Below are positions 1 to 64,000 of a stretch of 64,000 nucleotides of DNA, one piece after another. Source of the stretch: Klebsiella phage Sugarland. Numbering within the stretch: the stretch's first letter is position 1; each line of letters starts with the position of its first letter. The stretch lies in the sequence record NC_042093.1, one strand, 5' to 3'. The notes below the pieces were generated by a model. It did no database searches. It saw nothing but the letters and a program-made list of their open reading frames with translations, and had not been told where the DNA came from. Position numbers and translations under genes: made by a program.

Positions 1-54
1 ACCGTATCTCAACCCAAGCCAGGCCGGCTTCCCCATCAGTCGTGCCCCGTAATT

Positions 55-132
55 TGGTACCCACTCCCGGACTCGAACCGGGAACCCTGAAGTCTTAAGC
101 CTCATGCCTCTACCAGATTGGACCAAGTGGGT
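55..132 (-). tRNA. tRNA with anticodon UAA (Leu-type anticodon) in a short-variable-arm (type I) body
   Basis: Acceptor ACCCACT/AGTGGGT; T arm CCCGG-TTCGAGT-CCGGG; anticodon loop CTTAAGA; CCA encoded. Confidence 0.6.
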
Positions 133-282
133 ATTAATCGTTATCCAAGTAGGCTTCTATAGCCTCTAGGGCTTCTAGAGTAGAGATATTGAATCTCTCT
201 TTAAGCACTACCACTAGAGTTTCCTGATTCCAGGAATCTACGGAATTAATGTAATTCTCGATGAAATTAGAGTAGCCACCCA

Positions 283-621
283 TTATCGAATCTCCAGACC
301 TTGGAAATACCGCGGGAATGGGCTGCCTACCTCAAAGTTGATGCCCCAGTTGAGTTCCACCAGCTCTGACTTGTCTAAAAGCAGATCATTGCCTTCAAAG
401 ATGTAACCATATACAGTTGGGAACATCGCCGCTAGATCCTCCATATTGGAGTAAGCATTATGCTCTTCACGGAATTGCTCAAACTCTTCAAAGAACTTCT
501 CAAGGAAGAACTCTGGTACAATGAACGTTACAACGTCAGTGCTGTCATCAATACGATAGACCGTTGCCTGGAATAGGCCGACACCGACCAGGTTGATAGC
601 AGGAGTAGTAAAGATATCCAT
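283..621 (-). CDS. hypothetical protein (112 aa)
   Basis: ORF track; acidic small protein typical of T5 early tRNA-region ORFs. Confidence 0.5.
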   Translation of the reverse strand: MDIFTTPAINLVGVGLFQATVYRIDDSTDVVTFIVPEFFLEKFFEEFEQFREEHNAYSNMEDLAAMFPTVYGYIFEGNDLLLDKSELVELNWGINFEVGSPFPRYFQGLEIR

Positions 622-623
622 TA

Positions 624-818
624 TTAATATACCTTGATTAAAGTATTGTCAATGGTGTTCAGGAACTTAACTGCTGCGTCTCTATTAGAGAATGTCTCCA
701 GCACGATAATGTTGTTCTCAGGATCACCGTTACGCACTCGTACCTGGTACGATACAATCACTTCCCAGCGGAACCATAAAGCTCGTGGATTATATCGCAT
801 AAGAATTTTTTGATTCAT
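624..818 (-). CDS. hypothetical protein (about 64 aa; listed ORF 624..878 reads through its own promoter)
   Basis: Internal ATG at 818 preceded by GAGGG Shine-Dalgarno; the -10/-35 elements lie at 850-878. Confidence 0.45.
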   Translation of the reverse strand: MNQKILMRYNPRALWFRWEVIVSYQVRVRNGDPENNIIVLETFSNRDAAVKFLNTIDNTLIKVY

Positions 819-849
819 TTGGTAAGCCCTCTCATCAATGTATATAAAC

Positions 850-878
850 ATTATACAAGAAATAAGAGCGTTTAGCAA
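850..878 (-). promoter_or_regulatory. T5-type strong sigma70 promoter
   Basis: -35 TTGCTA (revcomp of 873-878), 17-bp spacer, -10 TATAAT (revcomp of 850-855), upstream A-tract AAAAATTCATT. Confidence 0.6.
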
Positions 879-1123
879 ATGAATTTTTCGAACTTTCGGG
901 AAAATGCCACCCTAAGTCAATGCCACTACTTGAGACGTTATAGGCAATCTATCTCAAGTTGTCTGCCCCATTGCTTTCAGTGATTTCTGCACGCAGAAAT
1001 TCTTCTTGACTGGAGGACTTTACCACGTCAAACGGCCGGAAATCGGTGGCTTATTTTATCCTGTCACCCATCACCTGCTTGTCTGAGTTTAATCAGAGAG
1101 CCTGTAACGGGCTACTTGGGATT

Positions 1124-1258
1124 TGGAAGTATCAGTTGGATTCGAACCAACGCACCGGCTAACCTAGAGATCACCAGACGTTTCCAAGTCTGCTCACTAA
1201 CGGCCAGCTGCTTTACCGTGAGCTTTAGGACTATTCAGCTCCATAAGCTATTGATACT
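1124..1258 (-). ncRNA. tRNA-like stable RNA candidate (about 135 nt)
   Basis: Canonical T arm GTTGG-TTCGAAT-CCAAC and encoded CCA. Acceptor AGTATCA/TGATACT pairs only across a 135-nt span; internal hairpin CAGAC-TTGGAAAC-GTCTG; no standard anticodon arm. Confidence 0.4.
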
Positions 1259-1265
1259 ATTAATT

Positions 1266-1343
1266 TGGTGCAACCGGTTCGATTTGAACGAACGACCCCT
1301 GGACTTTCAAACCAGTGCTCTCACCTCGCTGAGCTACAGTTGC
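1266..1343 (-). tRNA. tRNA-Phe (GAA)
   Basis: Acceptor GCAACTG/CGGTTGC; D arm TAGCTCAGCGAGGTGAGAGC; anticodon loop TTGAAAG; T loop TTCAAAT; CCA. Confidence 0.7.
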
Positions 1344-1424
1344 GTAATTCGTGCCTGCTCCTTTGAATCAAGAAGTCCACCCCGGTCTTTGGGTCTTTGC
1401 AGTACATCACGCTGCTCTGATGTT

Positions 1425-1512
1425 TGGTGGAACTTGGGAGACTACGTGCTACTCCCCTCACAGACCGGGATTCCCCGCTATCTATGATGCTTAACCGATT
1501 AGCTGAAGTCCC
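1425..1512 (-). ncRNA. tRNA-like RNA candidate (88 nt) lacking a canonical T loop
   Basis: Acceptor GGGACTT/AAGTTCC plus CCA; D-like stem; internal CGGGG-AAT-CCCG hairpin. Packed between two tRNAs with 6-12 nt spacers. Confidence 0.35.
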
Positions 1513-1518
1513 ATAATG

Positions 1519-1594
1519 TGGTAGACCGCCCGGGACTCGAACCCGGAACCTATCGCTTAAAAGGCGAGTGCTCTAACCATTGAGCTAGCGATCT
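1519..1594 (-). tRNA. tRNA-Lys (UUU)
   Basis: Acceptor AGATCGC/GCGGTCT; anticodon loop CTTTTAA; T arm CCGGG-TTCGAGT-CCCGG; CCA. Confidence 0.65.
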
Positions 1595-1824
1595 AAAATA
1601 GTGTTTACTTCCCATACATGAGCATAGCAGCTTTTCGATACTATATGGGTTTCCGCCTCTGTTAAAGCGGCTTCAAATGTATCATGTAACGTTGTACCTT
1701 CGAATTTAATACTTGAATCTCCTGTTTGGGACTCTCTTGTTACAAACGCCTTATACTTAATCATGAGTACCTCTGGTAATTGGAGCACCATCATGGATTT
1801 TAACCATGCTGCGAGGGTTTGCAA
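1585..1824 (-). CDS. hypothetical protein (79 aa)
   Basis: ORF track. Confidence 0.45.
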   Translation of the reverse strand: MQTLAAWLKSMMVLQLPEVLMIKYKAFVTRESQTGDSSIKFEGTTLHDTFEAALTEAETHIVSKSCYAHVWEVNTILDR

Positions 1825-2082
1825 GCCTCTGCCTAGTCACTCGGCCAATGATGCATTGTTTAATTAGGGCGCACCGGAGTTCCACCGATTGCTAACGCTT
1901 CACTGCAACCTAAGTCGCTGTTCTTACCCTAATACTGTATTACTGACTAGGATTTTCACCTAGACGGAGTTAGCACCGTAGCGTGTAGCGGCATACCTCT
2001 CCAAACCGGGCCACATCTTTCAATTGCGGTGGCAGTATTCCTACGCGTGCCTAGGTTAATTAAATAACCTTTTCAGTAAAAT

Positions 2083-2160
2083 TGGCGGTTCCTGCTGGAC
2101 TTGAACCAGCAACCCTCAACTTAACAAGATGCCGCTCTAACCAATTGGAGCTAAGGAACC
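2083..2160 (-). tRNA. tRNA-Asn (GUU)
   Basis: Acceptor GGTTCCT/AGGAACC; anticodon loop TTGTTAA; T arm GCTGG-TTCAAGT-CCAGC; CCA. Anticodon stem is weak. Confidence 0.55.
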
Positions 2161-2627
2161 ATAAATTGTTTTAAGCTCTCATCGTTGAGAGAAGTCAACA
2201 ACGAGGCTAAGCTCTGGTCTAGAGTTACCCATTCATGGTCTGCTTTTAATAGACCGTGGAAACTCTTTTCTGCCTTACGAACATCTAACCAAAAAGACCA
2301 GTGGTACATTTTGTAATCTCTTAAAGGTGAGTAAGTTTGATATTGAGCCAACCTTTTGTGTGGCTGAGTGGATAAGCCTAACTTAACCCTGCCCGGCCAG
2401 GCTGGATTTGTGATCGCGTAGAGGAACCCTGCTGTTCCGTCTTTGTACCCAATAGATCTGTTATACTTAATTAGCGATAAAGCAGACAGCTTTAAGCTAT
2501 AGAGCATGTTAGATCGTTTACCAAAGTTGCCAGTACCACACTTTAAACTTTCTAACAGGACTTCTCTCGTTATTTCTATAGGTTGTCCTATTAGGTTAAG
2601 ATGTTGTGTTATTTTATCTGAAAACAT
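2151..2627 (-). CDS. T5orf172 / GIY-YIG-like domain protein
   Basis: Motif GFLYAITNPAWPGRVKLGLST...RLAQYQT resembles the T5orf172 (GIY-YIG-related) domain. Confidence 0.5.
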   Translation of the reverse strand: MFSDKITQHLNLIGQPIEITREVLLESLKCGTGNFGKRSNMLYSLKLSALSLIKYNRSIGYKDGTAGFLYAITNPAWPGRVKLGLSTQPHKRLAQYQTYSPLRDYKMYHWSFWLDVRKAEKSFHGLLKADHEWVTLDQSLASLLTSLNDESLKQFMVP

Positions 2628-2643
2628 ACCTATTACCTTAAAT

Positions 2644-2724
2644 TGGTGGGAGATGGAGGACTCGAACCTCCGTGTGGTATACCCGGTCTACAGCCAGGCG
2701 CCGTCGCCGCTGAGCCAATCTCCC
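2644..2724 (-). tRNA. tRNA-Tyr (GUA) with 10-nt variable region
   Basis: Acceptor GGGAGAT/ATCTCCC; anticodon stem-loop CCTGG-CTGTAGA-CCGGG at standard positions 27-43; T arm GGAGG-TTCGAGT-CCTCC; CCA. Confidence 0.6.
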
Positions 2725-2725
2725 G

Positions 2726-2763
2726 TATTTGAAGAAGCTCTCGTGAGAACCTCTTCAAATACC
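2726..2763. repeat. 11-bp inverted repeat hairpin directly abutting the tRNA-Tyr 5' end
   Basis: GTATTTGAAGA...TCTTCAAATAC. Confidence 0.5.
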
Positions 2764-2862
2764 TCGTCGAAACGAGATATTTGCTAACTTATTGTAACTA
2801 GGGCTGACCCTTGTGTCCGAGGATACCTCTAGACGGTCATATCTCTTAGCCCAGAGAGAATT

Positions 2863-2939
2863 TGGCGCGGCTAACGGGATTCGAACCCGTGGCTCCGACG
2901 TGACAGGCCGGTATGTTGACCGCTGAACACCATAGCCGC
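2863..2939 (-). tRNA. tRNA-Asp (GUC)
   Basis: Acceptor GCGGCTA/TAGCCGC; anticodon stem-loop CCGGC-CTGTCAC-GTCGG; T arm ACGGG-TTCGAAT-CCCGT; CCA. Confidence 0.7.
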
Positions 2940-2947
2940 TTAATTTG

Positions 2948-3056
2948 TTATTCCGGTTCGTACTCCATCAGATCATCTGACTCACACGTCGGACACTCCC
3001 AATGGCATTCACTTAACTCACCGCAATCGGAACAAATGTATAACTTAACTTCATCT
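2948..3056 (-). CDS. small zinc-ribbon protein (36 aa, CxxC...CxxC)
   Basis: MEDEVKLYICSDCGELSECHWECPTCESDD; RBS AGAGGA; below the ORF-track length cutoff. Confidence 0.35.
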
Positions 3057-3091
3057 TCCATTTGCTTTTCCTCTTTCGTTTCAATATAAAT

Positions 3092-3120
3092 ATTATACTA
3101 AATTTCAGGGTACTAGGCAA
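3092..3120 (-). promoter_or_regulatory. T5-type strong sigma70 promoter
   Basis: -35 TTGCCT, 17-bp spacer, -10 TATAAT, upstream AAAAATTCATT. Confidence 0.55.
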
Positions 3121-3132
3121 ATGAATTTTTCA

Positions 3133-3348
3133 TTAATCGTCTTCTTCGTCCCATGAAAGGGAGTGCATGAAGATCGGTAGAACTGTAGGTTCTACGTCAA
3201 GCGACGGGTAGAAATAAGTTTTACCTTGAGACAGGTCAATGAACGTAGGAGTTCTACCCTCCTGCATGTGTTCATCAACCTTGTCTAGGGCGTCGTTTAA
3301 CAGTTCGAAGCAGTCAGTATTCGCTCCGCAAACAACGATAAAATCCAT
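3133..3348 (-). CDS. hypothetical protein (71 aa)
   Basis: ORF track; stop overlaps the start of the downstream gene. Confidence 0.45.
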   Translation of the reverse strand: MDFIVVCGANTDCFELLNDALDKVDEHMQEGRTPTFIDLSQGKTYFYPSLDVEPTVLPIFMHSLSWDEEDD

Positions 3349-3725
3349 TAACGACCCCCGTTCGGGAAACCGGAGGCAAGCAGGAAGCGAACAACGTCTT
3401 CCAGCGACGGGCCTTCGCCATCTTCTTCTTCCAGATGGAAAGGCAGAATAGCGTACTGCATGTCAGCTGGTGCTACCGGGGTGAAAGTAGGCTCTGCGGG
3501 AGCTTCCGCCATGAACACTGCGGTTCCGTCAACCAGACGATCGATCGCTTCACAGACTTCTAGCTGCTCTTCGATCTTGGCCTCGCGTTCGCGCATCAGA
3601 GCCAGCAGTTCAGTGCGGTACTCTTCGATACGGCGGTCTAGAGACTCGATGTTATTGGACAGGTTATCCTGTACAATCATCAGGCGGACTACAGCAGAAT
3701 TTCCATTAGTTGGTCGTGTAAACAT
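3348..3725 (-). CDS. hypothetical protein (125 aa, coiled-coil)
   Basis: ORF track. Confidence 0.5.
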   Translation of the reverse strand: MFTRPTNGNSAVVRLMIVQDNLSNNIESLDRRIEEYRTELLALMREREAKIEEQLEVCEAIDRLVDGTAVFMAEAPAEPTFTPVAPADMQYAILPFHLEEEDGEGPSLEDVVRFLLASGFPNGGR

Positions 3726-3745
3726 GATATTTCCTCAGTTAATTG

Positions 3746-4018
3746 TTAGATAAAGTCGCCGGTAGAAACTACCAGTTTAATGCTTTTACGGAAGATTTCG
3801 TTCATACCGTCGTGAACCATTACTGTCCCGACCATTTTTGGAAGATAGACTTCCACGTCAATAGTTCCGTAGGGCATAGCGTGCTCGTCAGTAAGTTTAG
3901 TCCATAACTCCGGCTGAAGCTCGCAGTTATAGAACACCATCCACTCATGATCGCCATCCCATCCGTCCCAGTTAAGAACCAGTGCGGATTCAATACCTGT
4001 TGCAGTAACCTTTGACAT
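3746..4018 (-). CDS. hypothetical protein (90 aa)
   Basis: ORF track; RBS GAGAGGAG; promoter immediately upstream. Confidence 0.5.
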   Translation of the reverse strand: MSKVTATGIESALVLNWDGWDGDHEWMVFYNCELQPELWTKLTDEHAMPYGTIDVEVYLPKMVGTVMVHDGMNEIFRKSIKLVVSTGDFI

Positions 4019-4049
4019 TTGCTAACTCCTCTCATTAGTTTATGAATCT

Positions 4050-4078
4050 ATTATAGCAATTATAAGAGCGTTTAGCAA
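4050..4078 (-). promoter_or_regulatory. T5-type strong sigma70 promoter
   Basis: -35 TTGCTA, 17-bp spacer, -10 TATAAT, upstream A-tract. Confidence 0.6.
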
Positions 4079-4651
4079 ATGAATTTTTGAATTATCCGCT
4101 CCGAAGAGCGGTAATCCAGGCTTGCAGCTGTTAGTTACACTTGGTTTGAAGTTTGCGAGTCAAAGCGAAAGGGGGTCTATTCCTTACGGACGAAAGAGTT
4201 CCAAGCGCTGAGAGCTTTCAGGGACTGAAGGTTGATAGCCTCCCCGTTTCTGCAACTAACAAATCTTAACTTGAACGTTTAACGTGGGGATTGATTAGCC
4301 CCACTACACGCTAACCCCGGAAGGGATCGAACCTTCACAAGATAGACCATTTATCTCAGCCTCGTTTTCGGGTATCTTATGCAGAGTGGATGTTCTGCTT
4401 ACGCCCTTTAGGAAGCCCCGTATACCGATTCCGGCACGGCATCAACGCGCTAGGGCAATGACCGTCTAAAGTCCTAGCTTCTACATTTATACTCCTGGAC
4501 GGCATGGAGTCGATTCCCTAGACTTTTACTCAGCATTGCGCCAAAACCTGTAAAGGTAAGGATGGGGTATTCTTACGAATCTGGGATCGTCCCCATCAGA
4601 AATTACAGCTTCTCGGACGTTTGACGGCCCTGACTGAAGTCTCACTGTAAA

Positions 4652-4800
4652 TTGGTACTTGCTACTGATTTTGCACCAGCTACCATCGACGTGTAAAGAC
4701 GATGATCTCCCGATTGAGCTAAGCAAGTATTTGGTGGTCAATAGGGGGCCCGAACCCACTGGTAATGGAATCAAAGGGCGTTATGTTAACCGTTGCACTA
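4652..4800 (-). pseudogene. degenerate duplicate of the tRNA-Val/tRNA-Met block (tRNA pseudogenes)
   Basis: About 85% identical to 5227..5382, but the T arms are mutated (GCTGG-TGCAAAA-TCAGT; GTTCGGGCCCC). Confidence 0.5.
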
Positions 4801-4815
4801 CTCTTAAAAATGCCA

Positions 4816-5052
4816 TTAACTAGGTGCTATTTCTATCGGCTGAGATACATTAGGCTGTTCTAATGTATCTGGTGCTGATACAGAGAAAAGAGCCTGTAAT
4901 GCTGCAATATCGCGCTCGTAGGTATCAATACGAGTAGTAAGAGTATCTACCATTTGTTTATGGTGGGCTAAGTTATTTTGAGACTCATCTCGAAGAGCCT
5001 GAAGTTCTACAAGACGTGTTAACATAATTTCACTAAGTAAAGCATTACTCAT
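4816..5052 (-). CDS. hypothetical coiled-coil protein (78 aa)
   Basis: ORF track; RBS AGGAGAAATAA-ATG. Confidence 0.5.
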   Translation of the reverse strand: MSNALLSEIMLTRLVELQALRDESQNNLAHHKQMVDTLTTRIDTYERDIAALQALFSVSAPDTLEQPNVSQPIEIAPS

Positions 5053-5226
5053 TTATTTCTCCTAAGTTTTCGGGTTCTTCTAAACGTTTGCCTTCATGAT
5101 CTACTCGAATAACTCCGCATCCTTCGCAAATCACAACTGCACCATAACCTTCTTTGACTTCGGCTTCTATAATCAAACCAGAAAGATCACCAGTATCTCT
5201 GCTTTAACCGAAGTCTCACTGTAAAT

Positions 5227-5302
5227 TGGTACTTGCTGCTGGTTTCGAACCAGCTACCCTCGCCGTGTAAAGACGATGCTCTCCCGATTGAGCTAAGCAA
5301 GT
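5227..5302 (-). tRNA. tRNA-Val (UAC)
   Basis: Acceptor ACTTGCT/AGCAAGT; D arm GCTCAATCGGGAGAGC; anticodon stem-loop TCGTC-TTTACAC-GGCGA; T arm GCTGG-TTCGAAA-CCAGC; CCA. Confidence 0.7.
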
Positions 5303-5305
5303 ATT

Positions 5306-5382
5306 TGGTGGTCAATAGTGGACTCGAACCACTGTAGTCTCACGTATGAAGCGAGTGCATAAACCATCTCTGCCAACTGACC
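5306..5382 (-). tRNA. tRNA-Met/Ile2-type (CAU)
   Basis: Acceptor GGTCAGT/ATTGACC; anticodon stem-loop CTCGC-TTCATAC-GTGAG; T arm AGTGG-TTCGAGT-CCACT; CCA. Confidence 0.6.
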
Positions 5383-5539
5383 CAAAGAATTTGCCTCAAG
5401 AATCTTACGCTACTATTCTTCTCCTACCTATACCTGTTTTGCCCACAAAGTAAATTTGTCTAGGCCTAACAGGTAAGTACTATACTACGTACCATCGCTG
5501 GAGGATATTCCGATGAAATATCCTATAGGGGGCAAAAAT

Positions 5540-5615
5540 TGGTACTCCGAACTGGACTCGAACCAGTGTTTGGCGATTATCGGTCGCCTGTTCTAACCAA
5601 CTGAACTATCAGAGC
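5540..5615 (-). tRNA. tRNA-Ile (GAU)
   Basis: D arm GTTCAGTTGGTTAGAAC; anticodon stem-loop GGCGA-CCGATAA-TCGCC; T arm ACTGG-TTCGAGT-CCAGT; CCA. Confidence 0.7.
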
Positions 5616-5616
5616 A

Positions 5617-5775
5617 TTATTGTTCTTGCTGACGGACGCAGATTTCCTCGTCCGGGTGTATTTGAGCTATTCTAGCATCGTCCTCAGCTTCCTTGTACGT
5701 GTCATGAAAAGCCGGTGCCCAAAATACGATCTCTTTTGTGTGGGTATTAATTAGCATACCTTGATAGCGAATCAT
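5617..5775 (-). CDS. hypothetical protein (about 52 aa)
   Basis: Internal ATG with GAGGT RBS; the listed ORF 5617..5853 overlaps the upstream ORF in another frame. Confidence 0.35.
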   Translation of the reverse strand: MIRYQGMLINTHTKEIVFWAPAFHDTYKEAEDDARIAQIHPDEEICVRQQEQ

Positions 5776-5782
5776 GATTACC

Positions 5783-5977
5783 TCAACGTTTACCGTTTCG
5801 TGGTGCTCCTGGACGTCTAGCAGCCTCTGCCATTCGTTTCTTGATTTTAGCAATGTTCTCTGGTGTTTGTTCTGACTTGCGTAAGCCTGTCACGTTACAC
5901 CAGTTATCGCCATCCCAGGAAGTAATTAGCATTACTCCAGTACCCAGTACTCGTTCTGTAAAAGAGATTTTCATCAT
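5783..5977 (-). CDS. hypothetical protein (64 aa)
   Basis: ORF track. Confidence 0.35.
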   Translation of the reverse strand: MMKISFTERVLGTGVMLITSWDGDNWCNVTGLRKSEQTPENIAKIKKRMAEAARRPGAPRNGKR

Positions 5978-5990
5978 CTTCTCCTAGAAT

Positions 5991-6067
5991 TGGATGCTCC
6001 GGCAAGATTCGAACTTGCGATCTCCAGCTTATGAGACTGGCGAGGACGGCCTCTCCTCTACGGTGCA
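5991..6067 (-). tRNA. tRNA-Met/Ile2-type (CAU), second copy
   Basis: D arm GAGG-AGAGGCCGT-CCTC; anticodon stem-loop CCAGT-CTCATAA-GCTGG; T arm GCAAG-TTCGAAT-CTTGC; CCA. One A:A mismatch in the acceptor stem. Confidence 0.55.
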
Positions 6068-6069
6068 AT

Positions 6070-6144
6070 TGGCAGGGGCAACAAGAATCGAACTTGTGAC
6101 CTAAGGCTTCAGAGACCTCCGCTCTACCTACTGAGCTATACCCC
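6070..6144 (-). tRNA. tRNA-Gln (CUG)
   Basis: D arm GCTCAGTAGGTAGAGC; anticodon stem-loop GAGGT-CTCTGAA-GCCTT; T arm ACAAG-TTCGATT-CTTGT; CCA. Acceptor pairing is imperfect. Confidence 0.5.
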
Positions 6145-6153
6145 AATTATGCG

Positions 6154-6270
6154 CACTCTGCTGAGTACAACGTTGTGTCTAGGGCCAGAACATAAATGCT
6201 TGCATTTATGGGAGGCGGCTAGAAGAGGGATGTGACCCAGAGGGCTAACCTCGTCACTCTCAGCAGAGAT
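6154..6270. repeat. 10-bp inverted repeat (CTCTGCTGAG / CTCAGCAGAG) enclosing about 95 nt of non-coding sequence between tRNAs
   Basis: Seen directly in sequence. Confidence 0.5.
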
Positions 6271-6274
6271 TTTA

Positions 6275-6349
6275 TGGTACACCATCGAGGAATCGAACCT
6301 CAACCATAGAGTTCGTAGCTCTATATTCTATCCATTAAACTAATGGTGC
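6275..6349 (-). tRNA. tRNA-Arg (ACG)
   Basis: Acceptor GCACCAT/ATGGTGT; anticodon stem-loop TAGAG-CTACGAA-CTCTA; T loop TTCGATT; CCA. Confidence 0.6.
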
Positions 6350-6356
6350 AGTAACC

Positions 6357-6433
6357 TGGAGGGATATCTTGGACTCGAACCAAGATAGACTCGATCCACA
6401 ATCGAGGTCATTATCCAGTTATGATAATATCCC
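6357..6433 (-). tRNA. tRNA-His (GUG)
   Basis: Acceptor GGGATAT/ATATCCC; D stem TCAT/ATGA; anticodon stem-loop CTCGA-TTGTGGA-TCGAG; T arm CTTGG-TTCGAGT-CCAAG; CCA. Confidence 0.7.
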
Positions 6434-6434
6434 A

Positions 6435-6582
6435 AATTTGAGTACCATCGAGGGCTGATCAGACCTCCACAAATAGTATGTACATCGCACACACTATCCG
6501 GTTAGACCGCGTATTGGTACGTTGCACTTCGTGCAGCATATAACTCCAACAGGCGACTCATCGAACGATGATACTCAAATTT
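6435..6582. repeat. 17-bp inverted repeat (AAATTTGAGTAYCATCG) enclosing a structured non-coding core of about 110 nt
   Basis: Arms at 6435-6455 and 6560-6582; the interior contains TGCAC-GAA-GTGCA and other hairpins; no ORF. Confidence 0.5.
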
Positions 6583-6815
6583 GGTGGCCCTAAGAAACTC
6601 TTCCCACTAACAACTAGTTGATTACTTCTGGATTTTCGCCCAGAAAATTCTCTAGAAAGGGGCAACCGTTACTCGTCGGGCCATTGTGAATGGGCTGGTC
6701 TCTCAGCCCCGGTTACTACTTGATCCTTACGATCTGACGGCAACCACGTGCAGCGACCCTTCATATATTGTATAGTGCTCAGAAGGTCATTAGAAGCACT
6801 ACAACTTTCGTTGTT

Positions 6816-6902
6816 TGGCGGAAAGCGAAGGACTTGAACCTTCATGCCCTTTCGGACTCATCATTAGCAGTGATGCGTGGCTACCAGTTTCACCAGCTTT
6901 CC
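6816..6902 (-). tRNA. tRNA-Ser (GCU), type II
   Basis: Acceptor GGAAAGC/GCTTTCC; anticodon stem-loop CATCA-CTGCTAA-TGATG; long variable arm; T arm GAAGG-TTCAAGT-CCTTC; CCA. Confidence 0.7.
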
Positions 6903-6909
6903 AGTTGTT

Positions 6910-6994
6910 TGGCGGAGAATAAAGGAATCGAACCCTCACCGTTTCCGATGGCGACTGATTTCAAGTCAGCTTGCTCCCATGAGCACTACTCTCC
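6910..6994 (-). tRNA. tRNA-Ser (UGA), type II
   Basis: Acceptor GGAGAGT/ATTCTCC; anticodon stem-loop GCTGA-CTTGAAA-TCAGT; long variable arm; T loop TTCGATT; CCA. Confidence 0.6.
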
Positions 6995-7225
6995 AGTTAA
7001 TATTTGCTCTACTTCTTTACGGAGTTCATCAGGATCGGCATGATACGTGATTTCCCAGACGTACAGAACTCCGTTAGCACAAGCTAAGTCGAAGATCTCG
7101 CTTTCCGGTAGCACCAGCCCCATACACTTAATATGAAACTCTAGGGCTTCCTTACTCGGAAAGGTATGGACTTTACGGAACTCATTTTTCTTACGATCCA
7201 ACTGCATAATTTCTATGTTCATCAC
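6986..7225 (-). CDS. hypothetical protein (79 aa)
   Basis: ORF track. Confidence 0.5.
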   Translation of the reverse strand: MMNIEIMQLDRKKNEFRKVHTFPSKEALEFHIKCMGLVLPESEIFDLACANGVLYVWEITYHADPDELRKEVEQILTGE

Positions 7226-7239
7226 GAACTCCTGTTATT

Positions 7240-7326
7240 TGGTAGGGATGGAGGGGGTCGAACCCACACGGATATTTCACCACTAGAACCTAAATCTAGC
7301 GCGGCTGCCAATTTCGCCACATCCCC
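7240..7326 (-). tRNA. tRNA-Leu (UAG), type II
   Basis: Acceptor GGGGATG/CATCCCT; 3-bp D stem; anticodon stem-loop CTAGA-TTTAGGT-TCTAG; long variable arm; T loop TTCGACC; CCA. Confidence 0.65.
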
Positions 7327-7333
7327 ATTTGTT

Positions 7334-7409
7334 TGGTGGAGGATAACGGATTTGAACCGTTCTGATTCCCGCATTGCAAGTGCGGTGTCCACTCCCAGCA
7401 GACCCATCC
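7334..7409 (-). tRNA. tRNA-Ala (UGC)
   Basis: Anticodon stem-loop CCGCA-CTTGCAA-TGCGG; T arm AACGG-TTCAAAT-CCGTT; CCA. Acceptor has two mismatches. Confidence 0.55.
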
Positions 7410-7637
7410 CCCAATAATTTGTTAAGGCAATTAATCCGGTGCGCGTAATACCCTGAGCAATTAGCCATGCGAGGATATCCGCTCTTCACAAATACAATAC
7501 ACTCTACGCTTACCAGGCGTTTCGGAGAGCCACTCCGCTATTCTTGCAAACCCTCAGTTCAATTACCGAGCAAGCTGCAAGCGTGTTTTTTGGTTCCGGC
7601 TCTGTATCAGATTAATTCCTTAACAAACTATATAAAT

Positions 7638-7666
7638 ATTATATCAATTTGTTAAGCATTTAGCAA
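7638..7666 (-). promoter_or_regulatory. T5-type strong sigma70 promoter driving the tRNA block to its left
   Basis: -35 TTGCTA, 17-bp spacer, -10 TATAAT, upstream A-tract. Confidence 0.6.
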
Positions 7667-7742
7667 CTGAATTTTTCGGTAAATTTGGTACTCCCGACGG
7701 GGTTCGAACCCGTGTTCCCACTGTGAAAGAGTGGTGTCCTAA
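7666..7742 (-). tRNA. tRNA-Glu (UUC)
   Basis: D arm GTCTAAGCTGGTTAGGAC; anticodon stem-loop CCACT-CTTTCAC-AGTGG; T arm ACGGG-TTCGAAC-CCCGT; CCA. Confidence 0.7.
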
Positions 7743-7752
7743 CCAGCTTAGA

Positions 7753-7828
7753 CGACAGGAGCATTTTAAATTTGGCAAGGGAAGGAGGAGTTGAACCTAC
7801 CGATCTCGGAGTCAAAGGCCGATGCCGT
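7753..7828 (-). tRNA. tRNA-Gln (UUG)
   Basis: Acceptor AAGGGAA/TTCCCTT; anticodon loop CTTTGAC; T loop TTCAACT; CCA. Confidence 0.5.
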
Positions 7829-7859
7829 AACCACTTGGCTATTCCCTTTCAATACAAAT

Positions 7860-7888
7860 ATTATCTCAAATTCTAGAGCATTTAGCAA
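7860..7888 (-). promoter_or_regulatory. T5-type sigma70 promoter
   Basis: -35 TTGCTA, 17-bp spacer, -10 GATAAT, upstream A-tract. Confidence 0.5.
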
Positions 7889-7942
7889 TTGAATTTTTCA
7901 AGTATTTTGGTAGTGACCCGGCAACGCAGGTCACTATGCAAA

Positions 7943-8437
7943 CTACTCGCCGTGGTCTACACGAATGAGCGGACAAAGTTTGTCCTTCTTGTAGATTCGC
8001 ATCTTTTGGTAGATGTTACCGAAGCGAAGCTCTTCATCGCGAGCATTATACTCTTTCTGTGCTCTTTCAAAGGATTTACTCGCGTTCCATTCCTGGATCC
8101 GATCCCCTATCTTAGCGCAGGCCCAGCCGATCCCAGCTATCGCCAGCAGAATCGCTACTATCGTAGATAGTCCTGCTAGACTTAACCCTACAAGCATGTA
8201 CCAGGGAGTAATTCCCAGCTCAAAGGTGAGGCCCAAGAACGTAGATAAGATACTTCCCATCCCCAAGGAGAAGAGTACAGCAATAGCAGTTACGCCAATC
8301 TGTAGCAGGAAATACCACACTGAGTGCCAAAATAGGCTACACAAGGTGACTCTGTTGTCGTTCAGCCGATAGGTGAAAGACGCGGAAGAGAAATTAAGCC
8401 ACTTGTAGAAAAAACCTTTACGTTTAATATTCAGCAT
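7943..8437 (-). CDS. integral membrane protein (164 aa, about 4 TM helices)
   Basis: Long hydrophobic segments (VTAIAVLFSLGMGSILSTFLGL..., LVGLSLAGLSTIVAILLAIAGIGWA). Confidence 0.55.
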   Translation of the reverse strand: MLNIKRKGFFYKWLNFSSASFTYRLNDNRVTLCSLFWHSVWYFLLQIGVTAIAVLFSLGMGSILSTFLGLTFELGITPWYMLVGLSLAGLSTIVAILLAIAGIGWACAKIGDRIQEWNASKSFERAQKEYNARDEELRFGNIYQKMRIYKKDKLCPLIRVDHGE

Positions 8438-8447
8438 ATTTAGCCTA

Positions 8448-8669
8448 TTACTTGAGTTGATTGATTAGGAAAACTTGTAGCGCGATAATGAATGCGGCAT
8501 AGGAGTCAGAGCCTTTACCACCTTCGTTCTCATTAACTTCTTTTAGTAGGGCTTCAAAAGCTGCTTTGTGACGCTCATAGTGCCCTCTGACTGTCGGGCC
8601 AGCATCCTCTAACATGCCTAAAAGCATATAGTACTGGGTTTGTAATTGGGCGTCCATTAGTCCTCCCAC
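8448..8669 (-). CDS. hypothetical protein (73 aa)
   Basis: ORF track. Confidence 0.45.
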   Translation of the reverse strand: MGGLMDAQLQTQYYMLLGMLEDAGPTVRGHYERHKAAFEALLKEVNENEGGKGSDSYAAFIIALQVFLINQLK

Positions 8670-8854
8670 ACGATTTTAATCGAGAGAAGACGATTTACAG
8701 GAATGACCAGCATAGTCTCAGACCGTTTATTAAGAATTTCCAGGATATCCCCATCACGATGGAGCAGACGTTTAGGACTGATATCTGTTACTGTGGACTC
8801 TAGGACGATACCACTGTCATCCACGAAGGATACGATTGCGTTTTTAGTAGACAT
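8657..8854 (-). CDS. hypothetical protein (65 aa)
   Basis: ORF track; overlaps the downstream ORF by 13 nt (translational coupling). Confidence 0.45.
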   Translation of the reverse strand: MSTKNAIVSFVDDSGIVLESTVTDISPKRLLHRDGDILEILNKRSETMLVIPVNRLLSIKIVWED

Positions 8855-8875
8855 TTTAGTCTCCTGTTATGAAAT

Positions 8876-8950
8876 TGGTGGGCCAGGGGAGACTCTAACT
8901 CCCACTCGTTGGCTTATGAGGCCACTGCTTTAACTTTAAGCTACCGGCCC
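8876..8950 (-). tRNA. tRNA-Met/Ile2-type (CAU), third copy, isolated from the main cluster
   Basis: Acceptor GGGCCGG/CTGGCCC; anticodon loop CTCATAA; T arm GGGAG-TTAGAGT-CTCCC; CCA. Confidence 0.55.
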
Positions 8951-9092
8951 AGAGAAAGGCTATTTCTAACCCTTATTTAGTTATACTGCTGCTTCGTCTT
9001 TCGGAGTACCTTCAACTGGGGTTCCTCAGTTGGAGTATCTTCAACCGGCTCAGGATCTTTCACGAAGGCTGCTTCTTCATCGGAGATCGGAG

Positions 9093-9248
9093 ATCACATA
9101 CAGATCCTGAATATCCTCTGTATTGATCATACGAGCTACGCTACCATCTTTATAGAAGATGGATTTAGTGCCCTCGTTGCGAGCCATGTTCGCATCGATA
9201 ACCAGCTCAGTAAGAACCCCTTTCTTTAAATATTCAATTTTGTAAGCC
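9093..9248 (-). CDS. hypothetical protein (51 aa) ending at a tandem 9-nt repeat; the downstream frame stays open to 8977
   Basis: MAYKIEYLKKGVLTELVIDANMARNEGTKSIFYKDGSVARMINTEDIQDLYVISDLR*. The +1 frame continues SPISDEEAAFVKDPEPVEDTPTEEPQ... to a stop at 8977. Confidence 0.4.
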
Positions 9249-9378
9249 ATTTTATCCTCTACTTTCTCTTTGATTTAAAGAACTATTATACAAAATTTCT
9301 GACAGAATTGCAAGAAAAATTTTGTAGAATCAATCTCAGTCTGCGCTCTGCGGGCTTTTTAGCGATGGCCACAACAAA

Positions 9379-9888
9379 TTACGTGTGACCTTTCGCTGCT
9401 TGTGGAGGTAGGCCAGTTAGCTTAGTAAATCGCTTTCTAAGCCCATTATCCGATAACCCTAGCTCTTTAGCTGCCCTTGTCCATGAGTAGTTAGATACCC
9501 AATATCTAATGTCCTCCTCTGTTATTTCAGGGAATGATAGGGGTTTGCGGGTTTTGGGTATTACTCTAGTCCTGCCCAAATCTTCTAGGGTTTTATCTAT
9601 GTGGGCTTCTTGCGATAGAACCTGGAGATTACTTAGTGCAAAGTCTGTTCTTACCCTATTAATGTGATCCACTTCTAGTGGTGAATCTAATGTAGGTAAA
9701 TCTTTGAATATAAAGGCTAGTAATCGATGTACTAATAAATTTCTTTGCACACCTTTCTGCTGTAATTTGTAGCAGGGGTACCCTGCTGTATTTATAAAGT
9801 ACTTGAGGTACTTGTTAGACCTGCGAGAGAAGATACTCCCGTCTTCTCGAAGGAAGTATCCTGGGTACTGAGGTATTTCTATTAGCAT
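9379..9888 (-). CDS. HNH homing endonuclease
   Basis: EVDHINRVRTD...N HNH motif after an N-terminal NUMOD-like region; C-terminal HTH. Confidence 0.7.
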   Translation of the reverse strand: MLIEIPQYPGYFLREDGSIFSRRSNKYLKYFINTAGYPCYKLQQKGVQRNLLVHRLLAFIFKDLPTLDSPLEVDHINRVRTDFALSNLQVLSQEAHIDKTLEDLGRTRVIPKTRKPLSFPEITEEDIRYWVSNYSWTRAAKELGLSDNGLRKRFTKLTGLPPQAAKGHT

Positions 9889-9896
9889 AGTTTATG

Positions 9897-9978
9897 TGGC
9901 CGAGGCGGCAGGATTCGAACCCGCATACTCCAATTACTCGATTAACGACGGGTTAGAAGCCCGTTGAGATACGCCCCG
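9897..9978 (-). ncRNA. tRNA-like element (UCU Arg-type anticodon hairpin) with an aberrant D region
   Basis: Acceptor CGGGGCG/CGCCTCG plus CCA; T arm GCGGG-TTCGAAT-CCTGC; hairpin ACGGG-CTTCTAA-CCCGT; no D stem; 23-nt extra arm. Confidence 0.4.
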
Positions 9979-9992
9979 AATAATTCGTTTGG

Positions 9993-10169
9993 TTAATAAA
10001 GTTTAAGCGTTTTTACAACCAGATCGTGAACCTGTTCAGAATACCGGCCAACGCTCTTATGCAGCGACTCTTTAAACTCTAGAGTACGTCTAGCGATTAG
10101 CTGCTTCTGTTCAGGTGTCAGATTAGGTGCCGGACGCTCATACGGAGGAGTATGCACAGATGCCACCAT
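9993..10169 (-). CDS. hypothetical protein (58 aa)
   Basis: Unlisted small ORF, MVASVHTPPYERPAPNLTPEQKQLIARRTLEFKESLHK...; its start lies 2 nt from the stop of the upstream gene. Confidence 0.3.
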   Translation of the reverse strand: MVASVHTPPYERPAPNLTPEQKQLIARRTLEFKESLHKSVGRYSEQVHDLVVKTLKLY

Positions 10170-10171
10170 TA

Positions 10172-10498
10172 TTATACCTTGATAGAGTTTTTGAGACGAT
10201 CACATTCAGCGGCGAACTGTACGTTTAGGGTTTTGATTGCATCCGTACACTGATCTATTTGTTTGTCTAGAGCTTTGATAAGCCCTAGCTTCACCATATC
10301 GTAACAGGATTTCATTTCGAATGTGTAATCTCGGGTTAGCTCCCCACACAGATCAAATGTAAGATCTCCGGCGCGTAGTGTAAAGCGCTGTTGCGTACCG
10401 CCGCTGATGATTTGTTTAGCCTTAGTCAGCTCACTACGACGAGAGACCATAGACTGAATATCAGAGCGTATCTTAGTTAACATACTTAAATCGTTCAT
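10172..10498 (-). CDS. hypothetical protein (108 aa)
   Basis: ORF track. Confidence 0.5.
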   Translation of the reverse strand: MNDLSMLTKIRSDIQSMVSRRSELTKAKQIISGGTQQRFTLRAGDLTFDLCGELTRDYTFEMKSCYDMVKLGLIKALDKQIDQCTDAIKTLNVQFAAECDRLKNSIKV

Positions 10499-11283
10499 AT
10501 AGACCTCGTCAATTAGTATCTTTAAGAACTCTCGTGAAAGCTCTTAAAGATACCGCCAGTAGCGAAGGACGAATCCCCTCATTAAGCGTCTCATTGGTAC
10601 GCACTACTGTCAGACGTATCTTCCAGTTATAGTCAAGGTGACTAATATACCTTGCCAGATCCCGGCCAACAGATATCCGTTGGCTAATGCGGTCTAGGCG
10701 AGGGCACACTCCAAACAGGGGCACTTCTAGCCTGTGTAAGGGTGCTATAAATAGTGGTTATGCTTTCGCTCGGGGTGACTCCGGTCATGACTCCATTGTC
10801 ACATGCTTACACAGGGTATACGAGCTTCCGCGGAGCTGTATACTCAACCGTGTCCCACTTAGGTCTCGGAGCGACCGCTTGTACGAACGGTTATCCGAAT
10901 ACTCTTTCCCACTTAGAGTCAGGCGAGATCCCACCTCGCCAAAGTTCATACGATCATCATGCCGTATTTAAGGACTAGTTTTGGCACTTCTGGAGAGCCA
11001 TCCTCCACGCGGTCTGTTAAAATCACACCTCCGAATTTTCGATGTGAAGTTTGGCTATCTCTAGCCTTCCAGCGTATGGTCGCTTCGCACCTGCCACTCT
11101 TACGTTCAAATCGGTTTAGGTGGTGGCAACCCTCCGAAGTTCCGAGTTTGGTTGAGGCCGTCAGGTTTCCTCGTGGTTTAGCTGTTTCGTTCCCGCGAGT
11201 CTCCCAAGTCTTTCCCTGGGAGGGGAGGAGGTACTCCAGCAGCGAGTGGTTCGACAATAGAACCATCAGTTATCTAGCTCTTT

Positions 11284-11367
11284 CCGACCGCAGGATTCGA
11301 ACCTGCACTTTCCGCATCTGGGGATAGCTCCCCGCGTGCAGAAGTCTACCAATTAACTTAGGACGGC
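11284..11367 (-). ncRNA. tRNA-like element whose anticodon arm is replaced by a long imperfect hairpin; no encoded CCA
   Basis: Acceptor GCCGTCC/GGTCGGA (5 of 7 bp); D arm AAGT-TAATTGGTAG-ACTT; T arm GCAGG-TTCGAAT-CCTGC; insert TGCAC-GCG-GGGGA-GCTA-TCCCC-AGAT-GCG-GAAA-GTGCA. Confidence 0.4.
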
Positions 11368-11811
11368 AGTGTTGCTACATAAGTGATTTCGACACCCCAC
11401 TATGGTGGCAATAACCAGCACCAGACGCTATACACATGTCTCCAATTTGCAACCTAGGCAGGTCAGCGTGGGAGCTATACGAGTTTCTCAGGCTCAGCTC
11501 CCCACCTCTCCGGCAGGCCACGCACCATGCTTCATTCTGGTCGAACAAGTTAAAGTGAGATTCCACCATTTTTCTACAAATTAGAAGAAGAGTTTAGGAG
11601 AGTGGTTTCAGACGCCACATTTTACAAGAGATCTCTAACCTACGCCCGTCCAATACGCTCCCTGGCCGGTATCCGGACTGGATGCACGAACTTTGTCAGG
11701 TGATCACTCTTAACTCACCGATTCTATTCAACGAATCTTAATGATCGACGAGTCTTACATTAAAACAAGTTCAGCGTAATCGGCCCGCTGTTCTCTCTAA
11801 TTTATGAAACT

Positions 11812-11840
11812 ATTATATCAACTTTTTAAGCATTAGGCAA
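11812..11840 (-). promoter_or_regulatory. T5-type strong sigma70 promoter firing leftward into the 1.3-kb non-coding region
   Basis: -35 TTGCCT, 17-bp spacer, -10 TATAAT, upstream A-tract. Confidence 0.55.
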
Positions 11841-12287
11841 CTGAGATTTTAATTTATAGAACACATGGTTGCCAATTTTACTTGTTCTTTTGAAGTCCTT
11901 GTCTTTTGTCCAGTAAGGTTTAGTATCTTTACTGTGAAAGTACAAAGCTCCCTTCGTCGGATCTACTGGAAGATCCATATAGTAAACTAGTCTAGCTATC
12001 TCTTTAGCCTGTTTCCACTCTTCGTCTTTACGATCGAGTTTCTGTTTCTTTTTACCAACCCAGCTAAATTGCCCTGGTTGATAGACTACTTTACAATATG
12101 TGGACGGGAATTTTCCATAGTTAACACGATTTTTCGTTACTTGTGCAACTGCGGTCATTCCTTTAACTCCTTCCCCTCTAGCTTCAAAGTACGCATTTTT
12201 AGCTATGCACTCTATCTCATGCGCATCAATCTTTGCCTGCGCATGGAAGCTGGTGAGGATGGAGATCATTAGAATGGCTGCTTTCAT
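11826..12287 (-). CDS. secreted cell-wall hydrolase, SleB / Hydrolase_2-like
   Basis: N-terminal signal peptide MKAAILMISILTSFHAQA; conserved AKNAYFEARGEG...VAQVTKNRV...YCKVVYQPGQFSW region typical of SleB-family wall hydrolases. Confidence 0.55.
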   Translation of the reverse strand: MKAAILMISILTSFHAQAKIDAHEIECIAKNAYFEARGEGVKGMTAVAQVTKNRVNYGKFPSTYCKVVYQPGQFSWVGKKKQKLDRKDEEWKQAKEIARLVYYMDLPVDPTKGALYFHSKDTKPYWTKDKDFKRTSKIGNHVFYKLKSQLPNA

Positions 12288-12320
12288 TATTTCTCCTTTA
12301 CTCTTTGATTCAAGAATAAT

Positions 12321-12350
12321 AGTATATCAAGAAATCAGCCATTTAGTCAA
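12321..12350 (-). promoter_or_regulatory. sigma70 promoter
   Basis: -35 TTGACT, 18-bp spacer, -10 TATACT, then RBS GGAGAAATAATG. Confidence 0.45.
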
Positions 12351-12351
12351 A

Positions 12352-13356
12352 TCAAATTTTCAATTTCGATTCGATAGTTTTAATACAGTACGCTTCTACC
12401 AGGGCGTCAAACACCGGATCATGTTTCGACGGGTAGACTCCCTCAGGGATCAGGTTGTAACGCTCGATTACGTCATGTGCGTATACTTCAGCACAACGTA
12501 CCAATGCTTTCCAGTCTCCTCCGAGAGCCTCAAAATAGTCACGTGGGTTACGGGCGCTAGAAATATCCCAAAACTTCCACGGAACGATCGCAGGGTCAGA
12601 GGGAGAAAAGACGTTAGCCTGAGCTGCCACTGTTTCGTAGATGGACATGTCGAACTGCGGGCCGTTGCCATAATGGCGCAGAGAACGAGTGTCGATGCCC
12701 TGTTCGTCGATAATGCCTTCGATTACCTGTTTCGCCTCTACGAATGGGCAAATCAGATCCATGAACGTATGCTTGGATACGGGTGATTCATGGGTCGGAT
12801 TGCAGACTAGAACGGTAGACTCACCGTCTTTAGCGTTCAGGGCTTCAATAATGGACAGCGACGGAGCACTACCAGCACGGGCCTCGTTCATCCAGAATGC
12901 AATAGTTCCGGCGGACACTTTAGCACCGAGGGCCAACTGCTGGGCAATGTTCGGGGTGCCTAAAACGATATACGGGTCTAGCGATAGATCTTTCAGCAGT
13001 ACAAAAGCGAAAGACGGCATAGCGATAAAGGTGCTCTTGCAGTCTCCCGGAGTTCCCAGAGATTCGATATCGCAAACAGAGATCCAGCGGTCTTGTAAGT
13101 TTTGCATATTGTTTCCTTTGTTATTAAAGTTGCTTCTAGATGTGCTACCACATTTAGAAGCCACCTCCGGTGGTGGCTTAGTCATATCTTCGGACACATC
13201 CCAGTTTTCTTCCATAGACGGCCAGTCAGCCGCCCAATCTTCAAGTTCTTCGTAGCACGAATCCATCAGTTCCCGGGAGTTGACCCTAGAGTAATCTAGG
13301 GCCGACTTATGTGTCGCTGCACGATTGAAATCGTTTTTAGCTACAAAATTTCGCAT
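12352..13356 (-). CDS. hypothetical protein (334 aa), function not recognised
   Basis: ORF track; low-complexity acidic N-terminus followed by a globular domain; stop overlaps the start of the downstream gene. Confidence 0.55.
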   Translation of the reverse strand: MRNFVAKNDFNRAATHKSALDYSRVNSRELMDSCYEELEDWAADWPSMEENWDVSEDMTKPPPEVASKCGSTSRSNFNNKGNNMQNLQDRWISVCDIESLGTPGDCKSTFIAMPSFAFVLLKDLSLDPYIVLGTPNIAQQLALGAKVSAGTIAFWMNEARAGSAPSLSIIEALNAKDGESTVLVCNPTHESPVSKHTFMDLICPFVEAKQVIEGIIDEQGIDTRSLRHYGNGPQFDMSIYETVAAQANVFSPSDPAIVPWKFWDISSARNPRDYFEALGGDWKALVRCAEVYAHDVIERYNLIPEGVYPSKHDPVFDALVEAYCIKTIESKLKI

Positions 13357-13766
13357 TATGCCTTCTTAGCGGGTTTGCGTTTTTGATTACGGGGTTTATT
13401 TGCCTTGCCCGTAAATTTAATACCTACGCCGTAGCACAGAGCGCGAACATTCTCACGGCTGTACTCGCAGCCAAAGATATTCGGCTTGACGCTACCGAAA
13501 CGGCCCTGGGTCTTACGCAGGACTTCTTTGGTGTCCGCCTTATCCGGCGTACTCCAGCCAACGATCTTCGAGACGTAGCCAGAGGTAGAACCCTTAGTTA
13601 CCGGCTTCTTACGACGCGGGGCCGGTTTGCCTACAGCTGATGCTGCTTGAGTATCAGCCGGATGTTTACGCAGATGACGCTCCAGACGTGCTTTGCGATT
13701 CGCTTCAGTTTTGGGAAAAGTTGCAACTTTGGTTTCTACTGCTTTTTTAGAGGTCTGCTTAGCCAT
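13356..13766 (-). CDS. highly basic, probably nucleic-acid-binding protein (136 aa)
   Basis: Lys/Arg-rich N- and C-termini (KKAVETK..., KPRNQKRKPAKKA); RBS GGAAATAAATCATG. Confidence 0.55.
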   Translation of the reverse strand: MAKQTSKKAVETKVATFPKTEANRKARLERHLRKHPADTQAASAVGKPAPRRKKPVTKGSTSGYVSKIVGWSTPDKADTKEVLRKTQGRFGSVKPNIFGCEYSRENVRALCYGVGIKFTGKANKPRNQKRKPAKKA

Positions 13767-13811
13767 GATTTATTTCCTTTGTTTTGATTGGTTTCGTTAA
13801 TTTATGAATCT

Positions 13812-13840
13812 ATTATACGTTAATTTTTAGCGTTTAGCAA
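13812..13840 (-). promoter_or_regulatory. T5-type strong sigma70 promoter
   Basis: -35 TTGCTA, 17-bp spacer, -10 TATAAT, upstream A-tract. Confidence 0.55.
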
Positions 13841-14170
13841 CTGCGTTTTTTCATTTTCATCTACAAGCTCATCGAAGATGATGAACTCGTACCTGTTACC
13901 GCCCGATGTGCTTCGCTTGCTCTTCCGAGCTGATGTACTGGTACCCGCCTTTGTTGTACGCTGGGGCGGTACAGAGTTTCTTTCGCTCAATTTCTTTAAG
14001 AGCGGCTCGTTCTCTTTCAGCCATCTCAGGATCCAGGATTTCCCGTGCCTGCGGTCTTGGTGGTAGACGCGTAGAGGGTTCCCCGATTTTGACGCTTCCA
14101 GAAACGCGGCGTAGAGATCGAGCTGGTACTGTGGTACGTTTGGGAACAAATCCCTCAAATCTGGTGCCAT
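13820..14170 (-). CDS. hypothetical protein (116 aa)
   Basis: Chosen over the overlapping 13896..14186 frame on composition grounds (the alternative is Arg/Pro-rich, wrong-frame-like). Confidence 0.4.
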   Translation of the reverse strand: MAPDLRDLFPNVPQYQLDLYAAFLEASKSGNPLRVYHQDRRHGKSWILRWLKENEPLLKKLSERNSVPPQRTTKAGTSTSARKSKRSTSGGNRYEFIIFDELVDENEKTQLLNAKN

Positions 14171-14329
14171 TATAATTCATCTCCACCCCTCAGAGCTTTC
14201 CACTCCGCTTCAAAGATTTGGGCTTCCATACGTGCGATTCGCAGTTTCATTACTACTCGATCCACGCCAGGCTCCATCAGGAGCACCTCATATTTCATTT
14301 CGCTAACTAAGCGGCGTAAATTCTCCAAC
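14170..14329 (-). CDS. hypothetical protein (about 53 aa)
   Basis: Unlisted ORF MLENLRRLVSEMKYEVLLMEPGVDRVVMKLRIARMEAQIFEAEWKALRGGDEL; RBS GGAGGA 7 nt upstream; ATGA overlap with the next gene. Confidence 0.3.
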
Positions 14330-14330
14330 A

Positions 14331-14813
14331 TCACATATCCTCCATTTCCAGTTCGGTCATGCGAACATTTAGCAGGTTATCTGCAGCCTCATTACCCTCT
14401 ACACCGGAGTGACCCTTAACCTTAACGAAAGTTGGGATCTCATTATGGTTGAGACGATACTTCTTGAGTTCGTCAATAATCCACTTCCACTGGTCTAAGT
14501 TCAGAGGTGTATCACCATCTGCCTTCTTCCAGCCTTTACGTTCCCAGCCCCAAACCCAGGACTCACAACCATTCTTAACGTAGGTTGAGTCCAGATAGAT
14601 TGTCATTGGTCGGCCAGGGTTTTTGTTAGACCATAGCAGAGCCTCTAGGACTGCTTGAAGCTCCATCTCGTTGTTAGTTGTGTTGCGTTTGGGAGCAGAC
14701 TTGGTGCCGATTTGCTCTTCGCTGGAGTTGTAAACTACCATAGCCCAAGCACCAACGTTGTCTACCCCACGGGTATTACCGCGGCAACCACCATCAGTAT
14801 AAACATGAAACAT
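14331..14813 (-). CDS. rnh: ribonuclease H (RNase HI family)
   Basis: YTDGGCRGN...GAWA...NNEMELQA...YLDSTYV...KVKGHSG...NEAADNL, the RNase HI catalytic signature. Confidence 0.8.
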   Translation of the reverse strand: MFHVYTDGGCRGNTRGVDNVGAWAMVVYNSSEEQIGTKSAPKRNTTNNEMELQAVLEALLWSNKNPGRPMTIYLDSTYVKNGCESWVWGWERKGWKKADGDTPLNLDQWKWIIDELKKYRLNHNEIPTFVKVKGHSGVEGNEAADNLLNVRMTELEMEDM

Positions 14814-15106
14814 TATGCGTGCCCCCAGGAAATGGTAATTGATTCAGTATCACGTTGGTCAAACGGATGATTTACTTTTACTTCATAGCCCGCGTCCTTT
14901 AGGTCTTCCATAATCTGAGACCGTGCGGCGATAGGCAGACCATTCAGTGCGTAAGAATCTACTTCTGTTTTACCTGAGGAAGCTGACCCATCAATATTTG
15001 ATATAATAGATCTGCGAGCTGCTATAACTGCCATATCGTTAGACCTTTTGGCTTTAGCTGCCATTGCTTTTGCATCAGTAAAAGACATATTCATTTCCTC
15101 TCTCAA
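14813..15106 (-). CDS. hypothetical protein (97 aa)
   Basis: ORF track; RBS GAGAGGAAATGAATATG. Confidence 0.5.
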   Translation of the reverse strand: MREEMNMSFTDAKAMAAKAKRSNDMAVIAARRSIISNIDGSASSGKTEVDSYALNGLPIAARSQIMEDLKDAGYEVKVNHPFDQRDTESITISWGHA

Positions 15107-15118
15107 ATTTATGAATCT

Positions 15119-15147
15119 ATTATATTAGAAATTCACGTGGTTTGCAA
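15119..15147 (-). promoter_or_regulatory. T5-type strong sigma70 promoter
   Basis: -35 TTGCAA, 17-bp spacer, -10 TATAAT. Confidence 0.55.
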
Positions 15148-15162
15148 ATGAATTTTTAATAT

Positions 15163-15185
15163 AAGTGGCCCGAAGGCCACCTTAG
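15163..15185 (-). terminator. rho-independent terminator
   Basis: GTGGCCTTCGGGCCAC hairpin followed by TTATATT on the minus strand. Confidence 0.45.
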
Positions 15186-15419
15186 TTATAGTAATTTAGC
15201 TGGAGGAACCAGTAAATTACTGTTATAGTCCCGCTTGGCTGTAGGGTTTTCTTTAGGCGGTTTAGGGGCAAACTGACGCATTAGTGCGTCCATGCCCTTG
15301 TACTTTACCATCCCTAGGATAACATCTATGTGCAATCCTGAGGATTGAACCAGAAACTTCAGCTGAGACTCCTCCCTTTCGGAGAAGGTTATTTTGGGGC
15401 GTCTGTTAAATAATCCCAT
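15186..15419 (-). CDS. hypothetical protein (77 aa)
   Basis: ORF track. Confidence 0.45.
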   Translation of the reverse strand: MGLFNRRPKITFSEREESQLKFLVQSSGLHIDVILGMVKYKGMDALMRQFAPKPPKENPTAKRDYNSNLLVPPAKLL

Positions 15420-15425
15420 AAGTCC

Positions 15426-16280
15426 TCACGCGGTGAACGGATATGCAATAGGGTCATGAGACTTATACCCCACGATTTTAAAGTCGTCCTTAGAAACCCA
15501 GGTGAGTACGTCCTCTAGGGTTTTTATCTCCGGGTTGATCTCTAGACGGGGGGCCGGGAAAGGTTTGCGGTCGAATTGACCATGTTCCATGAGAACCTTG
15601 TACTGATTCTCGTAGATGTGCATATTTACTATACGTTGGTTTGCTCTGATTGCCCGGTTCCCTGTGATCTGGGCCATAAGCGCAAGAAACGTGTAGCATT
15701 GGACCATGTTAAAGGCTTGTCCCAATAGGAAGTCATTGGATCTCTGGAAGGAGTCGAGATACAGATTTCCATTGAGTAGCGAGAACTGGTGGGTATGCAT
15801 GCACGGTCGTAAGCATCCTTGATCAAATTCGCCAGGGTTCCAGAAGGTGAGAATCTCTCCGCGGTCATCAATGCCTCGTCGTAAATTCTCATAGATCTTA
15901 TAGAGTTGGTCAAAGTGGGAGCCATCCGGTCGAAGCCACGTTCTGCCCTGTACTCCATAGACTCTACCCATATCGTCGGTTCCCTTTCTGTTAGGGTTGA
16001 CCAGCCACGCCTCGTTTTCGTTGGCGTTAGCGTTCCACGTATTGCAGCCGATAGCACGGAATTGCTCTGCGGAATCATATCCTCGCAGATATCCGATAAG
16101 CTCCATGATGGCCTGAAGGGCATACGCTTTACGAGTTGTAATAAGTGGGAATTTCTTTCCGAGTACATCATATTCAAAGTTTGACCCTATTACGGTTAAA
16201 CAACGAACCCCCGTTCGAGGGTTCTCCAGCCAGACACCTTCTTCGAGAATGCGTTTGCCTTCATTAATATAGTGAATCAC
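15426..16280 (-). CDS. thyA: thymidylate synthase
   Basis: [25 protein letters not shown]...[18 protein letters not shown], the ThyA active-site region. Confidence 0.9.
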
Positions 16281-16840
16281 AGATAGACTCCCTCCATAAC
16301 AAAACGATAGCGCTCATTTTCCCCAGAAGCTACATGAGTTACTACAGCATCCGGAGGAGTGGACGTAAGTATCGGGTGCTCCAGATACATAATGTGGTCT
16401 AGGCTTGGTACTGTACCAGCCTTAGGATAAATAGTGGAGCGATAGATCGCATCCAGACAGCCCATAGTTGCTAGAGTTTCTAGCAGAGCTTTCCCTCCTA
16501 TGCAGACTACCTCAACTTCATTACAGAAGTCCCGAATTTTGGGACCCAAGTGGGTGATAAACCGCACATTACGAGGCGGGTTTTTTATCAGAATTGGGGA
16601 TACCGAACCTACTACGTACACCATGGATTTCTTCTCCAGTGCCTTTTTCAGTCGGGGAGGGGCCGTTGTGTAGGTATTATGGCCCAGGATAACAACCTGG
16701 TAGGTATCCAGGATTTTGTAGAACTGTTCTAGCTCCTCGGGAATGGAGCCCCAGGGAAGTTCCCCGTAGGCATCCAGTGTGGCCGGATTAAAAATCCCGA
16801 AGGCTCCATCAACTCGCATTGCGTATAAAGCTGTAATCAT
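16277..16840 (-). CDS. dihydrofolate reductase
   Basis: [15 protein letters not shown]...LPW...[13 protein letters not shown] fold motifs; 4-nt overlap with thyA. Confidence 0.8.
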
Positions 16841-17997
16841 TACAGAAACTCTCCAAATTCGTCAGACAGATCGTCCGGGTTAGCCTGAGATGTTGCACCA
16901 ACACGATAGTTGGTAATCTGTGCTTCTTGTGGTGCTACCTGCTGGTTCTTGGTGTTCAGCCAACCTTTCATCCAGCCAATCGGGTCTTCCATAATTACCG
17001 GGAGATCTTCCGGCCACGGAATGTTGATTGCCATAAACGCCAGGCGTGCGTTGTAATACAGGTACTCTACCAGCAAATCGGCGTTCAGACCCGGAATATC
17101 TTCGCCTTCCGGGAAAATATAATGCGCCCAGTTAATTTCTGTCTCCAAAATGCTGCGCAGGATCTTGGGAGCGTTAGCCTGAGCTGCTGCTACAACATGG
17201 GGAGGAAATTCTCCGCTCTGGATAATACGCAGAACTTCCATCGCCATAACGGTGTGGAGCGCTTCGTCTTTCGCGATAAGCTGTAAGTTCTTAGCGATAC
17301 CCGTCAGAATATCGTTCTCCGCCAGAGCAAAGGTACATGCAAATGATGCGTAGAACATAATGGCTTCTAGGGCGTATACAGCGTAGTAGAACTCCAGGAT
17401 TTTCTGCTGTAATTGTTCGGTCAGCTCTTGGAATTCATGCGGCGACAGGCACATGACGTCATCTTCCTGGGCCAGCTCAATTGCCTCTCGTTCTTTAAGC
17501 CAAATCTCTGCTAGTTCGGCCAGCTCATCGATAACAGAAACCGGCAGTGCTAGACGTGCAAATGCTTCGTCGTTAGCCTGTACAGTCGCAATGAAGTCGC
17601 CCGGATTAGGGAGAACGTTGCGAATAATGTTGGAATACGCACGACTGTGAATATTCTCAAAGTAGCTCCACTGAATAAGCATACCTTCCAGCTCAGGACG
17701 AGATACCAGTTTCAAAATAGCATCTTCTGGAGCACGGGTGATAATGGAGTCGGCTTGAGTTTGCCAGGCTAAGTTCAGCAGGGTCTTGTTTTTAATATGC
17801 TGAGGCAGATTAGGCCATTGTTTTTTGTCGTTTTCCAGGGAGATTTCTGTTTCTACCCAGAACTGAGAACGCTGTAGCAGCGCTAAGTCTTCTAAGCGCT
17901 GGTATTTTACGTTGACATAGTCGGCAATCCCAAGCTCTTGACCCAGGAATAGTTTAGATTCCTTGTGATCCCATTCGCGATTAAATACTGTAGACAT
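16840..17997 (-). CDS. nrdB: ribonucleotide reductase class Ia beta subunit
   Basis: Ferritin-like diiron motifs (AENDIL...EALH, FYASFA); length 385 aa. Confidence 0.9.
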   Translation of the reverse strand: MSTVFNREWDHKESKLFLGQELGIADYVNVKYQRLEDLALLQRSQFWVETEISLENDKKQWPNLPQHIKNKTLLNLAWQTQADSIITRAPEDAILKLVSRPELEGMLIQWSYFENIHSRAYSNIIRNVLPNPGDFIATVQANDEAFARLALPVSVIDELAELAEIWLKEREAIELAQEDDVMCLSPHEFQELTEQLQQKILEFYYAVYALEAIMFYASFACTFALAENDILTGIAKNLQLIAKDEALHTVMAMEVLRIIQSGEFPPHVVAAAQANAPKILRSILETEINWAHYIFPEGEDIPGLNADLLVEYLYYNARLAFMAINIPWPEDLPVIMEDPIGWMKGWLNTKNQQVAPQEAQITNYRVGATSQANPDDLSDEFGEFL

Positions 17998-18488
17998 TAG
18001 ATTTCTCCGTTATTTGCAAATTCTCCATGAAGTTCGGCTAACTTGGAGTCTCTCCACTTTATAGCCTCTTCAAGAGTTTTCAGTGTTTTTGTGTATGATT
18101 TGCCCTGCTTCCCGATTCGTACTTGGAATGAATTGCCTTTAGGTCTTATATTTTTCATACCAAATTCGTTGTCACTACGCACCCTAGAGTTCATAGAATT
18201 TTGGGAGCTGGTGGCTTTTCTCAAGTTATCCCACTTACAGTTACGTGGGTCATTATCTTTGTGGTCTATCTTGCCTTCTGGTAACTCTCCAGTCATGTAC
18301 AGAAAAGCTAGGCGATGAGCTAAATACTGAATCCCGTCCACTTTAATGCGTAAGTACCCTAGATGGTCGTAAGTTCCGGCCTCAGCACCCCAATACATCT
18401 TTGGCAGCATCTTTCTAGGTTTCCACGTGAAAACTCCAGTAGAGGGATCGTAGGAGATTAGCTCTTTAAGTTCTTCTCTCGATTTCAT
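17997..18488 (-). CDS. HNH homing endonuclease with AP2-type DNA-binding domain, inserted between nrdB and nrdA
   Basis: KIDHKDNDPRNCKWDNLRKATSSQN HNH motif; C-terminal AP2-like GKSYTKTLKTLEEA. Start adjusted to MKSREEL at 18488. Confidence 0.7.
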   Translation of the reverse strand: MKSREELKELISYDPSTGVFTWKPRKMLPKMYWGAEAGTYDHLGYLRIKVDGIQYLAHRLAFLYMTGELPEGKIDHKDNDPRNCKWDNLRKATSSQNSMNSRVRSDNEFGMKNIRPKGNSFQVRIGKQGKSYTKTLKTLEEAIKWRDSKLAELHGEFANNGEI

Positions 18489-18494
18489 GTGAAT

Positions 18495-18524
18495 ATTATA
18501 ACAAAAAATCCAACCTACTTGCAA
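18495..18524 (-). promoter_or_regulatory. sigma70 promoter giving a near-leaderless transcript for the HNH endonuclease
   Basis: -35 TTGCAA, 18-bp spacer, -10 TATAAT ending 7 nt before the ATG at 18488. Confidence 0.45.
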
Positions 18525-18557
18525 ATAAAATTTTGCTTTCGGTTGGATCGAGCTTAA

Positions 18558-20942
18558 TTATAGAGTACAACCGCCACTGGAACAACCCTGCTCTGCTGCA
18601 GAGCCTCCGGTATCTACGTCAAAGTTTGCGTAGTAGAGGTTCTTAATCCCATATTTAGTGGAGTTAAGGAGATCTTTGATAATCTCAGTACCCGGAATAA
18701 TACCTCCAGGATATTTGTTAAAGTCGTAGTACAGGTTGGCGCTAATAGCCTGATCCGTGAACTTCTGCAGAACCGCTAACCACTTGATGTGCTCAGTACG
18801 GTCAATATCGAACGCATACTTATAGGACTGCATGGTGTCCCAATCGTCTAGACCCGGAGCTACAGTAATTACTTTGTTAACGCCCGAAGTCTTGATAGTT
18901 ACTGCACTGCGAGGAGGCTCTACTGCGTTGGTAACACCAATCAGAACAGAGCTAGACTCTCCCGGCATACTTGCAGTCAGGACAGAGTTGCGCATACCAT
19001 GAGTTTTGATCTCTTCACGGAGGCTCTCCCAGTCCATTTCTAGACCTACGGAAACCAGGTCATCCACAGTCTTCTTGTAAGTATCGATTAATAGCGTGCC
19101 ATCAGAAGTGTGAGTACGGTGGAACCATTCACATGGGCCAACTTCTTTTGCCAGACGTACAGACGCTTTGTGAAGGAAGAACGATGCCTTCTCTGCCTCA
19201 CGGTGGATCCAGTTACGGGCTTCTTCGCCTTCGAATGCCAGGCCTTCAGCGGCCATCGCTCCTGCGGCGTTCATCAGTCCAATACCTACGTTACGGCGGC
19301 GTAATGCCGTGTACTTCATAGCTGGGAACGGATAGTGCTGAATCTCGATAATGGTATCAACGAACTTCAATAGGATGTAGGAGATCTTCTCCCATTCTTC
19401 CAGGGTTTTGATACGACCTAAGGCGAATCCACCTAAGTTGCACAGAGATACTTCCCCATACTCTGAAACATCCATTTTATCCAGTTCTTCGTCTGTACGG
19501 TACAGATCTACTACATGAGGGATCGGGAACGTTGGCTGTACAATCTCAACACAAAGGTTGGACATACGCACCGGATCTTTGTAGCGGCTGTTGCGGTTCA
19601 CTTCACCAGCATCCATAGTGTACAGGCGACCAGTTTCCATACGTACAGTTTTCCAGAACTCAATCAGTTCTGCGGCAGGGATCACCGGGGCTACAGGTAG
19701 AACTTCACCCTTGAAACCACGTTTGGTAACACCCGCTAGACGTTTTTCGGCTGCGATGTATAGACGTTCAAATTCTGCTACGTCGCCAGAGTCAAACGCT
19801 GCGTATACTTCGGGAGCGTACAGGAAACTCATCAGTGTGATGTTCTCTTTACGCAGGAAGCGTTTCAGGAGAATACTGTTAAACTTCAGGTTGTAGTCCA
19901 TCTTATCGATTTTCTTTTCATCAGGGGAACGGTTGCTCTTAGCTTCCATTACCTGAATGATTTCCGGATCGAAGAACGCAGTGTAAACAGTTGCAGAACC
20001 ACCACGAGACTGCTGAGTGTTAGCTTTTACGGAGCGGTCGATGTGTCGATAATATGGCAGTTTTCCAGAGTGTGGGAACGCGCCTTTTCGCACCGGATCA
20101 GCAATTGATCTACTCTCAAGATGATAGCCGATCCCTGCTCGGGCAGCGACCATTTTGAAGACGACGTGCTCTGCTGCGTCAATGGAGTCCAGGGTGTCAG
20201 TACCATCAACAAGACAGCAAGAAGCGAAGCCCCTGTCAGCGCTCCGAAGGCCCACGAGCGGCGGAGTTGGGACGTTGATTTTCTGTAGCGACAGCGCGTT
20301 ATAAAGGTCGATTGCATCGAGCATACTCCAGTGAGGTTGAGAAAGCATTGCCATTGCCATACCCATGTAGGCAAACTGCGGAGTTTCATAGATCTCTTCC
20401 GTATAAATATTACGTCTAGAGTATTTATCCATGAACTGCTTCAGACCAGCATTAGTGAACAGTTCGTCACGGCTATGGTCGATAACTTCGTTTAGAGCTT
20501 CAAACTGGTCGTCAGAGATCCAGCCGCTCATATCTTCCCACGCTCCCAGCTCTACCATGTGGTCGTGGAAGAAACGCAGAGATGGTGGGGTGTAAGAATC
20601 AAACAGGTTCTTACGGAGCTGGGCTAAACGCAGCTCTAGGGCGAATCGGTCGTAACGATGATCACGCTCGATCATTGATTCGGCAGACTTAATCAGCATT
20701 GTTTGCAGATCGTCTGAGTGTACATCACCTTTCGGCAGGTTCTTAACTGCGGCTACCGCTACCGGAGACCACGGCACATCGCTTCGGATTCCGATGTATT
20801 TTGCCCAGTCATTCAGCTTCTGGGCCATGAACGGTTCTTTTGTACCGTCACGCTTGATAACGTATTCAATACGTTGGGTCATTGGTAACTCCTTTTGGAA
20901 GTTGTCAGGATTTAAAAGATATTCTACTTTGTTTTCGGCCAT
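18558..20942 (-). CDS. nrdA: ribonucleotide reductase class Ia alpha subunit
   Basis: ATP-cone N-terminus; catalytic Cys/Glu/Asn region; C-terminal CxxC (AEQGCSSGGCTL); 794 aa. Confidence 0.95.
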   Translation of the reverse strand: MAENKVEYLLNPDNFQKELPMTQRIEYVIKRDGTKEPFMAQKLNDWAKYIGIRSDVPWSPVAVAAVKNLPKGDVHSDDLQTMLIKSAESMIERDHRYDRFALELRLAQLRKNLFDSYTPPSLRFFHDHMVELGAWEDMSGWISDDQFEALNEVIDHSRDELFTNAGLKQFMDKYSRRNIYTEEIYETPQFAYMGMAMAMLSQPHWSMLDAIDLYNALSLQKINVPTPPLVGLRSADRGFASCCLVDGTDTLDSIDAAEHVVFKMVAARAGIGYHLESRSIADPVRKGAFPHSGKLPYYRHIDRSVKANTQQSRGGSATVYTAFFDPEIIQVMEAKSNRSPDEKKIDKMDYNLKFNSILLKRFLRKENITLMSFLYAPEVYAAFDSGDVAEFERLYIAAEKRLAGVTKRGFKGEVLPVAPVIPAAELIEFWKTVRMETGRLYTMDAGEVNRNSRYKDPVRMSNLCVEIVQPTFPIPHVVDLYRTDEELDKMDVSEYGEVSLCNLGGFALGRIKTLEEWEKISYILLKFVDTIIEIQHYPFPAMKYTALRRRNVGIGLMNAAGAMAAEGLAFEGEEARNWIHREAEKASFFLHKASVRLAKEVGPCEWFHRTHTSDGTLLIDTYKKTVDDLVSVGLEMDWESLREEIKTHGMRNSVLTASMPGESSSVLIGVTNAVEPPRSAVTIKTSGVNKVITVAPGLDDWDTMQSYKYAFDIDRTEHIKWLAVLQKFTDQAISANLYYDFNKYPGGIIPGTEIIKDLLNSTKYGIKNLYYANFDVDTGGSAAEQGCSSGGCTL

Positions 20943-20954
20943 TTTGCAAATGAG

Positions 20955-20990
20955 ATTTTACAGACAAAAACAGGCAACCCCTTTCGAGGC
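20955..20990 (-). terminator. rho-independent terminator
   Basis: CAGGCAGCCTCGAAAGGGGTTGCCTG hairpin plus TTTTTGTCTG on the minus strand. Confidence 0.45.
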
Positions 20991-21010
20991 TGCCTGTGTG
21001 TCGGTCTACT

Positions 21011-21220
21011 TTAATAAAAGTGTAATTTTTTCATTCGACTAACTAACTCTTTAGTACCGAGGGGTTGGTTAGGAAACTCGTTTGCTATCTTGAAAGCGGC
21101 ATGGTGTCGCCGCTCATCCTCAGGATAGTTAGCATTGTATTTATTGACTGTTGCCAGGGATACTGGATGCACTTTCGTTTTACGAGTGCGGAAGTTGTTC
21201 AGTGTAAATACGTTGTTCAT
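21011..21220 (-). CDS. hypothetical protein (69 aa)
   Basis: ORF track. Confidence 0.45.
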   Translation of the reverse strand: MNNVFTLNNFRTRKTKVHPVSLATVNKYNANYPEDERRHHAAFKIANEFPNQPLGTKELVSRMKKLHFY

Positions 21221-21234
21221 ACGCGCTCCTAGAG

Positions 21235-21348
21235 TTAGAGGTCAGGACGTTCGTCGTGAGAAGTGATACCTTCACCGAAGCCTACGAAGCCACAGTTTTC
21301 TTCAGAGGTAATACCCTCACCATAACCAATGATCAGTTCAGTAACCAT
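21235..21348 (-). CDS. possible 37-aa peptide with an internal repeat (GYGEGITSEEN / GFGEGITSHDE)
   Basis: Unlisted ORF MVTELIIGYGEGITSEENCGFVGFGEGITSHDERPDL. Confidence 0.25.
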   Translation of the reverse strand: MVTELIIGYGEGITSEENCGFVGFGEGITSHDERPDL

Positions 21349-21349
21349 A

Positions 21350-22099
21350 TTAGATTCCCATATCGTTAAAGATTGCCTGGAATGCTTTGGATTCAGCGGA
21401 ACGCACGTTATCATGCAACTCTACTAAGGAGAATGGCACATGTTCGTACTGATCGTAGATATCCATGATCAGTTGCAGACCAGAGTCGGATTTAATGTCT
21501 TTCTGCGCTACGTCGCCACAGATTACTAATTTGCAATCCTGACCTACGCGGGTTAGAATACACTTCATTGCTTCTACGGAGATATTTTGAGCTTCGTCAA
21601 CAATTACATAAGAATTGTTGAAGGTACGACCGCGTGCATGTTCGATAGCAAGGTATTGGATTGCCTTGCGTTCAACCAGCCCCTGATAAGAACGTTCCCC
21701 CAAGGCCCATTTAAAGCCATCGGCGATGGGTTCTAACCACGGTGCCATTTTCTCGTTCAGATCCCCTGGCAGCATCCCTAGAGATTTGCCAAGCGGTTCG
21801 TTAGGTCGAACAAGAATGAACTTCTCGTACACAGAACCCGGCTTTGCCAACTCTTGAGCAGCGAGGACAGATGGGATAAACGTTTTACCCGTACCTGCTT
21901 CCCCAATACCAACTGTCACCGTAAAGTTACGGATGGTGCTGATATAGTGCTTTTGCTCAGCGTTCTTCGGCTTGAGTTCTTTTGCGGTTGGTTGAAAACG
22001 CTCCCGTGCTTCAAAATCAACGGGGATGACGTTTTCGTGACGTTCACGTTTTGCGCTACCGTTACGGCGCGACTCCTTACGACGTGCTGCTTTTCTCAT
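21350..22099 (-). CDS. phoH: PhoH-like ATPase
   Basis: Walker A GEAGTGKT; PhoH C-terminal signature. Confidence 0.9.
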   Translation of the reverse strand: MRKAARRKESRRNGSAKRERHENVIPVDFEARERFQPTAKELKPKNAEQKHYISTIRNFTVTVGIGEAGTGKTFIPSVLAAQELAKPGSVYEKFILVRPNEPLGKSLGMLPGDLNEKMAPWLEPIADGFKWALGERSYQGLVERKAIQYLAIEHARGRTFNNSYVIVDEAQNISVEAMKCILTRVGQDCKLVICGDVAQKDIKSDSGLQLIMDIYDQYEHVPFSLVELHDNVRSAESKAFQAIFNDMGI

Positions 22100-22162
22100 T
22101 GCGATCTCCTTAGAGGTCTACAGAGGGTCAAATTTCGACCATGTTTATCAATTTAGAATACC

Positions 22163-22191
22163 AGTATACCAAGTTTTGGCGTGGATTGCAA
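22163..22191 (-). promoter_or_regulatory. sigma70 promoter for phoH
   Basis: -35 TTGCAA, 17-bp spacer, -10 TATACT. Confidence 0.45.
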
Positions 22192-22357
22192 CTGAAATTT
22201 TCTAGGATGATATGGAGGACGGATCCTTTCCTTTATTCGCGCGATGCGCGGGCGCACACGAATAATATAAAATGAGGGAGATAAGCAAATAAAATTTTCC
22301 AGTTTTTATTGTTTTGATGATCCAGATCAAGTTACTGTTGATTATAATAAAATAAGG

Positions 22358-22386
22358 TTGACATGGCTGTGTCTATTTGATATAAT
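22358..22386 (+). promoter_or_regulatory. strong sigma70 promoter for the nrdD-sir2 operon
   Basis: TTGACA, 17-bp spacer, TATAAT, followed by GGAGG and an ATG at 22409. Confidence 0.6.
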
Positions 22387-22408
22387 ATATGCCTAACTGG
22401 AGGAATAT

Positions 22409-24238
22409 ATGAACGAATTAGACCTGATTGATAATATCTATAGTATCCTTGATAATGAGGGTGAAGAAGACCTTATGTTTAATAATGCTAATAAGGCAAG
22501 CGAGCAGTTTCCTACACAGAGGGACATGATAGCTGGAGAGGTTTCTAAATATGTGGTAGCACAGGAGCTTCCAGCATACCTATTGACGGCGCATAATAGA
22601 GGAGAGATACACATTCACGATATGGACTACCGCGCACAAGGGTATACTAACTGCTGCCTAGTGGATCTAGCGGGGATGTTTAAGAATGGAACTAAAATTG
22701 GTGGAGCAGAGATTGAAACTCCAAAATCTATCTCTACTGCAGCTGCGGTAACTGCCCAAGTTATTGCCCAGGTAAGCTCGTGTCAGTATGGGGGTACGTC
22801 TATCGATCGTATTGACGAGGTCTTTGCCCCGTATGTCCGTAAGTCCTACGATAAGCACTTAGCTATTGGCCAGCGTTGGCTGCACGATAGTAAGAAGGCA
22901 GCAGTGTATGCTACTGAGATGACAGAAAAAGAAGTATATGATGCGTGCCAGGGACTAGAGTACGAAGTTAATACACTATTCAACTCTAATGGTCAGCAGC
23001 CATTTGTGACATTTGGGTTTGGTCTAGGAGAATCCTGGGAGGCACGCATGTTGCAGAAAGCTATGCTGGAAGTTCGTATAAGAGGCCTGGGTGCTTCAGG
23101 GCATACTGCTGTATTTCCTAAACTTATTTTCGCAGTTAAGGAAGGACTCAATAAGTCCCCAAGTGATCCTAACTACGATATCAAACAGCTGGCGCTCATC
23201 TGCACTTCTAAGAGAATGTACCCGGATTACGTGAGCTATGAAAGAGTATCGGCTGTTACGGGCGATTTTAAGTTCCCTATGGGTTGTCGGTCTTTCCTTT
23301 CGGCTATTGAATCAGGGGAAACTGCTGGGCGCAATAACCTAGGAGTTGTATCCATTAACCTGCCGCTAGTTGCTGTAGAGTCTGAGGGATGCTTCGATAG
23401 GTTCTGGAAGTTGTTGGATGAATACATTGATAAAGCGATGGCTGCCCACGATTGGGCTATTGAGCGGTTGAAGCGTGTTCGTGCTAAACAGGCACCAATT
23501 CTCTATATGCACGGAGCTTTTGGGGTACGGTTGAAAGCCAATGATCTTGTATGGCCCATCTTTGAAGGCAGGGCATCAGTGTCTTTGGGATATATCGGTA
23601 TTAACGAGGTGATTGAGGTAATGTTTGAAGATACCGACCCTATGTCTCCACCTGCGGTTGAATTTGCAGTACGGGTTCTTAATCACATGAAAGACCGTTG
23701 CAACAAAAAAGCTGAGGAAACTAATCTAGGATTCAGTCTTTATGCTACTCCTAGCGAATCCTTATGCAATAGATTCAACACTAAAATTGCCGAACAGTAT
23801 CCGGAGTATGACTGGCTAACGGATAAAGGCTACCTGACTAATAGTCACCACCTGGATGTCCGTACAAAAGTTGCCCCTAACGTGAAGTTTGACTATGAAG
23901 CTAATTTTACTACCATCGCCAATGGGGGTAATATATCCTTTGTAGAACTTCCTGAGATGCGTAAGTTTATCTCTGCACTAGAGTGGGTTGTTGACTATGG
24001 ATTAAGTAAGTCCCACTACATAGGGGTCAACATTCCAGTTGATGAATGTGAGGAGTGCGGGTATTTAGGCGAATCCGTATCCGGAGAGCATGGTTTTGTA
24101 TGTCCCCAATGTGGGTCGGGGAATATCTCAGTTACCCGTCGTGTTTGTGGGTACTTAGGTAGTCCTGGTAGTAGACCCTTTAACCCTGGTAAGCAACAGG
24201 AAGTAATGCAAAGGGTCAAACACATGAATTTGAAATAA
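22409..24238 (+). CDS. nrdD: anaerobic ribonucleoside-triphosphate reductase (class III)
   Basis: C-terminal glycyl-radical motif RVCGYLG and zinc ribbon CEECGY...CPQCGS; 609 aa. Confidence 0.9.
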   Translation: MNELDLIDNIYSILDNEGEEDLMFNNANKASEQFPTQRDMIAGEVSKYVVAQELPAYLLTAHNRGEIHIHDMDYRAQGYTNCCLVDLAGMFKNGTKIGGAEIETPKSISTAAAVTAQVIAQVSSCQYGGTSIDRIDEVFAPYVRKSYDKHLAIGQRWLHDSKKAAVYATEMTEKEVYDACQGLEYEVNTLFNSNGQQPFVTFGFGLGESWEARMLQKAMLEVRIRGLGASGHTAVFPKLIFAVKEGLNKSPSDPNYDIKQLALICTSKRMYPDYVSYERVSAVTGDFKFPMGCRSFLSAIESGETAGRNNLGVVSINLPLVAVESEGCFDRFWKLLDEYIDKAMAAHDWAIERLKRVRAKQAPILYMHGAFGVRLKANDLVWPIFEGRASVSLGYIGINEVIEVMFEDTDPMSPPAVEFAVRVLNHMKDRCNKKAEETNLGFSLYATPSESLCNRFNTKIAEQYPEYDWLTDKGYLTNSHHLDVRTKVAPNVKFDYEANFTTIANGGNISFVELPEMRKFISALEWVVDYGLSKSHYIGVNIPVDECEECGYLGESVSGEHGFVCPQCGSGNISVTRRVCGYLGSPGSRPFNPGKQQEVMQRVKHMNLK

Positions 24239-24298
24239 ATCACTTGCTAAATACCTCCGTTTTTGATAAGATAGTTGTAATTGAGAAACGGAGGATTT

Positions 24299-24511
24299 AT
24301 GAAAATCCATAAAACTGATGAAAAGCGTATCTACTTTATGATGGACTCTGGAGCATACGGATCTATTTCCCGAGAAGACGTGGTAAAACTTCTGCGATGC
24401 CGTAACCACTTGTGGAAAGATAAAGTCGATCCCAGAACCTCTGAGTGCTTGTCCGAAAAGGCTGAGCAGTTGCGGAAAGAAGAAATGAGAAACTATATGG
24501 AGTTCCTGTAA
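24299..24511 (+). CDS. hypothetical protein (about 70 aa)
   Basis: Start adjusted to MKIHK with RBS GGAGG; ATGA overlap with the next gene. Confidence 0.45.
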   Translation: MKIHKTDEKRIYFMMDSGAYGSISREDVVKLLRCRNHLWKDKVDPRTSECLSEKAEQLRKEEMRNYMEFL

Positions 24512-25344
24512 TGCGTAGATTGATTATCGTAAGTGGTGCTGGATTGAGTGCTGATAGCGGAGTGCCAACGTTCCGTAAGGGTGCCATCACTCCCCTGTGG
24601 GATAAATACAAGCTAACCGAAGTATGCAACATTCAGGCATTCGATAAAGGGTTTCACTATCTGGACGACCCTATGCCTCCGTTAGAAGCCCTTTCTGAGG
24701 GATCTGATGATGAGCCTAGTCGCAACCTGTACGAGCTAACCCATGAGTTCTACAACATGCGGCGGCAGGAGCTGGGTACGGTGGAGCCTAACATTGCTCA
24801 CCTGAGAATTGCTGAGTGGTATGAGCGCTTCCCTGGTCAAGTCGTTAACTTTACTACTAACGTGGATGATCTGCTAGAGCGTGCTGGCATTCCCCATGAT
24901 GATGTGATCCATGCTCATGGCTACCTTACGGAGATAATGTATCGCCGAGGTAAGGATGTGATCGTGGAAGATATCGGGTATACTGCGGTTGATTACCGTA
25001 AGTATGAGTGGGTTAAGCCTGCGATTACGTTCTTCGGGGAAACCGCTCCGTGGTATATGGGGCAGATCAACCTGTTTGATACCTTGACAACCCAGGATCT
25101 GGTAATCGTTGTTGGTGCCAGTAACCAAGTAATCGATTTTAATTGGGAGCTATTTCCGGCCCATAGTCGAGGTACTAAAGTGTGGGTAGTAAACAACGGT
25201 ATTAACTACCTGGAGCAGAGTTTGTACGAAGAACGCGGGATCCCCGTTTGGTATGATACTGCTGCCAATGTATTTAGCAACAAACATTTCATAGGTCAAG
25301 TTGAGGCTTGGCTGGAGGAGAAAATTTATGTACCATCCCGATGA
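24511..25344 (+). CDS. Sir2-family NAD-dependent deacetylase / NADase-like protein lacking a zinc-ribbon module
   Basis: GAGLSADSGVPTFR, TTNVDDLLERAG and HAHG motifs; no Cx2C...Cx2C. Confidence 0.75.
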   Translation: MRRLIIVSGAGLSADSGVPTFRKGAITPLWDKYKLTEVCNIQAFDKGFHYLDDPMPPLEALSEGSDDEPSRNLYELTHEFYNMRRQELGTVEPNIAHLRIAEWYERFPGQVVNFTTNVDDLLERAGIPHDDVIHAHGYLTEIMYRRGKDVIVEDIGYTAVDYRKYEWVKPAITFFGETAPWYMGQINLFDTLTTQDLVIVVGASNQVIDFNWELFPAHSRGTKVWVVNNGINYLEQSLYEERGIPVWYDTAANVFSNKHFIGQVEAWLEEKIYVPSR

Positions 25345-25492
25345 TATCCTGTTATGGCCCAACGGTAGTTGGTGTTATCGCAGTGATGTACAAGATATGA
25401 GTCACCTATCGGACGACTATCAGGTTTTACGAGCGGACTCTGAGCAGTGGCACGAATTCATCCAAATGGGGGAAGAATATGCTGGTCAATGA
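25328..25492 (+). CDS. hypothetical protein (about 54 aa)
   Basis: Start adjusted to MYHPDD with RBS GGAGGAGAAAATTTATG. Confidence 0.4.
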   Translation: MYHPDDILLWPNGSWCYRSDVQDMSHLSDDYQVLRADSEQWHEFIQMGEEYAGQ

Positions 25493-25880
25493 AAAGGTTG
25501 TTAATCAAGGGGTTGGGCTAGTTCCCTGGGCTGAAATTCCTCTGGACGTAAAAGAGTCTCTTCTGGACCATCTTCGTGTGTGGTGCGATAATATGGAGGT
25601 CTACTTCGATTATGACAACATGCACCTGGGGCTATGGGTTCCTATGGACGAAGATCAAGATGAAGTCCTAGACTGGGGCGATCTGACTGAGATGGGGCTG
25701 GTATTTGCGCTAGGCTACGTGTGTCTGCTGCGTGAGTCCTATATCCCGGTTGGTGTTACAGGTGTTTCAGCAGGTATTTGGGTCGGACGTAATGAAGATT
25801 ATTATGCTCCGGAAAATATTAACGGTTGGATCCAGGTGCTGCGTCGCTTCGGTTTCCAAGTTGAAGGGTTAACTAAATGA
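25479..25880 (+). CDS. hypothetical protein, paralog A (133 aa)
   Basis: Shares WAEIP...DWGDLTEMGL...YAPE with the next ORF. Confidence 0.55.
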   Translation: MLVNEKVVNQGVGLVPWAEIPLDVKESLLDHLRVWCDNMEVYFDYDNMHLGLWVPMDEDQDEVLDWGDLTEMGLVFALGYVCLLRESYIPVGVTGVSAGIWVGRNEDYYAPENINGWIQVLRRFGFQVEGLTK

Positions 25881-26272
25881 GTATTCCTAAAATGGAACGT
25901 ATCTCCTGGGCGGATATCCCCAAGGAATTGATTGATGTAGCAGAGAATCTGCTGCGAGCCGCGTTGAGGGACGAGGAGCTTTGCTTCATCATCCAGCATG
26001 ACGTGTGTGTAGGCTTGTCCAAAGGCAGTTTGGCCCAGGATTACGAGATCCTCTTTGATTGGGATGACCTCTCGGACTTGGGGCTAATGGTTCTGGTGAA
26101 CAACGTTGTGTTCCACCCCTCTAATTTTGCAGCATTCCGTGAACCGGGGGCAGGTATTTCTCCGGGGTTCTTGGTAGCTGACGAGCCTTGGACGTATGCT
26201 CCAGAGGTTCTTCGTGAGGGCAAACAAAATGCCTCTTCTAACTCGATTAATATTATGGGTTGGAATGCCTAG
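25877..26272 (+). CDS. hypothetical protein, paralog B (131 aa), a tandem duplicate of the previous gene
   Basis: WADIP...DWDDLSDLGL...YAPE; 4-nt overlap with paralog A. Confidence 0.55.
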   Translation: MSIPKMERISWADIPKELIDVAENLLRAALRDEELCFIIQHDVCVGLSKGSLAQDYEILFDWDDLSDLGLMVLVNNVVFHPSNFAAFREPGAGISPGFLVADEPWTYAPEVLREGKQNASSNSINIMGWNA

Positions 26273-26283
26273 TTGAACACTTA

Positions 26284-26316
26284 GACCAGGGGATTATCCT
26301 CTGGTCTTTTCTATGC
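26284..26316 (+). terminator. rho-independent terminator ending the nrdD-sir2 operon
   Basis: GACCAGGGG-ATTATCC-TCTGGTC then TTTTCT. Confidence 0.6.
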
Positions 26317-26354
26317 TTAAACCCAGTTACCTACCACGTATTTAAATATTTTAC

Positions 26355-26383
26355 TTGCAATCTCGCCACGATTTTTATATAAT
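26355..26383 (+). promoter_or_regulatory. strong sigma70 promoter about 490 nt upstream of the next CDS
   Basis: TTGCAA, 17-bp spacer, TATAAT. Confidence 0.55.
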
Positions 26384-26389
26384 ATATTC

Positions 26390-26870
26390 ATAGGTTGAGA
26401 GAAATGATGTGAGTTACAAAACTGACATAATTCCTCTCATTCACTTCCGAGCATACAGAACAGTCCGGCTGCTACATGCTTGGTTGGGTTTGGCTTATTG
26501 GGAAATTGATTCCGAACGGAATTATAGATAATTGATCTAGAATGCGGGTAAGAGAGGTTGGCATCGCGAGGCTCTCAGATATTTGTTCGTTAGTCATGTG
26601 GAGCAAATAGCACCGCGGTCTGAAATGACCAAGAAGTGAAGCTGTAAGTAGCAACGTGCCTCTGCGCAATAGCGACGAATAGGGGTCAACCACATGGAGC
26701 TTAGCGGCGATTACATGCTGTGTGGGAGTTGTGCGAAGCGGCCAGTTCTAGCAATGAGGAAGTGACCACCCCTCCATCTATAAGGAAATTTGTTGAGTCA
26801 GTGGACTTTTAAGCTGTTCTATCCTTGATAGTTCGAGATCGCTTTATTCTTCAACATAGGAGAAAACGTA
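26390..26870 (+). ncRNA. approximately 480-nt promoter-driven untranslated region (long leader, ncRNA or candidate replication-origin region)
   Basis: No ORF over 20 codons with an RBS; balanced GC content; multiple hairpins. Confidence 0.35.
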
Positions 26871-29660
26871 ATGTTTTCTATTCTAGAAGGACACGCGGGT
26901 TTTTCCCGCGATCCCGCTTCCGGCAACTGGAAGGAAGTGAAAACAACTGATTACCTTTTTGCGAAGGAGTTTTCTAACGAGCATCCAGAAGGTAAACCAG
27001 CCTCAATGCCCTACAAATTTAACGTAGTGGATACGGTTGACCCCAAAAATCTTAATGAAGCGTATGAGCTGATGGTTCAGCTCACTCAAGATCCACATCT
27101 CGTAGCAGTACGAGGTACATGCTTAGTTGCAGAGAAGGCCGTGCGTCGTAAACGTACTAACTTCAAAATCGACCATAAGAGCAATATTATTGCTATGGAC
27201 GTCGATGGAATCTCTGATACCGGAGGATGCGGCAGGTTTGACATTGTGGGTATGGGACGTCATGTCATTAAGTTATTAAACAGCATCAGCGAGGACATGT
27301 TCCCGCTTAACGCAGGGTTTATTGCCCATGCGTCGTCTTCGGCTGGGATTAAGCCGGGGATTCGTATGCACATGCTATTAGAGAGTAATATTCCTGTTAC
27401 TCAGGGTCAGTTAAAGTTTCTATTTACGTCCCTCAATGATAGCTCTCGGCAGAAGTATGGTTTTGATATTGCCGACTTAGCTTATTATTCATCTGTACAG
27501 CTACACTATTTCGCTGACCCGATTTTTCGGGATCAGTTTACCGATCCGTTTAAAGCGGAGGGTAAGCCACGTCTGGTTAAAGTTAACGGTGCTAGGATTG
27601 AACTGCCCAATACTATGCCAGATTATGAAGCCACTCGCGGGGAGTTTAAAGAAGAGTTTCTATCTCTGCTCAATCAGATTAAAGGAAAGCGTGTAGCCTC
27701 TGAAAAAGTGGAACAAACCATTGCAGAGCTGGAAGAAGCAGAGGATGGTGTTTATCTGCGTATTATTCCTAAACTGTACCACAGAGCGCTGGAGGACGGT
27801 GTTGATTTCGCCTGGCTTGAGAAAGAGATTACCTCAGCTCTGTCCGATTATATCAACACGAAGGACAACTCCCGTAGTCTTCAGGATTATTTTAATAACG
27901 GGCGTAAGCAGGCGTTAAAAGCGTTTGTGAACAACTCTATGCGAGATATTCCTGAGTCTAATGTTAAAGGCGTTCCTGTGCACAAGTTGACCTCTGATAG
28001 CCCCGATGGGATGAACTATTTGAAGATCAACCGTCCACCACCGGAAGGTCATTTAACATTTATCAAGGCTTCCCTAGGTACTGGTAAAACCACCGCAGTG
28101 ACGAAGTGGCTAGAACGTGATCAGCTGAAAGGTAATTTCCTTGCAGTTACGAACACACGTGCCCTTGTTTCATCTAACGCCAAGAAGTTTGAAGCCGGAC
28201 AGTATGATAAGTCTGTAGATATGTTAAACTTCAAGCGCGGTGCCATTGATCGTATGTCTACTACTATTCACTCAATCCACAAGTTTAAAAACTTTGTTGG
28301 GCAGATCGATGTTATCTTTATCGATGAGTGCGATGCAGTCATGAATGATCTGTTATTCGCCCCAGTTGTTAAACAACGTCGTGAGTGTATCTCAGTTCTT
28401 CGTGAAATTCTGCTATCTGCAAAAGTAGTTATCCTGTCTGACGGGGATATCAGTGCAGAAACCATTGAGGCATATGGATCTCTCATAGATTTTGACAAGC
28501 CGGTCTCTTATTATAAACACCATCGTAAGATGCTCTCGGATGCTCAGGCGTATGAGTTCCCGGATGAATCCAGTATTTGGGTTGCTCTCCAAACGTCCCT
28601 AGAGATGGGGGAGAAATCTATTCTGGTATCCGACTGTGGGCCAGATGAGTTAAACGAGAAAGGCCTGACGCTAAGAAACAATACAGGTGCGATTGTTAAA
28701 GAGATTCACTCAAACTCTACCTCTGATATAGATATTCGTCGTATTTTGGATTATACAACGAATGAGTTAATTGAGCAGCAGATTGATTGCCTGCTGTGTA
28801 GTCCGTCAGTAACGAGCGGCGTTGACTTCAACTACTTCGATAACGTGTTTGTTATCACTCGTACCGCTAACCAGGCGCCGAACATGCGCTTCCAGGCAAT
28901 CAGGCGCGACCGAGGAGCTAAGAATATCTTCTATTTCATCGATAAGTCCACCAGCGGATTCTCTGCGGGTTCGGAGCAGTATAACATCGATGAGGGTTGG
29001 CTAGACTTAGCTCAGCAGCTGTATGTTAAACGTCGTGAACTAGAGTCCCGTAACTTTATCAGCACATTACGATACTATCTGCTAGATCAGGGGGCAACTA
29101 TCGATATCTTCAGTGAAAGCTGGGGCAAGATTGATAGCTCAGCCGCAGAGTATACTGCCGAGCGAGTTTCTGCTATTTTGAGCAGTACCCCAGATTGGTG
29201 TGCACCCCGTCATGCGGATGCATACGAAGCCAAGCTAATGCTGGTCAAGTATTTCCACCTGGACTCTATCAAGAGTATCACACAGGAACATGCGGAGATG
29301 TGGATTAGTAAGAAACCACACAAGCGGGCGGAGTTCTTCCATAAACTCCAAGATATATTCTGGAAGGATATTAAGAAGTGTTCTAACGTGACGATTAGTC
29401 CATTTATCGAAGCCCTGAAGAAACACAAGAAGGACTTCTTTATTAGGACAGGACAGTCTGCCAACCCTAAATATGCCCGTATGTACCTAACCCAAATGGG
29501 TATTAATAAGGAAATGGAAACGGAGCAGATCGTAGACTGGTATCGAACCTACTGCTCTATCGAGGGTATCTCTGTACCGTATGAGTTTATGACGGATGAG
29601 GAGAAGGCGCTGGCTGATGAAGCGCAAAACGAACTTGGAGTACGTAATGAGCAAGCGTGA
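26871..29660 (+). CDS. primase-polymerase (AEP-like N-terminus) fused to a P-loop NTPase/helicase, origin-binding-protein-like (929 aa)
   Basis: N-terminal NIIAMDVDG (hhDhD motif I), GFIAHASSSAG (motif II-like), GFDIADLAYY; central GTGKTT Walker A and VIFIDECDAV Walker B. Confidence 0.7.
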   Translation: MFSILEGHAGFSRDPASGNWKEVKTTDYLFAKEFSNEHPEGKPASMPYKFNVVDTVDPKNLNEAYELMVQLTQDPHLVAVRGTCLVAEKAVRRKRTNFKIDHKSNIIAMDVDGISDTGGCGRFDIVGMGRHVIKLLNSISEDMFPLNAGFIAHASSSAGIKPGIRMHMLLESNIPVTQGQLKFLFTSLNDSSRQKYGFDIADLAYYSSVQLHYFADPIFRDQFTDPFKAEGKPRLVKVNGARIELPNTMPDYEATRGEFKEEFLSLLNQIKGKRVASEKVEQTIAELEEAEDGVYLRIIPKLYHRALEDGVDFAWLEKEITSALSDYINTKDNSRSLQDYFNNGRKQALKAFVNNSMRDIPESNVKGVPVHKLTSDSPDGMNYLKINRPPPEGHLTFIKASLGTGKTTAVTKWLERDQLKGNFLAVTNTRALVSSNAKKFEAGQYDKSVDMLNFKRGAIDRMSTTIHSIHKFKNFVGQIDVIFIDECDAVMNDLLFAPVVKQRRECISVLREILLSAKVVILSDGDISAETIEAYGSLIDFDKPVSYYKHHRKMLSDAQAYEFPDESSIWVALQTSLEMGEKSILVSDCGPDELNEKGLTLRNNTGAIVKEIHSNSTSDIDIRRILDYTTNELIEQQIDCLLCSPSVTSGVDFNYFDNVFVITRTANQAPNMRFQAIRRDRGAKNIFYFIDKSTSGFSAGSEQYNIDEGWLDLAQQLYVKRRELESRNFISTLRYYLLDQGATIDIFSESWGKIDSSAAEYTAERVSAILSSTPDWCAPRHADAYEAKLMLVKYFHLDSIKSITQEHAEMWISKKPHKRAEFFHKLQDIFWKDIKKCSNVTISPFIEALKKHKKDFFIRTGQSANPKYARMYLTQMGINKEMETEQIVDWYRTYCSIEGISVPYEFMTDEEKALADEAQNELGVRNEQA

Positions 29661-29931
29661 TGCCCGCTGGGAAACAAGGAAGTTTCCCAAACGCGATACG
29701 AAAGCACGGAAAGCTAAAGAGATAGAATTGTGTAGAGTAATACCTATTCGCTTAGCACAGATGCCAAATATCTATGATTGGCTAGAGGCTCAGCGAAAGA
29801 CACGCCTTTCTATACGCATCAACATGGAACTAAACATGGGGTATAAGAGTCTATCTGAATTCATGCACGTTACTTTTGACCCTACGTTCTATGAAAATCG
29901 CGATTGCTTAGAAGCTAAATCTGTATTATAA
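29647..29931 (+). CDS. hypothetical protein (about 94 aa)
   Basis: Start adjusted to MSKRDAR; overlaps the end of the 929-aa gene by 14 nt. Confidence 0.4.
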   Translation: MSKRDARWETRKFPKRDTKARKAKEIELCRVIPIRLAQMPNIYDWLEAQRKTRLSIRINMELNMGYKSLSEFMHVTFDPTFYENRDCLEAKSVL

Positions 29932-29963
29932 TAGTTTCATAAATTCGAGAGAGGATAAAGAAC

Positions 29964-30659
29964 ATGGCAATCCGCAAAAAACTTCATGCGAATAGCATCC
30001 CGGACGAAAAGTTTAAGGAAGCGATTCAGTGGCTAGAAGATGGCAAGACCAAGAAAGGCGCTTGCGAAATCCTCGGAGTAGCATCCAACTCCACGATGGA
30101 GCGTTTGATTGAGGAATGGAAAGATAACCAGCGTGTTTCTGCTGAAATGCGTAAAAAGAAACGTGGTACTAAAATCGAAGGGGCTGAGCTGGCCAACGTT
30201 ATCGATTCGTATCTGTCCGGTGATAGTTTTGAGGCAATCGCCGAGCGTTTCTACCGTTCTGCAAATATGATCCGAATGGTTCTGTCTGCTCACGGTGCTC
30301 TGCTTCGTGTTAATGGTGAGGTTGACCCACTCTTTCCGCCTGCGATTCCAGAAGAATCAATGAAAGAGGTATTTGAAGTAGGCGAACACGTTTGGGTTCC
30401 AGGATACCAGTGTATCGGCGAAGTTAAAAAAGCTCTGGACAATCCGGTAGGCGCATATCGTGTTTACCTGCTATCCGAAGCCCGTCAGCAGTATGTTAAC
30501 TACATGTATTGGGATCTGGCGTCTGTTGAGCATCTGGTAGCACTTGGTGTTGATATCAAGTCTCTGGGATTCAAGTGGGGCAAAGAAGACGTAGCTGAAC
30601 TGGTTAATAACGCTGTTAAAGCAGCCCTGAAATTAGAGAAGAGAGGTAAAGGTGAGTAA
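29964..30659 (+). CDS. putative DNA-binding protein with helix-turn-helix region
   Basis: KKGACEILGVASNSTMERLIEEWK HTH-like segment; RBS GAGAGGATAAAGAACATG. Confidence 0.5.
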   Translation: MAIRKKLHANSIPDEKFKEAIQWLEDGKTKKGACEILGVASNSTMERLIEEWKDNQRVSAEMRKKKRGTKIEGAELANVIDSYLSGDSFEAIAERFYRSANMIRMVLSAHGALLRVNGEVDPLFPPAIPEESMKEVFEVGEHVWVPGYQCIGEVKKALDNPVGAYRVYLLSEARQQYVNYMYWDLASVEHLVALGVDIKSLGFKWGKEDVAELVNNAVKAALKLEKRGKGE

Positions 30660-30870
30660 ATATCAACTCTTGAACCTATTCCAGATTTATTCCGAAGGCG
30701 CTACAGCTATCCGGGATCTGCATTATGCAGTTCCTATGGACGAAGCGGAAGATAATGGCTGGCTTACCAAATACGATCGTGGTTTGCTGAAGATGTATCG
30801 TTTGTCCCCCAATGGTTTGGTAGCTGTTAACCAAATCCTAGAAAATTCTGTTTGCTTTGCAGCTCAGTAA
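30652..30870 (+). CDS. hypothetical protein (72 aa)
   Basis: ORF track; start overlaps the previous stop. Confidence 0.45.
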   Translation: MSKYQLLNLFQIYSEGATAIRDLHYAVPMDEAEDNGWLTKYDRGLLKMYRLSPNGLVAVNQILENSVCFAAQ

Positions 30871-30944
30871 CTTGTTATAATATTCTCATAGTTTGAAACA
30901 AAACTTAAAAACTCTTTTTAACAATAAATAAGGAAGTAATAAAT

Positions 30945-31349
30945 ATGTCTACTCCAACTCAATGGTCTCCTGAACTCGAAGCTGAACTGACTTCTGCCTA
31001 CGTCGCCAAAATCGAACTCTTCCCGGAAGATGAGCGTCCTGGTGTCTCTATGGAGATCGTAGCTGAGATCGCTAAAGAACACGGTGTTTCCCCGAACGGC
31101 CTTCGTATGAAGCTGTCCAAAGCTGGCGTATACGTCAAGAAAGAAGCTGGTAAGTCTACCGCTAAAACTGGTGGTGATGCCCCTAAAGCTGGTGGCCGTA
31201 CTTCTAAGTCTGATGCTCAGGCTGAACTGCGCGCTGCATTTAACGACGCTGGACTGGAAGATGGCTTCCTGGACGAATCGATCGTTGACAAACTGACCGG
31301 TAAAGCTGCCTCTCACCTGGCTGAAGCTATCCGTAAAATCACTAAATAA
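30945..31349 (+). CDS. small repeat-domain protein paralogous to the 34846..35604 product
   Basis: WSPELEAELTSAYVAKI...VAEIAKEHGVSPNGLRMKLSKAG aligns with WNEEITASLTAKANAL...ANIAAELAAETGKEVTARSVGSKLRKEG. Confidence 0.55.
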   Translation: MSTPTQWSPELEAELTSAYVAKIELFPEDERPGVSMEIVAEIAKEHGVSPNGLRMKLSKAGVYVKKEAGKSTAKTGGDAPKAGGRTSKSDAQAELRAAFNDAGLEDGFLDESIVDKLTGKAASHLAEAIRKITK

Positions 31350-31361
31350 GAGGGTATTGCA

Positions 31362-31658
31362 ATGAATAAAGCACAAGTCGTAGCTATCTGTGAGAAACAC
31401 GGTGAGTTTTGCATGCAATACACCAAACTGCGTACCAAGGGGGTAACTTACCTCTACGGTACGACTGAGTTCGATCCTAAGCAAGATAAATACCTTGCCG
31501 AGCGAATCGTCCGTGAAGGCCTGGAACCCGCTGACAAAGATCATATCCTGGTCTTTAGCCGCTCTAGCGATAAATTCCGCTATATTCCGATTGCGAATAT
31601 TAAGCGCATCACCAGCCTCAACCAAGAACTTGATCGAGCTACTCCAGTAGGTCGTTAA
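31362..31658 (+). CDS. hypothetical protein (98 aa)
   Basis: ORF track; RBS GAGGG. Confidence 0.5.
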   Translation: MNKAQVVAICEKHGEFCMQYTKLRTKGVTYLYGTTEFDPKQDKYLAERIVREGLEPADKDHILVFSRSSDKFRYIPIANIKRITSLNQELDRATPVGR

Positions 31659-31663
31659 GACGC

Positions 31664-31692
31664 AATCAGCCCCTTCGGGGGCTTTTTGTTTA
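31664..31692 (+). terminator. rho-independent terminator
   Basis: CAGCCCC-TTCG-GGGGCTG then TTTTTGTT. Confidence 0.65.
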
Positions 31693-31708
31693 TCTGAGAA
31701 CAATAAAA

Positions 31709-32011
31709 ATGAATCAAAACATTTGTCAGGATTACGAAGGACATTCGGAGGAACAATCCATTGTAGTATTTGAAGATCCAGGTAGGCAAATCCGTATGAC
31801 GGTATCCGAGTATCGAGGTAATTTATATCTAGGATTTAGGCTCTGGCTATTGGATATCCTAGATAATTGGTTTCCAACAAAATCCGGTTTTTCCTTTCCG
31901 TATACGCTAGAAACCACCTCATCTATGTTTCAAGCCTTTACGAAGATTTTAAGCAAGTCTGAGGTATTACATGAAGTGTACAAACACTCCCAAAACTCTG
32001 ACGAGGGATGA
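31709..32011 (+). CDS. hypothetical protein (100 aa)
   Basis: ORF track. Confidence 0.45.
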   Translation: MNQNICQDYEGHSEEQSIVVFEDPGRQIRMTVSEYRGNLYLGFRLWLLDILDNWFPTKSGFSFPYTLETTSSMFQAFTKILSKSEVLHEVYKHSQNSDEG

Positions 32012-32495
32012 AATCCTTCGTCATTTCACATACGTAGAGGCAGAAGGTAAACTGTACTACAATGCATTGGGAGAAGACCCTGCATACGATGCTAGAATGT
32101 CTGGTAAGGAGTGTGCGTCTATGGACAGCAAGGGATACATTCGAGCACATGTAAAGGGCGTAGCGTACCAAGTGCACAGAATTATCTTTTTCCTCCATAA
32201 TAACGAGTGGCCAGAAATAGTAGACCATAAAGACGGAGTGACGTGGAACAACTTTCATGAGAATCTGAGGAAAGCCACGTACTCCCAAAATGGCCAGAAT
32301 GCAAAACTGGCTAGCAATAACACTAGCGGGGTAAAGGGCGTAACGTGGAACTCCTCCAAAAATAAATGGATGGCTCGATGCTCTGTAAATGGCACACGAA
32401 AACACGTAGGGTACTTTGACTCCATATCCTCAGCAGAAGAGGCACTTGATTTGTTCAGAAAAGAACATCATGGGGAGTTTGCGAGAAAAAAGTAA
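31971..32495 (+). CDS. HNH homing endonuclease with AP2-type domain
   Basis: IVDHKDGVTWNNFHENLRKATYSQN HNH motif; AP2-like C-terminal domain. Paralog of the 17997..18488 product. Confidence 0.7.
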   Translation: MKCTNTPKTLTRDEILRHFTYVEAEGKLYYNALGEDPAYDARMSGKECASMDSKGYIRAHVKGVAYQVHRIIFFLHNNEWPEIVDHKDGVTWNNFHENLRKATYSQNGQNAKLASNNTSGVKGVTWNSSKNKWMARCSVNGTRKHVGYFDSISSAEEALDLFRKEHHGEFARKK

Positions 32496-32550
32496 TTGCT
32501 TAGTGTTTTAAACCTTGATATAATATTCTCATAGTTTGAAGGAGATCTTT

Positions 32551-32733
32551 ATGAAAGATCATGAAATTGCTCAGTTAGTCAATAAGCTGACCGAAGCTGC
32601 TAAGACGTATGCTCATACGCAGCAATTAAGAGCACACATGTCTAGAATTGTCAACGAGGCTTTACGCCATGAAAAGAATAATTATCGATGCCTACAGTGC
32701 TCCTCCCCTGAAATTCCAGGCCATGACGCTTGA
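32551..32733 (+). CDS. hypothetical protein (60 aa)
   Basis: RBS GAAGGAG. Confidence 0.4.
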   Translation: MKDHEIAQLVNKLTEAAKTYAHTQQLRAHMSRIVNEALRHEKNNYRCLQCSSPEIPGHDA

Positions 32734-32932
32734 GTGGGTAGAGGATAAGCAAAAGAAAACCCTACCCGGTTATGTATTTATCGGGGCATGGATTGAAAAC
32801 AACGTGACACTATGCGAAATGCTTAGCCCTAAATCGCTAGGCAGAACGGTAACAACTTTCCAAGCACTATGCGAACATTTTAATTGGGAAGGAAAGACCA
32901 AGAAGCTGTGCGAACACTACGAGGTTAAATAA
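32669..32932 (+). CDS. hypothetical protein (about 87 aa)
   Basis: Overlaps the previous ORF in another frame; start uncertain. Confidence 0.35.
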
Positions 32933-33894
32933 TGCAACACGTTAAAGAATTTATCAAACTGTGCCAAGACGCGTACTACAAAGGTATGTCAATCATCTCT
33001 GATGAAGAGTATGATGCCTTAATTCGTCGCTTTCCGCTAGAGGAAGAAATTGGCCCCAAAGGTGATGTACCTCATCTGTTCCGTATGTTTTCCTTGCAGA
33101 AAGTGTACCCAGGCCGCGGCGAAGAAGTACCCTTCCAGGGCATTGAAACGCCGAAGCTCGATGGCTGTGCTATTTCACTTCTGTATATTGACGGAAAGTT
33201 CGTTTCTGCGTTAACCCGCGGTAACGGCGTCTTAGGTAATGATGTAACTCATAATGTGAAGTTACTGAACATCCCTAAACGGATCTCCCAAAAGACTCCG
33301 GTGCAGATTACTGGTGAAGTACACATCACCAAAGAAGTTGAAAATATGCGTAACTTCGCCTCTGGTGCTATTAACCTGAAAGATTCTGGAGAGTTTCTCT
33401 CCCGTATTGCGGAAGGTGGCCTGATGTTTACGGCATATAGTATTCAGTGTGAAACCGGCAAAGTTGGCCTGACCGCTACTTTCTGTGGAGATATGCATAT
33501 CCTTCAGGGTGATGGTTTTGTTACCTGTCTGGATATCTCCAGCCGGGTAGATTGGTTCCCAACGGACGGCGTGGTGGTTCGTATGGACGGCAACAACCAA
33601 TTTAACGCAGCAGGTTGGACTAACAAGTTCCCGCGTGGTGCGTACGCCATCAAAGAAGATGATGAAGGCGAGGTTACTACGCTAGAGCGGGTAGAATGGC
33701 AAGTTGGGGCTTCTGGTAAGGTTACTCCTGTTGGATACTTCACCCCGGTAGTCATCGACGACGCTGTCATCTCAAAAGCTACCCTGAATAACGTTGGCTA
33801 TATCACTGCCCTTGACCTAGAAATCGGTTGCCAGATCCGCGTAATTCGTAGTGGTGGGGTCATCCCTCGCATCGTAGAACGTGTTTACGAGTAA
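32932..33894 (+). CDS. NAD-dependent DNA ligase, N-terminal adenylation (Ia/NTase/OB) part of a split enzyme
   Basis: KLDG active-site lysine motif ([17 protein letters not shown]); Ia-domain YYKG..ISDEEYD. Confidence 0.8.
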
Positions 33895-33939
33895 CACTTG
33901 ATTCAATAGATACACCGTGATGATTTTTTAAAGTAGTTA

Positions 33940-33968
33940 TTGACATTTTCATCGCCAGGGTGTATACT
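33940..33968 (+). promoter_or_regulatory. sigma70 promoter inside the spacer between the ligase halves
   Basis: TTGACA, 17-bp spacer, TATACT. Confidence 0.5.
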
Positions 33969-34034
33969 ATTATCATTCAGTTGAGGGAAAGAAATATTTG
34001 GTGAGAGACTGAGCTAAATTCTGAAAAATTTCGA

Positions 34035-34063
34035 TTGCTTAGTCCTGATTTTCTTGCTATAAT
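34035..34063 (+). promoter_or_regulatory. T5-type sigma70 promoter inside the spacer between the ligase halves
   Basis: TTGCTT, 17-bp spacer, TATAAT, upstream AAAAATTTCGA. Confidence 0.5.
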
Positions 34064-34093
34064 ATTTATATAAATTGATGAGGAAGAAAATCA

Positions 34094-34843
34094 ATGAAAA
34101 TTGAAATTCCACTGAATTGCCCCTCTTGTGGTTCGAAACTGGACTTAGTTAACGATCAGTTGTTCTGCCGTAACAAGTCTATGTGTCCAGCTCAAAGCAG
34201 TAAATTAATCGAGAACTTCTGCTCAAAGATGAAGTTAAAGGGCTTTGGCCCACAGACGATTGCTAAACTGGAAATCACGAAAGTTTCAGAACTCTTTTTC
34301 CTGACTAAAGAAGATTTAGTCAGAGCTGTAGGTGATAAAGTCGCCACGAAACTTGAGCTAGAGTTGGAAACTAAGCTGAGACAAGATGTTGACTTTGGTT
34401 CGGTTCTTGGATCTCTTAGTATCCCTCTTATCGGTGAAGTTGCTGCTAAGAAATTATCCCAGCTTTACAACGATTTCCAATCTGTGAAAGCGGAAGGTAA
34501 AGCTGGAGAACACTTAGCTTCGTGGAAGAATACACCGGCAGGACAGGACGTAATTAATCTACCATGGAAATTCAGTGGGGCGCGGGAAACTCAAGTTACC
34601 CCGGCGACTGAATCCAACGGAGTTGTTCTTTGCATTACTGGTAAGCTCAACGACTTCAAAAATCGTGCTGATGCTACCAAATATCTGGAAAGTCTTGGAT
34701 ACACGGTGAAAACCTCCGTTACTAAGGCTGTAAACTACTTAATCTGCGAAGATGAAACCAAGATCGGTTCTTCTTCATACAAAAAAGCACAATCGCTGGG
34801 CATCGAAGTCTTGACGATTAAAATTCTACTGGAGAATAAATAA
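34094..34843 (+). CDS. NAD-dependent DNA ligase, C-terminal part (zinc finger, HhH, BRCT)
   Basis: CPSCGSKLD...LFCRNKSMCPAQ zinc finger; HhH repeats; BRCT-like VVLCITGKL. Confidence 0.75.
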   Translation: MKIEIPLNCPSCGSKLDLVNDQLFCRNKSMCPAQSSKLIENFCSKMKLKGFGPQTIAKLEITKVSELFFLTKEDLVRAVGDKVATKLELELETKLRQDVDFGSVLGSLSIPLIGEVAAKKLSQLYNDFQSVKAEGKAGEHLASWKNTPAGQDVINLPWKFSGARETQVTPATESNGVVLCITGKLNDFKNRADATKYLESLGYTVKTSVTKAVNYLICEDETKIGSSSYKKAQSLGIEVLTIKILLENK

Positions 34844-34845
34844 AA

Positions 34846-35604
34846 ATGGCTAAATTAACCTGGAACGAAGAAATCACTGCATCCCTGACCGCTAAAGCTA
34901 ACGCCCTGAACGCGACCGTTATCTCTCAGGAAGCTGTTGCTAACATCGCTGCTGAACTGGCTGCTGAAACTGGTAAAGAAGTTACCGCTCGTTCGGTTGG
35001 TTCTAAACTGCGTAAAGAAGGCTTCGAAGTGCAGAAAGCATCCGACGTAACCAAATCTCCATGGACTCCGGGTCAGGAAGATGAGCTGGTTGCATTCCTG
35101 AACGATCATCCAGGTCAGTATACCTACGCTGAAATCGCTGCTGCTGTAGTTGGTGGTGCTTATACCGCTAAACAAGTACAGGGTAAAATCCTGAGCCTGG
35201 AACTGACTGCCGCTGTTAAGCCTACTGAAAAGGCCGCCGCTGTACGTAGCTTTAGCCCGGATCAGGAAGCTGCTTTCATTAACGCCGTTGCCAGTGGCGC
35301 GTCCGTTGAAGCAATCGCTGCTCAGTTTGAACGTACCGTTAAGCAGATCCGTGGTAAAGCTCTGAGCCTGCTGCGTGAAGGCCGTATCGAAGCTATGCCG
35401 GTTCAGGAAGTCTCTAATGCTAAGGCACGTGAAGACGTTCTGGAAGGTCTGAATATCGCTGATATGACCGTTGCTGAGATCGCAGAAGCAACTGGTAAAT
35501 CCGAGCGTGGTGTTAAGTCTATGCTGAGCCGCCGTGGTATCTCTGCTAAGGATCACGATGGTGTTGCTAAGCGCGCTAAACTTGACGCTAAATCCGCCAA
35601 GTAA
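34846..35604 (+). CDS. abundant DNA-binding-type repeat protein (T5 D5-like), four internal repeats
   Basis: Four copies of an approximately 45-aa unit (..AxIAAExGKxxRxVxxKLxxxG..); strongly optimised codon usage. Confidence 0.55.
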   Translation: MAKLTWNEEITASLTAKANALNATVISQEAVANIAAELAAETGKEVTARSVGSKLRKEGFEVQKASDVTKSPWTPGQEDELVAFLNDHPGQYTYAEIAAAVVGGAYTAKQVQGKILSLELTAAVKPTEKAAAVRSFSPDQEAAFINAVASGASVEAIAAQFERTVKQIRGKALSLLREGRIEAMPVQEVSNAKAREDVLEGLNIADMTVAEIAEATGKSERGVKSMLSRRGISAKDHDGVAKRAKLDAKSAK

Positions 35605-35615
35605 TTGATTTGACC

Positions 35616-35655
35616 TGAGGGGAGAGGAATTTTGTTCCTCTCCCCTTTTTCGTTT
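35616..35655 (+). terminator. rho-independent terminator
   Basis: GAGGGGAGAGGAA-TTTT-GTTCCTCTCCCC then TTTTTCG. Confidence 0.65.
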
Positions 35656-35688
35656 AAGTAGACGCTAACGCGGCGTAGAGAGTATCTT

Positions 35689-37167
35689 ATGTATAACGTC
35701 CAAGCAGTAGTTTTGAAAATGCTCCTAGCCTCCGATCAAAAGCAGGTGGCCCTAGAGACATTCTCTAGACTGCGCAAAGATCACTTCAATGACGCATTTA
35801 CCGCGATCTACCAAGCTGTCCAGAATTATTACAAAAAGCATAACGGAATGCCTTCGTTAGATGCTCTGATGCTAGAGTCTAACAGAAACGCAAGGTTGTC
35901 TCAAGCACTAACTGTTTTAGCAAACACTCAGATTCCAGACGTTGACATATCGCATGCGATTCATGTCCTAGAGTCGGAATACACACAGGATCTATTCCTG
36001 AATCTGCTAGAAACTGATGTGTTGCAGGATATTACCATACTGGATCAGGGAGAATTACTTGATCGAGTAGCGGCTCTGCACATGAAGCTAGAGGAACGAG
36101 TAACAACGACTGGTAAGGTCTTCAACGCCGATACTATGCGTGTTTTCAAGAGAAAAGAAGACTCCATGTTAAATCTTATCTCTCTCGGCATCTCAAACGA
36201 ATTTGATGCTCAACTTGGCGGAATTGCCAGAAAAGAAACACTGCTACTCGGTGGATGGCGTGGTACAGGTAAATCAATCATCTGTTCTAACATTCAAGTA
36301 GCCCAGTATTACAACGGGGATATCGCCCCATATTTCTCCATCGAAATGCCAGAGAATGAGGTCTTTAGACGTAACCTAGCCATTATGGCCGGTGTTTCAG
36401 CTAAGGCTATGCGCAATGACTCCTTACAAGGTATTGAACTCAACAAACTTGCGAAGACTCGTGCAAAAATGTTCGAAGGCGGTCTGGAAGTATATAACGA
36501 TTTTGTATCACGTTATACGCTCAACGAGATGAGTGACTTCCATGATATGGAGACTATGCTAATGCAGGAAAGACCCCTGCACACTCCGATGATCATCGTA
36601 TATGATCCGGAGCTTAGTACAGCAACTATTGATGTTGAACTGACTAAGTTAACCTCCAAGTATGGGGATAAGGTAACAATCGCCCTGCTAGACTATATCA
36701 ACCAGGTACGTTTGCCGGATACAAAGACATTAGATATGTATGATTGGAAGCAGCAGATGGTTGTCTCCTCTACGTTCAAGTCTACGTGCCAAAAGCATAA
36801 CGTTGCTGGTGTAGCTCCTTACCAGATTGACCAACAGGGTAACGCCCGTATGGCAAGAGGTATTCTCGATTCCTGTGATATGGCTGCAAATCTAAATGCT
36901 GCTAAACAGAACGAGGGGCATGACGGTGCAATCAAGTTTGACTTCGTAAAAACTCGTAACTCCGAGGGTATGACATTCATGCCGAAGATCAACTGGAACT
37001 CATTACGTATGGATCAGACTTCTGATCTTAAACTAGAGGACATTCGTCAGATGGAAGCAGAGTTTGTTATCCCACTTGAAAGCGACAAACCGAAAGACAA
37101 ACCAAAAAGGAAAAAGGCTTCGGATGAGGATACTAATCCCACCGGAGAATCCTCAAGAGACTTATGA
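35689..37167 (+). CDS. DnaB-like replicative helicase
   Basis: Walker A GGWRGTGKS; RecA-like C-terminal domain; 492 aa. Confidence 0.8.
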   Translation: MYNVQAVVLKMLLASDQKQVALETFSRLRKDHFNDAFTAIYQAVQNYYKKHNGMPSLDALMLESNRNARLSQALTVLANTQIPDVDISHAIHVLESEYTQDLFLNLLETDVLQDITILDQGELLDRVAALHMKLEERVTTTGKVFNADTMRVFKRKEDSMLNLISLGISNEFDAQLGGIARKETLLLGGWRGTGKSIICSNIQVAQYYNGDIAPYFSIEMPENEVFRRNLAIMAGVSAKAMRNDSLQGIELNKLAKTRAKMFEGGLEVYNDFVSRYTLNEMSDFHDMETMLMQERPLHTPMIIVYDPELSTATIDVELTKLTSKYGDKVTIALLDYINQVRLPDTKTLDMYDWKQQMVVSSTFKSTCQKHNVAGVAPYQIDQQGNARMARGILDSCDMAANLNAAKQNEGHDGAIKFDFVKTRNSEGMTFMPKINWNSLRMDQTSDLKLEDIRQMEAEFVIPLESDKPKDKPKRKKASDEDTNPTGESSRDL

Positions 37168-38048
37168 GTAGAATAACCGAGCTTTTAGATCTCAAAGGGA
37201 TTGAATACAGAGATACGGGTGGGGACATCCTCATCCGCTGTCTCAATCCTGATCATGAGGATGCTCATCCGAGTTTGCGTGTTGACCCCGACTCCGGGGT
37301 TTTTCACTGCCTAAGCTGCGGATTTGGTCGTGGTATACCAAGCATCTTTCATTACTTCAATGAAGAACAGTACAGGACGTCCCCTAGACTCCTGAAAGTT
37401 CGTAGAATGATTAGTGACCTCCGAACTGAGGGTCGCAGTCTAGAAATTCCTGAATCAGCCATGATATTCGACCAAGACTTTCGTGGTATCAAAGCAGAGA
37501 CTTTCAAAAAGTACTTTGCATTCCAACAAACAGAGGACTGGGAAGGTCGTGTAGTGTTTCCTATTACGGATGCCGTAGGGAGAAACTTATTCTTCTTAGG
37601 CCGTAATATGGATAGCTCTGCCCCTCCGAAATATATGATTAGACCAAAGAAGGTCTCCCCACCAATCTTCCCTGTTCGATATAACACCCCAGCCCTAATC
37701 CTAGTCGAAGGTATATTCGACATGTTGAATCTAGAAGATAAAGGTTGCCATAACGTTTCATGTTGTTTTGGTACTCACCAGTTCTCACTAGATAACATTG
37801 CAGATAAATTCATGCCGTTCCAAATCGCCGGTACGACTCACGTAGTCATCATATTGGATAATGATAAGTCCGGTAATGAGGCGGCTAAGAAGTTGGCCAA
37901 ATTAATCCGTGATAAGACTAGAATTATACCAATTATAGGTAACTTCTTGCTTCCAGAGGGCAAAGACCCTGGAGACCTAGATGCTGAAGAAGTCGACCAG
38001 CTCATCAGAAACGTAGAAATCTTGATTGCCGAACATGTCAAGATTTGA
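37164..38048 (+). CDS. DnaG-type DNA primase (zinc-binding plus TOPRIM)
   Basis: CLNPDHEDAHPSLRVD...HCLSCG zinc finger; TOPRIM LVEG...DNDKSG. Confidence 0.8.
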   Translation: MSRITELLDLKGIEYRDTGGDILIRCLNPDHEDAHPSLRVDPDSGVFHCLSCGFGRGIPSIFHYFNEEQYRTSPRLLKVRRMISDLRTEGRSLEIPESAMIFDQDFRGIKAETFKKYFAFQQTEDWEGRVVFPITDAVGRNLFFLGRNMDSSAPPKYMIRPKKVSPPIFPVRYNTPALILVEGIFDMLNLEDKGCHNVSCCFGTHQFSLDNIADKFMPFQIAGTTHVVIILDNDKSGNEAAKKLAKLIRDKTRIIPIIGNFLLPEGKDPGDLDAEEVDQLIRNVEILIAEHVKI

Positions 38049-38054
38049 TATAAT
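38026..38054 (+). promoter_or_regulatory. sigma70 promoter for the DNA polymerase gene
   Basis: TTGCCG, 17-bp spacer, TATAAT. Confidence 0.45.
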
Positions 38055-38115
38055 AATTGGGTAAGTTTGAGAAGAAACACTGACGTTTTACTTGCTTACC
38101 TAATAGGAGAAATCA

Positions 38116-40686
38116 ATGAAAATTGCAGTTGTAGACAAATCACCGAATAACGTCCGCTATCAGAAACACTTCGAACTCTTCGACCATGAGGTTGAGACCT
38201 TCTTCATGGCTAGTGAGAAAGTAACCGGGCGACTGCTCAAGAAACATATCACTATCGGAACACCGGAGAACCCGTTCAATCCGGAAGATTTTGATTACGT
38301 TATTCTGGTAGGTGCAGACCCGTTCTTGAAGTTTGCAGCTAAGAAAGGCATTTCCGATTACTCAGGTAAACGTGTTGAGCACGATGGGTATGCTAACTGG
38401 ATTGCAAGTATCAGTCCGGCCCAGCTCCACTTTAAACCGGAAATGAAGCCTGTATTTGAAGCCACAGTAGAGAGCATTCATGCCATTCTCAATGGTCGTG
38501 AAAAACGCTCCAAAGCAGGTGATTACCGCCCGATTCAGTGCCCGGATGAAGCCGAAGCATACGTGAAGATGGTGTATACCATGTGTCCCGGTATGATCGC
38601 ATACGACTCCGAAACCAGTGCGCTGTATTGCCGAGATGGTTACATGTTGGGGATCTCAATCTCCCACCAAGAGTACCAGGGCGTGTATATTGATGCAGAC
38701 GTCATCACAGAAAATACCGTCTATTACTTACAGAAGCTGTTCGATAGTCCGGAACATGGCGTTGTGTTCCATAACTTGAAGTTTGATATGCACTTCTACT
38801 GTTATCATTTAGGTCTATCCTTTGATAAGGCAGCAGAAGAGAAACGCCTCCACGATACCATGCTGATGCACTACGCCCTAGATGAACGACGTGGTACACA
38901 CGGTTTGAAATCTTTGGCGATGAAGTATACCGATATGGGGGATTACGATTTTGAACTCGACCAGTTCAAGGAGACGTATTGCAAGACGCATAAGATCAAG
39001 AAAGAGGATTTCTCGTATGATCTCATTCCGTTTGATATCATGTGGCCTTACGCAGCGAAGGATACCGATGCAACACTGCGTCTATCCAATTTCTTCCTGC
39101 CAAAAGTCGAAGCTAACCCTCGACTGAAGTCTCTGTATTACGATGTACTGATGCCAGGATGTGTATTCTTACAGCGCATGGAAGACCGTGGTGTACCGAT
39201 CTCCAAAGATCGTCTGAAAGAGGCTCAGGTTCAGTTAATGACTGCGCTACAGCTCGCAAAAGCTAAGCTGTACGAGTATCCCGAGGTTCGTAAGCTAGAG
39301 GAAGATCAAGGCTCGGTGTTTAACGCAGCCTCTGTTGTGCAGCTTCGTAAGCTCCTGTTCGATTATGTTGGCTTAACCCCAACTGGTATCATGACAGATA
39401 CCGGTGCAGATTCCACTGGCGCAGATGCCCTGAAAGAACTTTCAGACCAGCATCCGATAGCTAAGACTCTGTTAGAGATTCGTAAGATCTCCAAGCTGCT
39501 CTCGACGTATATCGAGAAGATGCTGATCAGTATTGATGCTGACGGTTGCATTCGTACCGGATTCCATATCCATATGACTACCTCCGGTCGTCTGAGTTCG
39601 TCCGGTAAGCTGAACCTCCAGCAGTTACCCCGTGATGAGTCTGTTATTAAAGGTTGTATTGTTGCCCCTGTAGGTTATCGCATTATCGCATGGGACTTAA
39701 CAACTGCTGAGATTTACTATGCCGCTGTACTGTCTGGTGACATTAACATGCAGCAAGTGTTTATTAACATGCAGAACGACCCGGAAAACTACTCGGACTT
39801 CCACGGTTCAATCGCACACATGGTATTTGCTCTGCCGTGTAAACCGACTGAGGTTAAAAAGCTGTATCCTGCACTGCGTCAGGCTGCAAAAGCGATTTCG
39901 TTCGGTATTCTTTATGGCTCTGGCCCAGCTAAAGTAGCAGCGTCAGTAAACGAAGCTCTCCTAGAAGAGCACATGAAGACTGGTAAACCGTACACTGAAT
40001 GTACCACTGGTGATGCGAAAGAGTACATCGAAACCTACTTTGGCCGATTCCCTCAGCTTAAGAAATGGATCGATAAATCTCACTCTCAAATCCAGACTAA
40101 CGGCTTCATTTACAGCCACTTTGGCCGTAAGCGTCGTCTGCACAACATTAACTCCGAAGACCGTGGTGTACAGGGTGAAGAACTGCGTTCTGGTTTCAAC
40201 GCCATCATTCAGTCTGCATCTTCTGATAGTCTCCTGCTAGGTGCTATCGATACCGATAATGAGATTCGCTCTCTTGGTCTGCAGGACGAAATGAAAATTA
40301 TCATGCTGGTTCACGACTCCGTGGTTGCCATTGTTCGTGAGGATTTGGTTGATCAGTACAACGAGATGCTAATCCGTAACATTCAGGTAGACCGTGGCAT
40401 TAGTATTCCGGGCTGTCCTATTGGTATCGACTCTGACTCAGAGGCTGGTGGTTCTCGTGATTACTCCTGTGGTAAAATCAAGAAACAGCGTCCTTCTGTT
40501 GCTTGCATTGAGGACAAGGAGTTTGAGGAGAAAGTACGTAGTATTATCGGTATGGAGGACTTCGATTACGCTGCTATTGCGGCTAACGATGAAAACCACC
40601 CTGATCACGATAAGTACGCCAATATTAAGTTCTTGCCGGAAATCAGCAAAGATATTGTCAACGTTCGCAGGGTTCTTGGTGCTTAA
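38116..40686 (+). CDS. family A DNA polymerase (T5 DNA polymerase-like, 856 aa)
   Basis: 3'-5' exonuclease motifs (YDSETSAL); Pol A motifs A/B/C (DLTTAEIYYAA, KAISFGILYG, VHDSVV). Confidence 0.95.
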   Translation: MKIAVVDKSPNNVRYQKHFELFDHEVETFFMASEKVTGRLLKKHITIGTPENPFNPEDFDYVILVGADPFLKFAAKKGISDYSGKRVEHDGYANWIASISPAQLHFKPEMKPVFEATVESIHAILNGREKRSKAGDYRPIQCPDEAEAYVKMVYTMCPGMIAYDSETSALYCRDGYMLGISISHQEYQGVYIDADVITENTVYYLQKLFDSPEHGVVFHNLKFDMHFYCYHLGLSFDKAAEEKRLHDTMLMHYALDERRGTHGLKSLAMKYTDMGDYDFELDQFKETYCKTHKIKKEDFSYDLIPFDIMWPYAAKDTDATLRLSNFFLPKVEANPRLKSLYYDVLMPGCVFLQRMEDRGVPISKDRLKEAQVQLMTALQLAKAKLYEYPEVRKLEEDQGSVFNAASVVQLRKLLFDYVGLTPTGIMTDTGADSTGADALKELSDQHPIAKTLLEIRKISKLLSTYIEKMLISIDADGCIRTGFHIHMTTSGRLSSSGKLNLQQLPRDESVIKGCIVAPVGYRIIAWDLTTAEIYYAAVLSGDINMQQVFINMQNDPENYSDFHGSIAHMVFALPCKPTEVKKLYPALRQAAKAISFGILYGSGPAKVAASVNEALLEEHMKTGKPYTECTTGDAKEYIETYFGRFPQLKKWIDKSHSQIQTNGFIYSHFGRKRRLHNINSEDRGVQGEELRSGFNAIIQSASSDSLLLGAIDTDNEIRSLGLQDEMKIIMLVHDSVVAIVREDLVDQYNEMLIRNIQVDRGISIPGCPIGIDSDSEAGGSRDYSCGKIKKQRPSVACIEDKEFEEKVRSIIGMEDFDYAAIAANDENHPDHDKYANIKFLPEISKDIVNVRRVLGA

Positions 40687-40777
40687 CTTTAGCTTACCAG
40701 TATATGCTTTAAGGGCTTATGATGTACTCTTCCAAGAGGGGGAGTACATTGTTATCCAGACGAGATTTACAAGGTAT

Positions 40778-41176
40778 GTGCTGGACAACCCAAGCCTTCC
40801 TGGGACATTCTCTCAGCGAAGGCTTTTTCTTTATGGTGAGCGGGAAAATTTACCTTACAAGCTCTATCCATTAAAGAAACAGTTCAAGTACTTATCTCAA
40901 ATAATAAATTCTGGACTAAAGCATTTCATCGACTCCACAGGTAAGATAGTAACATGGAAGCCTACAACTTACTATAACATTATCACGGAACGCGTTAGAG
41001 GATCAACTAGAATCTTCAACGGAAAGTACCAGTGTTATGTCAAGAACGTTCCATATCCTTTCTTACTTAGTGAACCTGCCAACTATATCTCGTACGCGTT
41101 GGTTCGCGGTTCACCAGTTATTTTTGATACGCACGAAGAGGAGCCAGAAACTCCTAGACTTAGAGTTAAGATATGA
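40778..41176 (+). CDS. hypothetical protein (about 133 aa, GTG start inferred)
   Basis: The listed ORF 40394..41176 overlaps the polymerase gene; no in-frame ATG after the polymerase stop, so the start is uncertain. Confidence 0.35.
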   Translation: MLDNPSLPGTFSQRRLFLYGERENLPYKLYPLKKQFKYLSQIINSGLKHFIDSTGKIVTWKPTTYYNIITERVRGSTRIFNGKYQCYVKNVPYPFLLSEPANYISYALVRGSPVIFDTHEEEPETPRLRVKI

Positions 41177-42531
41177 AGATAGTTATATCTAATAAAATCT
41201 ATTGTAAACCCAGCGACGAACTGTGGGAATACTTATTAAAACACACTTCATACCAGATCTTTAAACCTGGGGCGAAGTATCCTCTAATGTTCCAGAACTC
41301 TGGATCGGTAGGTAAGGAAATCAAGTGGTTCCCAGTAACCAGATTAGATCTGCTAGAATCTTTCGGGCAAAAAGTGACAGAGGTCGTGGATAAACGTACC
41401 TTGGTTCCTGTCGATATGCCAAAGCCATCGTTTACCCTGAGATCCGGAGATCAGCTCCCTATATATGAAGACTGTAACGATACGTGCATTATTAATGGTA
41501 AGCCCGGGTTCGGTAAAACAATCCTCGCTCTCGCTATCGCCCATAAACTTGGGCAAAAAACGTTAGTTATATGTACCAACACTACCATTCGAGCTATGTG
41601 GGAAAAGGAGGTACGCAAGTTCTTCGGGATTGAGCCAGGAGTCATTGGGTCGGGCAAATTTAATATCGATTCGCCTATCGTTATTAGTAATATACAGACA
41701 GTTAACAAACACGGAGCCGCCTTGGCAAAAGAATTCGGCACCGTTATTGTTGACGAAGTGCATCACTGCGTTGCCACCACGTTCACCAAGTTTCTAGAAC
41801 AGTCTTCGGCACGATATAAAATCGGGCTATCCGGTACATTAAAACGTAAGGATGGGCTACAGGTTATGTTTAAGGACTATTTTGGAACGAAAGTGTATAG
41901 TCCTCCGGTAAATAACACTCTGCCACCTACTATCCATAGGTTTGCGCTAAAAACGCAGGTTTCTGGAAATATGAATGTGCCGTGGGCGATAAGAGCTAAC
42001 GATGTGTATTCGCAGCCAGAGTACTTTCAACAGGTTGTTGATTTGTGCGAATTATATTCGATGGCAGGTCATAAAGTCCTATTTGTGTCCGATCGTATAG
42101 ATCTGATTGAGAGAGTTACGAATGCTTTGGAACTCAGGGGTGTGAAGACCTACACGATTACCGGTGTAACTTCGCTCGATGATAGGGAGCAGGTACAGAT
42201 TGACGTGACCAATGATGGTCCATGTGTATTAGCGGCCTCCCAAAGCATCTTCTCTGAGGGTGTATCATTAAATGCTTTATCGTGTTTAGTGTTAGGCTCT
42301 TTAATAAATAACGAATCTCTAATCGAACAGTTGGCAGGTCGTGTCCAACGTATGGCAGATGATAAGTTAGATCCAATTCTCGTGGATCTGAAGCTAGGAG
42401 GTGTAGGATTCAAGCAGGCGGCAGGTAGAGAAGCGGTATATCGTCTCAATGGGTGGGAAGTTCTTGACTTTAACGAGAAGAATATGGTAAACTTAGATAA
42501 AATTCTGTTTGCTAAGAACCCCAAAGTTTGA
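41173..42531 (+). CDS. SF2 DNA helicase (T5 D10-like)
   Basis: Walker A GKPGFGKT; DEAH-like VIVDEVHH; helicase C motifs. Confidence 0.8.
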   Translation: MKIVISNKIYCKPSDELWEYLLKHTSYQIFKPGAKYPLMFQNSGSVGKEIKWFPVTRLDLLESFGQKVTEVVDKRTLVPVDMPKPSFTLRSGDQLPIYEDCNDTCIINGKPGFGKTILALAIAHKLGQKTLVICTNTTIRAMWEKEVRKFFGIEPGVIGSGKFNIDSPIVISNIQTVNKHGAALAKEFGTVIVDEVHHCVATTFTKFLEQSSARYKIGLSGTLKRKDGLQVMFKDYFGTKVYSPPVNNTLPPTIHRFALKTQVSGNMNVPWAIRANDVYSQPEYFQQVVDLCELYSMAGHKVLFVSDRIDLIERVTNALELRGVKTYTITGVTSLDDREQVQIDVTNDGPCVLAASQSIFSEGVSLNALSCLVLGSLINNESLIEQLAGRVQRMADDKLDPILVDLKLGGVGFKQAAGREAVYRLNGWEVLDFNEKNMVNLDKILFAKNPKV

Positions 42532-42537
42532 TATAAT
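42509..42537 (+). promoter_or_regulatory. T5-type strong sigma70 promoter (first of three in tandem)
   Basis: TTGCTA, 17-bp spacer, TATAAT. Confidence 0.55.
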
Positions 42538-42600
42538 ATTTATATTGAATTGAGAGACAGATTTACAAAGAAGAGTTAAGCAAATAGTTAAAAATTTCAG

Positions 42601-42629
42601 TTGCTGAGTCCTCAAAAATACGATATAAT
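42601..42629 (+). promoter_or_regulatory. T5-type strong sigma70 promoter (second of three)
   Basis: AAAAATTTCAG-TTGCTG, 17-bp spacer, TATAAT. Confidence 0.6.
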
Positions 42630-42699
42630 ATCTGTATAAATTAATGGGAACAGCAACTGAATCTTCGGAAAGTCCGAAGCAGAAAAATAAAAAACTTAG

Positions 42700-42729
42700 T
42701 TGCTAAATTCTCTCAAAATGGTGTATAAT
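42700..42729 (+). promoter_or_regulatory. T5-type strong sigma70 promoter (third of three)
   Basis: AAAAAACTTAG-TTGCTA, 18-bp spacer, TATAAT. Confidence 0.55.
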
Positions 42730-42733
42730 AATC

Positions 42734-43087
42734 ATGTTGTTTTATGATTACGAAAAAATTTACATATTAGCGCGAGGTAACTCATCGCTGATTGTACAGA
42801 TTATCAGACGAATGGTTGAAGATCCCGAAGCTCATGTGATGTTAACGGGTAGATCATTTATCTTGAACGAAGATACAATCGTTTATAACAAACGAAAGCT
42901 GTCAGACCGACAGTTGGCTGAGTATCTAGGACTTTTGAGTTTTAGAAACTATGCCGAATATAGCTTCTCGAAGGATTCTTCACTGGATATGCAATATATC
43001 CCGCCGTGGGTTCCTAGAGTAGTTATCGAGCACCACCCACTAATCGCAATCAACAAGTCAAAATTGACATTTATCGAGGAAAAATAA
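42734..43087 (+). CDS. hypothetical protein (117 aa)
   Basis: ORF track. The listed ATG lies only 4 nt past a -10 element, so the true start may be internal. Confidence 0.35.
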   Translation: MLFYDYEKIYILARGNSSLIVQIIRRMVEDPEAHVMLTGRSFILNEDTIVYNKRKLSDRQLAEYLGLLSFRNYAEYSFSKDSSLDMQYIPPWVPRVVIEHHPLIAINKSKLTFIEEK

Positions 43088-43089
43088 AT

Positions 43090-43863
43090 ATGGCTACTAA
43101 ATCTTGGGGTTCTACTACTGGCGGTTCTAACGGCGACAAACTGGACTACATGAAGTTCAACAACGGTAAGAACGTTGTGCGTATCGTTTCCGGCGTTCTC
43201 CCGCGTTATGTGTACTGGATTCAGAACAAAGAAGGTAAACCGGCCCCGTTTGAGTGCCTGCGTTTCGACCGTGAAAAAGAGCGTTTCATCCGTGGAGCAT
43301 CCGATCCGGTTCACGACATGGGCTTCAAAGATCCGGAGAAGAAAGATGGTAAGGCTCAGCCGCTGCGTCCTAAGAAAAACTACCTGGCCGTTGTTATCGA
43401 CCGTACTGATAACAAACTGAAGCTGATGGAAGTTAAGGCAACCATCCTGACTGGTATCCACTCCATCATGGCCCAGCTGAATCTGGAAGATCCGGGTGAA
43501 ATCGATATCACTATCTCCAAATCCGGTACTGGCTTCGATACTAAGTACGATGTACAGCAGATCGCTGCAATGCAGTTCCAGATGGCTAAAAATCAGCCGG
43601 GTTCTAAAGAGGCCGCTCTGCATGAAGCCGACGTTGCTCTGATTGGTGAGGCTCTGTACAACGAAGCAGACGAATTCGAAGGCTTCGAAAAAGTGCCTAA
43701 ACTGGATGTTACCTACCCGGTTCCGTCCTATGACGAGCAGAAGAAAGCAATCCAGGCATGGCTGGAAGGTAAGAAAGATGAGGAGGGCGATGAATCTAAA
43801 GGTAATGAAGGTTCCGCGAACTCCGGTAACATCGATCACGAAGCAGCTTCTGACCTCGATTAA
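43090..43863 (+). CDS. probable single-stranded DNA-binding protein with acidic C-terminal tail
   Basis: Highly optimised codons; acidic tail EEGDESKGNEGSANSGNIDHEAASDLD; RBS GAGGAAAAATAAATATG. Confidence 0.5.
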   Translation: MATKSWGSTTGGSNGDKLDYMKFNNGKNVVRIVSGVLPRYVYWIQNKEGKPAPFECLRFDREKERFIRGASDPVHDMGFKDPEKKDGKAQPLRPKKNYLAVVIDRTDNKLKLMEVKATILTGIHSIMAQLNLEDPGEIDITISKSGTGFDTKYDVQQIAAMQFQMAKNQPGSKEAALHEADVALIGEALYNEADEFEGFEKVPKLDVTYPVPSYDEQKKAIQAWLEGKKDEEGDESKGNEGSANSGNIDHEAASDLD

Positions 43864-43869
43864 TCCAAA

Positions 43870-43898
43870 CAAGGGGAGCTTCGGCTCCCTTTTATTTT
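43870..43898 (+). terminator. rho-independent terminator
   Basis: GGGGAGC-TTCG-GCTCCCC then TTTTATTTT. Confidence 0.65.
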
Positions 43899-44895
43899 GA
43901 CTATGAAAATACTTTTCTCAGCAGATCATCACATCAAGCTAGGGGCGAAGAACGTTCCTCAGGAATGGCAGAAAAATCGGTTTATCCTTCTCGGTGAAAA
44001 GCTGGACGAAGTGTTTGGAGCTACCGGGTGCGACCTCCATATTATTGGTGGTGACATCATGGATGTTTCAGACCCGTCTTCAGAAGAAGTTGAACTACTG
44101 TTTGCATTCCTAGCTACCCTCCACCATCCTGGTATTATTTACACCGGGAACCACGAAATGAAATCTAAAACGATTTCTTGCCTGGATCACTATGCAGCAG
44201 CAATTAGCGACGCAACAGACGGGCTTTGGAAAGTCGTCAAAGACTACCGATCTCCAGAGTTCGATATCATCCCTTACAGCAGCCTTCACAAAGCTAGTTG
44301 GAAGCCCAGAGTTTCAGACATTTGCTTCACGCATGTCAGAGGTGCAATCCCGCCTCATGTCGTACCAGAAATCGACCTTGAAAGATTCGTCGAACATGGG
44401 TACTCCAAAGTATTTGCAGGCGATCTCCACAGCTACAAGAACAGCCAAAAGATCGGAGACGTTGACCTGCTCTATCCCGGATCTCCGCTTACAACTTCGT
44501 TTCACAGAGAAAGGACGAAAGGAACTAACGGAGCTTTTATCATCGATACGGTCTTGCCAAGAGACCATGAGCACTACCTTTCGTGGGTTGAACTGGGAGA
44601 TCTTCCACAGCTCATACGAAAAACTATTGAAGTCGGCGAGCCAATGGAAGCCGATGCGTATGACAGAGTTATATACGAAGTCACCGGCGACGTATCCCAA
44701 CTCAAAACGTTAAAGAACAGCGAACTGTTAGATAAGAAGATCAATAACCGTGTCACCAAAGATGCTAAGTTAGATCTAGACGATATGTCACTGCTACAGG
44801 AGCTGGATACTTATTTCACAAACGTGCAGAAACTAGACGAAGCGTCTAGAACTCGCATATTAAAGAGAGCCGCTGAGTATGTCGATAGTAATTAA
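43897..44895 (+). CDS. SbcD/Mre11-like nuclease subunit (T5 D12-like)
   Basis: Calcineurin-like phosphoesterase motifs (FSADHH, GGDIMD, GNHE). Confidence 0.8.
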   Translation: MTMKILFSADHHIKLGAKNVPQEWQKNRFILLGEKLDEVFGATGCDLHIIGGDIMDVSDPSSEEVELLFAFLATLHHPGIIYTGNHEMKSKTISCLDHYAAAISDATDGLWKVVKDYRSPEFDIIPYSSLHKASWKPRVSDICFTHVRGAIPPHVVPEIDLERFVEHGYSKVFAGDLHSYKNSQKIGDVDLLYPGSPLTTSFHRERTKGTNGAFIIDTVLPRDHEHYLSWVELGDLPQLIRKTIEVGEPMEADAYDRVIYEVTGDVSQLKTLKNSELLDKKINNRVTKDAKLDLDDMSLLQELDTYFTNVQKLDEASRTRILKRAAEYVDSN

Positions 44896-46714
44896 TAAAT
44901 TGACAATCAGCCATTTTATGTCGTATGCTGAGAACGTGGTGATCGAGTTTGATAATCACCGCGTAACTCAGTTAATCGGGCGTAACGGGCTGGGTAAATC
45001 AACAATTGGTACAGCTCTAGAGGAGCTTCTTTATAATAAGAACTCACGAGGTATCAAGAAGGACGACCTGTTTAACTGGCATACTGGCTCCAAGTCCTAT
45101 ATGCTAGAAGGTCAGTTCACAAAAGATGGTGACGTGTACAACGTCAAGAAAGTTGTGAAGTCAACCGCCAAAGTAACTCTCACTAAAAATGGTGAAGATA
45201 TCAGTGGTCATACTGCAACCCAAACGTATAAGCTGATAGAAGAGGTACTCGCCTGTGATTTTACGACATTTACTAAGCTCGTATATCAGTCAGTTGGATC
45301 CAGTCTCGACTTCCTCAAGACTACGGATGCTCAGCGCAAGGCTTTCCTCGTTAACCTGTTCGACCAGGAACAATATAAGGAAGTTTCTGAACGTGTTAAA
45401 GCGGGACGTAAAGCCGTCTCGGCAAAACTGTCCGGATTGGAAGGTAGCCTGCGAACTGCCCAATCTATACTTTCCTCAAAAGCCTCGCTTGGCACACCTC
45501 AATCAGAGATCCCAATCCCTGTTTTCGATGAAGAGCCACTAGTCGAAGAATTAACCGAAGCAAAAGTCAAGGTAGCACTGGCTCAGAAGCAAAAAGCCAG
45601 TATTGCAAAACGTAGCTCTTTGGACATGGCCGTACAAGCTGCCGAAAAAACTTTTGCACCATTCGAAAATTTACCTGCGCCCACCTCGAAATCTGAGGAA
45701 CTCCTGAGTGTTACGCGTAACCTAACGGTCGTGGCAACTAGAGCGGATGATCTGAAGAAACGTTACTACGATTTCAAAAATGCAGCAGGTAAAACTCAGT
45801 GTTCTGCGTGCGGAACTCACTTAGATACCTCCGCCGCTCAAGAAGCTATGAGACGAACTAAGGAGGAGTATGATCCGCTCTATAAAGAACGTCAAAAGCT
45901 GGAAGCAGAAGTTGAAGAACTTAGGAAGGAAGATAGGGCGTTTAAGGATTATATCTCTAAGTTTAACGCTCTGGAACAGGCTCGCAAAAACCTCAAGGAA
46001 TTTGATGAGGTCAATGGAACGCAGGATGAAATCGTAGACGCTAGCGGGTTAGCTGAGCGTATCAAAGCTATTGAGTCTAGCATTCGTCAAGGCAGATCCT
46101 CGGTAGAACTTGCAAGAACCCATAACGAATCAGTTGTACGTGAAAATGCGAAATATGAAGCTAAGCGTGAACAGATTCAAAAGGCCGAGCAGGAGTTTGA
46201 TAAGATCCAGGCTGAACTGTCCTTAGTTGCAGAAGAAGTAGCGGATCTGGATATCTTAATCACCGGACTGAAAGATCTGGTAGGGTATAAGCTAGAGCAC
46301 AGCGTCAAGGTATTTGAAGAGATGATCAATCATTATCTCTCTATCATGACCAGTGGTAAATTTGCTCTAGGGTTCGAGTTAGACGAGACGAAGTTACAGG
46401 TTGTCATCTACAATGATGGTAACAGGACTTCTATGGTCAACTGCTCCACTGGTCAGCAGAGCCGTATCAATATTTCCACGCTATTAGCAATTCGAATGTT
46501 GCTTTCAACGATTAGTAAAGTTAATATCAACCTGCTCTTCCTTGATGAAGTTGTAAGTTATATTGACCCGGATGGAATTAATACCCTCGTAGAACTTCTA
46601 CAGGAAGAAGATCAGCTGAACTCAATCATCGTATCTCACGGGCACACACATCCGTATGCACATAAGATTGAGGTTAAACAAGACGAAGCTGGCTTATCAA
46701 TTTTGGAGGCCTAA
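44879..46714 (+). CDS. SbcC/Rad50-like ATPase subunit (T5 D13-like)
   Basis: Walker A GRNGLGKST; long coiled-coil; C-terminal signature and D-loop LLFLDE. Confidence 0.8.
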   Translation: MSIVINKLTISHFMSYAENVVIEFDNHRVTQLIGRNGLGKSTIGTALEELLYNKNSRGIKKDDLFNWHTGSKSYMLEGQFTKDGDVYNVKKVVKSTAKVTLTKNGEDISGHTATQTYKLIEEVLACDFTTFTKLVYQSVGSSLDFLKTTDAQRKAFLVNLFDQEQYKEVSERVKAGRKAVSAKLSGLEGSLRTAQSILSSKASLGTPQSEIPIPVFDEEPLVEELTEAKVKVALAQKQKASIAKRSSLDMAVQAAEKTFAPFENLPAPTSKSEELLSVTRNLTVVATRADDLKKRYYDFKNAAGKTQCSACGTHLDTSAAQEAMRRTKEEYDPLYKERQKLEAEVEELRKEDRAFKDYISKFNALEQARKNLKEFDEVNGTQDEIVDASGLAERIKAIESSIRQGRSSVELARTHNESVVRENAKYEAKREQIQKAEQEFDKIQAELSLVAEEVADLDILITGLKDLVGYKLEHSVKVFEEMINHYLSIMTSGKFALGFELDETKLQVVIYNDGNRTSMVNCSTGQQSRINISTLLAIRMLLSTISKVNINLLFLDEVVSYIDPDGINTLVELLQEEDQLNSIIVSHGHTHPYAHKIEVKQDEAGLSILEA

Positions 46715-47196
46715 TGGCCGTAGATAGTCGCGAGAAAGGAAAACGCGCGGAATACCAAATCCGTGATATGCTGCGTAAATATACCTCCTTGGACTGGGAA
46801 CGTGTTCCTGGTTCAGGAGCTTTTGGCCAATCCCACTCCCTAAAGGGGGATGTGTATCTGCCACCTAGCGTAGGTAAAATGAGCCAATACTGCTTTGAGA
46901 TCAAACATTACGCAGACGAAAAATTTAATAGCAATATCCTAAACGTTGGAGAATCCCAGCTAGAAAAATGGTGGGCCCAAGCCGCACGTGAAGGTGAGCA
47001 AATGAACATGAAACCCGCCCTGATCTTTAAGAAAGATCGTGGTCAATGGCTTATCGCTCTGGATAGTAGCGACCCTATGATTGATAACCTCATGAGTAGA
47101 GCACATTTCATAGTGAATAAACGTGGAATGGAAATTGTTATCGGTCTTTTTGAGCCGTGGTTAAACGCATGTGATATTGGAGATTTAGTTAAATGA
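46714..47196 (+). CDS. hypothetical protein (T5 D14-like, 160 aa)
   Basis: Position and size relative to the flap endonuclease gene. Confidence 0.5.
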   Translation: MAVDSREKGKRAEYQIRDMLRKYTSLDWERVPGSGAFGQSHSLKGDVYLPPSVGKMSQYCFEIKHYADEKFNSNILNVGESQLEKWWAQAAREGEQMNMKPALIFKKDRGQWLIALDSSDPMIDNLMSRAHFIVNKRGMEIVIGLFEPWLNACDIGDLVK

Positions 47197-48071
47197 GTAA
47201 ATCCTGGGGAACAATGAAACGAGAGGCAGAACAACGCCTCGCCTCACGCCGTAATCTTATGATTGTTGACGGTACGAACTTGGGCTTCCGCTTCAAGAAA
47301 GATAGTGGTAAGCCTATTGCAGCATCCTTTGCAAACACCATCAACTCTCTGGCAAACTCCTATGACGCGAAGCACACTATCGTTCTAGGAGATAAAGGGA
47401 AGAGTATCTTCCGTACCAATATTTTCCCGGAGTATAAAGGCAACCGAGATGCAAAGTACGCAGATCGCTCCGAAGCAGAAGTAGAAGCAGATCGTCAGTT
47501 CTTCGAGTACTTGGACGATGCATTTGAGCTTATCGCAAGCCAATTCCCTACTTTCCGAATTCGTGGAGTAGAGGCAGATGATATGGCGGCTTTCATTATT
47601 CAGCTGATAGGTCATCACTATGATCATATCTGGCTCATCTCCACAGATGGCGACTGGGATACCCTGCTGGCTCCTAATATTTCACGCTTCTCGTTCACTA
47701 CTCGTAAAGAGTACCACGAGAAAGATATGTTCGATAACCATAACGTAGATACGGTTGATCAGTTTATCTCTTTGAAGGCTATTATGGGCGATATGGGGGA
47801 TAACATTCGTGGTGTTGAAGGTATCGGTGAAAAACGGGGCTACAATCTAATCCGGGAACACGGTAGCGTGCTAGACATTATCGATGCACTACCTCTTCCA
47901 GGAACTCAAAAATTCGTTCAGGCACTGAATAAATCAGGCGAACTCATGGAGCGTAATCTAACTCTAGTAGATCTCCCAAGTTTCTGTGGAGAAGCAGTTG
48001 CTGCAGCAGGACAAGATATCTACGATCAATTTGTTAAAGACATTATGGCTATTGCCACAGGAGAAGTATAA
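47193..48071 (+). CDS. 5'-3' exonuclease / flap endonuclease (T5 D15-like)
   Basis: PIN-like N-terminal acidic residues (MIVDGTNL, ISTDGDWD); H3TH motif. Confidence 0.9.
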   Translation: MSKSWGTMKREAEQRLASRRNLMIVDGTNLGFRFKKDSGKPIAASFANTINSLANSYDAKHTIVLGDKGKSIFRTNIFPEYKGNRDAKYADRSEAEVEADRQFFEYLDDAFELIASQFPTFRIRGVEADDMAAFIIQLIGHHYDHIWLISTDGDWDTLLAPNISRFSFTTRKEYHEKDMFDNHNVDTVDQFISLKAIMGDMGDNIRGVEGIGEKRGYNLIREHGSVLDIIDALPLPGTQKFVQALNKSGELMERNLTLVDLPSFCGEAVAAAGQDIYDQFVKDIMAIATGEV

Positions 48072-48514
48072 TGCGTATTAAATTATCTCACCCCGATTGT
48101 AAACCTCACGTTGGAAGCTCGGAAGCAGCCGGTATGGATCTACGGGCCTACTTCGGAGATCGTGCTTCCGACCTATTGCGTGCCATACCTCCTGGGGAGT
48201 CATTGATGATTGATACCGGAGTTGCGGTTGAGATTCCCGAAGGCTGGGTAGGAATCGTGGTTCCGAGAAGCTCTCTAGGAAAACGTCGTCTAATGATTGC
48301 TAATACAGCGGGGGTGATTGACTCGGATTATCGAGGAACTATCAAGATGAATCTGTTGAATATGAGCAATGAGACACAGCCAATTGATAATTTCGAGCGT
48401 CTGTGTCAGTTGGTGGTCGTACCTCATTATAACCCCAATGACATTGAAATTGTCGATAGCCTAACAGACACTGATCGTGGGGAGGGTGGATTTGGAAGTT
48501 CGGGAAGCAAATAA
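48071..48514 (+). CDS. dut: dUTPase
   Basis: AAGMDLRA, VVPRSSLG, GVIDSDYRG and C-terminal GGFGSSG motifs. Confidence 0.9.
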   Translation: MRIKLSHPDCKPHVGSSEAAGMDLRAYFGDRASDLLRAIPPGESLMIDTGVAVEIPEGWVGIVVPRSSLGKRRLMIANTAGVIDSDYRGTIKMNLLNMSNETQPIDNFERLCQLVVVPHYNPNDIEIVDSLTDTDRGEGGFGSSGSK

Positions 48515-48530
48515 TTTTACTGATCCTAGT

Positions 48531-48734
48531 ATGGTAGGTATTACTATGCCAACTTATCAGGTTATAACTAATGAACCAGAAATGTTAGTGCTAAAAACAG
48601 ACAAAGAGGGTAATGTTACTTTCTGGGATCCTGAAGGTTTTGTAGAACTTTGTACTAATACTGATAATGAGCATTTAAAAATACTATTAACTATCTATAA
48701 TCTTGGTATTATAGAAGGCTGTAGAAGCATATAA
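48531..48734 (+). CDS. hypothetical protein (67 aa)
   Basis: Start adjusted to MVGITMPTYQ. Confidence 0.35.
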   Translation: MVGITMPTYQVITNEPEMLVLKTDKEGNVTFWDPEGFVELCTNTDNEHLKILLTIYNLGIIEGCRSI

Positions 48735-48740
48735 TAGAAA

Positions 48741-48780
48741 ACCCCAGTGGATTTTGTCCACTGGGGTTTCTTTTTTGTCA
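48741..48780. terminator. bidirectional rho-independent terminator between the early and late blocks
   Basis: AAAACCCCAGTGGA-TTTTG-TCCACTGGGGTTT flanked by T-runs on both strands. Confidence 0.65.
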
Positions 48781-48924
48781 AACTTTACTGGATAGTAAAA
48801 TTTAATTACTTGGATTAGGTATACTATTTGCTTCTCAAAACCTCTATTAGACGATTAGCTGAGTATTCTGCGTATAATATTACCATTGAGTGCTTAGCTA
48901 GAGTATGTTTTTCATATAAAATGT

Positions 48925-48955
48925 TATGAAAATAAAGGAGCCGTACGGCCCTCTT
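48925..48955 (-). terminator. rho-independent terminator after the tail-fibre gene
   Basis: GAGGGCCGTACGGCTCC hairpin then TTTATTTTC on the minus strand. Confidence 0.5.
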
Positions 48956-51900
48956 TTACATACCTAACTTCTCTTCAATTTCCGAAAGACGCGCTTCGAA
49001 TCCCTTCGCGATAAACATGTTAAGTTCATCGAGTCGGAACGAATAACGATCGCCAGCCGGGATGGTTTTGTAGATTGGGTTTTCTGTTCCGTCTTCATTA
49101 AGCGAACCGTATTCAGAAACCACCGTTTGCTCATCCCATTCGTCATGGCAGATGAAGCCATATTTAAACGGTTCAAGCCCAAAACTTTCCATGATCTCCA
49201 TCGCACGCTGTACGGTCAAACCACAATGCTCGCGAATGTCGTTCATATCAGCTTGCTCCTTCCACGTCCAGAACCCGATCTCCTTCGCAATGGCTTTGGC
49301 CGCTTCGGTTTCAGGGTTGCTCATCATGCGAACATCATTTTTCAGCCGAGCGTCTGAGGTGTTGATTGACCCATTTGTAGCGTAGATGTTTTTGACTCGA
49401 CCACTACCCCATCCAATATCATAACTGCCATCACCCATCGGGACGAAGTTCCCGTTGTGGTCAACGCTCCAGCGAGCGGTTCGTGCAGTAGATCCTACAG
49501 TGCATGTTTCGAACAAGATTCGCGTTGGCGTACTGCTTGTACCCCACCCTCCAGCAGCCTGAATAGTAACCGCGCCACGCATTGAATCGAATTTCTCCCC
49601 GTCGTGGCCAGACGCCCCAAAGAAGAAACTAGACCATGACTGTGTCGCACCGATATATTTATCAGAGTTACCAAGGCTACCATCGCACCACATTGCACGA
49701 ACCGCAGGAGATGATGTAGCAGAACCGCGAGGTGCAATCATGTTAATTTCCGGCGCGCCATCCGATGATACAAGTTTCAACCCTCTACCATCCTGATTGG
49801 TTGGAGCATTGAATTTCGGCACTACTGCGTTTAACGTTTCAAAGCTACGCACCAGCCCAAGATCTGAGTGCATAGCGCCGTCTGGAACCAGCCAAAGATC
49901 GCCATTATCCGACAGCCTGAACGCCGGAACCCTATCGCTAATCGTCTTACCTTTAGGGGTGACAAGTAAGCGAATCCAGCCTCCGTGATTGGTTCCAGAT
50001 GTATCGCCAGCGCCCAAGAAATGCAACGCCGCGTTACTATGCTCCGTGTAGTCAGATCCTAACCACGGGCGAGAACCATAACCACCTAAAAGCTGATTGT
50101 TCTTAGTTACGCTATTGGACGCGCCTCGTGCATAGTTATGGAATACAGCAGATCCGCCAGCAGTATTCTCAATACCGAAAGAGCATTCCGTTGCGTTGTC
50201 GCCGATAAAGTTAACGCCAACCCCGGTTGTTGCGGTCGTCTCCTTCAATGGCAAACTCTGAGATGCGGTAACGTCAATCCCTTTGCTATTGACACCACCA
50301 TTAACAACCATGTTACCACTTCCGTCAATCGTCACTTGACCACTTCCGGATCCATCGCCATTTGGACGCAAATAAATTCGCTGTCCAGCTTTTGCGCTAA
50401 TGATTGGCTCCCCTCCGCTATTGCAACGAATTGCCGCGCCTTGACCAAATGCTATTTTGGTATCTCCACCACTTGCAGCCGTGCAAGAGACCTCGATCCC
50501 ATTATCTGATGCCGCTGCGCCAGCTGGTCGTAATTGAATCTGTCTATCAGTGCCGCCGGAGGCAGACAGAATCAAGCGGCCCTCCCCACCTTCGCGAACC
50601 ATTGCACCGCGACCCATTACTATCCCTTTGTCACTTCCTGGTACTTTTGATGCTGCGCCACCACCAACGCCAAGGTTTCCATTTAACGAGCTAGCACCAC
50701 TAATAGCAAGCTCACTACCAGAAAGGCTACCTGATGCACTTAACGTCTTAACACTAACGTCTTGATTCGTGCCACTTACAACCGACTCTCTCCATGCCGA
50801 CCAAGTTCCACCATTGCTATAACGTGTGAATTCACGATTTAAATCAGAGCTAAAAATGCGCTGACGGTTAGTGAAATCAGTGTCGCTCACTTTACGAAGT
50901 GACTCGACGTAAAGAATGAAGTTTCCGCCTACACCGCTTGGCTTGTTAGTAATATTTGCACCACCACCGTATCCTGGACACCGATAAATGCGTACCGTCC
51001 CAGGAGTACTCAGGTTAATCGTTAGGCTGTTAAGATCAAGTGTCTGCCCATCTATGTTCTCAGCCTCCCAAGCCCCGAAAAAGCCATTAGCGAACGTCAT
51101 TGGTCCAGCAACAGAGAAACCAGCATCCATCATTTTACGCGTTACAACCTTGCTGTTTTGCGCTTGGTTTGAATTTTCTCCATAAGCGAGATCGCCATCA
51201 ACATCAATGCCCAAAAGCTTTGCGCTCATGTTGTTAAGTTTAAACCCAATTGACAGATCAGAATCAGCGTCGCGTGTTAACATGATTGGCGTGTGTTGCT
51301 TGCCACTAACTCTTAGACTTGTTGCCCCAGTGTCTGTGTCGTCATTAGAGAAATCAGCGGTACGAGAAGAGATCTTGTAACTGATCTTTGCGTCTCGTGC
51401 TTCGATTCGTCCATCATGGCGCACAATAAAATCTCCACCAGTTGTGCCGCCAGTGGTCTTTGCGCGAATGCGTACCTCACCCAGCGATTCATTGTTTGGC
51501 GGCGACCAAAGCACTCCGCGTTCTCCGCCGTCACCATTTTGAAACCATACATGAGCATTACCACTTGCCGACTTGAGCCGGATAGCTGGAGTTGCTTTTG
51601 CGATATCAAGGTCACCCGTCATGGTATCGCCAACCTTCTTAACTTGCGCGTCGTTAGTTACGTTACCCAGGCCAACATCCGATTTTGATGGCTTGTTAAC
51701 TGTGCCATAAAGGGTATTTACCTTTACGTTACCGGCATTGAGGCTTGCGTCATTGGCGGCGAGTATCACAACCTTACCGCTGTTATAGTCAATGTTAATC
51801 GCTGAAATAGTGTCTCCACAGCGGGAAGACATACCAGAGCCGTGAGACATAATGCTTGAGCTAGCTCCAGACTTCTGGCTTGCTCGCCAAAAATGCCCAC

Positions 51901-53752
51901 CTTTCTCTCTCATGCGTTGCAATAAGTCTGCATCGCTGGTAATGTTATCATATGAAATACCACTACCTCCAAGACCAAAAACACCTACCTGCATCACGTT
52001 ATCATTTGACGTACCAACATCTTTATAAGCTGCCGAACCTAGCCCCAAAGCCTCTTTTGACGGTTTGTTAAGCTCATCATACACGCGGATAGCCTTGCTT
52101 TCCACCCAGTCGGCTGGCATGTCGTTTTGGCTAACATATCCGCTAGGAATATAGAGGTCAACCCAACCTGCTTTTGCCAGAATAGCCACCTTCACGTTAT
52201 TAATGAAAGCCCGCTGGAAGGCCCAAATCTCAAAGAAACCATCACCCTTAACAATCCCGTACCGCAATTGGTTATCTTCCGCAAGGCTCGGATCACCAAG
52301 GCGGCGAATCTGCATAAACTGGCGAACGTTTGAAGCGTTAATAACGGTTGTTCCAAGGCTACGCGCTGACGCATCAAGAAAGTCTATTGAGCCTTGACGC
52401 GCTCCATAGTTTCCGCCGTTTGTGATCATTAGTGTAACGTGGGACTCAGACGAACCCGGATCAGACAGTTTTGCGATTTTTATATACTTTTCCCCTGCCG
52501 CTGTACCAACGGGCCAGTTATATTGGGTCAGCGGACTGGCAATAAGAGAGGCTTTATCGGCATACTCCTTAGCATTCGTCTCGCTAGTCTTTGCATTCGT
52601 CTCGCTAGTCTTTGCATTCGTTTCGCTAGTCTTTGCATTCGTTTCGGATGTTGCAGCAGCGTTTTTGCTGTTATTAGCGTTCGTCTCGCTAGTCTTTGCA
52701 TTCGTCTCGCTAGTCTTTGCATTCGTTTCGCTAGTCTTTGCTGCCGCCGCACTCGCTGCTGCCGCTACCTTACTACTGTCTGCGCTAGTAGCACTTGTTG
52801 CCGCCGCGTTCTTGCTGGCTGCTGCTTCGTTTTCTGACGTCTTGGCTGCTGTCTCACTTGCCGCTGCCGCGTTCTTACTTGCTAGCGCTGCCGTTTCGCT
52901 TGCTTTCGCTGCATCTTGACTGGTTTTTGCTGCGTTTTTGCTTGCTGCTGCTGCATTCTCACTAGCTTTTGCGTTAGTCTCCGAAGTCTTAGCAGCTACT
53001 TCTGAAGCCTTAGAGTTTGTCTCTGAAGTCTTAGCAGCTACTTCTGATACTTCGGCATTAGTCTCCGAAGTCTTAGCAGCTGTCTCACTAGCTTTTGCAT
53101 TAGTCTCTGAAGTATTAGATTTAGTCTCCGAAGTCTTAGCAGCTACTTCTGAAGCCTTAGAGTTTGTCTCTGAAGTCTTGGCAGCCACTTCTGATGCTTT
53201 TGCATTAGTCTCCGAAGTCTTAGCGGCTGTCTCACTAGCTTTTGCATTAGTCTCTGAAGTCTTAGATTTAGTCTCCGAAGTCTTAGCAGCCACTTCTGAT
53301 GCTTTTGCATTAGTCTCCGAAGTCTTAGCAGCCACTTCTGATGCTTTTGCATTAGTCTCCGAAGTCTTAGCAGCTGTCTCACTAGCTTTTGCATTAGTCT
53401 CTGAAGTCTTAGCAGCTACTTCTGATGCTTTTGCATTAGTCTCCGAAGTTTTAGCAGCTTTAGCACTATTAGCAGAAGCAGTAGCAGAAGAGGCAGCTTG
53501 AGTTGCAGATTGTTGAGAAGCTGCCGCAGAGATAGCGGCCCCATTCTCAGAAGCTTTGGCATTAATCTCTGACTGCTTAGCTGCGGCAGCAGAAGCTGCG
53601 GATGCTTCTACTGCTGAAGTTAACTCTCCTGCTGTAATAGAACTGATAGAATTAGCCAGAACTACTGTATACTTAGGGTACTTACTAGCAGTAGTTATGG
53701 TATCATCTATGTTTAGAAGCTGCTGTACAATAATTTTAGTTTTGATTGCCAT
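48956..53752 (-). CDS. ltf: L-shaped tail fibre protein (pb1/LtfA-like, 1598 aa) with N-terminal tandem repeats and C-terminal intramolecular chaperone / S74 peptidase domain
   Basis: C-terminus GSINTSDARLKNDVR...ETEAAKAIAKEIGFW...FGLEPFKYGFICHDEWDEQ typical of a self-cleaving chaperone domain; central polyvalent fibre region. Confidence 0.85.
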   Translation of the reverse strand: MAIKTKIIVQQLLNIDDTITTASKYPKYTVVLANSISSITAGELTSAVEASAASAAAAKQSEINAKASENGAAISAAASQQSATQAASSATASANSAKAAKTSETNAKASEVAAKTSETNAKASETAAKTSETNAKASEVAAKTSETNAKASEVAAKTSETKSKTSETNAKASETAAKTSETNAKASEVAAKTSETNSKASEVAAKTSETKSNTSETNAKASETAAKTSETNAEVSEVAAKTSETNSKASEVAAKTSETNAKASENAAAASKNAAKTSQDAAKASETAALASKNAAAASETAAKTSENEAAASKNAAATSATSADSSKVAAAASAAAAKTSETNAKTSETNAKTSETNANNSKNAAATSETNAKTSETNAKTSETNAKTSETNAKEYADKASLIASPLTQYNWPVGTAAGEKYIKIAKLSDPGSSESHVTLMITNGGNYGARQGSIDFLDASARSLGTTVINASNVRQFMQIRRLGDPSLAEDNQLRYGIVKGDGFFEIWAFQRAFINNVKVAILAKAGWVDLYIPSGYVSQNDMPADWVESKAIRVYDELNKPSKEALGLGSAAYKDVGTSNDNVMQVGVFGLGGSGISYDNITSDADLLQRMREKGGHFWRASQKSGASSSIMSHGSGMSSRCGDTISAINIDYNSGKVVILAANDASLNAGNVKVNTLYGTVNKPSKSDVGLGNVTNDAQVKKVGDTMTGDLDIAKATPAIRLKSASGNAHVWFQNGDGGERGVLWSPPNNESLGEVRIRAKTTGGTTGGDFIVRHDGRIEARDAKISYKISSRTADFSNDDTDTGATSLRVSGKQHTPIMLTRDADSDLSIGFKLNNMSAKLLGIDVDGDLAYGENSNQAQNSKVVTRKMMDAGFSVAGPMTFANGFFGAWEAENIDGQTLDLNSLTINLSTPGTVRIYRCPGYGGGANITNKPSGVGGNFILYVESLRKVSDTDFTNRQRIFSSDLNREFTRYSNGGTWSAWRESVVSGTNQDVSVKTLSASGSLSGSELAISGASSLNGNLGVGGGAASKVPGSDKGIVMGRGAMVREGGEGRLILSASGGTDRQIQLRPAGAAASDNGIEVSCTAASGGDTKIAFGQGAAIRCNSGGEPIISAKAGQRIYLRPNGDGSGSGQVTIDGSGNMVVNGGVNSKGIDVTASQSLPLKETTATTGVGVNFIGDNATECSFGIENTAGGSAVFHNYARGASNSVTKNNQLLGGYGSRPWLGSDYTEHSNAALHFLGAGDTSGTNHGGWIRLLVTPKGKTISDRVPAFRLSDNGDLWLVPDGAMHSDLGLVRSFETLNAVVPKFNAPTNQDGRGLKLVSSDGAPEINMIAPRGSATSSPAVRAMWCDGSLGNSDKYIGATQSWSSFFFGASGHDGEKFDSMRGAVTIQAAGGWGTSSTPTRILFETCTVGSTARTARWSVDHNGNFVPMGDGSYDIGWGSGRVKNIYATNGSINTSDARLKNDVRMMSNPETEAAKAIAKEIGFWTWKEQADMNDIREHCGLTVQRAMEIMESFGLEPFKYGFICHDEWDEQTVVSEYGSLNEDGTENPIYKTIPAGDRYSFRLDELNMFIAKGFEARLSEIEEKLGM
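52540..53500. repeat. tandem repeat array (21-nt unit, 42-nt super-period) inside the tail-fibre gene
   Basis: Encodes more than 25 copies of AAKTSETNAKASEV-like units; the plus strand reads CATTCGTCTCGCTAGTCTTTG repeated. Confidence 0.8.
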
Positions 53753-54174
53753 TATTGAGTTACTCCATCACTGATATAGACTTTACCTTCCATGATACGG
53801 AAGGAACCGACCTCTGAGCCAGTACCCTCACGAGTCATTAGAATGTCATAGTAACCAGCAAAACGTTGTCTTGGGTTATATTTATCACGTTCTTTGGATG
53901 ATTTATTACCGATATTGGTAACATCGGAAATTGAAAGACTGATAGTAGCCGCCCCATGAGTAGCGTCGATTACACTAGTTTTAAAGGTTGCTAAAGTCTC
54001 AGCATCCTCATCAAGATTTGCCTTGATAGTTCCACGGAGTGAATAGCCTGTTAAATTCACGGGGGACTCAGTTGGAGGATAAACACTATCATCAACATCC
54101 ATAAACTGCATGGTAAGACCATACGGTACTTTCTCATCAATAACAATATCAATTACTCTATTTTCTGTACTCAT
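53752..54174 (-). CDS. tail collar / fibre-attachment protein (T5 p132-like, 140 aa)
   Basis: Size and position between ltf and the pb4-like gene. Confidence 0.55.
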
Positions 54175-54178
54175 TATT

Positions 54179-56236
54179 TTACCTTATATGGATATACCCA
54201 GTAGCTAGGTCTATCTTCATTCTGTAAGAGGCTTCAGGATTGTTTGATAACGCTGCATTTCTATCATAGATAACGTTAACACCGATCTGAGATAAGAAGG
54301 CATCATTCGCCACAATCTTACTAGCGGTTACCGTGCCGTTAACTATCATATTGCCGTGTAAAACCATCGCAGGGTCAGCCCAACTGGAGCCATTCCATTG
54401 ACGAGTAAATGCAGATTGTGGAGCACTACTATTAAACTCAGTCAACACGTCATATTTAACCGGAGGACTACCAAAATTATTCTGAAAGAAGGCATTAGCC
54501 TGGCTGTCATTCCAACCCCCAAGACCAGAAATACCTAAAGAGTACATCCCAGGACCACGTTGTCCATCGTGTCCAATTGTACCTTCAGTACCACTCCACT
54601 GAACTACATCTGACCAGCTAGTACCTACAAGTAATTTATTAGTTACTGGATCAAGTGTACCTGTAGTCACATAGATATTTTGAGTCATATCCGTACGGTT
54701 AGGTGGGGTCTTCGACCAACTAGGTGGTGGATAATCTTGCTCTAGTGGTTTTGCAGGAAGTGAGGATGCTAATTTATAAACGAATACTGTTTGTTTACCT
54801 TGCATACCTGTACCAAGATCCACATCGCCATTTGGTGTACCAATTACAACTTTATTAGAAATTCTTAATGTATCACCATCGTAACGTATATACTGTGTAG
54901 CGTTACCGATGTCTAATTTAGGTTTAGCATTGGTATTATCCATACCCATCCAAATACCAGACTTTGCATCTCCCCAAGTTTTACCTTGTGTATATATTGC
55001 CGGGTTATCTTGACCAGTTAGGTTAGTCATGACAAAATTAGCAGCATTAATAGTTTTAGTGATTACACTACCATCAACGTTAACAATCTTTTTAATAGGA
55101 TCAAAAGATATTGGCGCTTTTCCTTCCGCGTCTAGAAGACCTATATTAACAGCACCAGTGGCGGCATCTATTAGGAAGGTTTGTTTCCAGGTTGTGCCCT
55201 CTTTGATCTTACCCTTAATGTATGCATAGTTAACTTCTATACCCGTTTCGTTAACAAAATTATTATCAAGTGGGGTATCTTCATTTAGTATAAATGTCTG
55301 TGCTGTGGAATCAGTAGTATCCTGTATATTTGGTCCCCAAGCAATAGATGACACCTTAAATTTATGTTCTACCTTCCAGGGGAATGATATAATTGTTGCC
55401 GACTGAGCAGCCCCCACGTTGATTTTTTGTGCCTTAGTCCATCCAGTTTTAGCAAATTCTGTTGAATCTATATAGGATAGAACGAATTCACGAACGTTAG
55501 CGCCTGTGCCTCTATTCCAATCCCATTGTACACGTAAATCATAGCGTTCTTTACCATCGGCTATACGCGCAGCTTTAAATACAATATTAACTGGAGCTGT
55601 AGGTGATACAAAGTTATATTTAACTTCAAAAACAGTAGGGTACTCATAGTAGCCAGATGAATCAATAGTTACCCCATCTGGTAGAGATACTTGTCCAGAA
55701 ATTCTTACTTTATAGGACCCAACTGGCACACCACCAAACATAATAGTTGGCATTAATGCCCCAACATAATATTTAACCCACGGATTATTAGCATTAGAAT
55801 TATTTTTTAATTCTATAGTACAATAATCAGCTTCTCCCGTAGTATTTAGATAAACTATTGGTGCCCCAACACCTACGTCTACCGGCTCTGATTCACATCT
55901 AGCACTCGTGATTCTAGGTGCTGACTTCATTTTAAAAGTTTGTTTGTCAGACAGATTAATACCTATCTGAGCATTAAGTAGTTCAGAGTCTATTATAGAA
56001 TCATAAAATGCACCCTGAACCTCATACGTTGCTGTAGGTTTTAGATTATTAATAGTTACAGAGAAGGTATCAACTCCAGTAAAATCTCTACGAGTAATAT
56101 TGCTACCTTCTTTAAGCCAAAAAGATCTGCCTATAACATCGTAATCAGAGTAGATAGAGTGCTGGATATACGCCAATGTATATCCAGTTACGACGCTATT
56201 TAGGACCATTTTAGCTGGTGCATTATTTGAAATCAT
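54179..56236 (-). CDS. baseplate/tail-tip protein pb4-like (685 aa)
   Basis: Synteny and size; beta-rich composition. Confidence 0.65.
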
Positions 56237-59083
56237 TTAGATATATGCCCATGCAACCGACTTCTCGCCCCTTGGTCCCTCTGCCTGAATTCTTGGCTGA
56301 AGTGCTCTATAAATCCCCAAAGTATTCGAGTTGTTGGCCTTATAGTCGAGCTTATTGTAACTCAACAGATAACTGTAATTATATAAACTGGTGATCTTCA
56401 CGGATCTAAGCAGTTTATTAGTGCTGTCTCTTATTTCAAGCGTGTAGAAAATCCCTGAAATCAGATCCTCTTCTTGCAGCTTATCCCATCCTAGCTCTAG
56501 GTCAGGTCCAACCCATTCCGTAGGATCAGGAGATAGGTTAAGCACCCGGAAGTTTTCCACCACACTAAGGTTCTTAGCTGAATTCAAATCTACAGAAATT
56601 GTTACTGGAGAGCTACGACGACCATTAATATCAACAGCGCGGATTTCGAAAATAGTCAGTCCAGCGGGCTCACCCACGATATCTTGGAACATCCTAGCAT
56701 TAGGAGTGAAAGCAGTCTGCTGCACAATATAAGGATCCACACGGTCTGATTTACGTATCGAGTAATAAACTACGTTAGGCGTTAAGCTAGGTAGCCATGA
56801 AAGCTCTCCGTTTTTACCAACATCACCCACCCTTCCACCAGGCGTAGGAGTGTACTTAAAGTCTCTAGGAGGCAGGACATTATTGGATATTTCAGGTACG
56901 CTTTCACTACTGTTATCCACCTGCGTTGAGTTAATAAATACATCCTCACCATACTCCTGAAGAGTTACGTTTATCTTACCATCTCTTGTGTTCTCCACCT
57001 CATCTACTAGGAAGAACTTCTTATTCCAGCCATAACGATCGTAGGTGAATACTACAGGATCGTTAGGTTCTATACCAAGGAATTTGTAAGGTAAAGAGAA
57101 GCTCAGAGAACGCGAGTAGCGAGACTTTTTAAGTTCCCTATCTGCCAGACTTCTGGCAGTGTAGTAGTTGGTTATGTTAGCAAAAGAAAGTTGAAGTTTC
57201 TTGTCAACCCCACGATCTTCATTCTTAAACTTAGAATTATAGAACGTTATAGAGTTGGTTTTCCAGTTCAGGGTAGGATCAATCAGAGACGCCTGAACTG
57301 AGTTGTACTTATTACGACCTGTAGTATCTGAGAGCTCCAGGTCCCCATAAGTATCTAGGAAATTAAGTTCTAGCGGAGTTTTTGAATCTTTCTCTACGGT
57401 AATGCGGAAAATACCTGATAGGTTGTTTAACGCCCCCTGGAAGGATTCTAATAGCTCCTGCACGTTCTTGAACACAGAGTTGGAGTTATCCAGGATTGTG
57501 TTCATTTGCATTATTTGTCTGTTTTCAGCTGTCCAACTCTCCCACCCAACGTATCTCCAGAACGGCTGCCAACTAGTTTGATAAGAGGTGTCTACAATGT
57601 TTAATAGATCGGCCTCTTTTCTCCAGTCACCAATCACCATTCTATCTATAGGAATACTTGCACCAAAAGTAGTGGAGGTTAGGTAGTCAAATGTTTGCCA
57701 TACGCCATTCTGACTGGTTTTATCCATTTTAACAGAACCGTCTGCCTGGTACACTTTTACCTTACGGCCGCTTAATTCTGCGGACACTTCAGGAATATCG
57801 GTCCTGTTCTCGGTAATAGTAAACCGTATAACAGCGTAAGCAGTATCTAATAGCTTGTATCTAGAATCCCAGTACTCCGGTCCATTACCGTTCTCTCCCT
57901 GTAGGAAGAAATTGTTAGCAGCAGCAATGTCTCTTAGTACCGTAGCTACCGTCTGGTCTGGCTTACCGTGGAATGTCCAGATTCGTATATCCCCGTTACC
58001 GTCATTGTACTTGTATTCTTGACCATGCTCTGAGAGAGATGTTGATGGAAGTCCTGTGGAGATTCTTGCCATAGTATCTCCCGATACTCTTTTTTGTCCA
58101 AAGCATGTACGAGAGGTACTGTCAGTTTGATCAGTACAGATCATAGGAGCGTCTCCAAACTGGAAGTCGAGGAATCCTTCAATCTCACCCTCACAGAACG
58201 CGTAGACCACATACACAACGTTTGGATTGTTTCTTTCTGTATCCGCGAAAACCGGGATACCAGGAACTTTTTGAGTACCGTATACTACAGGAATAAATTT
58301 AGCTGCAAGGTTGAAATCCAGGTCTACTTCTTTAGTGACAGTCTCATAATACTTTTTAAGGCTGTAGCTCTTGGAGAGACCAAATAATTTCTTCTTAGAT
58401 TCTAGCTTGTATCGTTCTTCTTTTACTTGATATTTAGCTAGGAAGTTAACGCTCTTGTTGGCATGGAAGAATCCGTAGTCCTCTTGATATTCCGGTCGTT
58501 TGGCACCGTGAGAGGGTAGTAGTTCCCCATTTACAATCTCAAGCCCTCGGTGGGAGGCGTCGTCTGTGAAGCGTCCAGCAACTCGTTCAAAATCGTAGAA
58601 TTCGTTAGAACAGTTCCAAGTTATAACAGAAGTACCAACTCCGGATACTGTATTACTTTCTTTAATACCACCGCCCACAATCTTACCCCTAAAGAAGAGT
58701 AACGGGCCGTTAGTATCTGGGTCCACTGGAAGGATTTCCCCATTGTCGTCGATGATCGCCTGATATATAGAAATAGAGCGATCTAAAAATGATACACCAC
58801 TTTGCACGAGCTTAATGACTTCATTGGCATCCGTACCAGTAACACTGAAGCTCAAACTACCGACGGTTAACGTGCGGTTTTGTTTGTGACTGCTAATTGT
58901 TTTAATTTTCCCTGATTGGAAGAGTATACCACCGTAGCTGATATCTCTCATGTAGTCCGTCATATAAGCGTAAACAGCATTATTACCCGTGGACCCCGGG
59001 AGTTCGATAGAGACAAGATACGCTAATCGTATCTTGTCATTGTTGGCAAGGTAGGCTTTCGCAGAAGGAAGGATCTGTCTCAT
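56237..59083 (-). CDS. baseplate hub protein pb3-like (948 aa)
   Basis: Synteny and size (T5 pb3 about 949 aa). Confidence 0.75.
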   Translation of the reverse strand: MRQILPSAKAYLANNDKIRLAYLVSIELPGSTGNNAVYAYMTDYMRDISYGGILFQSGKIKTISSHKQNRTLTVGSLSFSVTGTDANEVIKLVQSGVSFLDRSISIYQAIIDDNGEILPVDPDTNGPLLFFRGKIVGGGIKESNTVSGVGTSVITWNCSNEFYDFERVAGRFTDDASHRGLEIVNGELLPSHGAKRPEYQEDYGFFHANKSVNFLAKYQVKEERYKLESKKKLFGLSKSYSLKKYYETVTKEVDLDFNLAAKFIPVVYGTQKVPGIPVFADTERNNPNVVYVVYAFCEGEIEGFLDFQFGDAPMICTDQTDSTSRTCFGQKRVSGDTMARISTGLPSTSLSEHGQEYKYNDGNGDIRIWTFHGKPDQTVATVLRDIAAANNFFLQGENGNGPEYWDSRYKLLDTAYAVIRFTITENRTDIPEVSAELSGRKVKVYQADGSVKMDKTSQNGVWQTFDYLTSTTFGASIPIDRMVIGDWRKEADLLNIVDTSYQTSWQPFWRYVGWESWTAENRQIMQMNTILDNSNSVFKNVQELLESFQGALNNLSGIFRITVEKDSKTPLELNFLDTYGDLELSDTTGRNKYNSVQASLIDPTLNWKTNSITFYNSKFKNEDRGVDKKLQLSFANITNYYTARSLADRELKKSRYSRSLSFSLPYKFLGIEPNDPVVFTYDRYGWNKKFFLVDEVENTRDGKINVTLQEYGEDVFINSTQVDNSSESVPEISNNVLPPRDFKYTPTPGGRVGDVGKNGELSWLPSLTPNVVYYSIRKSDRVDPYIVQQTAFTPNARMFQDIVGEPAGLTIFEIRAVDINGRRSSPVTISVDLNSAKNLSVVENFRVLNLSPDPTEWVGPDLELGWDKLQEEDLISGIFYTLEIRDSTNKLLRSVKITSLYNYSYLLSYNKLDYKANNSNTLGIYRALQPRIQAEGPRGEKSVAWAYI

Positions 59084-59694
59084 AGACTTTCTCTCAGAAC
59101 TAGGTTAACCCCATCATACACACCATCAACTGTGATCTCTTCGCTGAATGAATCTCCGTTCATTAATTTAGTTTGGAAAAGGATCCCATTGAAACGTGGT
59201 CTCTCGGAGCCGTTGGTAGTGAGCAACAGATCAGGGTATAGATTAAGTGTCCATACTCCTGCTACGTTTTTAAAAGATGTAATTTTATACACCTTTGGAT
59301 GTGTGGTTAACTGGAATAAATCACCAGGCTTAGGCTCCCCAGATAGGGAGCTTGTATTGGTAATAACCAGTGTGGAGCCCTTTTGTCCGGCGGCAATGCG
59401 ACAGTTGTTCGCATCCCCCTTTACTCGGTAAGACTCGTAATGTGGGAGTATAACGTCGAGATAGCCTCTGGTACGCTTATACTCTAGAATTGCTGACGAA
59501 AGTACAGCATACTCATCGGGAAACATCACAGGATAACTAATGTTAAGACCCCAATACTGAGTGGCTGTTTTAACTTCGTTAACCTTGCCGTTTGGTAGCT
59601 CATCTCTGATCATCGGATCGTTATCGATCAGCGTAGCTCTGTCAAACCCAAGGCCGTTATACTGAGGATGTGTAAAGGGATCTGGTAATCTCAT
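59080..59694 (-). CDS. distal tail protein Dit (pb9-like, 204 aa)
   Basis: Synteny and size; 4-nt overlap with the hub gene. Confidence 0.7.
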   Translation of the reverse strand: MRLPDPFTHPQYNGLGFDRATLIDNDPMIRDELPNGKVNEVKTATQYWGLNISYPVMFPDEYAVLSSAILEYKRTRGYLDVILPHYESYRVKGDANNCRIAAGQKGSTLVITNTSSLSGEPKPGDLFQLTTHPKVYKITSFKNVAGVWTLNLYPDLLLTTNGSERPRFNGILFQTKLMNGDSFSEEITVDGVYDGVNLVLRESL

Positions 59695-59716
59695 GTTTTG
59701 TTTTCTCCTCTCAATG

Positions 59717-59758
59717 TTAATATTATAGTCATATCAAGAAAAATTTTCAAGATAATTT
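59717..59758 (-). promoter_or_regulatory. sigma70-like promoter for the dit-hub-pb4 operon
   Basis: TTGAAA, 17-bp spacer, TATAAT on the minus strand. Confidence 0.4.
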
Positions 59759-59764
59759 TATAAA

Positions 59765-59800
59765 TTCCAAAAAGAAGGGAGGACAATTACGTCCTCCCTT
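59765..59800 (-). terminator. rho-independent terminator after the tape-measure gene
   Basis: AGGGAGGAC-GTAATT-GTCCTCCCT then TCTTTTTGG. Confidence 0.65.
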
Positions 59801-59808
59801 TAGTTTAG

Positions 59809-62800
59809 TTAATTCAGGTTCTTTAAGCTCAGCCCTTGTTCATTCAAGGCTAACTCTACAGCTGCCTGGAATGCCGCAGGATTTTCCAATGCGTACTCCA
59901 TAAAGCTCTTAGCGTCCATTGCCTGGATGTTCAGATTAACCGGTCTTCTAGCACCACCAGAAGAAGTTTCAGAAGCCACTTTATCCGCTGGAGTTACCTT
60001 GGTGGGCACCATAGGAGTTGCAACTTCCGTTCCGTGTTCACCCATCTTATATGAGACACCTGGGTAGGTATTACCACCTTCTGCACGAGGGATAAATCCG
60101 TTAGCACTACCTATGCCTTTATCACCACGAACGTAAGATAGTTCGCCTGCGTTTGCGCCCATGCTAACATCTACGTTTTTCTGGCGCTCACCTAAGGTTA
60201 GGTAAGAGGCGGTTTCACCACCAGATCCTGCTATATCGGTCATTCCGGTAGCACTAGATGCCTGAGCTAGAGATAAAGCACCTGCAAGCCCAGCCGCGAT
60301 CATCAGAGGAATAGAGAACGGATACGGAACAGCTGTTGCTGCCTGCATTACCGCTACTGCTGTCTGGATAATGATTTGCTTCTTAGCAGATTCCTGCTGA
60401 AGTTTAATCTTCTCCGCTTCCATCTTTTTGATCTTGTTCTTAGACTGCTCAGATTTACCGTCACGTTTCTGCTCTGCCGCGATGGCTGCATCAATTGCCG
60501 AAATCTGCTGGTTAGTACCGTAGCTGATCATCTGACTAACTGTCTGCATACCTGCTGCAATCATGGACGTAGTGTCCAGAGACCCTTGAGAGAACTGGAT
60601 CATAGCGTTAGCTAAGTTCCCCATACTTTGAGCTGTAGCAGTGGCCTCTGAGTTTAGCTGAGAGAGCTTACTGATAGCTGTATCGTATGACGCCATCTGG
60701 TTTTCCATATCGGCGAATTTCTTATCTTCCCCTTCCAGACCAGTAGTAGGCGTATAGTCTGCGCCCAACGACTGTCCTACACGATCCATCATCTGTGCGT
60801 TACGTTGCGCTTTGAGAGCTGCCATTTGAGCAACAGTGTTTGCAATCTCCTTGCTCCAACGTGCCTGCTCATCAGCGTTACCTTTAGTGAATTCCTTCAT
60901 TTCCTGGTAGAACGCTAACTGCTCCTGCATTTTCTGCGATTCGCCCATTAGAGGCTTCATGCTTTGATTGCGCTCGAATTCCTCTTTGCGCATTTCAGCA
61001 GTTTTAGCATTACGATCAAGCTGCTCTTTCCAGATTTCTCTTTCGATTGCAGCGATGTTACGTCTGGATTGCTCGGCTTCCTTCTCTTTGTCAGCCTGAG
61101 TCTTCAGTAGGGCTAACCTATCTTTCTCTACTTCCAGATTTAGTTTAAGGTTCGCCACATTATACTGAGAATCTGTCATAGTGCGATTATTTAAGAGTGC
61201 GATTTCTCGATCTATGCCTACTATCTTATCCTTATAGAATTTCTCCTTCTTAGTCGCTTCCATGCCCTGGTTCTTCACTTTGAGCTCTTCCGTCTCTAAC
61301 AGGGTCAACTCTTTTTGAATCGCCTGGTTGTCCTTGTTGGTCGCCAGTACAGCTTTCAATGCCTCTTTTTTCGCGCTAAGTTGCTGCATTTCTAGGGCTC
61401 TACCCGCTTCTTCCGCCTTATCCTTATTACGGGTGGCAGCGTAGACCTCCGCTATACGCTTCTCAACATCTAGCTTAGACTTAGCCTCATCATTTACTAT
61501 CTTCTGATAGTTAGACATGGCTTTATACGCAGTGTTCATCTCGGTTACGGTGGAGTAGCCCAAATTAAGGTCCTTGGTCATTTGATTGGCTTTTTCCGTA
61601 GATCCACCCGCCAATGACTCAACCGCCTTAAGTGCATCACCCAGTGCTGCAGTAGCTCTAGATGCAGTATTAGAATCTTGTGCAAAGTTCTGGATATCGT
61701 TGCTCAGATCTCCGGAAGTTTTCTTTATATTATTGAACTCCTTCCGTAGAGCAACTGCCCCGTCTAACGCTGCGTTGTCAAAGGTGTATAGTCCATTACT
61801 TGCTTCAACGTTCTGTGCAATATTGAGTTTCCCCGCCAGTTCTGGGTTCTCTTTCTGAGCCTTAGATAGAGCGGAGTCCCTGGCGTCTTTCCATTTTTGA
61901 ATAGCTCCTGCAGAATCTGCTAACTCCTGCTGTAACATATACGCCTGTCTACGCATATCTGCAGTCTGTTGTGTAAATTCTTTGTTAGCTTTAGAGGCTC
62001 CTAAGGTAAACAGGTTACCGAATCCACTATAGTTGGCAGCTGTGGCTAGTGTGGTGGACATATCCATCTTCGCCTCTCTATCCATTATCTCCTTATTAAG
62101 AGCTGCGAGCTTATTTTTTACCTCTTCTTTTGCTTTGACTGCATCATCCAAGCCTTTCTGAGAAGCCTCAAGGTTCATGACCACTGCGTTAGAGTCTTTA
62201 CCATCCATTTGCTTAATCGACTCTTGCTGGGCAGTAGCTGCCTCTGCAGATACCGAAGCCTTAGACGTATAGAACGCTGCGTTTATAGATGCAATAACTG
62301 GACCCAGATATTTAGCAGCCGCTTGTTGAACCTTGCGTAATGCAGAATCCGCATTAGCTGCAAATTGCTCCCATGGGGTTGCTCGTAGTACCTCATCAAG
62401 GTAGCCGAAGCGTTTGGTAGACTCTGCTACTACCGCATTAGCGTATGCCTGCTGCTTCTGGAAGGAAGTTAGACCCTGAATGTTATACGTTATCCCCGTA
62501 TTGGCCGCGTTAAGTTTCTTAACGTATTCGGCATACGCATCATTTAACCTGATGGTTACACCTAATTCGTCTAGAAGTTCGATTTCCTGCTTAGATACAC
62601 CCTTGATTACACGGTTTAGTGCATCGGTCATATCAACGCCCAGAGTAGCTGCTGCCCTACGTGCAACTAGTGCAAACTCGCTAATCTGTTTAGCATCGAA
62701 GCCATACGCGGCCGCAGTAGATGCCTGACGCATTGCCTCTTCAAAGGACACCGCGTGGCCAGTAGCTTCCTGCAGTGCCACAGCAAGGGACTGAATAGGT

Positions 62801-64000
62801 GTGCCTGTCTTCGCCCCTACGATAGAACCAAACTGCTCTAGACGGTTAAGCTGATCCCCCATCTTTAACTGATCAAAAGCTGCTTTCAGTACGTAGAGGT
62901 TGGACGCCAATGCACCATATAAGAGCGGCATAGGCCCAGTTACCATAGCTAGAGCTGCGAAGTTTCTTGTGGCACCACGAGCGGACCCTGAGGTATTACC
63001 TAGCGCCCTTGATGCCCTTCCAGCAGCGCTACCAGTGCCGGTTAACGTAGAGTTTAGACCACCTAGTCCTGTATTTACATCCCGAACCCCTGCGTTAAGG
63101 TCGGTCAGCTTGTCGGACACTTTGTCTGTGCTTCTTGCCATATCAGACATAGTGGTATTCATCTTGTTACCCATAGCGTCAATAGCAGCTACTATCCGGT
63201 TCATCTCGGCTACCATAGTACCCATATTAAAACCTGCAGCACCTCCGCCACCACCCCCAGTTTGTCCTAAGCGAATGCGTTTTGCAATCAGCTTATCGAT
63301 TGCAGCAGCGGATCTAATTGCAGCTGCCTCTATTGCATTTAGCTCTGGAACTACTTTCTGGAAGTTATTGATCATCCTGGTAGAGGAAGACGCAGATTTA
63401 GTAGCCATATCCTGGAAGCCTTTAGAGAATCCCCTCTCAAGTATTTGGGAGGTAGACGCTAGCTTGGTTTCCAAAGCGTTTAAGGATTGTGTAATGGCTT
63501 TAAACTGATTAGGTAGCTGTAGTACTCCTCTCCCTGCTTGAATTTTGGCTAAAGCTGAGTTTACCTGATTCGCCGCTTTTACTAGTAGGTTGAGCTGTGG
63601 GATAACGCCCTTCACAGAGTTACCTAGTGGGTTTAGCCCACCAACGCTGCTCATAGATGCGAAAGCCCTACTTAACTGTCCTAGGTTGGCCTCTATACCA
63701 GATACCGAGGCTTCCAGATCTGCTTTCAGCTTAGTCATGGATGCACCAAGTTTATTAACGGATGTAGAAGTATTAGCCAGGTTAGTACCTGCTTTGATCT
63801 TAGAGAGCGCCGAAGCTGCCTGGTTAGCGTTGGCAGAAAGCTCCGCTAAGATTTTGTTAACTTTGTCTAAGTGAGGAGACGATGACGTCATCGCAGCAGT
63901 AATATCAACACCCATTTTATTAGCACTAGTGCTAATATTATTTAACTGGGATGTGATCCTTAACACAGACTTCGCTAGTCCAACCTCAAACTCAGTGAAC
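59809..64000 (-). CDS. tail tape-measure protein (pb2-like), N-terminus beyond the window
   Basis: At least 1397 aa; coiled-coil rich; GGGGG linker; frame still open at 64000 (the listed start is a GTG). Confidence 0.85.
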   Translation of the reverse strand, partial: FTEFEVGLAKSVLRITSQLNNISTSANKMGVDITAAMTSSSPHLDKVNKILAELSANANQAASALSKIKAGTNLANTSTSVNKLGASMTKLKADLEASVSGIEANLGQLSRAFASMSSVGGLNPLGNSVKGVIPQLNLLVKAANQVNSALAKIQAGRGVLQLPNQFKAITQSLNALETKLASTSQILERGFSKGFQDMATKSASSSTRMINNFQKVVPELNAIEAAAIRSAAAIDKLIAKRIRLGQTGGGGGGAAGFNMGTMVAEMNRIVAAIDAMGNKMNTTMSDMARSTDKVSDKLTDLNAGVRDVNTGLGGLNSTLTGTGSAAGRASRALGNTSGSARGATRNFAALAMVTGPMPLLYGALASNLYVLKAAFDQLKMGDQLNRLEQFGSIVGAKTGTPIQSLAVALQEATGHAVSFEEAMRQASTAAAYGFDAKQISEFALVARRAAATLGVDMTDALNRVIKGVSKQEIELLDELGVTIRLNDAYAEYVKKLNAANTGITYNIQGLTSFQKQQAYANAVVAESTKRFGYLDEVLRATPWEQFAANADSALRKVQQAAAKYLGPVIASINAAFYTSKASVSAEAATAQQESIKQMDGKDSNAVVMNLEASQKGLDDAVKAKEEVKNKLAALNKEIMDREAKMDMSTTLATAANYSGFGNLFTLGASKANKEFTQQTADMRRQAYMLQQELADSAGAIQKWKDARDSALSKAQKENPELAGKLNIAQNVEASNGLYTFDNAALDGAVALRKEFNNIKKTSGDLSNDIQNFAQDSNTASRATAALGDALKAVESLAGGSTEKANQMTKDLNLGYSTVTEMNTAYKAMSNYQKIVNDEAKSKLDVEKRIAEVYAATRNKDKAEEAGRALEMQQLSAKKEALKAVLATNKDNQAIQKELTLLETEELKVKNQGMEATKKEKFYKDKIVGIDREIALLNNRTMTDSQYNVANLKLNLEVEKDRLALLKTQADKEKEAEQSRRNIAAIEREIWKEQLDRNAKTAEMRKEEFERNQSMKPLMGESQKMQEQLAFYQEMKEFTKGNADEQARWSKEIANTVAQMAALKAQRNAQMMDRVGQSLGADYTPTTGLEGEDKKFADMENQMASYDTAISKLSQLNSEATATAQSMGNLANAMIQFSQGSLDTTSMIAAGMQTVSQMISYGTNQQISAIDAAIAAEQKRDGKSEQSKNKIKKMEAEKIKLQQESAKKQIIIQTAVAVMQAATAVPYPFSIPLMIAAGLAGALSLAQASSATGMTDIAGSGGETASYLTLGERQKNVDVSMGANAGELSYVRGDKGIGSANGFIPRAEGGNTYPGVSYKMGEHGTEVATPMVPTKVTPADKVASETSSGGARRPVNLNIQAMDAKSFMEYALENPAAFQAAVELALNEQGLSLKNLN

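What the first reader, a model, noticed from the sequence alone, without database searches (positions are those of the whole stretch)
1124..1258. 135-nt tRNA-like RNA with perfect T arm and CCA but no anticodon arm
The RNA lies between bona fide tRNAs in the same orientation. Its 3' end is a textbook T arm plus acceptor strand plus encoded CCA. The complementary acceptor strand is found only 135 nt upstream. The interior contains a CAGAC-TTGGAAAC-GTCTG hairpin with an 8-nt loop and an AGCT/AGCT D-like stem. I recall that T5-family tRNA regions have been reported to specify small stable RNAs of unknown function in addition to tRNAs; this element and the 88-nt one at 1425-1512 fit that description.
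Basis: partly seen in the sequence, partly recalled or inferred. Interest (0 to 1): 0.6.

Follow-up and report, generated by a model that had tools for sequence, protein, structure and literature searches.

The report
Long-armed tRNA-like RNA gene in phage
A Klebsiella T5-like phage encodes, inside its tRNA gene array, a conserved 135-nt RNA with a real tRNA core, an extra hairpin in the D loop and a roughly fourfold-elongated anticodon arm; it belongs to the old, still unexplained class of phage "tRNA-like stable RNAs".

Summary
On the minus strand, 1258..1124 carries a 7-bp acceptor stem, a canonical T arm (GUUGG-UUCGAAU-CCAAC), discriminator U and CCA, 7 nt after tRNA-Phe. The window is a Sugarlandvirus (100% to Klebsiella phages Roth37 and Spivey). 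The element is unannotated in all 66 GenBank phage records that hold it, and no Rfam family reaches threshold.

Across 15 distinct sequences one fold is kept: 95.8% of cells are paired and 19 pairs show compensatory double changes. That fold has:
- an acceptor stem and a T arm;
- a canonical D stem with the conserved core bases, plus a 25-nt hairpin inserted in the D loop;
- an arm of about 17 bp at the anticodon-arm position, capped by the invariant loop UUGGAAA plus one nucleotide.

That loop matches the anticodon loop of T5-group tRNA-Ser(GGA), a tRNA the two Sugarlandvirus genomes checked lack.

T5 RefSeq annotates analogous "tRNA-like stable RNAs" (RNA1, RNA2) and T4 has species 1 RNA. 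These share the architecture but not specific homology.

Best reading: a tRNA-derived, non-decoding RNA matured by the tRNA-processing pathway. A role as a tRNA mimic or decoy is inferred, not shown. I rate it a new member of a known kind.

The parts
1124..1258 (-). Whole 135-nt tRNA-like RNA gene. RNA nt n corresponds to window coordinate 1259-n.
   Evidence: Homology among relatives begins and ends at these borders although the flanking genes differ. The covariance model scores it at 167 bits here.
1259..1265 (-). 7-nt spacer AAUUAAU between the CCA of tRNA-Phe and nt 1. U at position -1 is conserved in all 9 aligned copies.
1252..1258 (-). Acceptor stem, 5' strand (nt 1-7, AGUAUCA).
   Evidence: All 7 pairs show compensatory double changes across 15 distinct sequences.
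1128..1134 (-). Acceptor stem, 3' strand (nt 125-131, UGAUACU).
1124..1127 (-). Discriminator U plus encoded CCA (nt 132-135). The discriminator is U, A or C in relatives. The Sealy/VAC51/KPN4 group encodes UCA instead of CCA.
1245..1248 (-). D stem, 5' strand (nt 11-14, GCUU). It is preceded by U9 and A10 (equivalent to U8, A9) and followed by A15 (equivalent to A14), all invariant.
   Evidence: 100% paired. G-C to A-U and U-A to C-G double changes are seen. Invariant columns.
1210..1213 (-). D stem, 3' strand (nt 46-49, AAGC).
1218..1242 (-). 25-nt hairpin inserted in the D loop (nt 17-41). The stem is 17-22/35-41. The 12-nt loop GAAUAGUCCUAA lies at 1225-1236, with invariant GUCCUA at 1226-1231.
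   Evidence: 98.8% paired. G20-C37 changes to A-U in 6 sequences, and PM135 lengthens the stem by matched insertions on both sides.
1216..1217 (-). Invariant G42 G43, equivalent to G18 G19 (partners of the T loop). They are followed by U44 and invariant A45 (equivalent to A21).
   Evidence: Invariant columns. The canonical role is an inference from tRNA architecture.
1202..1208 (-). Elongated anticodon-position arm, proximal helix, 5' strand (nt 51-57, GCUGGCC).
   Evidence: G-U to G-C changes are seen, and double changes in PM135.
1158..1164 (-). Proximal helix, 3' strand (nt 95-101, GGUUAGC).
1193..1201 (-). Middle segment, 5' side (nt 58-66). It is variable in sequence and partly paired (60-62 and 64-65).
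   Evidence: The pair 62/92 is weak (5 of 11 sequences).
1165..1174 (-). Middle segment, 3' side (nt 85-94, GUGAUCUCUA). It is almost invariant, more than pairing alone would require.
   Evidence: The divergent L130 relative shares GGUGAUCGCUAGG.
1175..1192 (-). Distal hairpin (nt 67-84), CAGAC/GUCUG. The 8-nt loop UUGGAAAC lies at 1180-1187. UUGGAAA is invariant; the eighth nucleotide is C or U.
   Evidence: 100% paired, with A-U changing to G-C in PM135. The loop equals the 7-nt anticodon loop of T5, PM135 and TrudiGerster tRNA-Ser(GGA).
1152..1157 (-). 6-nt variable region (nt 102-107). Y102 sits opposite R50, in the position of the 26/44 pair.
1135..1151 (-). Canonical T arm (nt 108-124), GUUGG-UUCGAAU-CCAAC.
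   Evidence: 100% paired, with one double change.

Best explanation
The element is a gene for a tRNA-derived, non-decoding structured RNA. My estimate that this much is right is about 0.85-0.9.

Processing (inferred, about 0.7). It is co-transcribed with the neighbouring tRNAs. It keeps everything the tRNA maturation machinery reads: a 7-bp acceptor stem with U at -1, a canonical T arm, the D/T elbow nucleotides and a CCA or CCA-repairable 3' end. It would therefore be cut out by RNase P at the 5' end and by 3' trimming or CCA addition, and would accumulate as a stable L-shaped RNA.

Two expansions distinguish it from a tRNA:
- a 25-nt hairpin inserted in the D loop, displaying an invariant GUCCUA;
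- an anticodon-position arm lengthened from 5 bp to about 17 bp, which displays the anticodon loop of the T5-group tRNA-Ser(GGA), UUGGAAA, plus one extra nucleotide.

By simple helix geometry this loop sits roughly 35-40 Angstrom farther from the elbow than an anticodon does, so the RNA cannot decode on the ribosome.

Function (inference only, about 0.3). It works as a tRNA mimic: a natural 'tRNA scaffold' that presents an anticodon-like loop and a second conserved loop to a tRNA-binding partner. The partner I consider most likely is a host tRNA-targeting defence or toxin nuclease, or a tRNA-modifying enzyme, which the RNA would titrate away from real tRNAs.

Origin (inferred). It derives from a tRNA, possibly tRNA-Ser(GGA). 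The first 50 nt look like a tandem duplication of the acceptor 5' strand plus D arm, and the nested 'swapped' pairing of the two copies would create the D-loop hairpin.
For: Location
- It lies in the tRNA array, on the same strand, 7 nt after tRNA-Phe.
- In another lineage it lies 6 nt after tRNA-Leu and 5 nt before tRNA-Pro. The conserved block therefore ends exactly at the predicted mature ends while its neighbours differ.

Structure
- One fold holds in 15 distinct sequences: 95.8% of cells paired, 19 pairs with double changes, 0 of 500 shuffles as good, and slid controls at 25-45%.
- tRNA core bases are invariant: U9/A15/A45 (equivalent to U8/A14/A21), G42 G43 (equivalent to G18 G19) and the T-loop UUC..AA.
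- Loops are invariant while stems covary.

Distribution
- Present in 66 phage records, mostly Sugarlandvirus, plus Eos and Proteus phage PM135.
- Present in 3 metagenome contigs, and in a divergent 107-nt relative in an unrelated large phage that shares only the distal module, T arm and CCA.

Link to tRNA-Ser(GGA)
- The distal loop is identical to the tRNA-Ser(GGA) anticodon loop of T5, PM135 and TrudiGerster.
- Roth37 (identical to the window) and Sealy carry the element and lack tRNA-Ser(GGA). T5 and TrudiGerster show the reverse.

Precedent
- T5 RNA1 and RNA2 and T4 species 1 RNA are annotated stable RNAs with the same architecture.

Context for the decoy idea
- Phage tRNAs are proposed to counter anticodon nucleases, and VapC toxins cleave Ser tRNAs, including GGA, within the anticodon (PMC10264068; PMC10644984).
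Against: - There are no expression data. Promoter-like sites in the region occur at chance frequency.
- No partner has been identified. Neighbouring proteins have no Pfam domain and fall in PHROGs of unknown function.
- There is no above-chance complementarity to the phage window or to E. coli rRNAs that is conserved in the family.
- The decoy idea rests on loop identity and on analogy alone.
- The E. coli tRNA-Ser(GGA) loop, as I remember it, is CUGGAAA. The mimicry would then be of the phage-type loop rather than the host one.
- PM135 has both tRNA-Ser(GGA) and a copy of the element. The acceptor stem of that copy is broken by recombination next to an HNH endonuclease gene, yet its inner helices still covary. 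The acceptor may therefore not be essential everywhere.
- The complementary distribution with tRNA-Ser(GGA) rests on only five genomes.
- The minimum free energy of the single sequence is unremarkable (z = -1.5).
Confidence: 0.5

Rival explanations
1. It is an ordinary tRNA gene interrupted by an intron or insertion. Two versions exist: ARAGORN's 'tRNA-Gln(CUG) with a 46-nt intron', or the Rfam reading of an inner tRNA (nt 27-132) with 43 nt in place of the anticodon loop. In either case the RNA would be spliced to a working tRNA.
For: ARAGORN in intron mode returns a solution spanning exactly 1124-1258. The Rfam tRNA model matches 1127-1232(-) at 21.2 bits with a 43-nt insertion.
Against: - ARAGORN's D stem (75% paired) and anticodon stem (78% paired, one pair never formed) show no compensation.
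- The acceptor stem of the inner tRNA is only 61.6% paired.
- 21.2 bits is below Rfam's gathering score of 29.
- ARAGORN in default mode does not call it. KpGranit's tRNAs carry tRNAscan-SE 2.0 notes and no tRNA is annotated at the element.
- The predicted intron sits inside the anticodon, not at position 37/38.
- The window already has tRNA-Gln(CUG) at 6070-6145.
- From general knowledge, bacterial and phage tRNA introns are group I introns of 200 nt or more, and no splicing endonuclease is known in these phages.
Confidence: 0.03
2. It is a decaying pseudogene, the relic of a duplicated or rearranged tRNA gene with no function of its own.
For: - tRNA finders do not recognise it.
- The 5' 50 nt look like a tandem duplication (nt 1-26 against nt 27-50).
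- The PM135 copy has a non-complementary acceptor 3' strand and a duplicated 30-nt 3' end next to an HNH endonuclease gene.
- The window also holds a degenerate second tRNA-Val.
Against: - 19 base pairs keep pairing through double substitutions, and matched indels lengthen a stem.
- Loops of 6-8 nt are invariant across lineages whose stems differ.
- The same distal module sits in a different scaffold in an unrelated phage.
- The element keeps precise borders while moving between two positions in the array.
Confidence: 0.08
3. It is the working tRNA-Ser(GGA) of Sugarlandviruses, an aminoacylated decoder with an unusual shape, or a quadruplet or frameshift decoder using its 8-nt loop.
For: - The loop UUGGAAA is identical to the phage tRNA-Ser(GGA) anticodon loop.
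- The Sugarlandvirus genomes checked lack tRNA-Ser(GGA).
- The 3' half, from loop to CCA, has the length of a class II tRNA 3' half.
Against: - The covariation-supported arm places the loop about 12-14 bp farther from the elbow than in any decoder. By standard ribosome geometry (inference) that is incompatible with simultaneous A-site decoding and peptidyl transfer.
- There is no free-standing long variable arm, which as far as I know is the main SerRS identity element.
- The discriminator varies (U, A, C), and G73 is absent.
- tRNA-Ser(UGA) is present and can cover UCN codons, so nothing forces a replacement.
Confidence: 0.04
4. It is a tRNA-scaffolded RNA with a purpose other than defence evasion. 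Examples are the RNA subunit or regulator of a phage protein, or a modulator of host tRNA processing or translation such as RNase P, the CCA-adding enzyme or EF-Tu.
For: The structural evidence is the same as for the best explanation. The near-invariant 3' strand GGUGAUCNCUAGG and the loop GUCCUA are conserved beyond what pairing needs, which suggests sequence-specific recognition. Stable RNAs of the same build in T4 and T5 still carry no assigned function in their RefSeq annotations.
Against: No co-varying or co-located protein gene was found. No evidence available here separates this reading from the decoy reading.
Confidence: 0.25
5. The conservation reflects a protein-coding gene on the plus strand. 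The ORF 1116-1487(+), 123 aa, and ORFs like it are annotated 'hypothetical protein' over this region in several GenBank records.
For: ORFs exist on the plus strand and are annotated in some records.
Against: The ORF runs antisense through the bona fide tRNA-Phe. Relatives differ by 1-nt indels inside it (Sealy group, PM135). Substitutions are paired across stems rather than placed at codon third positions.
Confidence: 0.01

Closest known systems
Phage T5 'tRNA-like stable RNAs' RNA1 (144 nt) and RNA2 (125 nt), annotated in RefSeq NC_005859
   Same: They are encoded inside the tRNA cluster of a Demerecviridae phage, on the tRNA strand. They have an acceptor-like stem plus a canonical T arm, an arm at the anticodon position elongated by extra helices, a size of 125-144 nt and no known function. 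A true homologue of T5 RNA1 is also present in this window at about 4300-4450(-).
   Different: There is no specific homology. The element's covariance model gives RNA1 17 bits and RNA2 13.5 bits, within the range of ordinary tRNAs at 14-29 bits. T5 RNA1 has a separate variable-arm hairpin. Neither annotated T5 RNA ends in an encoded CCA. Neither has the D-loop hairpin or the UUGGAAA loop.
Phage T4 species 1 RNA (rnaC, 139 nt) and species 2 RNA (rnaD, 119 nt)
   Same: They are small stable RNAs encoded at the end of a phage tRNA cluster. rnaC has a canonical T arm (CCGGG-UUCGAAU-CCCGG), paired ends and long extra hairpins, and is of similar size. No function is given in the RefSeq annotation.
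   Different: The phage family is different (Straboviridae). There is no sequence homology (22 bits, partial). The arrangement of arms differs.
tRNA-Ser(GGA) of T5-group phages (T5, PM135, TrudiGerster)
   Same: The 7-nt loop UUGGAAA on a 5-bp stem is identical. A UGA motif follows the stem. The length from loop to CCA is similar, and the T arm is canonical.
   Different: The loop has an eighth nucleotide. The stem-loop sits on top of about 12 extra base pairs. There is no free variable-arm hairpin. The region 5' of the stem is about 37 nt longer. The element is not detected as a tRNA.
Engineered 'tRNA scaffold' for recombinant RNA, and other natural tRNA mimics: the tmRNA tRNA-like domain, bacterial YrlA Y-like RNAs, MHV68 tRNA-miRNA chimeras (all recalled from memory, not tested)
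   Same: The principle is the same. A tRNA acceptor/T-arm core gives processing and stability, while a foreign or elongated helix replaces the anticodon arm and carries the functional part.
   Different: There is no tag reading frame or pseudoknots as in tmRNA; ARAGORN's tmRNA mode gives only a spurious 368-nt call. There is no Rfam hit to YrlA or tmRNA even at E up to 10. Here the 5' and 3' ends form the acceptor stem, which is not the case in YrlA.

Membership tests
Canonical tRNA (Rfam RF00005) | 7-bp acceptor stem, discriminator base, CCA or a CCA-addable end | tested here: met
   7 of 7 pairs form, and all are compensated in relatives.
Canonical tRNA (Rfam RF00005) | T arm with 5-bp stem and a UUCRAnY loop | tested here: met
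   GUUGG-UUCGAAU-CCAAC, 100% paired.
Canonical tRNA (Rfam RF00005) | D arm of 3-4 bp with a loop of 7-11 nt carrying G18 G19 | tested here: inconclusive
   The stem and the equivalents of U8, A14, G18, G19 and A21 are present and invariant, but the loop carries a 25-nt hairpin insertion.
Canonical tRNA (Rfam RF00005) | 5-bp anticodon stem with a 7-nt loop at a fixed distance from the elbow | tested here: not met
   The arm is about 17 bp in three helical segments and ends in an 8-nt loop.
Canonical tRNA (Rfam RF00005) | Score at or above the family gathering threshold, or detection by tRNA finders | tested here: not met
   21.2 bits against a threshold of 29. ARAGORN in default mode does not call it. 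KpGranit's tRNA annotations carry tRNAscan-SE 2.0 notes and no tRNA is annotated at the element.
Intron-containing tRNA | Exons form a conserved cloverleaf once the intron is removed | tested here: not met
   The exon D stem (75% paired) and anticodon stem (78% paired, one pair never formed) show no covariation.
Intron-containing tRNA | A splicing mechanism is available (group I ribozyme core, or a BHB motif with its endonuclease) | not tested
   The inserts are 25 and about 41 nt, too short for a group I intron by general knowledge. No BHB search was run.
T5 RNA1 / RNA2 sequence families | Detectable sequence and structure homology | tested here: not met
   Covariance model scores of 17 and 13.5 bits, no better than ordinary tRNAs.
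Phage tRNA-cluster 'tRNA-like stable RNA' (functional class: T5 RNA1/RNA2, T4 species 1) | Encoded within a phage tRNA array on the tRNA strand, with tRNA-like termini and extra helices | tested here: met
Phage tRNA-cluster 'tRNA-like stable RNA' (functional class: T5 RNA1/RNA2, T4 species 1) | Accumulates as a discrete stable RNA in infected cells | not testable with these tools
   This needs Northern blotting or small-RNA sequencing.
tmRNA | tRNA-like domain plus a tag-peptide reading frame and pseudoknots | tested here: not met
   ARAGORN's default tRNA+tmRNA scan finds no tmRNA. Relaxed tmRNA mode gives only a 368-nt artefact spanning tRNA-Phe, with 'Tag not identified'.
YrlA / bacterial Y RNA | Match to the Rfam models, with a Ro-binding stem formed by the RNA termini | tested here: not met
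   No Rfam hit at E up to 10. The termini form a tRNA acceptor stem ending in CCA.

The most novel reading that the evidence does not exclude
The RNA is a tRNA-Ser(GGA)-derived anti-defence decoy. It would be a naturally evolved 'tRNA scaffold', matured by RNase P and the CCA pathway. It would display an uncleavable or mis-spaced anticodon loop (UUGGAAA plus one nucleotide) on a long arm, together with a second conserved loop, to trap a host tRNA-targeting nuclease or toxin, or a tRNA-modifying enzyme. If so, it would give the first function for the fifty-year-old class of phage tRNA-like stable RNAs (T4 species 1/2, T5 RNA1/RNA2).
Probability: 0.15. Interest if true: 0.8.

Novelty: new member of a known kind. 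Interest (0 to 1): 0.45.

Why it matters
Phage tRNA clusters have long been known to encode "stable RNAs of unknown function". These include T4 species 1 and 2 and T5 RNA1 and RNA2.

This element adds a covariation-proven family to that class, and its design is unusually easy to read:
- an intact tRNA core;
- a hairpin grown out of the D loop;
- an anticodon arm stretched beyond any decoding geometry, yet still capped by the loop of a specific phage tRNA.

That makes the class experimentally approachable. The loops are obvious targets for mutation, and the RNA is an obvious bait for pull-downs. Klebsiella T5-like phages are being collected widely for therapy, so deletion and host-range tests are practical.

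There is also an annotation point. All 66 GenBank records leave the element unannotated, or cover it with a spurious antisense "hypothetical protein".

Tried and rejected
1. ARAGORN intron mode gave 'tRNA-Gln(CUG) with a 46-nt intron'. Its specific stems fail the comparative test.
2. The Rfam 'inner tRNA' reading (nt 27-132) has an acceptor only 61.6% paired.
4. Homology to T5 RNA1, RNA2 and the other T5 misc_RNAs, and to T4 rnaC and rnaD, was tested with the covariance model and filters off. Only generic tRNA-level scores came back.
5. I looked for a parent tRNA among the 23 tRNAs of the window. No convincing match appeared.
6. I searched for the distal module outside tRNA-like scaffolds. IMG/VR and GTDB genomes gave only chance hits inside coding DNA.
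7. I searched for base-pairing targets.
   - Complements of the two conserved loops occur at chance frequency in the window.
   - The longest antisense word in the window is at chance length.
   - A 12-nt complementarity of nt 96-107 to E. coli 16S rRNA 500-511 is reached by only 0.5% of shuffles. It is lost in Sealy, L143, PM135 and L130, so it is coincidental.
   - UGGAAACG in 16S helix 8, and GGUGAUC against the 16S 3' tail, are at chance length.
8. E. coli genomes hold no match.
9. Neighbouring proteins have no Pfam domain and only PHROGs of unknown function.
10. Literature searches for T5 or T4 stable RNAs in the open-access library found nothing specific.
Full report
**Source and setting.** The window matches Klebsiella phages Roth37, Roth39, Roth49, Roth50 and Spivey at 100%. 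These are T5-like phages; the close relatives with a full taxonomy line are Sugarlandvirus, Demerecviridae. ARAGORN finds 22 tRNA genes in the first 9 kb, all on the minus strand. Rfam confirms 20 at gathering score. The finding lies 7 nt downstream of tRNA-Phe(GAA) on that strand.

**Observation.** Read on the minus strand, 1258..1124 is a 135-nt sequence with these features:
- AGUAUCA at nt 1-7, perfectly complementary to UGAUACU at nt 125-131;
- discriminator U and CCA at the 3' end;
- a canonical T arm, GUUGG-UUCGAAU-CCAAC;
- a hairpin CAGAC-UUGGAAAC-GUCUG.

AGTATCA occurs only once on this strand within kilobases. ARAGORN in default mode does not call the element. No Rfam family reaches threshold. 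The only Rfam hint is the tRNA model at 21.2 bits (threshold 29), which reads nt 27-132 as a tRNA with 43 nt in place of the anticodon loop.

**Relatives.** BLAST finds the element in 66 phage records.
- Nearly all are Klebsiella phages, and those with a full taxonomy line are Sugarlandvirus.
- Diverged copies occur in the Sealy/Shiner/VAC51/KPN4/Kpn2-P1 group (about 86-88%), FZ41 (90%), 'Bacteriophage Eos' (94%) and Proteus phage PM135, genus Novosibvirus (72%).

No record annotates it. Some place an antisense 'hypothetical protein' over it. KpGranit's tRNA annotations carry tRNAscan-SE 2.0 notes, and no tRNA is annotated at the element.

A covariance model built here finds three more full-length copies in metagenome contigs. 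It also finds a divergent 107-nt relative, L130:626-732, at 40 bits and E about 1e-8. That relative lies in a contig whose neighbouring gene resembles genes of large Vibrio and Bacillus phages. It shares GCAGACUUGGAAACGUCUGGUGAUCGCUAGG, the T arm and CCA, but has a short D region.

The element occupies two different places in the array:
- after tRNA-Phe in the window, Eos and FZ41;
- between tRNA-Leu(UAA) and tRNA-Pro in the Sealy group, with spacers of only 5-7 nt.

Similarity starts a few bases before nt 1 and stops at the CCA/UCA. The conserved unit therefore coincides with the predicted mature RNA.

**Secondary structure.** I tested four structures on a 13-sequence alignment with 11 distinct rows.

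| Structure tested | Result |
|---|---|
| S2 (below) | 96.3% of cells paired, 13 pairs with changes on both sides, no shuffle as good, slid controls 25-43% |
| ARAGORN intron-mode 'tRNA-Gln(CUG), 46-nt intron', spanning exactly 1124-1258 | its D stem 75% and anticodon stem 78% paired, one pair never formed, no compensation |
| Rfam 'inner tRNA' (nt 27-132) | acceptor 61.6% paired |

S2 consists of:
- acceptor 1-7/125-131;
- D stem 11-14/46-49;
- inserted hairpin 17-22/35-41;
- proximal helix 51-57/95-101;
- a partly paired middle segment;
- distal hairpin 67-71/80-84;
- T arm 108-112/120-124.

RNAalifold recovers the main S2 helices without being given them. With the metagenome copies and L130 added (15 distinct rows), 95.8% of cells pair and 19 pairs have double changes, including all 7 acceptor pairs. 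That alignment was fitted to the model, so it leans towards the model. The independent MAFFT alignment and RNAalifold result agree with it.

**Reading the fold as a tRNA.**
- U9, A10, the stem 11-14/46-49, A15, G42 G43, A45 and R50 line up with U8, A9, the D stem, A14, G18 G19, A21 and position 26 of a tRNA. All but position 50, which varies A/G, are invariant in the 13-sequence alignment. The core and elbow are therefore probably intact, which is an inference.
- The D loop carries a 25-nt hairpin whose 12-nt loop contains an invariant GUCCUA.
- The arm between position 26 and the 6-nt variable region is the anticodon arm by position. It comprises 7 bp, about 5 bp with a mismatch, and 5 bp, and it ends in an 8-nt loop.
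- By ordinary A-form geometry, the loop lies some 35-40 Angstrom farther out than an anticodon. The RNA therefore cannot decode, which is also an inference.
- The 3' strand of the middle segment (GGUGAUCNCUAGG) is almost invariant although its partner strand varies. That points to sequence-specific recognition.

**Link to tRNA-Ser(GGA).** The distal loop is UUGGAAA plus one variable nucleotide (C or U) in every copy. UUGGAAA is exactly the anticodon loop of tRNA-Ser(GGA) in T5, PM135 and the Epseptimavirus TrudiGerster. A UGA motif follows the stem in both the element and those tRNAs.

The distribution among five genomes looks complementary:
- Roth37 (identical to the window) and Sealy carry the element and have only Ser(GCU) and Ser(UGA).
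- T5 and TrudiGerster have Ser(GGA). The covariance model found no copy of the element in the T5 tRNA region, and TrudiGerster was not among the BLAST hits.
- PM135 has both, but its copy of the element has a non-complementary acceptor 3' strand. Its last 30 nt are duplicated just upstream, directly after an HNH homing-endonuclease gene, so it is a recombinant.

Five genomes are few, so this is a lead rather than a result.

The first 50 nt also look like a tandem duplication of the acceptor 5' strand plus D arm (nt 1-26 against nt 27-50). The nested pairing of the two copies would generate exactly the observed D-loop hairpin. It would also explain why the Rfam model sees a second, inner acceptor strand. 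This too is inference.

**What is known.** T5 RefSeq annotates eight misc_RNAs in its tRNA region. Two of them, RNA1 (144 nt) and RNA2 (125 nt), are labelled 'tRNA-like stable RNA with unknown functions'. T4 annotates rnaC (species 1) and rnaD (species 2) at the end of its tRNA cluster.

Their predicted folds share the build seen here: paired ends, a canonical T arm and an elongated arm at the anticodon position. The covariance model nevertheless scores them at 13.5-22 bits, the same as ordinary tRNAs at 14-29 bits. The resemblance is therefore one of kind, not of family. The window does contain a real homologue of T5 RNA1 at about 4300-4450(-).

**Function.**

*Shown:* a conserved RNA-level fold, tRNA-like termini, placement in a tRNA array, and invariant loops.

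*Inferred:* excision by RNase P (U at -1 in all 9 aligned copies) and 3' maturation. CCA is encoded in most copies. The Sealy group encodes UCA and would need trimming and CCA addition.

*Hypothesis (about 0.3):* the RNA is a tRNA mimic that offers an anticodon-like loop to a tRNA-binding partner, most plausibly a tRNA-targeting defence nuclease or toxin. The context is that phage tRNAs are proposed to counter such nucleases, and VapC toxins cut Ser tRNAs in the anticodon (PMC10264068; PMC10644984).

Nothing here identifies the partner:
- neighbouring proteins are uninformative;
- there are no conserved antisense targets in the window or in rRNA;
- there is no match in E. coli genomes.

**Verdict.** The element is a real, well-supported, unannotated structured RNA gene. 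It is a new family within the known but unexplained class of phage tRNA-like stable RNAs. It is not a canonical or intron-containing tRNA, not a pseudogene by the comparative evidence, and not protein-coding.

Noticed in passing
It folds as a cloverleaf-like RNA with a 7-bp acceptor plus ACCA, a 3-bp D arm, an elongated central hairpin and a non-canonical 'T' hairpin, GGGAG-UAGCACGUAGU-CUCCC (z = -2.8). It is conserved in 94 phage records, including Epseptimavirus phages of Salmonella and E. coli. Three consecutive acceptor pairs are compensated (GGGACUU/AAGUUCC against GGGGUCU/AGACUCC). It has no Rfam hit and is unannotated.
   Followed up: partly
window ~4300-4450 (-): A homologue of T5 RNA1 ('tRNA-like stable RNA') is present, with about 81% column identity. 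The block GAGAUAAAUGGUCUAUCU.GUGAAGGUUC is nearly identical. The distal hairpin covaries (CUAGGA/UCCUAG against GCAGA/UCUGC) around a conserved 8-nt loop, ACAUCC(G/A)C. ARAGORN and Rfam do not call it.
   Followed up: partly
window ~11290-11400 (-): Another tRNA-like sequence is missed by ARAGORN and by Rfam (E up to 1, window 1-12000). It has a tRNA-Leu-like D region (UAAGUUAAUUGGUAGACUU), a canonical T arm (UGCAGG-UUCGAAU-CCUGC) and an imperfect acceptor.
   Followed up: no
window 9900-9978 (-): Rfam calls a tRNA here at 33.3 bits, just above threshold. ARAGORN does not. Its anticodon region is unusual.
   Followed up: no
window 4653-4728 (-) versus 5227-5302 (-): There are two tRNA-Val(UAC) copies. 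The first has a degenerate T arm (GCTGGTGCAAAATCAGT against GCTGGTTCGAAACCAGC) and scores 39.7 bits against 59.8, so it is probably decaying.
   Followed up: no
L003 (Proteus phage PM135) 12-746; also L010: An HNH homing-endonuclease gene ends directly before a 30-nt duplicate of the element's 3' end (T-arm half, acceptor 3' strand and ACCA). The element's own acceptor strands are not complementary. This looks like a recombination scar linking homing endonucleases to the shuffling of tRNA-like modules.
   Followed up: partly
L130:626-732 (+) (metagenome contig ERZ1046148 NODE_26546): A 107-nt tRNA-like RNA sits in an unrelated large phage, standing alone between protein genes. It carries the same distal module (GCAGACUUGGAAACGUCUGGUGAUCGCUAGG), T arm and UCCA end, but a short D region. 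The downstream protein falls in phrog_2475, of unknown function.
   Followed up: partly
window 1152-1163 (-) (RNA nt 96-107): There is a 12-nt perfect complementarity to E. coli 16S rRNA 500-511, in helix 18. Only 0.5% of shuffles reach that length, but it is not conserved in Sealy, L143, PM135 or L130, so I judged it coincidental.
   Followed up: yes
window 1046-1162 (+), 1116-1487 (+), 1351-1494 (+): Plus-strand ORFs run antisense through tRNA-Phe and both tRNA-like elements. Equivalent ORFs are annotated 'hypothetical protein' in several GenBank records (Roth37, GlastoCabaret, VAC35, the K7_rec series). They are probably spurious calls.
   Followed up: partly
L276 12658-12742 (Klebsiella phage Sealy record 40657-40741): The depositors annotated a 'tRNA-OTHER' here, and ARAGORN does not call it. 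It may be yet another non-canonical tRNA-like gene of the cluster.
   Followed up: no

What the first reader, a model, noticed from the sequence alone, without database searches (positions are those of the whole stretch)
10500..11810. 1.3-kb promoter-driven region with no credible ORF that contains a tRNA-like element
A T5-type strong promoter (11812-11840, minus strand) fires directly into about 1.3 kb where both strands show only short overlapping random-looking ORFs. GC content is visibly higher than in the flanking genes and hairpins are dense. At 11284-11367 there is a tRNA-shaped element with acceptor, D arm and a perfect T arm (GCAGG-TTCGAAT-CCTGC). Its anticodon arm is replaced by a 40-nt imperfect hairpin and no CCA is encoded. 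The GGGAGCTAT motif recurs at 11480. This looks like a locus of structured stable RNAs rather than protein genes.
Basis: partly seen in the sequence, partly recalled or inferred. Interest (0 to 1): 0.75.

Follow-up and report, generated by a model that had tools for sequence, protein, structure and literature searches.

The report
Large structured phage RNA (T5 RNAX homolog)
The 1.3-kb "empty" stretch is a single large folded non-coding RNA gene with a built-in tRNA look-alike; it is the counterpart of an RNA that the phage T5 GenBank record calls RNAX, whose function is unknown.

Summary
The window is Klebsiella phage Spivey, a T5-like phage.

**What it is**
- Window 10515-11805 (minus strand, about 1291 nt) is driven by a strong extended -10 promoter.
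- It is homologous to T5 rnaX. The T5 RefSeq record annotates rnaX as "stable RNA with unknown functions", with its own promoter and tRNA-Arg directly downstream.

**Why it is not coding**
- The two CDSs annotated inside it are broken by frameshifts and stops in sister phages.
- Substitutions show no codon periodicity.
- None of the five ORFs tested matches a PHROG family.

**Why it is a folded RNA**
- In the core domain about 90% of cells are paired, against 30-40% when partners are slid. 22-30 of 47 pairs carry compensatory changes.
- There are 67 G·U cells against 4 A·C cells, so the fold belongs to the transcribed strand.
- A covariance model built here finds the core, outside its training set, in Proteus and Providencia phages (E about 1e-22).

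**The tRNA-like element** caps a long conserved helix. It is swapped for plain hairpins in some lineages, so it is an accessory part.

**Other points**
- No Rfam family matches.
- The viable T5 st0 deletion mutant lacks rnaX, so the RNA is dispensable in the laboratory.
- A palindromic loop (GUCAUGAC), identical in 20 representative sequences and in Proteus phage Stubb but missing in Providencia phage PR1, suggests self-association.

Function remains unknown.

The parts
11812..11840 (-). Promoter: -35 TTGCCT (11835-11840), 17-nt spacer, extended -10 TGATATAAT (11812-11820). The predicted start is the A at 11805.
   Evidence: Consensus scan gives 10 of 12 matches with TG. The site aligns base-for-base with the promoter annotated 'P 16-17' upstream of rnaX in T5 and is conserved in all genera. 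The start site is inferred from spacing; its likeness to T5 early promoters such as PN25 is from my own knowledge.
10515..11805 (-). Predicted RNAX-family non-coding RNA, about 1291 nt, running from the predicted start to the end of the terminal hairpin.
   Evidence: Collinear conserved islands are shared with T5 rnaX, Epseptimavirus and Pectobacterium phage loci. There is no conserved ORF. Covariation is shown.
11717..11790 (-). 5' H-type pseudoknot. S1 is CAGCG 11786-11790 with CGCUG 11772-11776. S2 is the loop GCCGAUU 11778-11784 with AAUCGGU 11717-11723. A variable hairpin insert lies between, closed by a covarying helix.
   Evidence: Alignment A3 has 12 sequences. 92.6% of cells are paired against 22-41% when partners are slid, with 6 pairs showing double changes. 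S1 and S2 each carry one compensatory change, both in the Pectobacterium phages.
11402..11716 (-). 5' domain. It holds variable, lineage-specific hairpins around conserved single-stranded motifs, for example CCUAAACUCUUCUUC at 11584-11598, and the hairpin GGUGGGGAGCU...AGCUCCCAC at 11468-11506. T5 itself lacks this domain.
   Evidence: Alignments show hairpins replaced wholesale while the flanks stay conserved. The fold z-score is only -0.31.
11173..11400 (-). Conserved core domain:
- P2: GUGG 11397-11400 with CCAC 11173-11176
- P3: 11374-11387 with 11265-11278 (12 pairs plus conserved C·C and G·G mismatches)
- P4 hairpin: 11248-11264
- P5: GCUG 11240-11243 with CAGC 11181-11184
   Evidence: In A1 (19 sequences), 89.7% of cells are paired against 31-40% slid. 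22 of 47 pairs have double changes, 0 of 500 shuffles reach the observed value, and P3 is 99.1% paired with 8 of 12 pairs compensatory. With Proteus and Providencia phages added (model-fitted alignment A4), 90.9% are paired and 30 of 47 pairs have double changes. Covariance model R1 scores this stretch at 196.6 bits, but it was part of the training set.
11283..11367 (-). tRNA-like module capping P3: acceptor stem (G1·A72 and U5·U68 mismatches), D arm 11343-11358, 30-nt hairpin 11312-11341 in place of the anticodon arm, T arm 11290-11306, no CCA.
   Evidence: Sequence is. In relatives the same module passes the Rfam tRNA threshold (T5 38.3 bits), and ARAGORN calls it tRNA-Ser(ACU). Its 'anticodon' arm there is a 3-4 bp stem with a 6-nt loop. 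It is replaced by unrelated hairpins in Eps7, Sds2, L044, Stubb and PR1.
10555..11172 (-). 3' domain. Its named features are:
- hairpin UCACAUC/GGUGUGA within 11023-11048
- ACCGC(G) at 11008-11018, pairing with GUGGG at 10904-10914
- a second AACCAC motif at 10751-10761
- hairpin AGUCA-CCU-UGACU at 10631-10643
- the conserved motif AUAACUGGAAGAUA at 10617-10630
- Sugarlandvirus-specific insertions
   Evidence: Homologous blocks occur in all genera, T5 included. Selected helices are 94.9% paired against 29-45% slid, with 5 pairs showing double changes. The fold z-score is -3.04.
10775..10802 (-). Hairpin presenting the loop AGUCAUGA. The 8-nt palindrome GUCAUGAC is at 10784-10791. It is a candidate kissing-loop self-association site.
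   Evidence: GUCAUGAC was found in all 20 representative sequences, which give 15 distinct local contexts. The surrounding stems differ between lineages (GUGAC/GUCAC, AGGU/ACCU, UAGGCU/AGCCUA). It is also present in Proteus phage Stubb but absent in Providencia PR1. The self-association role is inference.
10515..10554 (-). Terminal hairpin GGUAUCUUUAAGAGC...GUUCUUAAAGAUACU. No U-tract follows it.
   Evidence: It has 17 pairs and is 99.1% paired, with 10 pairs never varying. It is 90-97% identical from T5 to the Pectobacterium phages, where it ends 4-8 nt before tRNA-Arg. No terminator-type tail follows.
10946..11266 (-). 106-aa ORF annotated as hypothetical protein CPT_Spivey_115. It is probably a mis-annotation inside the RNA.
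   Evidence: Sister phages carry frame-breaking indels, with first stops at aa 40-56. Variable columns by codon position are 34/34/35. No PHROG family matches.
10509..10724 (-). 71-aa GTG-start ORF annotated as hypothetical protein CPT_Spivey_114. It is probably a mis-annotation inside the RNA.
   Evidence: Indels of 7, 29 and 30 nt and stops occur in sister phages. No PHROG family matches. It overlaps the terminal hairpin.
9900..10498 (-). Downstream context: a 108-aa ORF (10172-10498), a 58-aa ORF (9993-10169), then a tRNA-Arg(UCU)-like gene (9900-9978). In T5-like phages tRNA-Arg directly abuts the RNA.
   Evidence: ORFs are. The 108-aa ORF matches phrog_18988 at E 1.6e-53. The tRNA scores 33.3 bits against the Rfam tRNA model. 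Synteny is shown.

Best explanation
Window 10515-11805 (minus strand) encodes one large, multi-domain, non-coding RNA. It is the Sugarlandvirus ortholog of the RNA that the T5 GenBank record calls RNAX.

**Shown here**
- It is homologous and syntenic with T5 rnaX.
- It carries no conserved ORF.
- Its helices are maintained by compensatory, strand-specific base changes across at least seven genera of Demerecviridae.
- The tRNA-like element is a replaceable cap on the conserved helix P3, not the core.
- The viable T5 st0 deletion mutant lacks the gene, so it is accessory.

**Inferred mechanism**
- Host RNA polymerase transcribes it early and strongly from a T5-type extended -10 promoter.
- Its 5' end is shielded by a pseudoknot and its 3' end by a sequence-conserved hairpin.
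- In T5-like phages the 3' end is made when RNase P cuts the adjacent tRNA-Arg.
- The mature RNA then acts in trans as a folded particle, probably self-associating through the palindromic loop GUCAUGAC. This resembles the phage RNAs GOLLD and ROOL, which also sit in tRNA islands.
- It would serve an accessory role: host range, counter-defence or tRNA/translation-related.

My confidence in the identity (a structured RNAX-family RNA) is about 0.9. My confidence in the trans-acting, self-associating mechanism is about 0.25.
For: **Identity and synteny**
- The window is 100% identical to Klebsiella phage Spivey.
- BLAST links the region to the T5 feature 'rnaX, stable RNA with unknown functions'. 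That feature has promoter P16-17 upstream and tRNA-Arg abutting it.
- The same ORF-poor gap lies in the same place in Epseptimavirus, Tequintavirus, Pectobacterium, Proteus and Providencia phages.

**Non-coding**.

**Structure**
- There are 67 G·U cells against 4 A·C cells.
- Fold z-scores are -2.38 and -3.04 for two of the three segments.

**Independent detection.** Model R1 finds the core in Stubb and PR1, which were not used to build it (73.9 and 71.3 bits; E 2e-22 and 1.5e-21).

**Self-association.** The palindromic loop is described.

**Dispensability.** T5 st0 lacks wild-type positions 33,681-41,878, which include rnaX and its promoter.

**Analogy.** GOLLD and ROOL are phage RNAs near tRNA islands. 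tRNAs sometimes sit in the GOLLD linker, and both form homo-oligomers (PMC12286853).
Against: - There are no expression or end-mapping data for Spivey. 'Stable RNA' rests on the wording of the T5 record.
- In Spivey no U-tract terminator follows the terminal hairpin, and an ORF starts 17 nt later. The RNA could therefore remain the leader of a longer transcript.
- The 5' third folds no better than shuffled sequence.
- S1, S2 and P2 each rest on changes in only one or two lineages.
- The 5' GUGG could instead pair with a second CCAC at 10751-10761.
- The palindromic loop is missing in Providencia PR1.
- No Rfam family matches, GOLLD and ROOL included.
- Because T5 st0 is viable, any function is conditional.
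Confidence: 0.75

Rival explanations
1. The region is a cis-acting leader and processing cassette. In this view it is a long structured 5' leader whose only job is to deliver and process the downstream tRNA-Arg(UCU), and in Spivey the two small ORFs as well. The internal tRNA-like element and the terminal hairpin would act as RNase P or RNase E/III punctuation, and the leftover fragments would simply be stable by-products.
For: The link to tRNA-Arg(UCU) holds in every lineage examined. The terminal hairpin ends 4-8 nt before the tRNA and is conserved in sequence beyond what pairing needs. No terminator separates the RNA from downstream genes in Spivey.
Against: A leader does not need 0.7-1.3 kb of covarying multi-helix architecture kept across subfamilies. 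Other tRNA genes of the same cluster do without such leaders. The core keeps its fold even where domain order is permuted, as in Stubb and PR1.
Confidence: 0.15
2. The RNA is a tRNA-mimic decoy. Its tRNA-like elbow would soak up a host tRNA-targeting factor, such as an anticodon nuclease of a defence system, RNase P, or a modification enzyme. This would complement the spare tRNAs the phage carries.
For: The D and T arms carry the canonical elbow residues (G18 G19, UUCGA, G53-C61), and the element passes the Rfam tRNA threshold in relatives. In T5 the gene lies in the interval deleted in st0. That interval also holds tRNA-Tyr and T5.076/Rad, which a preprint places in an anti-defence island (10.1101/2023.03.15.532788).
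Against: The anticodon arm, the usual target of such nucleases, is never canonical and differs between lineages. The whole tRNA-like module is replaced by plain hairpins in Eps7, Sds2, L044, Stubb and PR1 while the rest of the RNA is kept. Some variants carry T-stem mismatches. The preprint attributes its phenotypes to other genes.
Confidence: 0.12
3. The region is decaying sequence: remnants of tRNA genes and spacers in a tRNA cluster, transcribed from a leftover promoter and without function.
For: The tRNA-like element looks like a pseudo-tRNA, and several annotators label it so. Large segments are swapped between lineages. T5 st0 is viable without it.
Against: Compensatory changes keep 22-30 of 47 core pairs intact. 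Conserved islands stay collinear across subfamilies whose neighbouring YqeY-like protein is only about 35-50% identical. Swapped segments are replaced by other hairpins, not by random sequence.
Confidence: 0.04
4. The region holds protein-coding genes, as in the GenBank record (two hypothetical proteins of 106 and 71 aa).
For: The ORFs exist, and the depositors annotated ribosome-binding sites for them.
Against: Sister phages at about 84-97% identity carry frame-breaking indels and 2-8 premature stops. There is no third-position excess (34/34/35). None of the five ORFs tested matches a PHROG family, while the flanking ORF does. Most other records leave the region unannotated.
Confidence: 0.02
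5. The region is a DNA-level element, such as a replication origin, nick site or protein-binding array, rather than an RNA.
For: It contains palindromes (GTCATGAC and the terminal inverted repeat) and has a GC content unlike its flanks.
Against: The pairing tolerates G·U (67 cells) but not A·C (4 cells), so it works on one strand only, the transcribed one. A strong promoter points into it.
Confidence: 0.02

Closest known systems
Bacteriophage T5 rnaX (RNAX, locus T5s08; 'stable RNA with unknown functions' in NC_005859 / AY543070)
   Same: The two share sequence blocks: promoter and leader, the core with its tRNA-like module, 3' domain motifs and the terminal hairpin. They also share the promoter type, the position after the endolysin module, the link to tRNA-Arg(UCU) and the core fold.
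   Different: T5 RNAX is 719 nt and lacks the roughly 400-nt 5' domain. Its tRNA-like module is a near-normal 72-nt cloverleaf. It abuts tRNA-Arg directly, whereas Spivey has two ORFs in between and carries extra 3'-domain insertions. I found no published characterisation in the searchable library.
GOLLD and ROOL large ornate RNAs of phages and prophages
   Same: All are phage-encoded, hundreds of nucleotides to more than 1 kb long, sit in or beside tRNA islands, and mix conserved with variable domains. tRNAs are sometimes embedded in GOLLD. Their function is unknown and ROOL is non-essential (PMC12286853). RNAX has a candidate self-association loop.
   Different: There is no match to any Rfam model at E<=1. 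The hosts are Enterobacterales siphophages. Oligomerisation has not been tested.
Bacterial Y RNA / YrlA tRNA-like modules
   Same: Both are non-coding RNAs that embed tRNA-like D and T arms without a decoding anticodon loop (abstract of PMC4201824, listed).
   Different: In YrlA the long helix replaces the anticodon side (my own knowledge). Here the extension, P3, continues from the acceptor side. There is no Rfam hit. I did not look for a Ro/Rsr partner.
tRNA-like 3'-end or punctuation elements (MALAT1 mascRNA, MHV68 tRNA-miRNA transcripts)
   Same: tRNA-shaped modules inside long transcripts could recruit RNase P or RNase Z to define the ends of a stable RNA. This comparison is from my own knowledge.
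   Different: Those are eukaryotic or herpesviral systems. Cleavage at the RNAX tRNA-like module is untested.

Membership tests
T5 RNAX (rnaX) family | Sequence homology to T5 rnaX | tested here: met
   A blastn block links window about 11258-11403 to the 5' part of T5 rnaX, with further blocks at the promoter/leader and terminal hairpin. The 3' domain blocks align.
T5 RNAX (rnaX) family | Same genomic position and promoter: after the endolysin(/YqeY) genes, driven by a P16-17-type promoter, with tRNA-Arg(UCU) as the next RNA gene | tested here: met
   In Sugarlandviruses two small ORFs lie between the RNA and tRNA-Arg.
T5 RNAX (rnaX) family | Shared secondary structure of the core (P2-P5 plus the capped helix P3) | tested here: met
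   T5 and Spivey score 197.3 and 196.6 bits with model R1, but both were in the training set. Stubb and PR1 were not.
T5 RNAX (rnaX) family | Accumulates as a stable RNA in infected cells | not testable with these tools
   The only basis is the annotation text of the T5 record.
tRNA (Rfam tRNA model / ARAGORN) | Reaches the Rfam gathering score (29 bits) or is called by ARAGORN | tested here: not met
   There is no hit at 11283-11367 even at E<=1, and ARAGORN makes no call. Relatives do pass (29.3-38.3 bits; ARAGORN tRNA-Ser(ACU)).
tRNA (Rfam tRNA model / ARAGORN) | 5-bp anticodon stem with a 7-nt loop | tested here: not met
   Spivey has a 30-nt hairpin with a GCUA loop. Relatives have a 3-4 bp stem with a 6-nt loop GUAACU.
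tRNA (Rfam tRNA model / ARAGORN) | Free acceptor end with CCA, or the ability to gain one | tested here: not met
   No CCA is encoded. Both ends continue into helix P3 through a conserved internal loop (AACACU / AAAGA). Whether the element is processed out is untested.
tRNA (Rfam tRNA model / ARAGORN) | D and T arms with elbow residues | tested here: met
   The T arm is 96.6-98.9% paired with covariation. The T loop is UUCGAAU and the D loop carries GG.
GOLLD / ROOL | Match to the family covariance model | tested here: not met
   An Rfam 15 scan at E<=1 over the window region and six relatives returned only tRNA and weak unrelated hits.
GOLLD / ROOL | Large phage-encoded RNA in a tRNA island, sometimes with an embedded tRNA | tested here: met
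   The RNA is about 1291 nt. The window holds 22 ARAGORN tRNAs between 55 and 8950, and the RNA has a tRNA-like module inside it. The family description comes from PMC12286853.
GOLLD / ROOL | Homo-oligomeric assembly | not testable with these tools
   The only evidence is a candidate palindromic loop.
tmRNA | Detected by ARAGORN or Rfam tmRNA models | tested here: not met
   ARAGORN found no tmRNA, and Rfam returned no hit. I did not look at the split tRNA-like domain or a tag reading frame, which are the other defining features.
Y RNA / YrlA | Match to Rfam Y-RNA-type models | tested here: not met
   There is no hit at E<=1.

The most novel reading that the evidence does not exclude
RNAX may be a third type of self-assembling 'ornate' phage RNA, unrelated in sequence to GOLLD and ROOL. 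In this reading the transcripts join through the GUCAUGAC loop into dimers or larger particles early in infection. The particle, with its exchangeable tRNA-like cap, would bind or sequester a host tRNA- or translation-related factor or a defence component. That would explain why it lives in a deletable island that also holds counter-defence genes.
Probability: 0.15. Interest if true: 0.85.

Novelty: new member of a known kind. Interest (0 to 1): 0.6.

Why it matters
T5 is a classic model phage, and its relatives are being developed for therapy against Klebsiella, Salmonella and E. coli. Hundreds of their deposited genomes appear to carry a 0.6-1.4 kb highly structured RNA: blastn with this region matched 524 phage records.

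- This RNA has no Rfam family and no known function.
- It is routinely annotated as hypothetical proteins, pseudo-tRNAs, or nothing.
- The work here supplies a consensus core fold, a covariance model, defined ends and domains, a candidate self-association site, and a natural deletion mutant (T5 st0).
- Together these make the function directly testable.
- If it behaves like GOLLD or ROOL, it brings that puzzle into a genetically tractable E. coli phage.

Tried and rejected
**Database and collection scans**
- Rfam at permissive E-values over the region and six relatives gave nothing but tRNA.
- IMG/VR, metagenome and bacterial-genome scans with conserved patterns found only T5-like phages plus chance matches. 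16 of 44, 6 of 17 and 3 of 3 hits respectively had no RNAX features.
- One IMG/VR scan was wasted on a pattern with the wrong spacer length. The corrected, AT-rich hairpin pattern mostly returned chance hairpins.

**Alignment and folding**
- A whole-length MAFFT alignment with RNAalifold misaligned the variable hairpins. It gave unreliable long-range helices. For example, 5'-flank GGUGUCGAA with UUCACAUC is contradicted by covariation that favours the local hairpin UCACAUC/GGUGUGA.
- I could not decide whether GUGG (11397-11400) pairs with the first or the second CCAC from Enterobacterales-phage data alone. Stubb and PR1 have only one downstream partner, and it covaries, which favours the first.
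- A possible pairing of UCUUCU (about 11587-11592) or CUUC (about 11044-11047) with GGAAGA (about 10619-10624) stayed unresolved.

**Other checks**
- No phage tRNA is a close paralog of the tRNA-like module (at most 73% identity).
- The endolysin was too widespread to serve as an anchor for finding distant relatives.
- Literature searches for RNAX or T5 stable RNAs found nothing relevant.
Full report
**1.

The region is 100% identical to Klebsiella phage Spivey (Demerecviridae, Sugarlandvirus). The minus strand is the direction of transcription through its tRNA cluster, which holds 22 tRNA genes at 55-8950.

A sigma-70-type promoter lies at 11840-11812: TTGCCT, 17 nt, TATAAT, with an upstream TG. 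Between it and the next credible gene there are only short ORFs. That gene is a 108-aa ORF at 10172-10498, which matches phrog_18988 at E 1.6e-53.

GC is 0.49-0.53 inside the region. It is 0.36-0.41 upstream and mostly 0.42-0.46 downstream.

The tRNA-shaped element is exactly at 11283-11367. It has a perfect T arm, a D arm, an imperfect acceptor stem, no CCA, and a 30-nt hairpin where the anticodon arm should be.

One detail needs correcting. The 'recurring' GGGAGCTAT at about 11480 is on the other strand, so in the RNA it is the complement. It is about what chance gives.

**2. It is the counterpart of T5 rnaX**

A sensitive BLAST of the region against 50,697 phage records matched 524 records, nearly all T5-like phages. 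In T5 itself the match falls in a feature annotated 'rnaX: RNAX, stable RNA with unknown functions' (719 nt). That feature is preceded by 'promoter P 16-17' and directly followed by tRNA-Arg.

The T5 record lists eight such stable RNAs in its tRNA region.

The same ORF-poor gap, 0.6-1.4 kb long, lies after the endolysin/YqeY-like genes and before tRNA-Arg(UCU) in:
- Epseptimavirus, Tequintavirus and Sugarlandvirus
- Pectobacterium phages DU_PP_V and My1
- Proteus phage Stubb and Providencia phage PR1

Conserved blocks are collinear between Spivey and these phages: promoter/leader, a 5' hairpin, an A/C-rich motif, the tRNA-like region with its flanks, several 3' motifs and a terminal hairpin. 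Spivey has an extra 5' domain of about 400 nt that T5 lacks, and extra insertions in the 3' domain.

No Rfam family other than tRNA matches the region or six relatives at E<=1.

**3. It does not code for protein**

The Spivey record annotates two hypothetical proteins inside the region. In sister Sugarlandviruses:
- The 106-aa ORF carries indels of 1, 5, 15, 28 and 42 nt and stops from codon 40-56.
- The 71-aa ORF carries indels of 7, 29 and 30 nt.
- Variable columns fall 34/34/35 over the three codon positions.

None of the five ORFs tested matches a PHROG family. Whole segments are replaced between close relatives by unrelated sequence that again forms hairpins.

**4. It is a folded RNA, read from the transcribed strand**

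*Core domain.* I aligned 19 distinct core domains and wrote down a structure from the alignment:
- P2: GUGG/CCAC
- P3: a 14-column helix formed by the two flanks of the tRNA-like element
- the four tRNA-like arms
- hairpin P4
- P5

| Measure | Observed | Control |
|---|---|---|
| Cells paired | 89.7% | 31-40% with partners slid 1-3 columns |
| Pairs with changes on both sides | 22 of 47 | at most 7 when slid |
| Shuffles reaching the observed score | 0 of 500 | - |

P3 is 99.1% paired, with 8 of 12 pairs compensatory.

*Strand.* G·U cells outnumber A·C cells 67 to 4, so the fold exists only on the transcribed strand.

*Independent test.* A covariance model built from this alignment found full-length cores in Proteus phage Stubb (73.9 bits, E 2e-22) and Providencia phage PR1 (71.3 bits, E 1.5e-21). 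Neither was used to build it. It found only one copy in the window. With these two added, 30 of 47 pairs show double changes, and two P2 positions each show three pair types. That alignment is fitted to the model, so it leans towards the structure.

*5' end.* The first 90 nt form a classical pseudoknot: S1, with its loop pairing downstream as S2, around a variable hairpin. 92.6% of cells are paired against 22-41% slid. S1 and S2 each rest on one compensatory change, both in the Pectobacterium phages.

*3' domain.* Selected helices are 94.9% paired against 29-45% slid, with fewer covariations because the sequence is highly conserved.

*Thermodynamic stability.* Fold z-scores are -0.31, -2.38 and -3.04 for the 5', core and 3' segments.

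**5. The tRNA-like element is an accessory cap**

In most relatives it is a 71-72-nt near-cloverleaf that passes the Rfam tRNA threshold. ARAGORN calls it tRNA-Ser(ACU). Its 'anticodon' arm, however, is a 3-4-bp stem with a 6-nt loop.

Its form varies between lineages:
- Spivey, some sister phages and one metagenomic T5-like phage have a long hairpin there instead, and that hairpin itself covaries.
- Eps7, Sds2 and L044 replace the D, anticodon and T arms altogether.
- Stubb and PR1 carry a plain hairpin at the tip of P3.
- Some variants carry T-stem mismatches.

Throughout, P3 and its internal loop (AACACU / AAAGA) are kept. The acceptor ends run into P3, so the element has no free end unless it is cut out.

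**6. Other features that bear on mechanism**

*Terminal hairpin (10515-10554).* It is 90-97% identical from T5 to the Pectobacterium phages, and 10 of its 17 pairs never vary. In those phages it ends 4-8 nt before tRNA-Arg. The T5 record places the end of RNAX at the first base before the tRNA. The RNA's 3' end there is therefore most simply the RNase P cut; this is inference. No U-tract follows it in Spivey, and an ORF begins 17 nt later, so the Spivey 3' end is uncertain.

*Palindromic loop.* An 8-nt palindrome, GUCAUGAC (10784-10791), was found in all 20 representative sequences, in 15 distinct local contexts. The MFE fold places it in a loop of 8-10 nt in 12 of those 15, on stems that differ between lineages. 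It is also in Stubb but not in PR1. A self-complementary loop of this kind is the classic form of a kissing-loop dimerisation site; that statement is from my own knowledge.

*Domain order.* In Stubb and PR1 the core lies at the 3' end, and in Stubb the palindromic hairpin lies upstream of it. Domain order is therefore permuted relative to T5.

**7. It is dispensable in the laboratory**

The sequenced T5 st0 deletion mutant joins the truncated YqeY-like gene to the tRNA-Asp region. It lacks wild-type positions 33,681-41,878, which include rnaX, its promoter and tRNA-Arg.

The same interval contains tRNA-Tyr and T5.076. A preprint identifies these (tRNA-Tyr and 'Rad') as counter-defence determinants within an approximately 8-kb deletable 'anti-defense island' (10.1101/2023.03.15.532788). 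Whether that paper's deletion includes rnaX, and whether rnaX contributes, is not shown.

**8. Comparison with known systems**

The RNA is a member of the T5 RNAX family by homology, synteny and fold.

It is not a tRNA, tmRNA, Y RNA, GOLLD or ROOL by their models.

In lifestyle it most resembles GOLLD and ROOL. Those are large phage RNAs in tRNA islands with variable and conserved domains. tRNAs sometimes sit inside GOLLD. Their function is unknown, and both form homo-oligomeric cages (PMC12286853). That resemblance is an analogy, not membership.

**9. Verdict**

The thing itself is already annotated in T5, so it is a new, larger member of a known but uncharacterised kind.

New from this work:
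- evidence that the whole 1.3 kb is one conserved structured RNA across at least seven genera
- a core fold and a covariance model
- the demotion of the tRNA-like element to an exchangeable cap
- a candidate self-association loop
- the link to a viable natural deletion

Noticed in passing
window 9900-9978 (-), with 9379-9888 (-): This is an odd tRNA-Arg(UCU)-like gene. Rfam scores it at 33.3 bits and ARAGORN misses it. The D-arm region is only about 4 nt, there is a 20-nt insertion in the variable region, and CCA is encoded. Its acceptor stem resembles that of T5 tRNA-Arg. Other Sugarlandviruses carry a canonical, unrelated tRNA-Arg at this spot. Among the loci examined, only Spivey has an HNH endonuclease gene directly downstream.
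   Followed up: partly
window 4320-4436 (-): This stretch is 75% identical over about 116 nt to T5 'RNA1, tRNA-like stable RNA with unknown functions'. It is a second T5-type stable RNA in the window, not called by ARAGORN.
   Followed up: no
L150 4200-5011 (Proteus phage Stubb); L149 4225-5700 (Providencia phage PR1): Both are RNAX homologs with permuted domain order. The 5' pseudoknot comes first and the core P2-P5 lies at the 3' end next to tRNA-Arg. In Stubb the palindromic-loop hairpin lies in the middle; PR1 lacks that palindrome. T-arm-like hairpins sit elsewhere in the RNA (CUGGG-UUCAACU-CCCAG in Stubb, GAGG-UUCGAUU-CCUC in PR1). PR1 has a 133-aa ORF inserted after the core.
   Followed up: partly
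L094, L097, L107, L113, L136, L139 (IMG/VR contigs): A group of unrelated viral contigs shares a hairpin, GGGTCTTTTTTAAGAGTTC...GAGAGCTTTTAAACAAGAC, followed by a ribosome-binding site and ATG. It resembles the RNAX terminal hairpin, which in Spivey also precedes an ORF start. The search pattern itself forces a hairpin, so this may be coincidence.
   Followed up: no
L017 6495-6681 (-) (T5, around tRNA-Asp): Core model R1 gives a weak full-length match here (15.4 bits, E 0.0024). It is probably driven by the tRNA part of the model.
   Followed up: no
window 11374-11387 with 11265-11278: Helix P3 carries two mismatches, C·C and G·G, that flank four A-U pairs. They are kept in the Enterobacterales-phage lineages and, by my reading, in Proteus phage Stubb. 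In the Pectobacterium phages the C·C position is an A-U pair. This suggests a specific non-canonical motif or binding site rather than a plain helix.
   Followed up: partly
window 9993-10498 (-): In Sugarlandviruses two small ORFs (108 aa, matching phrog_18988, and 58 aa) sit between the RNA and tRNA-Arg. In T5-like phages the RNA and tRNA-Arg abut. The arrangement looks like an insertion into an ancestral RNAX-tRNA-Arg unit.
   Followed up: no

Follow-up and report, generated by a model that had tools for sequence, protein, structure and literature searches.

The gap upstream of the helicase gene

The window, that is, the whole stretch of 64,000 nucleotides from Klebsiella phage Sugarland (NC_042093.1) that was analysed, is 100% identical to Klebsiella phage Spivey (MK630230.3; Sugarlandvirus, T5-like), and the sequence is called Spivey below. 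The locus consists of a terminator (26283–26307), a promoter (26355–26383), 487 nt without a conserved open reading frame (ORF) and the ATG of a helicase gene at 26871, with AGGAG ahead of it. The upstream gene gp137 ends at 26272. The gap of 598 nt is the longest in the window without an ORF of at least 75 aa, the tRNA cluster excepted, and the leader stretch was left without annotation by the authors of the Spivey record. The terminator is an intrinsic plus-strand hairpin with a T-run (inverted repeat I1), composed of 11 pairs, six of them GC, a loop of 3 and the tail TTTCTATGCT. It closes the upstream operon of the Sir2 and DUF7415 genes and isolates the leader promoter. The T5-type, L033, L034 and Kamaji lineages likewise have a terminator hairpin at the corresponding place.

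The sigma-70 promoter on the plus strand, TTGCAA-17-TATAAT, has 10 of 12 consensus matches and a predicted start at about 26390 (A). Only two sites in 26000–45900 combine a perfect TATAAT, a 17-nt spacing and 10/12 matches, and the leader promoter is one of them. As a class, promoter-like sites are not enriched (9 found against 10.3 expected). The leader promoter is credible because TTGC(N)-17/18-TATAAT is kept at the same place in all of the 43 distinct homologous leaders and because the T5 record NC_005859 annotates a promoter at the equivalent place (58999–59073). In Spivey, no other good promoter serves the helicase gene. No plus-strand terminator was found between 26384 and 31668. With a conserved promoter upstream and no terminator before the helicase ATG, the leader is therefore expected to form the 5' portion of the helicase transcript. 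The untranslated leader RNA would span 26390–26870 on the plus strand, with a structured core at about 26393–26831 (about 440 nt). The first-pass annotation of this DNA was right on the layout: the consensus promoter lies where it had been placed, the estimate of about 490 nt up to the first start codon agrees with the measured distance, and the intervening sequence is not AT-rich like the other spacers, its GC content being 0.47–0.49 over 26450–26899 against 0.34–0.40 (GC skew +0.25). The AT-rich part of the locus is the promoter region only (GC 0.39–0.40).

The gene preceded by the leader, gp138 (26871–29660, plus strand), encodes a 929-aa UL9/D2-type SF2 helicase homologous to T5.108 and is labelled 'putative replication origin binding protein' in the record. 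Pfam gave only Herpes_ori_bp (PF02399) at aa 395–534, PHROGs gave a match to phrog_3712, and a weak match to solved herpesvirus OBP chains was obtained. The label 'primase-helicase', proposed earlier for this gene, is not supported by the Pfam result, which agrees with the characterisation of the T5 counterpart as the D2 bipolar helicase (PMC3632103). Just ahead of the leader, two DUF7415 genes carry the label 'RNA-binding protein' in the Spivey record. The label of gp137 is without support in Pfam or PHROGs.

No conserved ORF was found in the leader on either strand, and 5–21 stop codons are present in every frame of both strands in nine lineages. Those ORFs that occur do not agree in position, frame or length, not even among close relatives. 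Several GenBank records call ORFs of 40 aa and 30 aa in the gap, and Spivey has a 73-aa ORF on the minus strand. The earlier claim that the stretch holds no ORF stands, in that none is shared among lineages. The recurring AGCAA(T/C)G motifs of the same annotation turned out to be at chance level, with two exact copies in the leader and 15 in the window against 15.7 expected. A search for iterons or repeated boxes in the leader gave none; the only direct repeats are three weak ones of two copies each, and the terminator is the sole inverted repeat. Rfam 15, whose families include RNase P RNA, tmRNA, group I/II introns, riboswitches, T-box, 6S, GOLLD, ROOL, OLE and HEARO, gave no match inside the gap when 25000–28000 was searched at E ≤ 10, no match to the leaders of seven homologous loci at E ≤ 1, and tRNAs only for the whole window at gathering scores. 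ARAGORN found neither a tRNA nor a tmRNA in 25000–28000. In the literature searched, no description of the leader RNA and no transcript, processing or binding data on it were found, nor were T5 origin coordinates or a sequence-level definition of the origin.

Covariation and helices of the leader RNA

A consensus fold was built on 39 aligned leaders, and slid partners and 500 shuffles served as controls. The fold has 108 pairs, and 92.4% of the cells are paired (37–47% in the slid controls). Changes on both sides were found in 55 pairs (24–32 in the slid controls) and in 401 cells (75–108), and the covariation score is 0.320 (0.06–0.09). None of the 500 shuffles reached the observed values. 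Alignment against T5-like genomes, which the first-pass annotation had named as a check, has thus revealed covariation. At the paired positions, G.U was counted 691 times and A.C 68 times, roughly 10:1. Therefore, the structure belongs to the plus strand. The helices P3, P5 and PA4 are formed in nine representatives with different sequences, as seen in a lineage-by-lineage helix table. Folded as a single sequence, the leader has an ordinary energy (z = –1.04 for the plus strand and –0.67 for the minus strand). The 'many short stem-loops' noticed earlier could not be judged from the one sequence; the structure is visible by comparison only. As far as aligned sequences can tell, the leader is shown to be an RNA-level element, neither a protein gene nor a double-stranded DNA site, because its helices are kept by compensatory and G.U-tolerant plus-strand substitutions across T5-like phages. 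The predicted fold comprises a 5' hairpin, a bulged conserved hairpin, a long-range helix of about 16–28 bp that closes a core with several branches, and the invariant hairpin GCUUAGCGGC.

All helices are described on the plus strand. The long 5'-terminal hairpin P1 (26393–26442; helix 1) pairs UGAGAG (26396–26401) with CUCUCA (26434–26439) and continues in three further segments. Eight of its 19 pairs are changed on both sides, and 89.5% of the cells are paired. In the conserved hairpin P2 (26444–26487; helices 2–4), CCGAGCAU (26447–54) pairs with AUGCUUGG (26476–83), followed by AG (26457–8) with CU (26472–3) across a bulged AA and by CAGU (26461–4) with GCUG (26468–71). The most conserved block of the element, ACAGAACAGUCCGGCUGC, lies within P2; the frame in which it is read is not the same in T5 as in Spivey. 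A change from G-C to A-U is seen in P2 at columns 176/192, together with one invariant U.G. The core is closed by the long-range helix P3 (helices 5–7), whose 5' strand (26491–26512) runs from UGGCUUA to AUUGAUUC and whose 3' strand (26795–26816) runs from GAGUCAGU to UAAGCUG. In Spivey, the two strands are predicted to pair at –17.5 kcal/mol with about 16 pairs, split 6+2+8. The equivalent helix has 20–28 pairs with small interruptions in T5, EPS7-type, L033, L034, L077 and phiR2-01 leaders, and it is built from entirely different sequences.

Inside the core, the 5' strand of P5 (26534–26542; helix 8) contains a conserved GAUC followed by the covarying CUAGAA (26537–26542), which pairs with UUCUAG (26746–26751). 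Seven of the nine P5 pairs are changed on both sides, and 97.7% of the cells are paired; the lineage variants are CUGCG/CGCAG, CUACA/UGUAG, CUGUG/CACAG, CCAUA/UAUGG and CUAGAA/UUCUAG. The central hairpins (26552–26686) vary with lineage and comprise GAGAG...CUCUC (26552–76), UAUUUGUUC...GAGCAAAUA (26580–26609), GGUC...GACC (26617–30) and GCCUCUG-CGC...GCG-UAGGGGU (26658–86). The last block is also present in Yersinia phage phiR2-01 (blastn, 26632–26684, 79% identity). Covariation is not established for these central hairpins because the alignment is poor there. The PA4 domain (26690–26725; helices 15 and 16) pairs CCACAUGG (26690–97) with CUGUGUGG (26718–25) and encloses the invariant GCUUAGCGGC hairpin (26699–26708) and a 3' internal loop. 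All eight outer pairs of PA4 are changed on both sides, and CUUAGCGG is invariant in 39 of 39 leaders. The next hairpin, AUGAGG/CCUCCAU (26754–26777), carries a conserved 11-nt loop, AAGUGACCACC (26760–26770). Its stem covaries (GUGG/CCAC, GGGG/CCCC, GAGG/CCUC, AUAUGA/UCAUAU), and the loop consensus RRNUNRCCAYC is found in all lineages but the T5 type. The CCACC loop is suspected to make a loop-loop contact with GGUGG/GUGG.

Directly 3' of P3 stands the terminal hairpin CUAUC-CUU-GAUAG (26819–26831; helix 19), with the variants CUAUUC/GAAUAG, CUUUCC/GGAAAG and UACUAU/AUAGUA. It has no U-run after it and was not called as a terminator. In the ribosome-binding region (26847–26873), UUCUUC (26847–52) pairs with GGAGAA (26859–64) and covers the Shine-Dalgarno sequence; in Spivey, the probability that its GGAG is unpaired is 0.0. 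This hairpin is outside the conserved fold because the pairing partner differs in every lineage. The ribosome-binding site lies 40–60 nt past the end of the conserved fold.

Distribution across T5-like phages

The layout of terminator, promoter, long leader and helicase gene is common to T5 and every enterobacterial T5-like lineage examined (43 distinct leaders), and the same architecture is present in T5, phiR2-01, Proteus PL1 and Serratia Kamaji. Long unannotated leaders ahead of the helicase gene also occur in Proteus, Serratia, Vibrio and Aeromonas relatives. Across relatives, the structured domain is co-transcribed with the helicase gene, immediately upstream and in the same orientation. 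This position is constant throughout the family, including members in which the sequence can no longer be recognised, and the element was found nowhere else. The motif ATACRGAACAGTNNGGCTGC has one copy per T5-like contig, at the leader locus only. The length of the element ranges from 330 to more than 1000 nt. Modules have been gained or lost, such as a 100-nt insert in four leaders, and swapped between lineages. In Proteus phages and lineage L033, a second near-consensus promoter lies 40–71 nt before the start codon.

Homology models have a limited reach. The covariance model of P2 (R1) scored 73 bits on T5 and 40 bits on L077; it finds the T5-type and L077 leaders only, and distant genera were not matched. 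The model of the PA4 domain (R2) matches the Proteus phage leader L005 at 2077–2120 with E of about 0.02, and its result on Aeromonas was not significant. A nhmmer profile of the 39 leaders gave no match to the Proteus, Serratia, Vibrio and Aeromonas loci. When P3-like stalks were sought in distant leaders by whole-half RNAduplex, the full-length duplexes were without meaning (z of about 0). The Vibrio, Aeromonas and Serratia leaders are in the same place, and, on comparison of sequences and models, their homology with the Spivey RNA remains unproven.

A strict hairpin descriptor for the element was dropped; it missed true members and matched shuffled sequence 1.85 times per 64 kb. The pattern ACRGAACAGTNNGGCTGCY gave at least 120 scattered matches in bacterial genomes over unrelated phyla, which are read as chance because only 16 specified bases were set against 596 billion bases. 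A protein-anchored scan of bacterial genomes found no element, and blastn gave no match of the T5 leader to E. coli genomes or of the Spivey leader to plasmids.

Possible functions of the leader RNA

Judged by comparative evidence, the stretch encodes a previously uncatalogued large structured RNA with a core of about 440 nt. Three roles had been offered for it in advance: a regulatory leader, a stable non-coding RNA and a transcription-activated origin. Their shared premise of a transcribed, non-coding stretch with RNA structure is upheld by the covariation, and the choice among them is beyond sequence analysis. We tentatively prefer a leader RNA that acts in cis on the expression or processing of the initiator helicase. 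The RNA would fold co-transcriptionally into P1, P2 and the P3-closed core and would serve as a cis platform setting the amount and timing of the helicase. The likeliest route would be processing at P3, a duplex long enough to be a candidate RNase III substrate, which would leave the folded core on one side and a helicase mRNA with a short leader on the other. A phage protein that binds the invariant loops (GCUUAGCGGC, the AA-bulged hairpin and the CCACC loop) may contribute. Covarying 5' UTR structure on a replication-protein mRNA is likewise found in the IncFII repA and IncI-alpha repZ leaders and the T4 gene 32/43 operators. However, the T4 operators are 40–100 nt long and the plasmid leaders depend on an antisense RNA and a leader peptide, whereas the conserved T5-like fold exceeds 400 nt and has no antisense promoter. 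Those systems also directly involve the ribosome-binding site, and the T5-like fold ends short of it.

No riboswitch- or attenuator-type expression platform is conserved, and there is no intrinsic terminator in the leader. No conserved anti-Shine-Dalgarno partner was found either; among eight lineages, no two have the partner at the same alignment columns, and Shine-Dalgarno accessibility varies. The lack of a conserved platform, the distance between fold and ribosome-binding site, and the weaker, interrupted P3 of Spivey count against cis control. Bacterial and phage cis-regulatory leaders are usually shorter than 300 nt, so the size of the element counts against it as well. The second promoter in Proteus phages and L033 would bypass a purely cis-acting control.

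An origin transcript is an unlikely alternative. The RNA, or the displaced plus-strand DNA of identical sequence, would initiate T5-type replication beside the initiator gene, either as a folded persistent R-loop whose 3' end or RNase H cut primes the leading strand, as in ColE1 RNA II, or by recruiting the D2/OBP helicase to load at the locus. A strong early promoter that yields a G-rich non-coding transcript of about 0.5 kb beside a candidate initiator helicase gene favours it, and origins often lie in or next to initiator genes. ColE1 RNA II is a pre-primer of about 550 nt whose conserved folding is required for hybrid formation, and a similar requirement would explain the covariation of secondary structure. 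The leader resembles RNA II in its strong host-polymerase promoter, non-coding transcript of about 500 nt, conserved stem-loops, replication-control region and G-rich RNA strand, and more loosely resembles the T4 oriF/oriG and T7 origin transcripts; it is similar to none of these in sequence or by Rfam. In contrast to RNA II, the leader runs straight into a protein gene and has no known RNase H site or DNA start; its RNA 3' end is not tied to any DNA start site. RNA II also contains the antisense RNA I promoter within its first 100–150 nt or so, whereas 26390–26870 has no minus-strand promoter-like site that could serve copy control. The T4 R-loop origins have an AT-rich unwinding element at most about 50 bp after the promoter, but GC in the leader rises to 0.47–0.49 from 26450. 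Iteron or box origins (herpes oriS/UL9, lambda ori, plasmid iterons) have several motif copies flanking an AT-rich spacer, which the leader lacks. Its G content is not arranged in G-clusters, and a more AT-rich region lies 4 kb upstream (22100–22550). On the other hand, T5 encodes D10, a UvsW-like helicase, and T4 UvsW regulates origins by unwinding R-loops (PMC5180179). On the T5 map the locus lies at 48.6%, and on that of Spivey at 52%. Electron microscopy by Bourguignon in 1976 reportedly located the first origin of T5 close to mid-genome. A 2026 preprint inferred bidirectional replication from two origins in T5-like Bas33, its text being without coordinates.

A stable trans-acting RNA is quite unlikely. 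In this reading, the part enclosed by the P3 strands, some 300 nt in Spivey, would be cut out and would function away from the locus, be it as the scaffold of a ribonucleoprotein, as a ribozyme or as a decoy against a host factor or defence system, and its place before the helicase gene would reflect shared early timing only. In size, helix number and strictly conserved loops, the leader is closer to large 'ornate' RNAs than to regulators: GOLLD, ROOL, OLE, HEARO and raiA also have several hundred nucleotides, many covarying helices and invariant loop or junction blocks, GOLLD and ROOL are phage-associated, and the function of such RNAs, as of the leader, is not obvious from context. However, these RNAs are free-standing genes, often near tRNAs, the leader has no Rfam match to any of them, and it is fixed 5' of one gene and confined to T5-like phages. 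The rRNAs are excised by RNase III at a long duplex of flanking sequences, which P3 resembles. RNase III stalks of about two helical turns flank a folded RNA or stand in a leader, as in rRNA precursors, T7 early mRNA and the lambda N leader, where processing changes the translation of the downstream gene. RNase III substrates require roughly 20 bp or more of near-continuous double-stranded RNA; P3 is a candidate substrate only, interrupted in Spivey and without sequence relation to these stalks. The second helicase promoter downstream of the element in two lineages, the exchange of modules as in mosaic RNA genes, and the 'RNA-binding' labels of the two DUF7415 genes would fit a trans-acting RNA, although the label of gp137 lacks domain support. 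There is also no terminator or other defined 3' end, the element never leaves its position upstream of the helicase gene, and no similarity to an Rfam family or host sequence suggests mimicry. Much less probable is a processive antitermination or RNA-polymerase-modifying leader, like the HK022 put RNA or the Bacillus EAR element, acting on its own polymerase so that the replication-gene operon is read through. The leader does stand at the very start of a unit after a terminator, with about 5.3 kb to the next strong terminator and a positional cis action. However, no strong internal plus-strand terminator precedes 31668, the downstream genes have their own promoters in the T5 record, known elements of this kind are only 70–120 nt long, and neither sequence nor Rfam similarity was seen. 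Least credible, and very improbable, is a stretch that acts as double-stranded DNA, through initiator sites or an unwinding element, or that holds a decayed gene or small proteins, the RNA fold having no function. The adjoining gene annotated as an origin-binding protein and the small ORFs of the GenBank records and the Spivey minus strand would suit it; compensatory changes between strands up to 300 nt apart and the excess of G.U over A.C are unexpected under it, repeats are missing, and the ORFs are not kept between close relatives.

A bolder proposal, which we hold to be somewhat doubtful, is that the folded RNA is an origin-defining component of T5-type replication initiation or a 300-nt RNA excised by RNase III with an activity of its own. 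In the origin-defining variant, a structured R-loop primes DNA synthesis, or the RNA assembles the D2/OBP helicase on the genome.

In T5, a phage under study since the 1940s, the initiator-type helicase gene is the only one to carry a half-kilobase leader. Large RNAs that conserve so much structure are seldom met in bacteria and phages, and the large structured RNAs with solved function are ribozymes, ribonucleoprotein scaffolds or sophisticated regulators. The leader RNA is short enough to probe, and the phages that carry it are genetically tractable (T5, BASEL phages and Klebsiella therapy candidates). Dozens of GenBank records annotate spurious small proteins inside the element, and the therapeutic Klebsiella, Salmonella and E. 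coli phages of the T5-like family all carry it. If the RNA is a replication component or an excised RNA, it would add a new class to the large functional RNAs, from a classical model phage. If the origin reading is true, the T5 origin would be located.

The untranslated gap ahead of the helicase gene

The region is 100% identical to that of Klebsiella phage Spivey (MK630230.3; Sugarlandvirus, Demerecviridae, T5-like), and 78 Klebsiella phages carry the same stretch with an identity of at least 97.8%. According to the Spivey record, the end of gp137 at 26272 is closely followed by an annotated terminator (hairpin at 26283-26307) and then by the RBS and CDS of gp138, the 600 nt between the two genes being unannotated. 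The TTGCAA-17-TATAAT promoter claimed in the first-pass annotation is present at 26355-26383, and AGGAG precedes the helicase ATG at 26871. The stretch between them, the leader on the + strand, was said to lack ORFs and not to be AT-rich. Both statements held: the gap is the longest run in the window devoid of ORFs of 75 aa or more, the tRNA cluster excepted (22 tRNAs at 55-8950), and GC is 0.47-0.49 from 26450 onward with a GC skew of +0.25. The transcription unit extends to a strong terminator at 31668-31683. The proposed recurrence of AGCAA(T/C)G motifs was not borne out, with two AGCAAYG copies in the leader and 15 in the window versus 15.7 expected. The single-sequence fold energy of the leader, described as rich in stem-loops, was ordinary (z = -1.04). 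Another stretch in which no ORF reaches 75 aa, 498 nt long (11328-11825, GC 0.46), lies just past the tRNA cluster and has no Rfam match at gathering thresholds.

The Spivey record labels gp138, the homologue of T5.108, as 'putative replication origin binding protein'. The label 'primase-helicase' could not be demonstrated, as Pfam shows the herpesvirus origin-binding-protein (OBP) helicase core alone (aa 395-534), in the same placement as reported for the T5 D2 protein. D2 is a bipolar helicase by biochemistry and a proposed replication initiator; its herpes OBP domain spans aa 392-532 (Wong et al. 2013, PMC3632103). By this domain, D2 of that study fits T5.108, the gene behind the leader. 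RefSeq NC_005859 gives the name 'D2 helicase' to T5.111 (235 aa), in conflict with PMC3632103. Upstream, gp136 (25479-25880) and gp137 (25877-26272), homologues of T5.106 and T5.107, are DUF7415/phrog_2502 paralogues and candidate partners of the leader RNA. The Spivey record labels gp137 'RNA-binding protein', which is unsupported in Pfam or PHROGs. Genes near the leader are also mislabelled in records, e.g. as 'DNA primase C', 'tail tube protein' or 'U3 small nucleolar RNA-associated protein 25'. In some EPS7-like phages (loci L008 and L038), an extra small ORF starting MVKLKSGIRVNFQLNK follows the T5.107 homologue and directly precedes the terminator upstream of the leader promoter. It is another sign of a recombination-prone module boundary ahead of the leader.

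A structured RNA at the 5' end of the helicase mRNA

Thirty-nine distinct leaders were aligned with MAFFT (alignment A3), and RNAalifold gave a consensus fold of 108 pairs. Standard pairs occupied 92.4% of cells versus 37-47% in slid controls, in which every 3' pairing partner was moved by 1-3 alignment columns. The alignment of T5-like leaders suggested earlier as a check revealed covariation: both sides had changed in 55 pairs (24-32 in slid controls) and in 401 cells (75-108), and the covariation score was 0.320 versus 0.06-0.09. None of 500 column shuffles matched the observed values. As the leaders represent only seven or eight lineages, shared ancestry inflates the cell counts, whereas the pair-level counts and slid controls are independent of ancestry. 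G.U outnumbered A.C at paired positions (691 versus 68); therefore, the structure is that of the + strand transcribed from the promoter, not of duplex DNA. The leader is a structured RNA, transcribed as the 5' portion of the helicase mRNA.

The same helices are built from differing sequences in each lineage. P5 occurs as CUGCG/CGCAG, CUACA/UGUAG, CUGUG/CACAG, CUGUA/UACAG, CCAUA/UAUGG and CUAGAA/UUCUAG. PA4 occurs as AUAGAAUC/GGUUCUAU, GCAAAUC/GGAUUUGU, GUGCGGGU/ACCCUGCAC, AUACGGG/CUCGUAU, UUGAGG/CCUCAA and CCACAUGG/CUGUGUGG. In T5, EPS7-type phages, L033, L034, L077 and phiR2-01, the long-range P3 helix comprises 20-28 pairs, with strands about 300 nt apart and sequences unrelated from one lineage to the next.

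In Spivey, the fold opens with a long hairpin, P1 (26393-26442), followed by P2 (26444-26487), an 8-bp stem continued by AG/CU, a bulged AA and CAGU/GCUG. P3 (26491-26512 with 26795-26816) closes the core, and P5 (CUAGAA/UUCUAG, 26537-42 with 26746-51) closes an inner domain, within which lie lineage-variable hairpins (26552-26686) and the PA4 domain around the invariant hairpin GCUUAGCGGC (26690-26725). A hairpin bearing the conserved loop AAGUGACCACC (26754-26777) and a terminal hairpin (26819-26831) follow, and an A/U-rich linker of about 40 nt leads to the Shine-Dalgarno sequence and ATG. Two or more versions of the central domain exist and are interchangeable, one T5/Spivey/phiR2-01-like and one EPS7-like. 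Between P1 and P2, four leaders (L003:2204-2300, L016, L026 and L038) carry an additional stem-loop module (AGUGAAGCUGACAAGGGAUUUACGG...GUUUUUUCUU, about 100 nt) flanked by UUUUUCUU repeats, equivalent to an insertion after 26442. They are otherwise T5- or EPS7-like and have close relatives without the module, which represents a mobile mini-insertion or, alternatively, a variable expansion segment.

Distribution among T5-like phages

The layout recurs in relatives. In T5, T5.107 is followed by a terminator and a promoter, both annotated, and then by 470 empty nt before T5.108. The gap before the helicase gene is 710 nt in Yersinia phage phiR2-01, 820 nt in Proteus phage PL1, 430 nt in Serratia phage Kamaji, 640 to more than 1000 nt in Vibrio phages Brizo, JSF12 and D153, and about 1.5-1.8 kb in Aeromonas phage AhSzw-1. 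IMG/VR, metagenomes and GenBank yielded 48 loci with 43 distinct leaders, all 43 with a TTGC-17/18-TATAAT promoter at the equivalent position. Leader identity between Spivey and T5 is about 49%, versus 73% for the helicase protein. Short near-invariant blocks are separated by sequence that varies in a paired fashion; the most conserved, ATACRGAACAGTNNGGCTGC, occurs once per T5-like contig, at the leader locus only.

Matches of the P2 covariance model were limited to enterobacterial T5-type leaders. The PA4 model also detected the Proteus phage leader at the correct place and strand (16.5 bits, E about 0.02 by rough calibration), and the local fold there has the nested architecture of the PA4 domain. 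The AhSzw-1 leader has two UUAGCGG hairpins and scored below significance with PA4. Vibrio leaders have conserved blocks of their own, e.g. GUGACUAACCNACC and CGUAGAGA, with no detectable similarity to the T5-type RNA. On these grounds, we limit the claim of one RNA family to Markadamsvirinae-like phages, Sugarlandvirus and probably Novosibvirus; the remaining genera would be related to it by positional analogy alone. In Vibrio and Aeromonas demerecviruses, the leaders preceding this helicase gene (L081:1-1041, L082:1660-2371, L083:1700-2428 and L084:491-2308), 640 to about 1800 nt and without long ORFs, are probably themselves large structured RNAs. The JSF12 leader is purine-rich with 50% GC.

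Possible roles of the leader RNA

Any DNA-only or coding explanation is highly improbable. Neither iterons nor an AT-rich unwinding element was found in the leader. Every lineage has 5-21 stops in all three frames of both strands, the frame of the conserved P2 block differs between T5 and Spivey, and a search for a conserved small ORF in homologues found no shared ORF, even among close relatives. Many Sugarlandvirus GenBank records place GTG-initiated 'hypothetical proteins' of 40 and 30 aa in the leader (26409-26531 and 26720-26812; e.g. OR896848.1 CDS0030 and CDS0029). These ORFs lack conservation outside the genus and probably result from spurious gene calling. The most AT-rich stretch of the neighbourhood (22100-22550, GC 0.34-0.37), 4 kb away, lies ahead of the anaerobic ribonucleotide reductase gene, at a divergent-promoter region in T5, and, as a candidate DNA unwinding element, looks more classical than the leader does.

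We infer that the RNA acts in cis on the helicase mRNA, because its position relative to the helicase gene is the sole feature kept family-wide and its promoter is the gene's only one in most lineages. As the likeliest mechanism, held tentatively, processing and/or protein binding would determine how much initiator helicase is produced and at what time. The long P3 duplex is of a size that RNase III could process; a cut there would free the folded core from a helicase mRNA with a short leader, comparable to processing in the lambda N leader. This reading is opposed by the element's size and by the absence of a conserved expression platform. No pairing partner of the Shine-Dalgarno region is conserved across lineages: in Spivey it lies under a local hairpin (UUCUUC/GGAGAA), in L033 its partner is the terminal hairpin's 5' arm, and in T5 it is mostly open. 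Also against it, second near-consensus promoters lie downstream of, or overlap, the structured element in Proteus phages (TTGACA-18-TATAAT, L005:2434-2463, also L036 and L037, 40 nt before the start codon) and in L033 (TTGATG-17-TATAAT, 2405-2433, 71 nt before it), from which the helicase can be expressed without the long leader.

The leading rival reading, somewhat unlikely, is an origin transcript that works as ColE1 RNA II does. It would account for the covarying structure as well, the RNA is G-rich and adjoins the initiator gene, and T5 has a UvsW-like helicase, D10 (PMC5180179). The leader locus is at 48.6% of T5. An early T5 origin reportedly lies near the genome centre (Bourguignon et al. 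1976). The second main rival, an excised trans-acting RNA, is unlikely. The window leader and seven relatives gave no match to Rfam 15 families at permissive thresholds, the leader has no tRNA or tmRNA, and neither 5,426 E. coli genomes nor 72,556 plasmids yielded a similar sequence. Neither a terminator nor an antisense promoter was found within the leader. An antitermination leader is very unlikely.

The literature covered, mostly outside subscription journals, gave no description of the leader RNA and no sequence-level T5 origin; an earlier description is possible. We take the leader to define a new family among large structured leader RNAs. A more unusual identity, as an RNA that takes part in replication initiation or as an excised RNA with a function of its own, is possible but doubtful.
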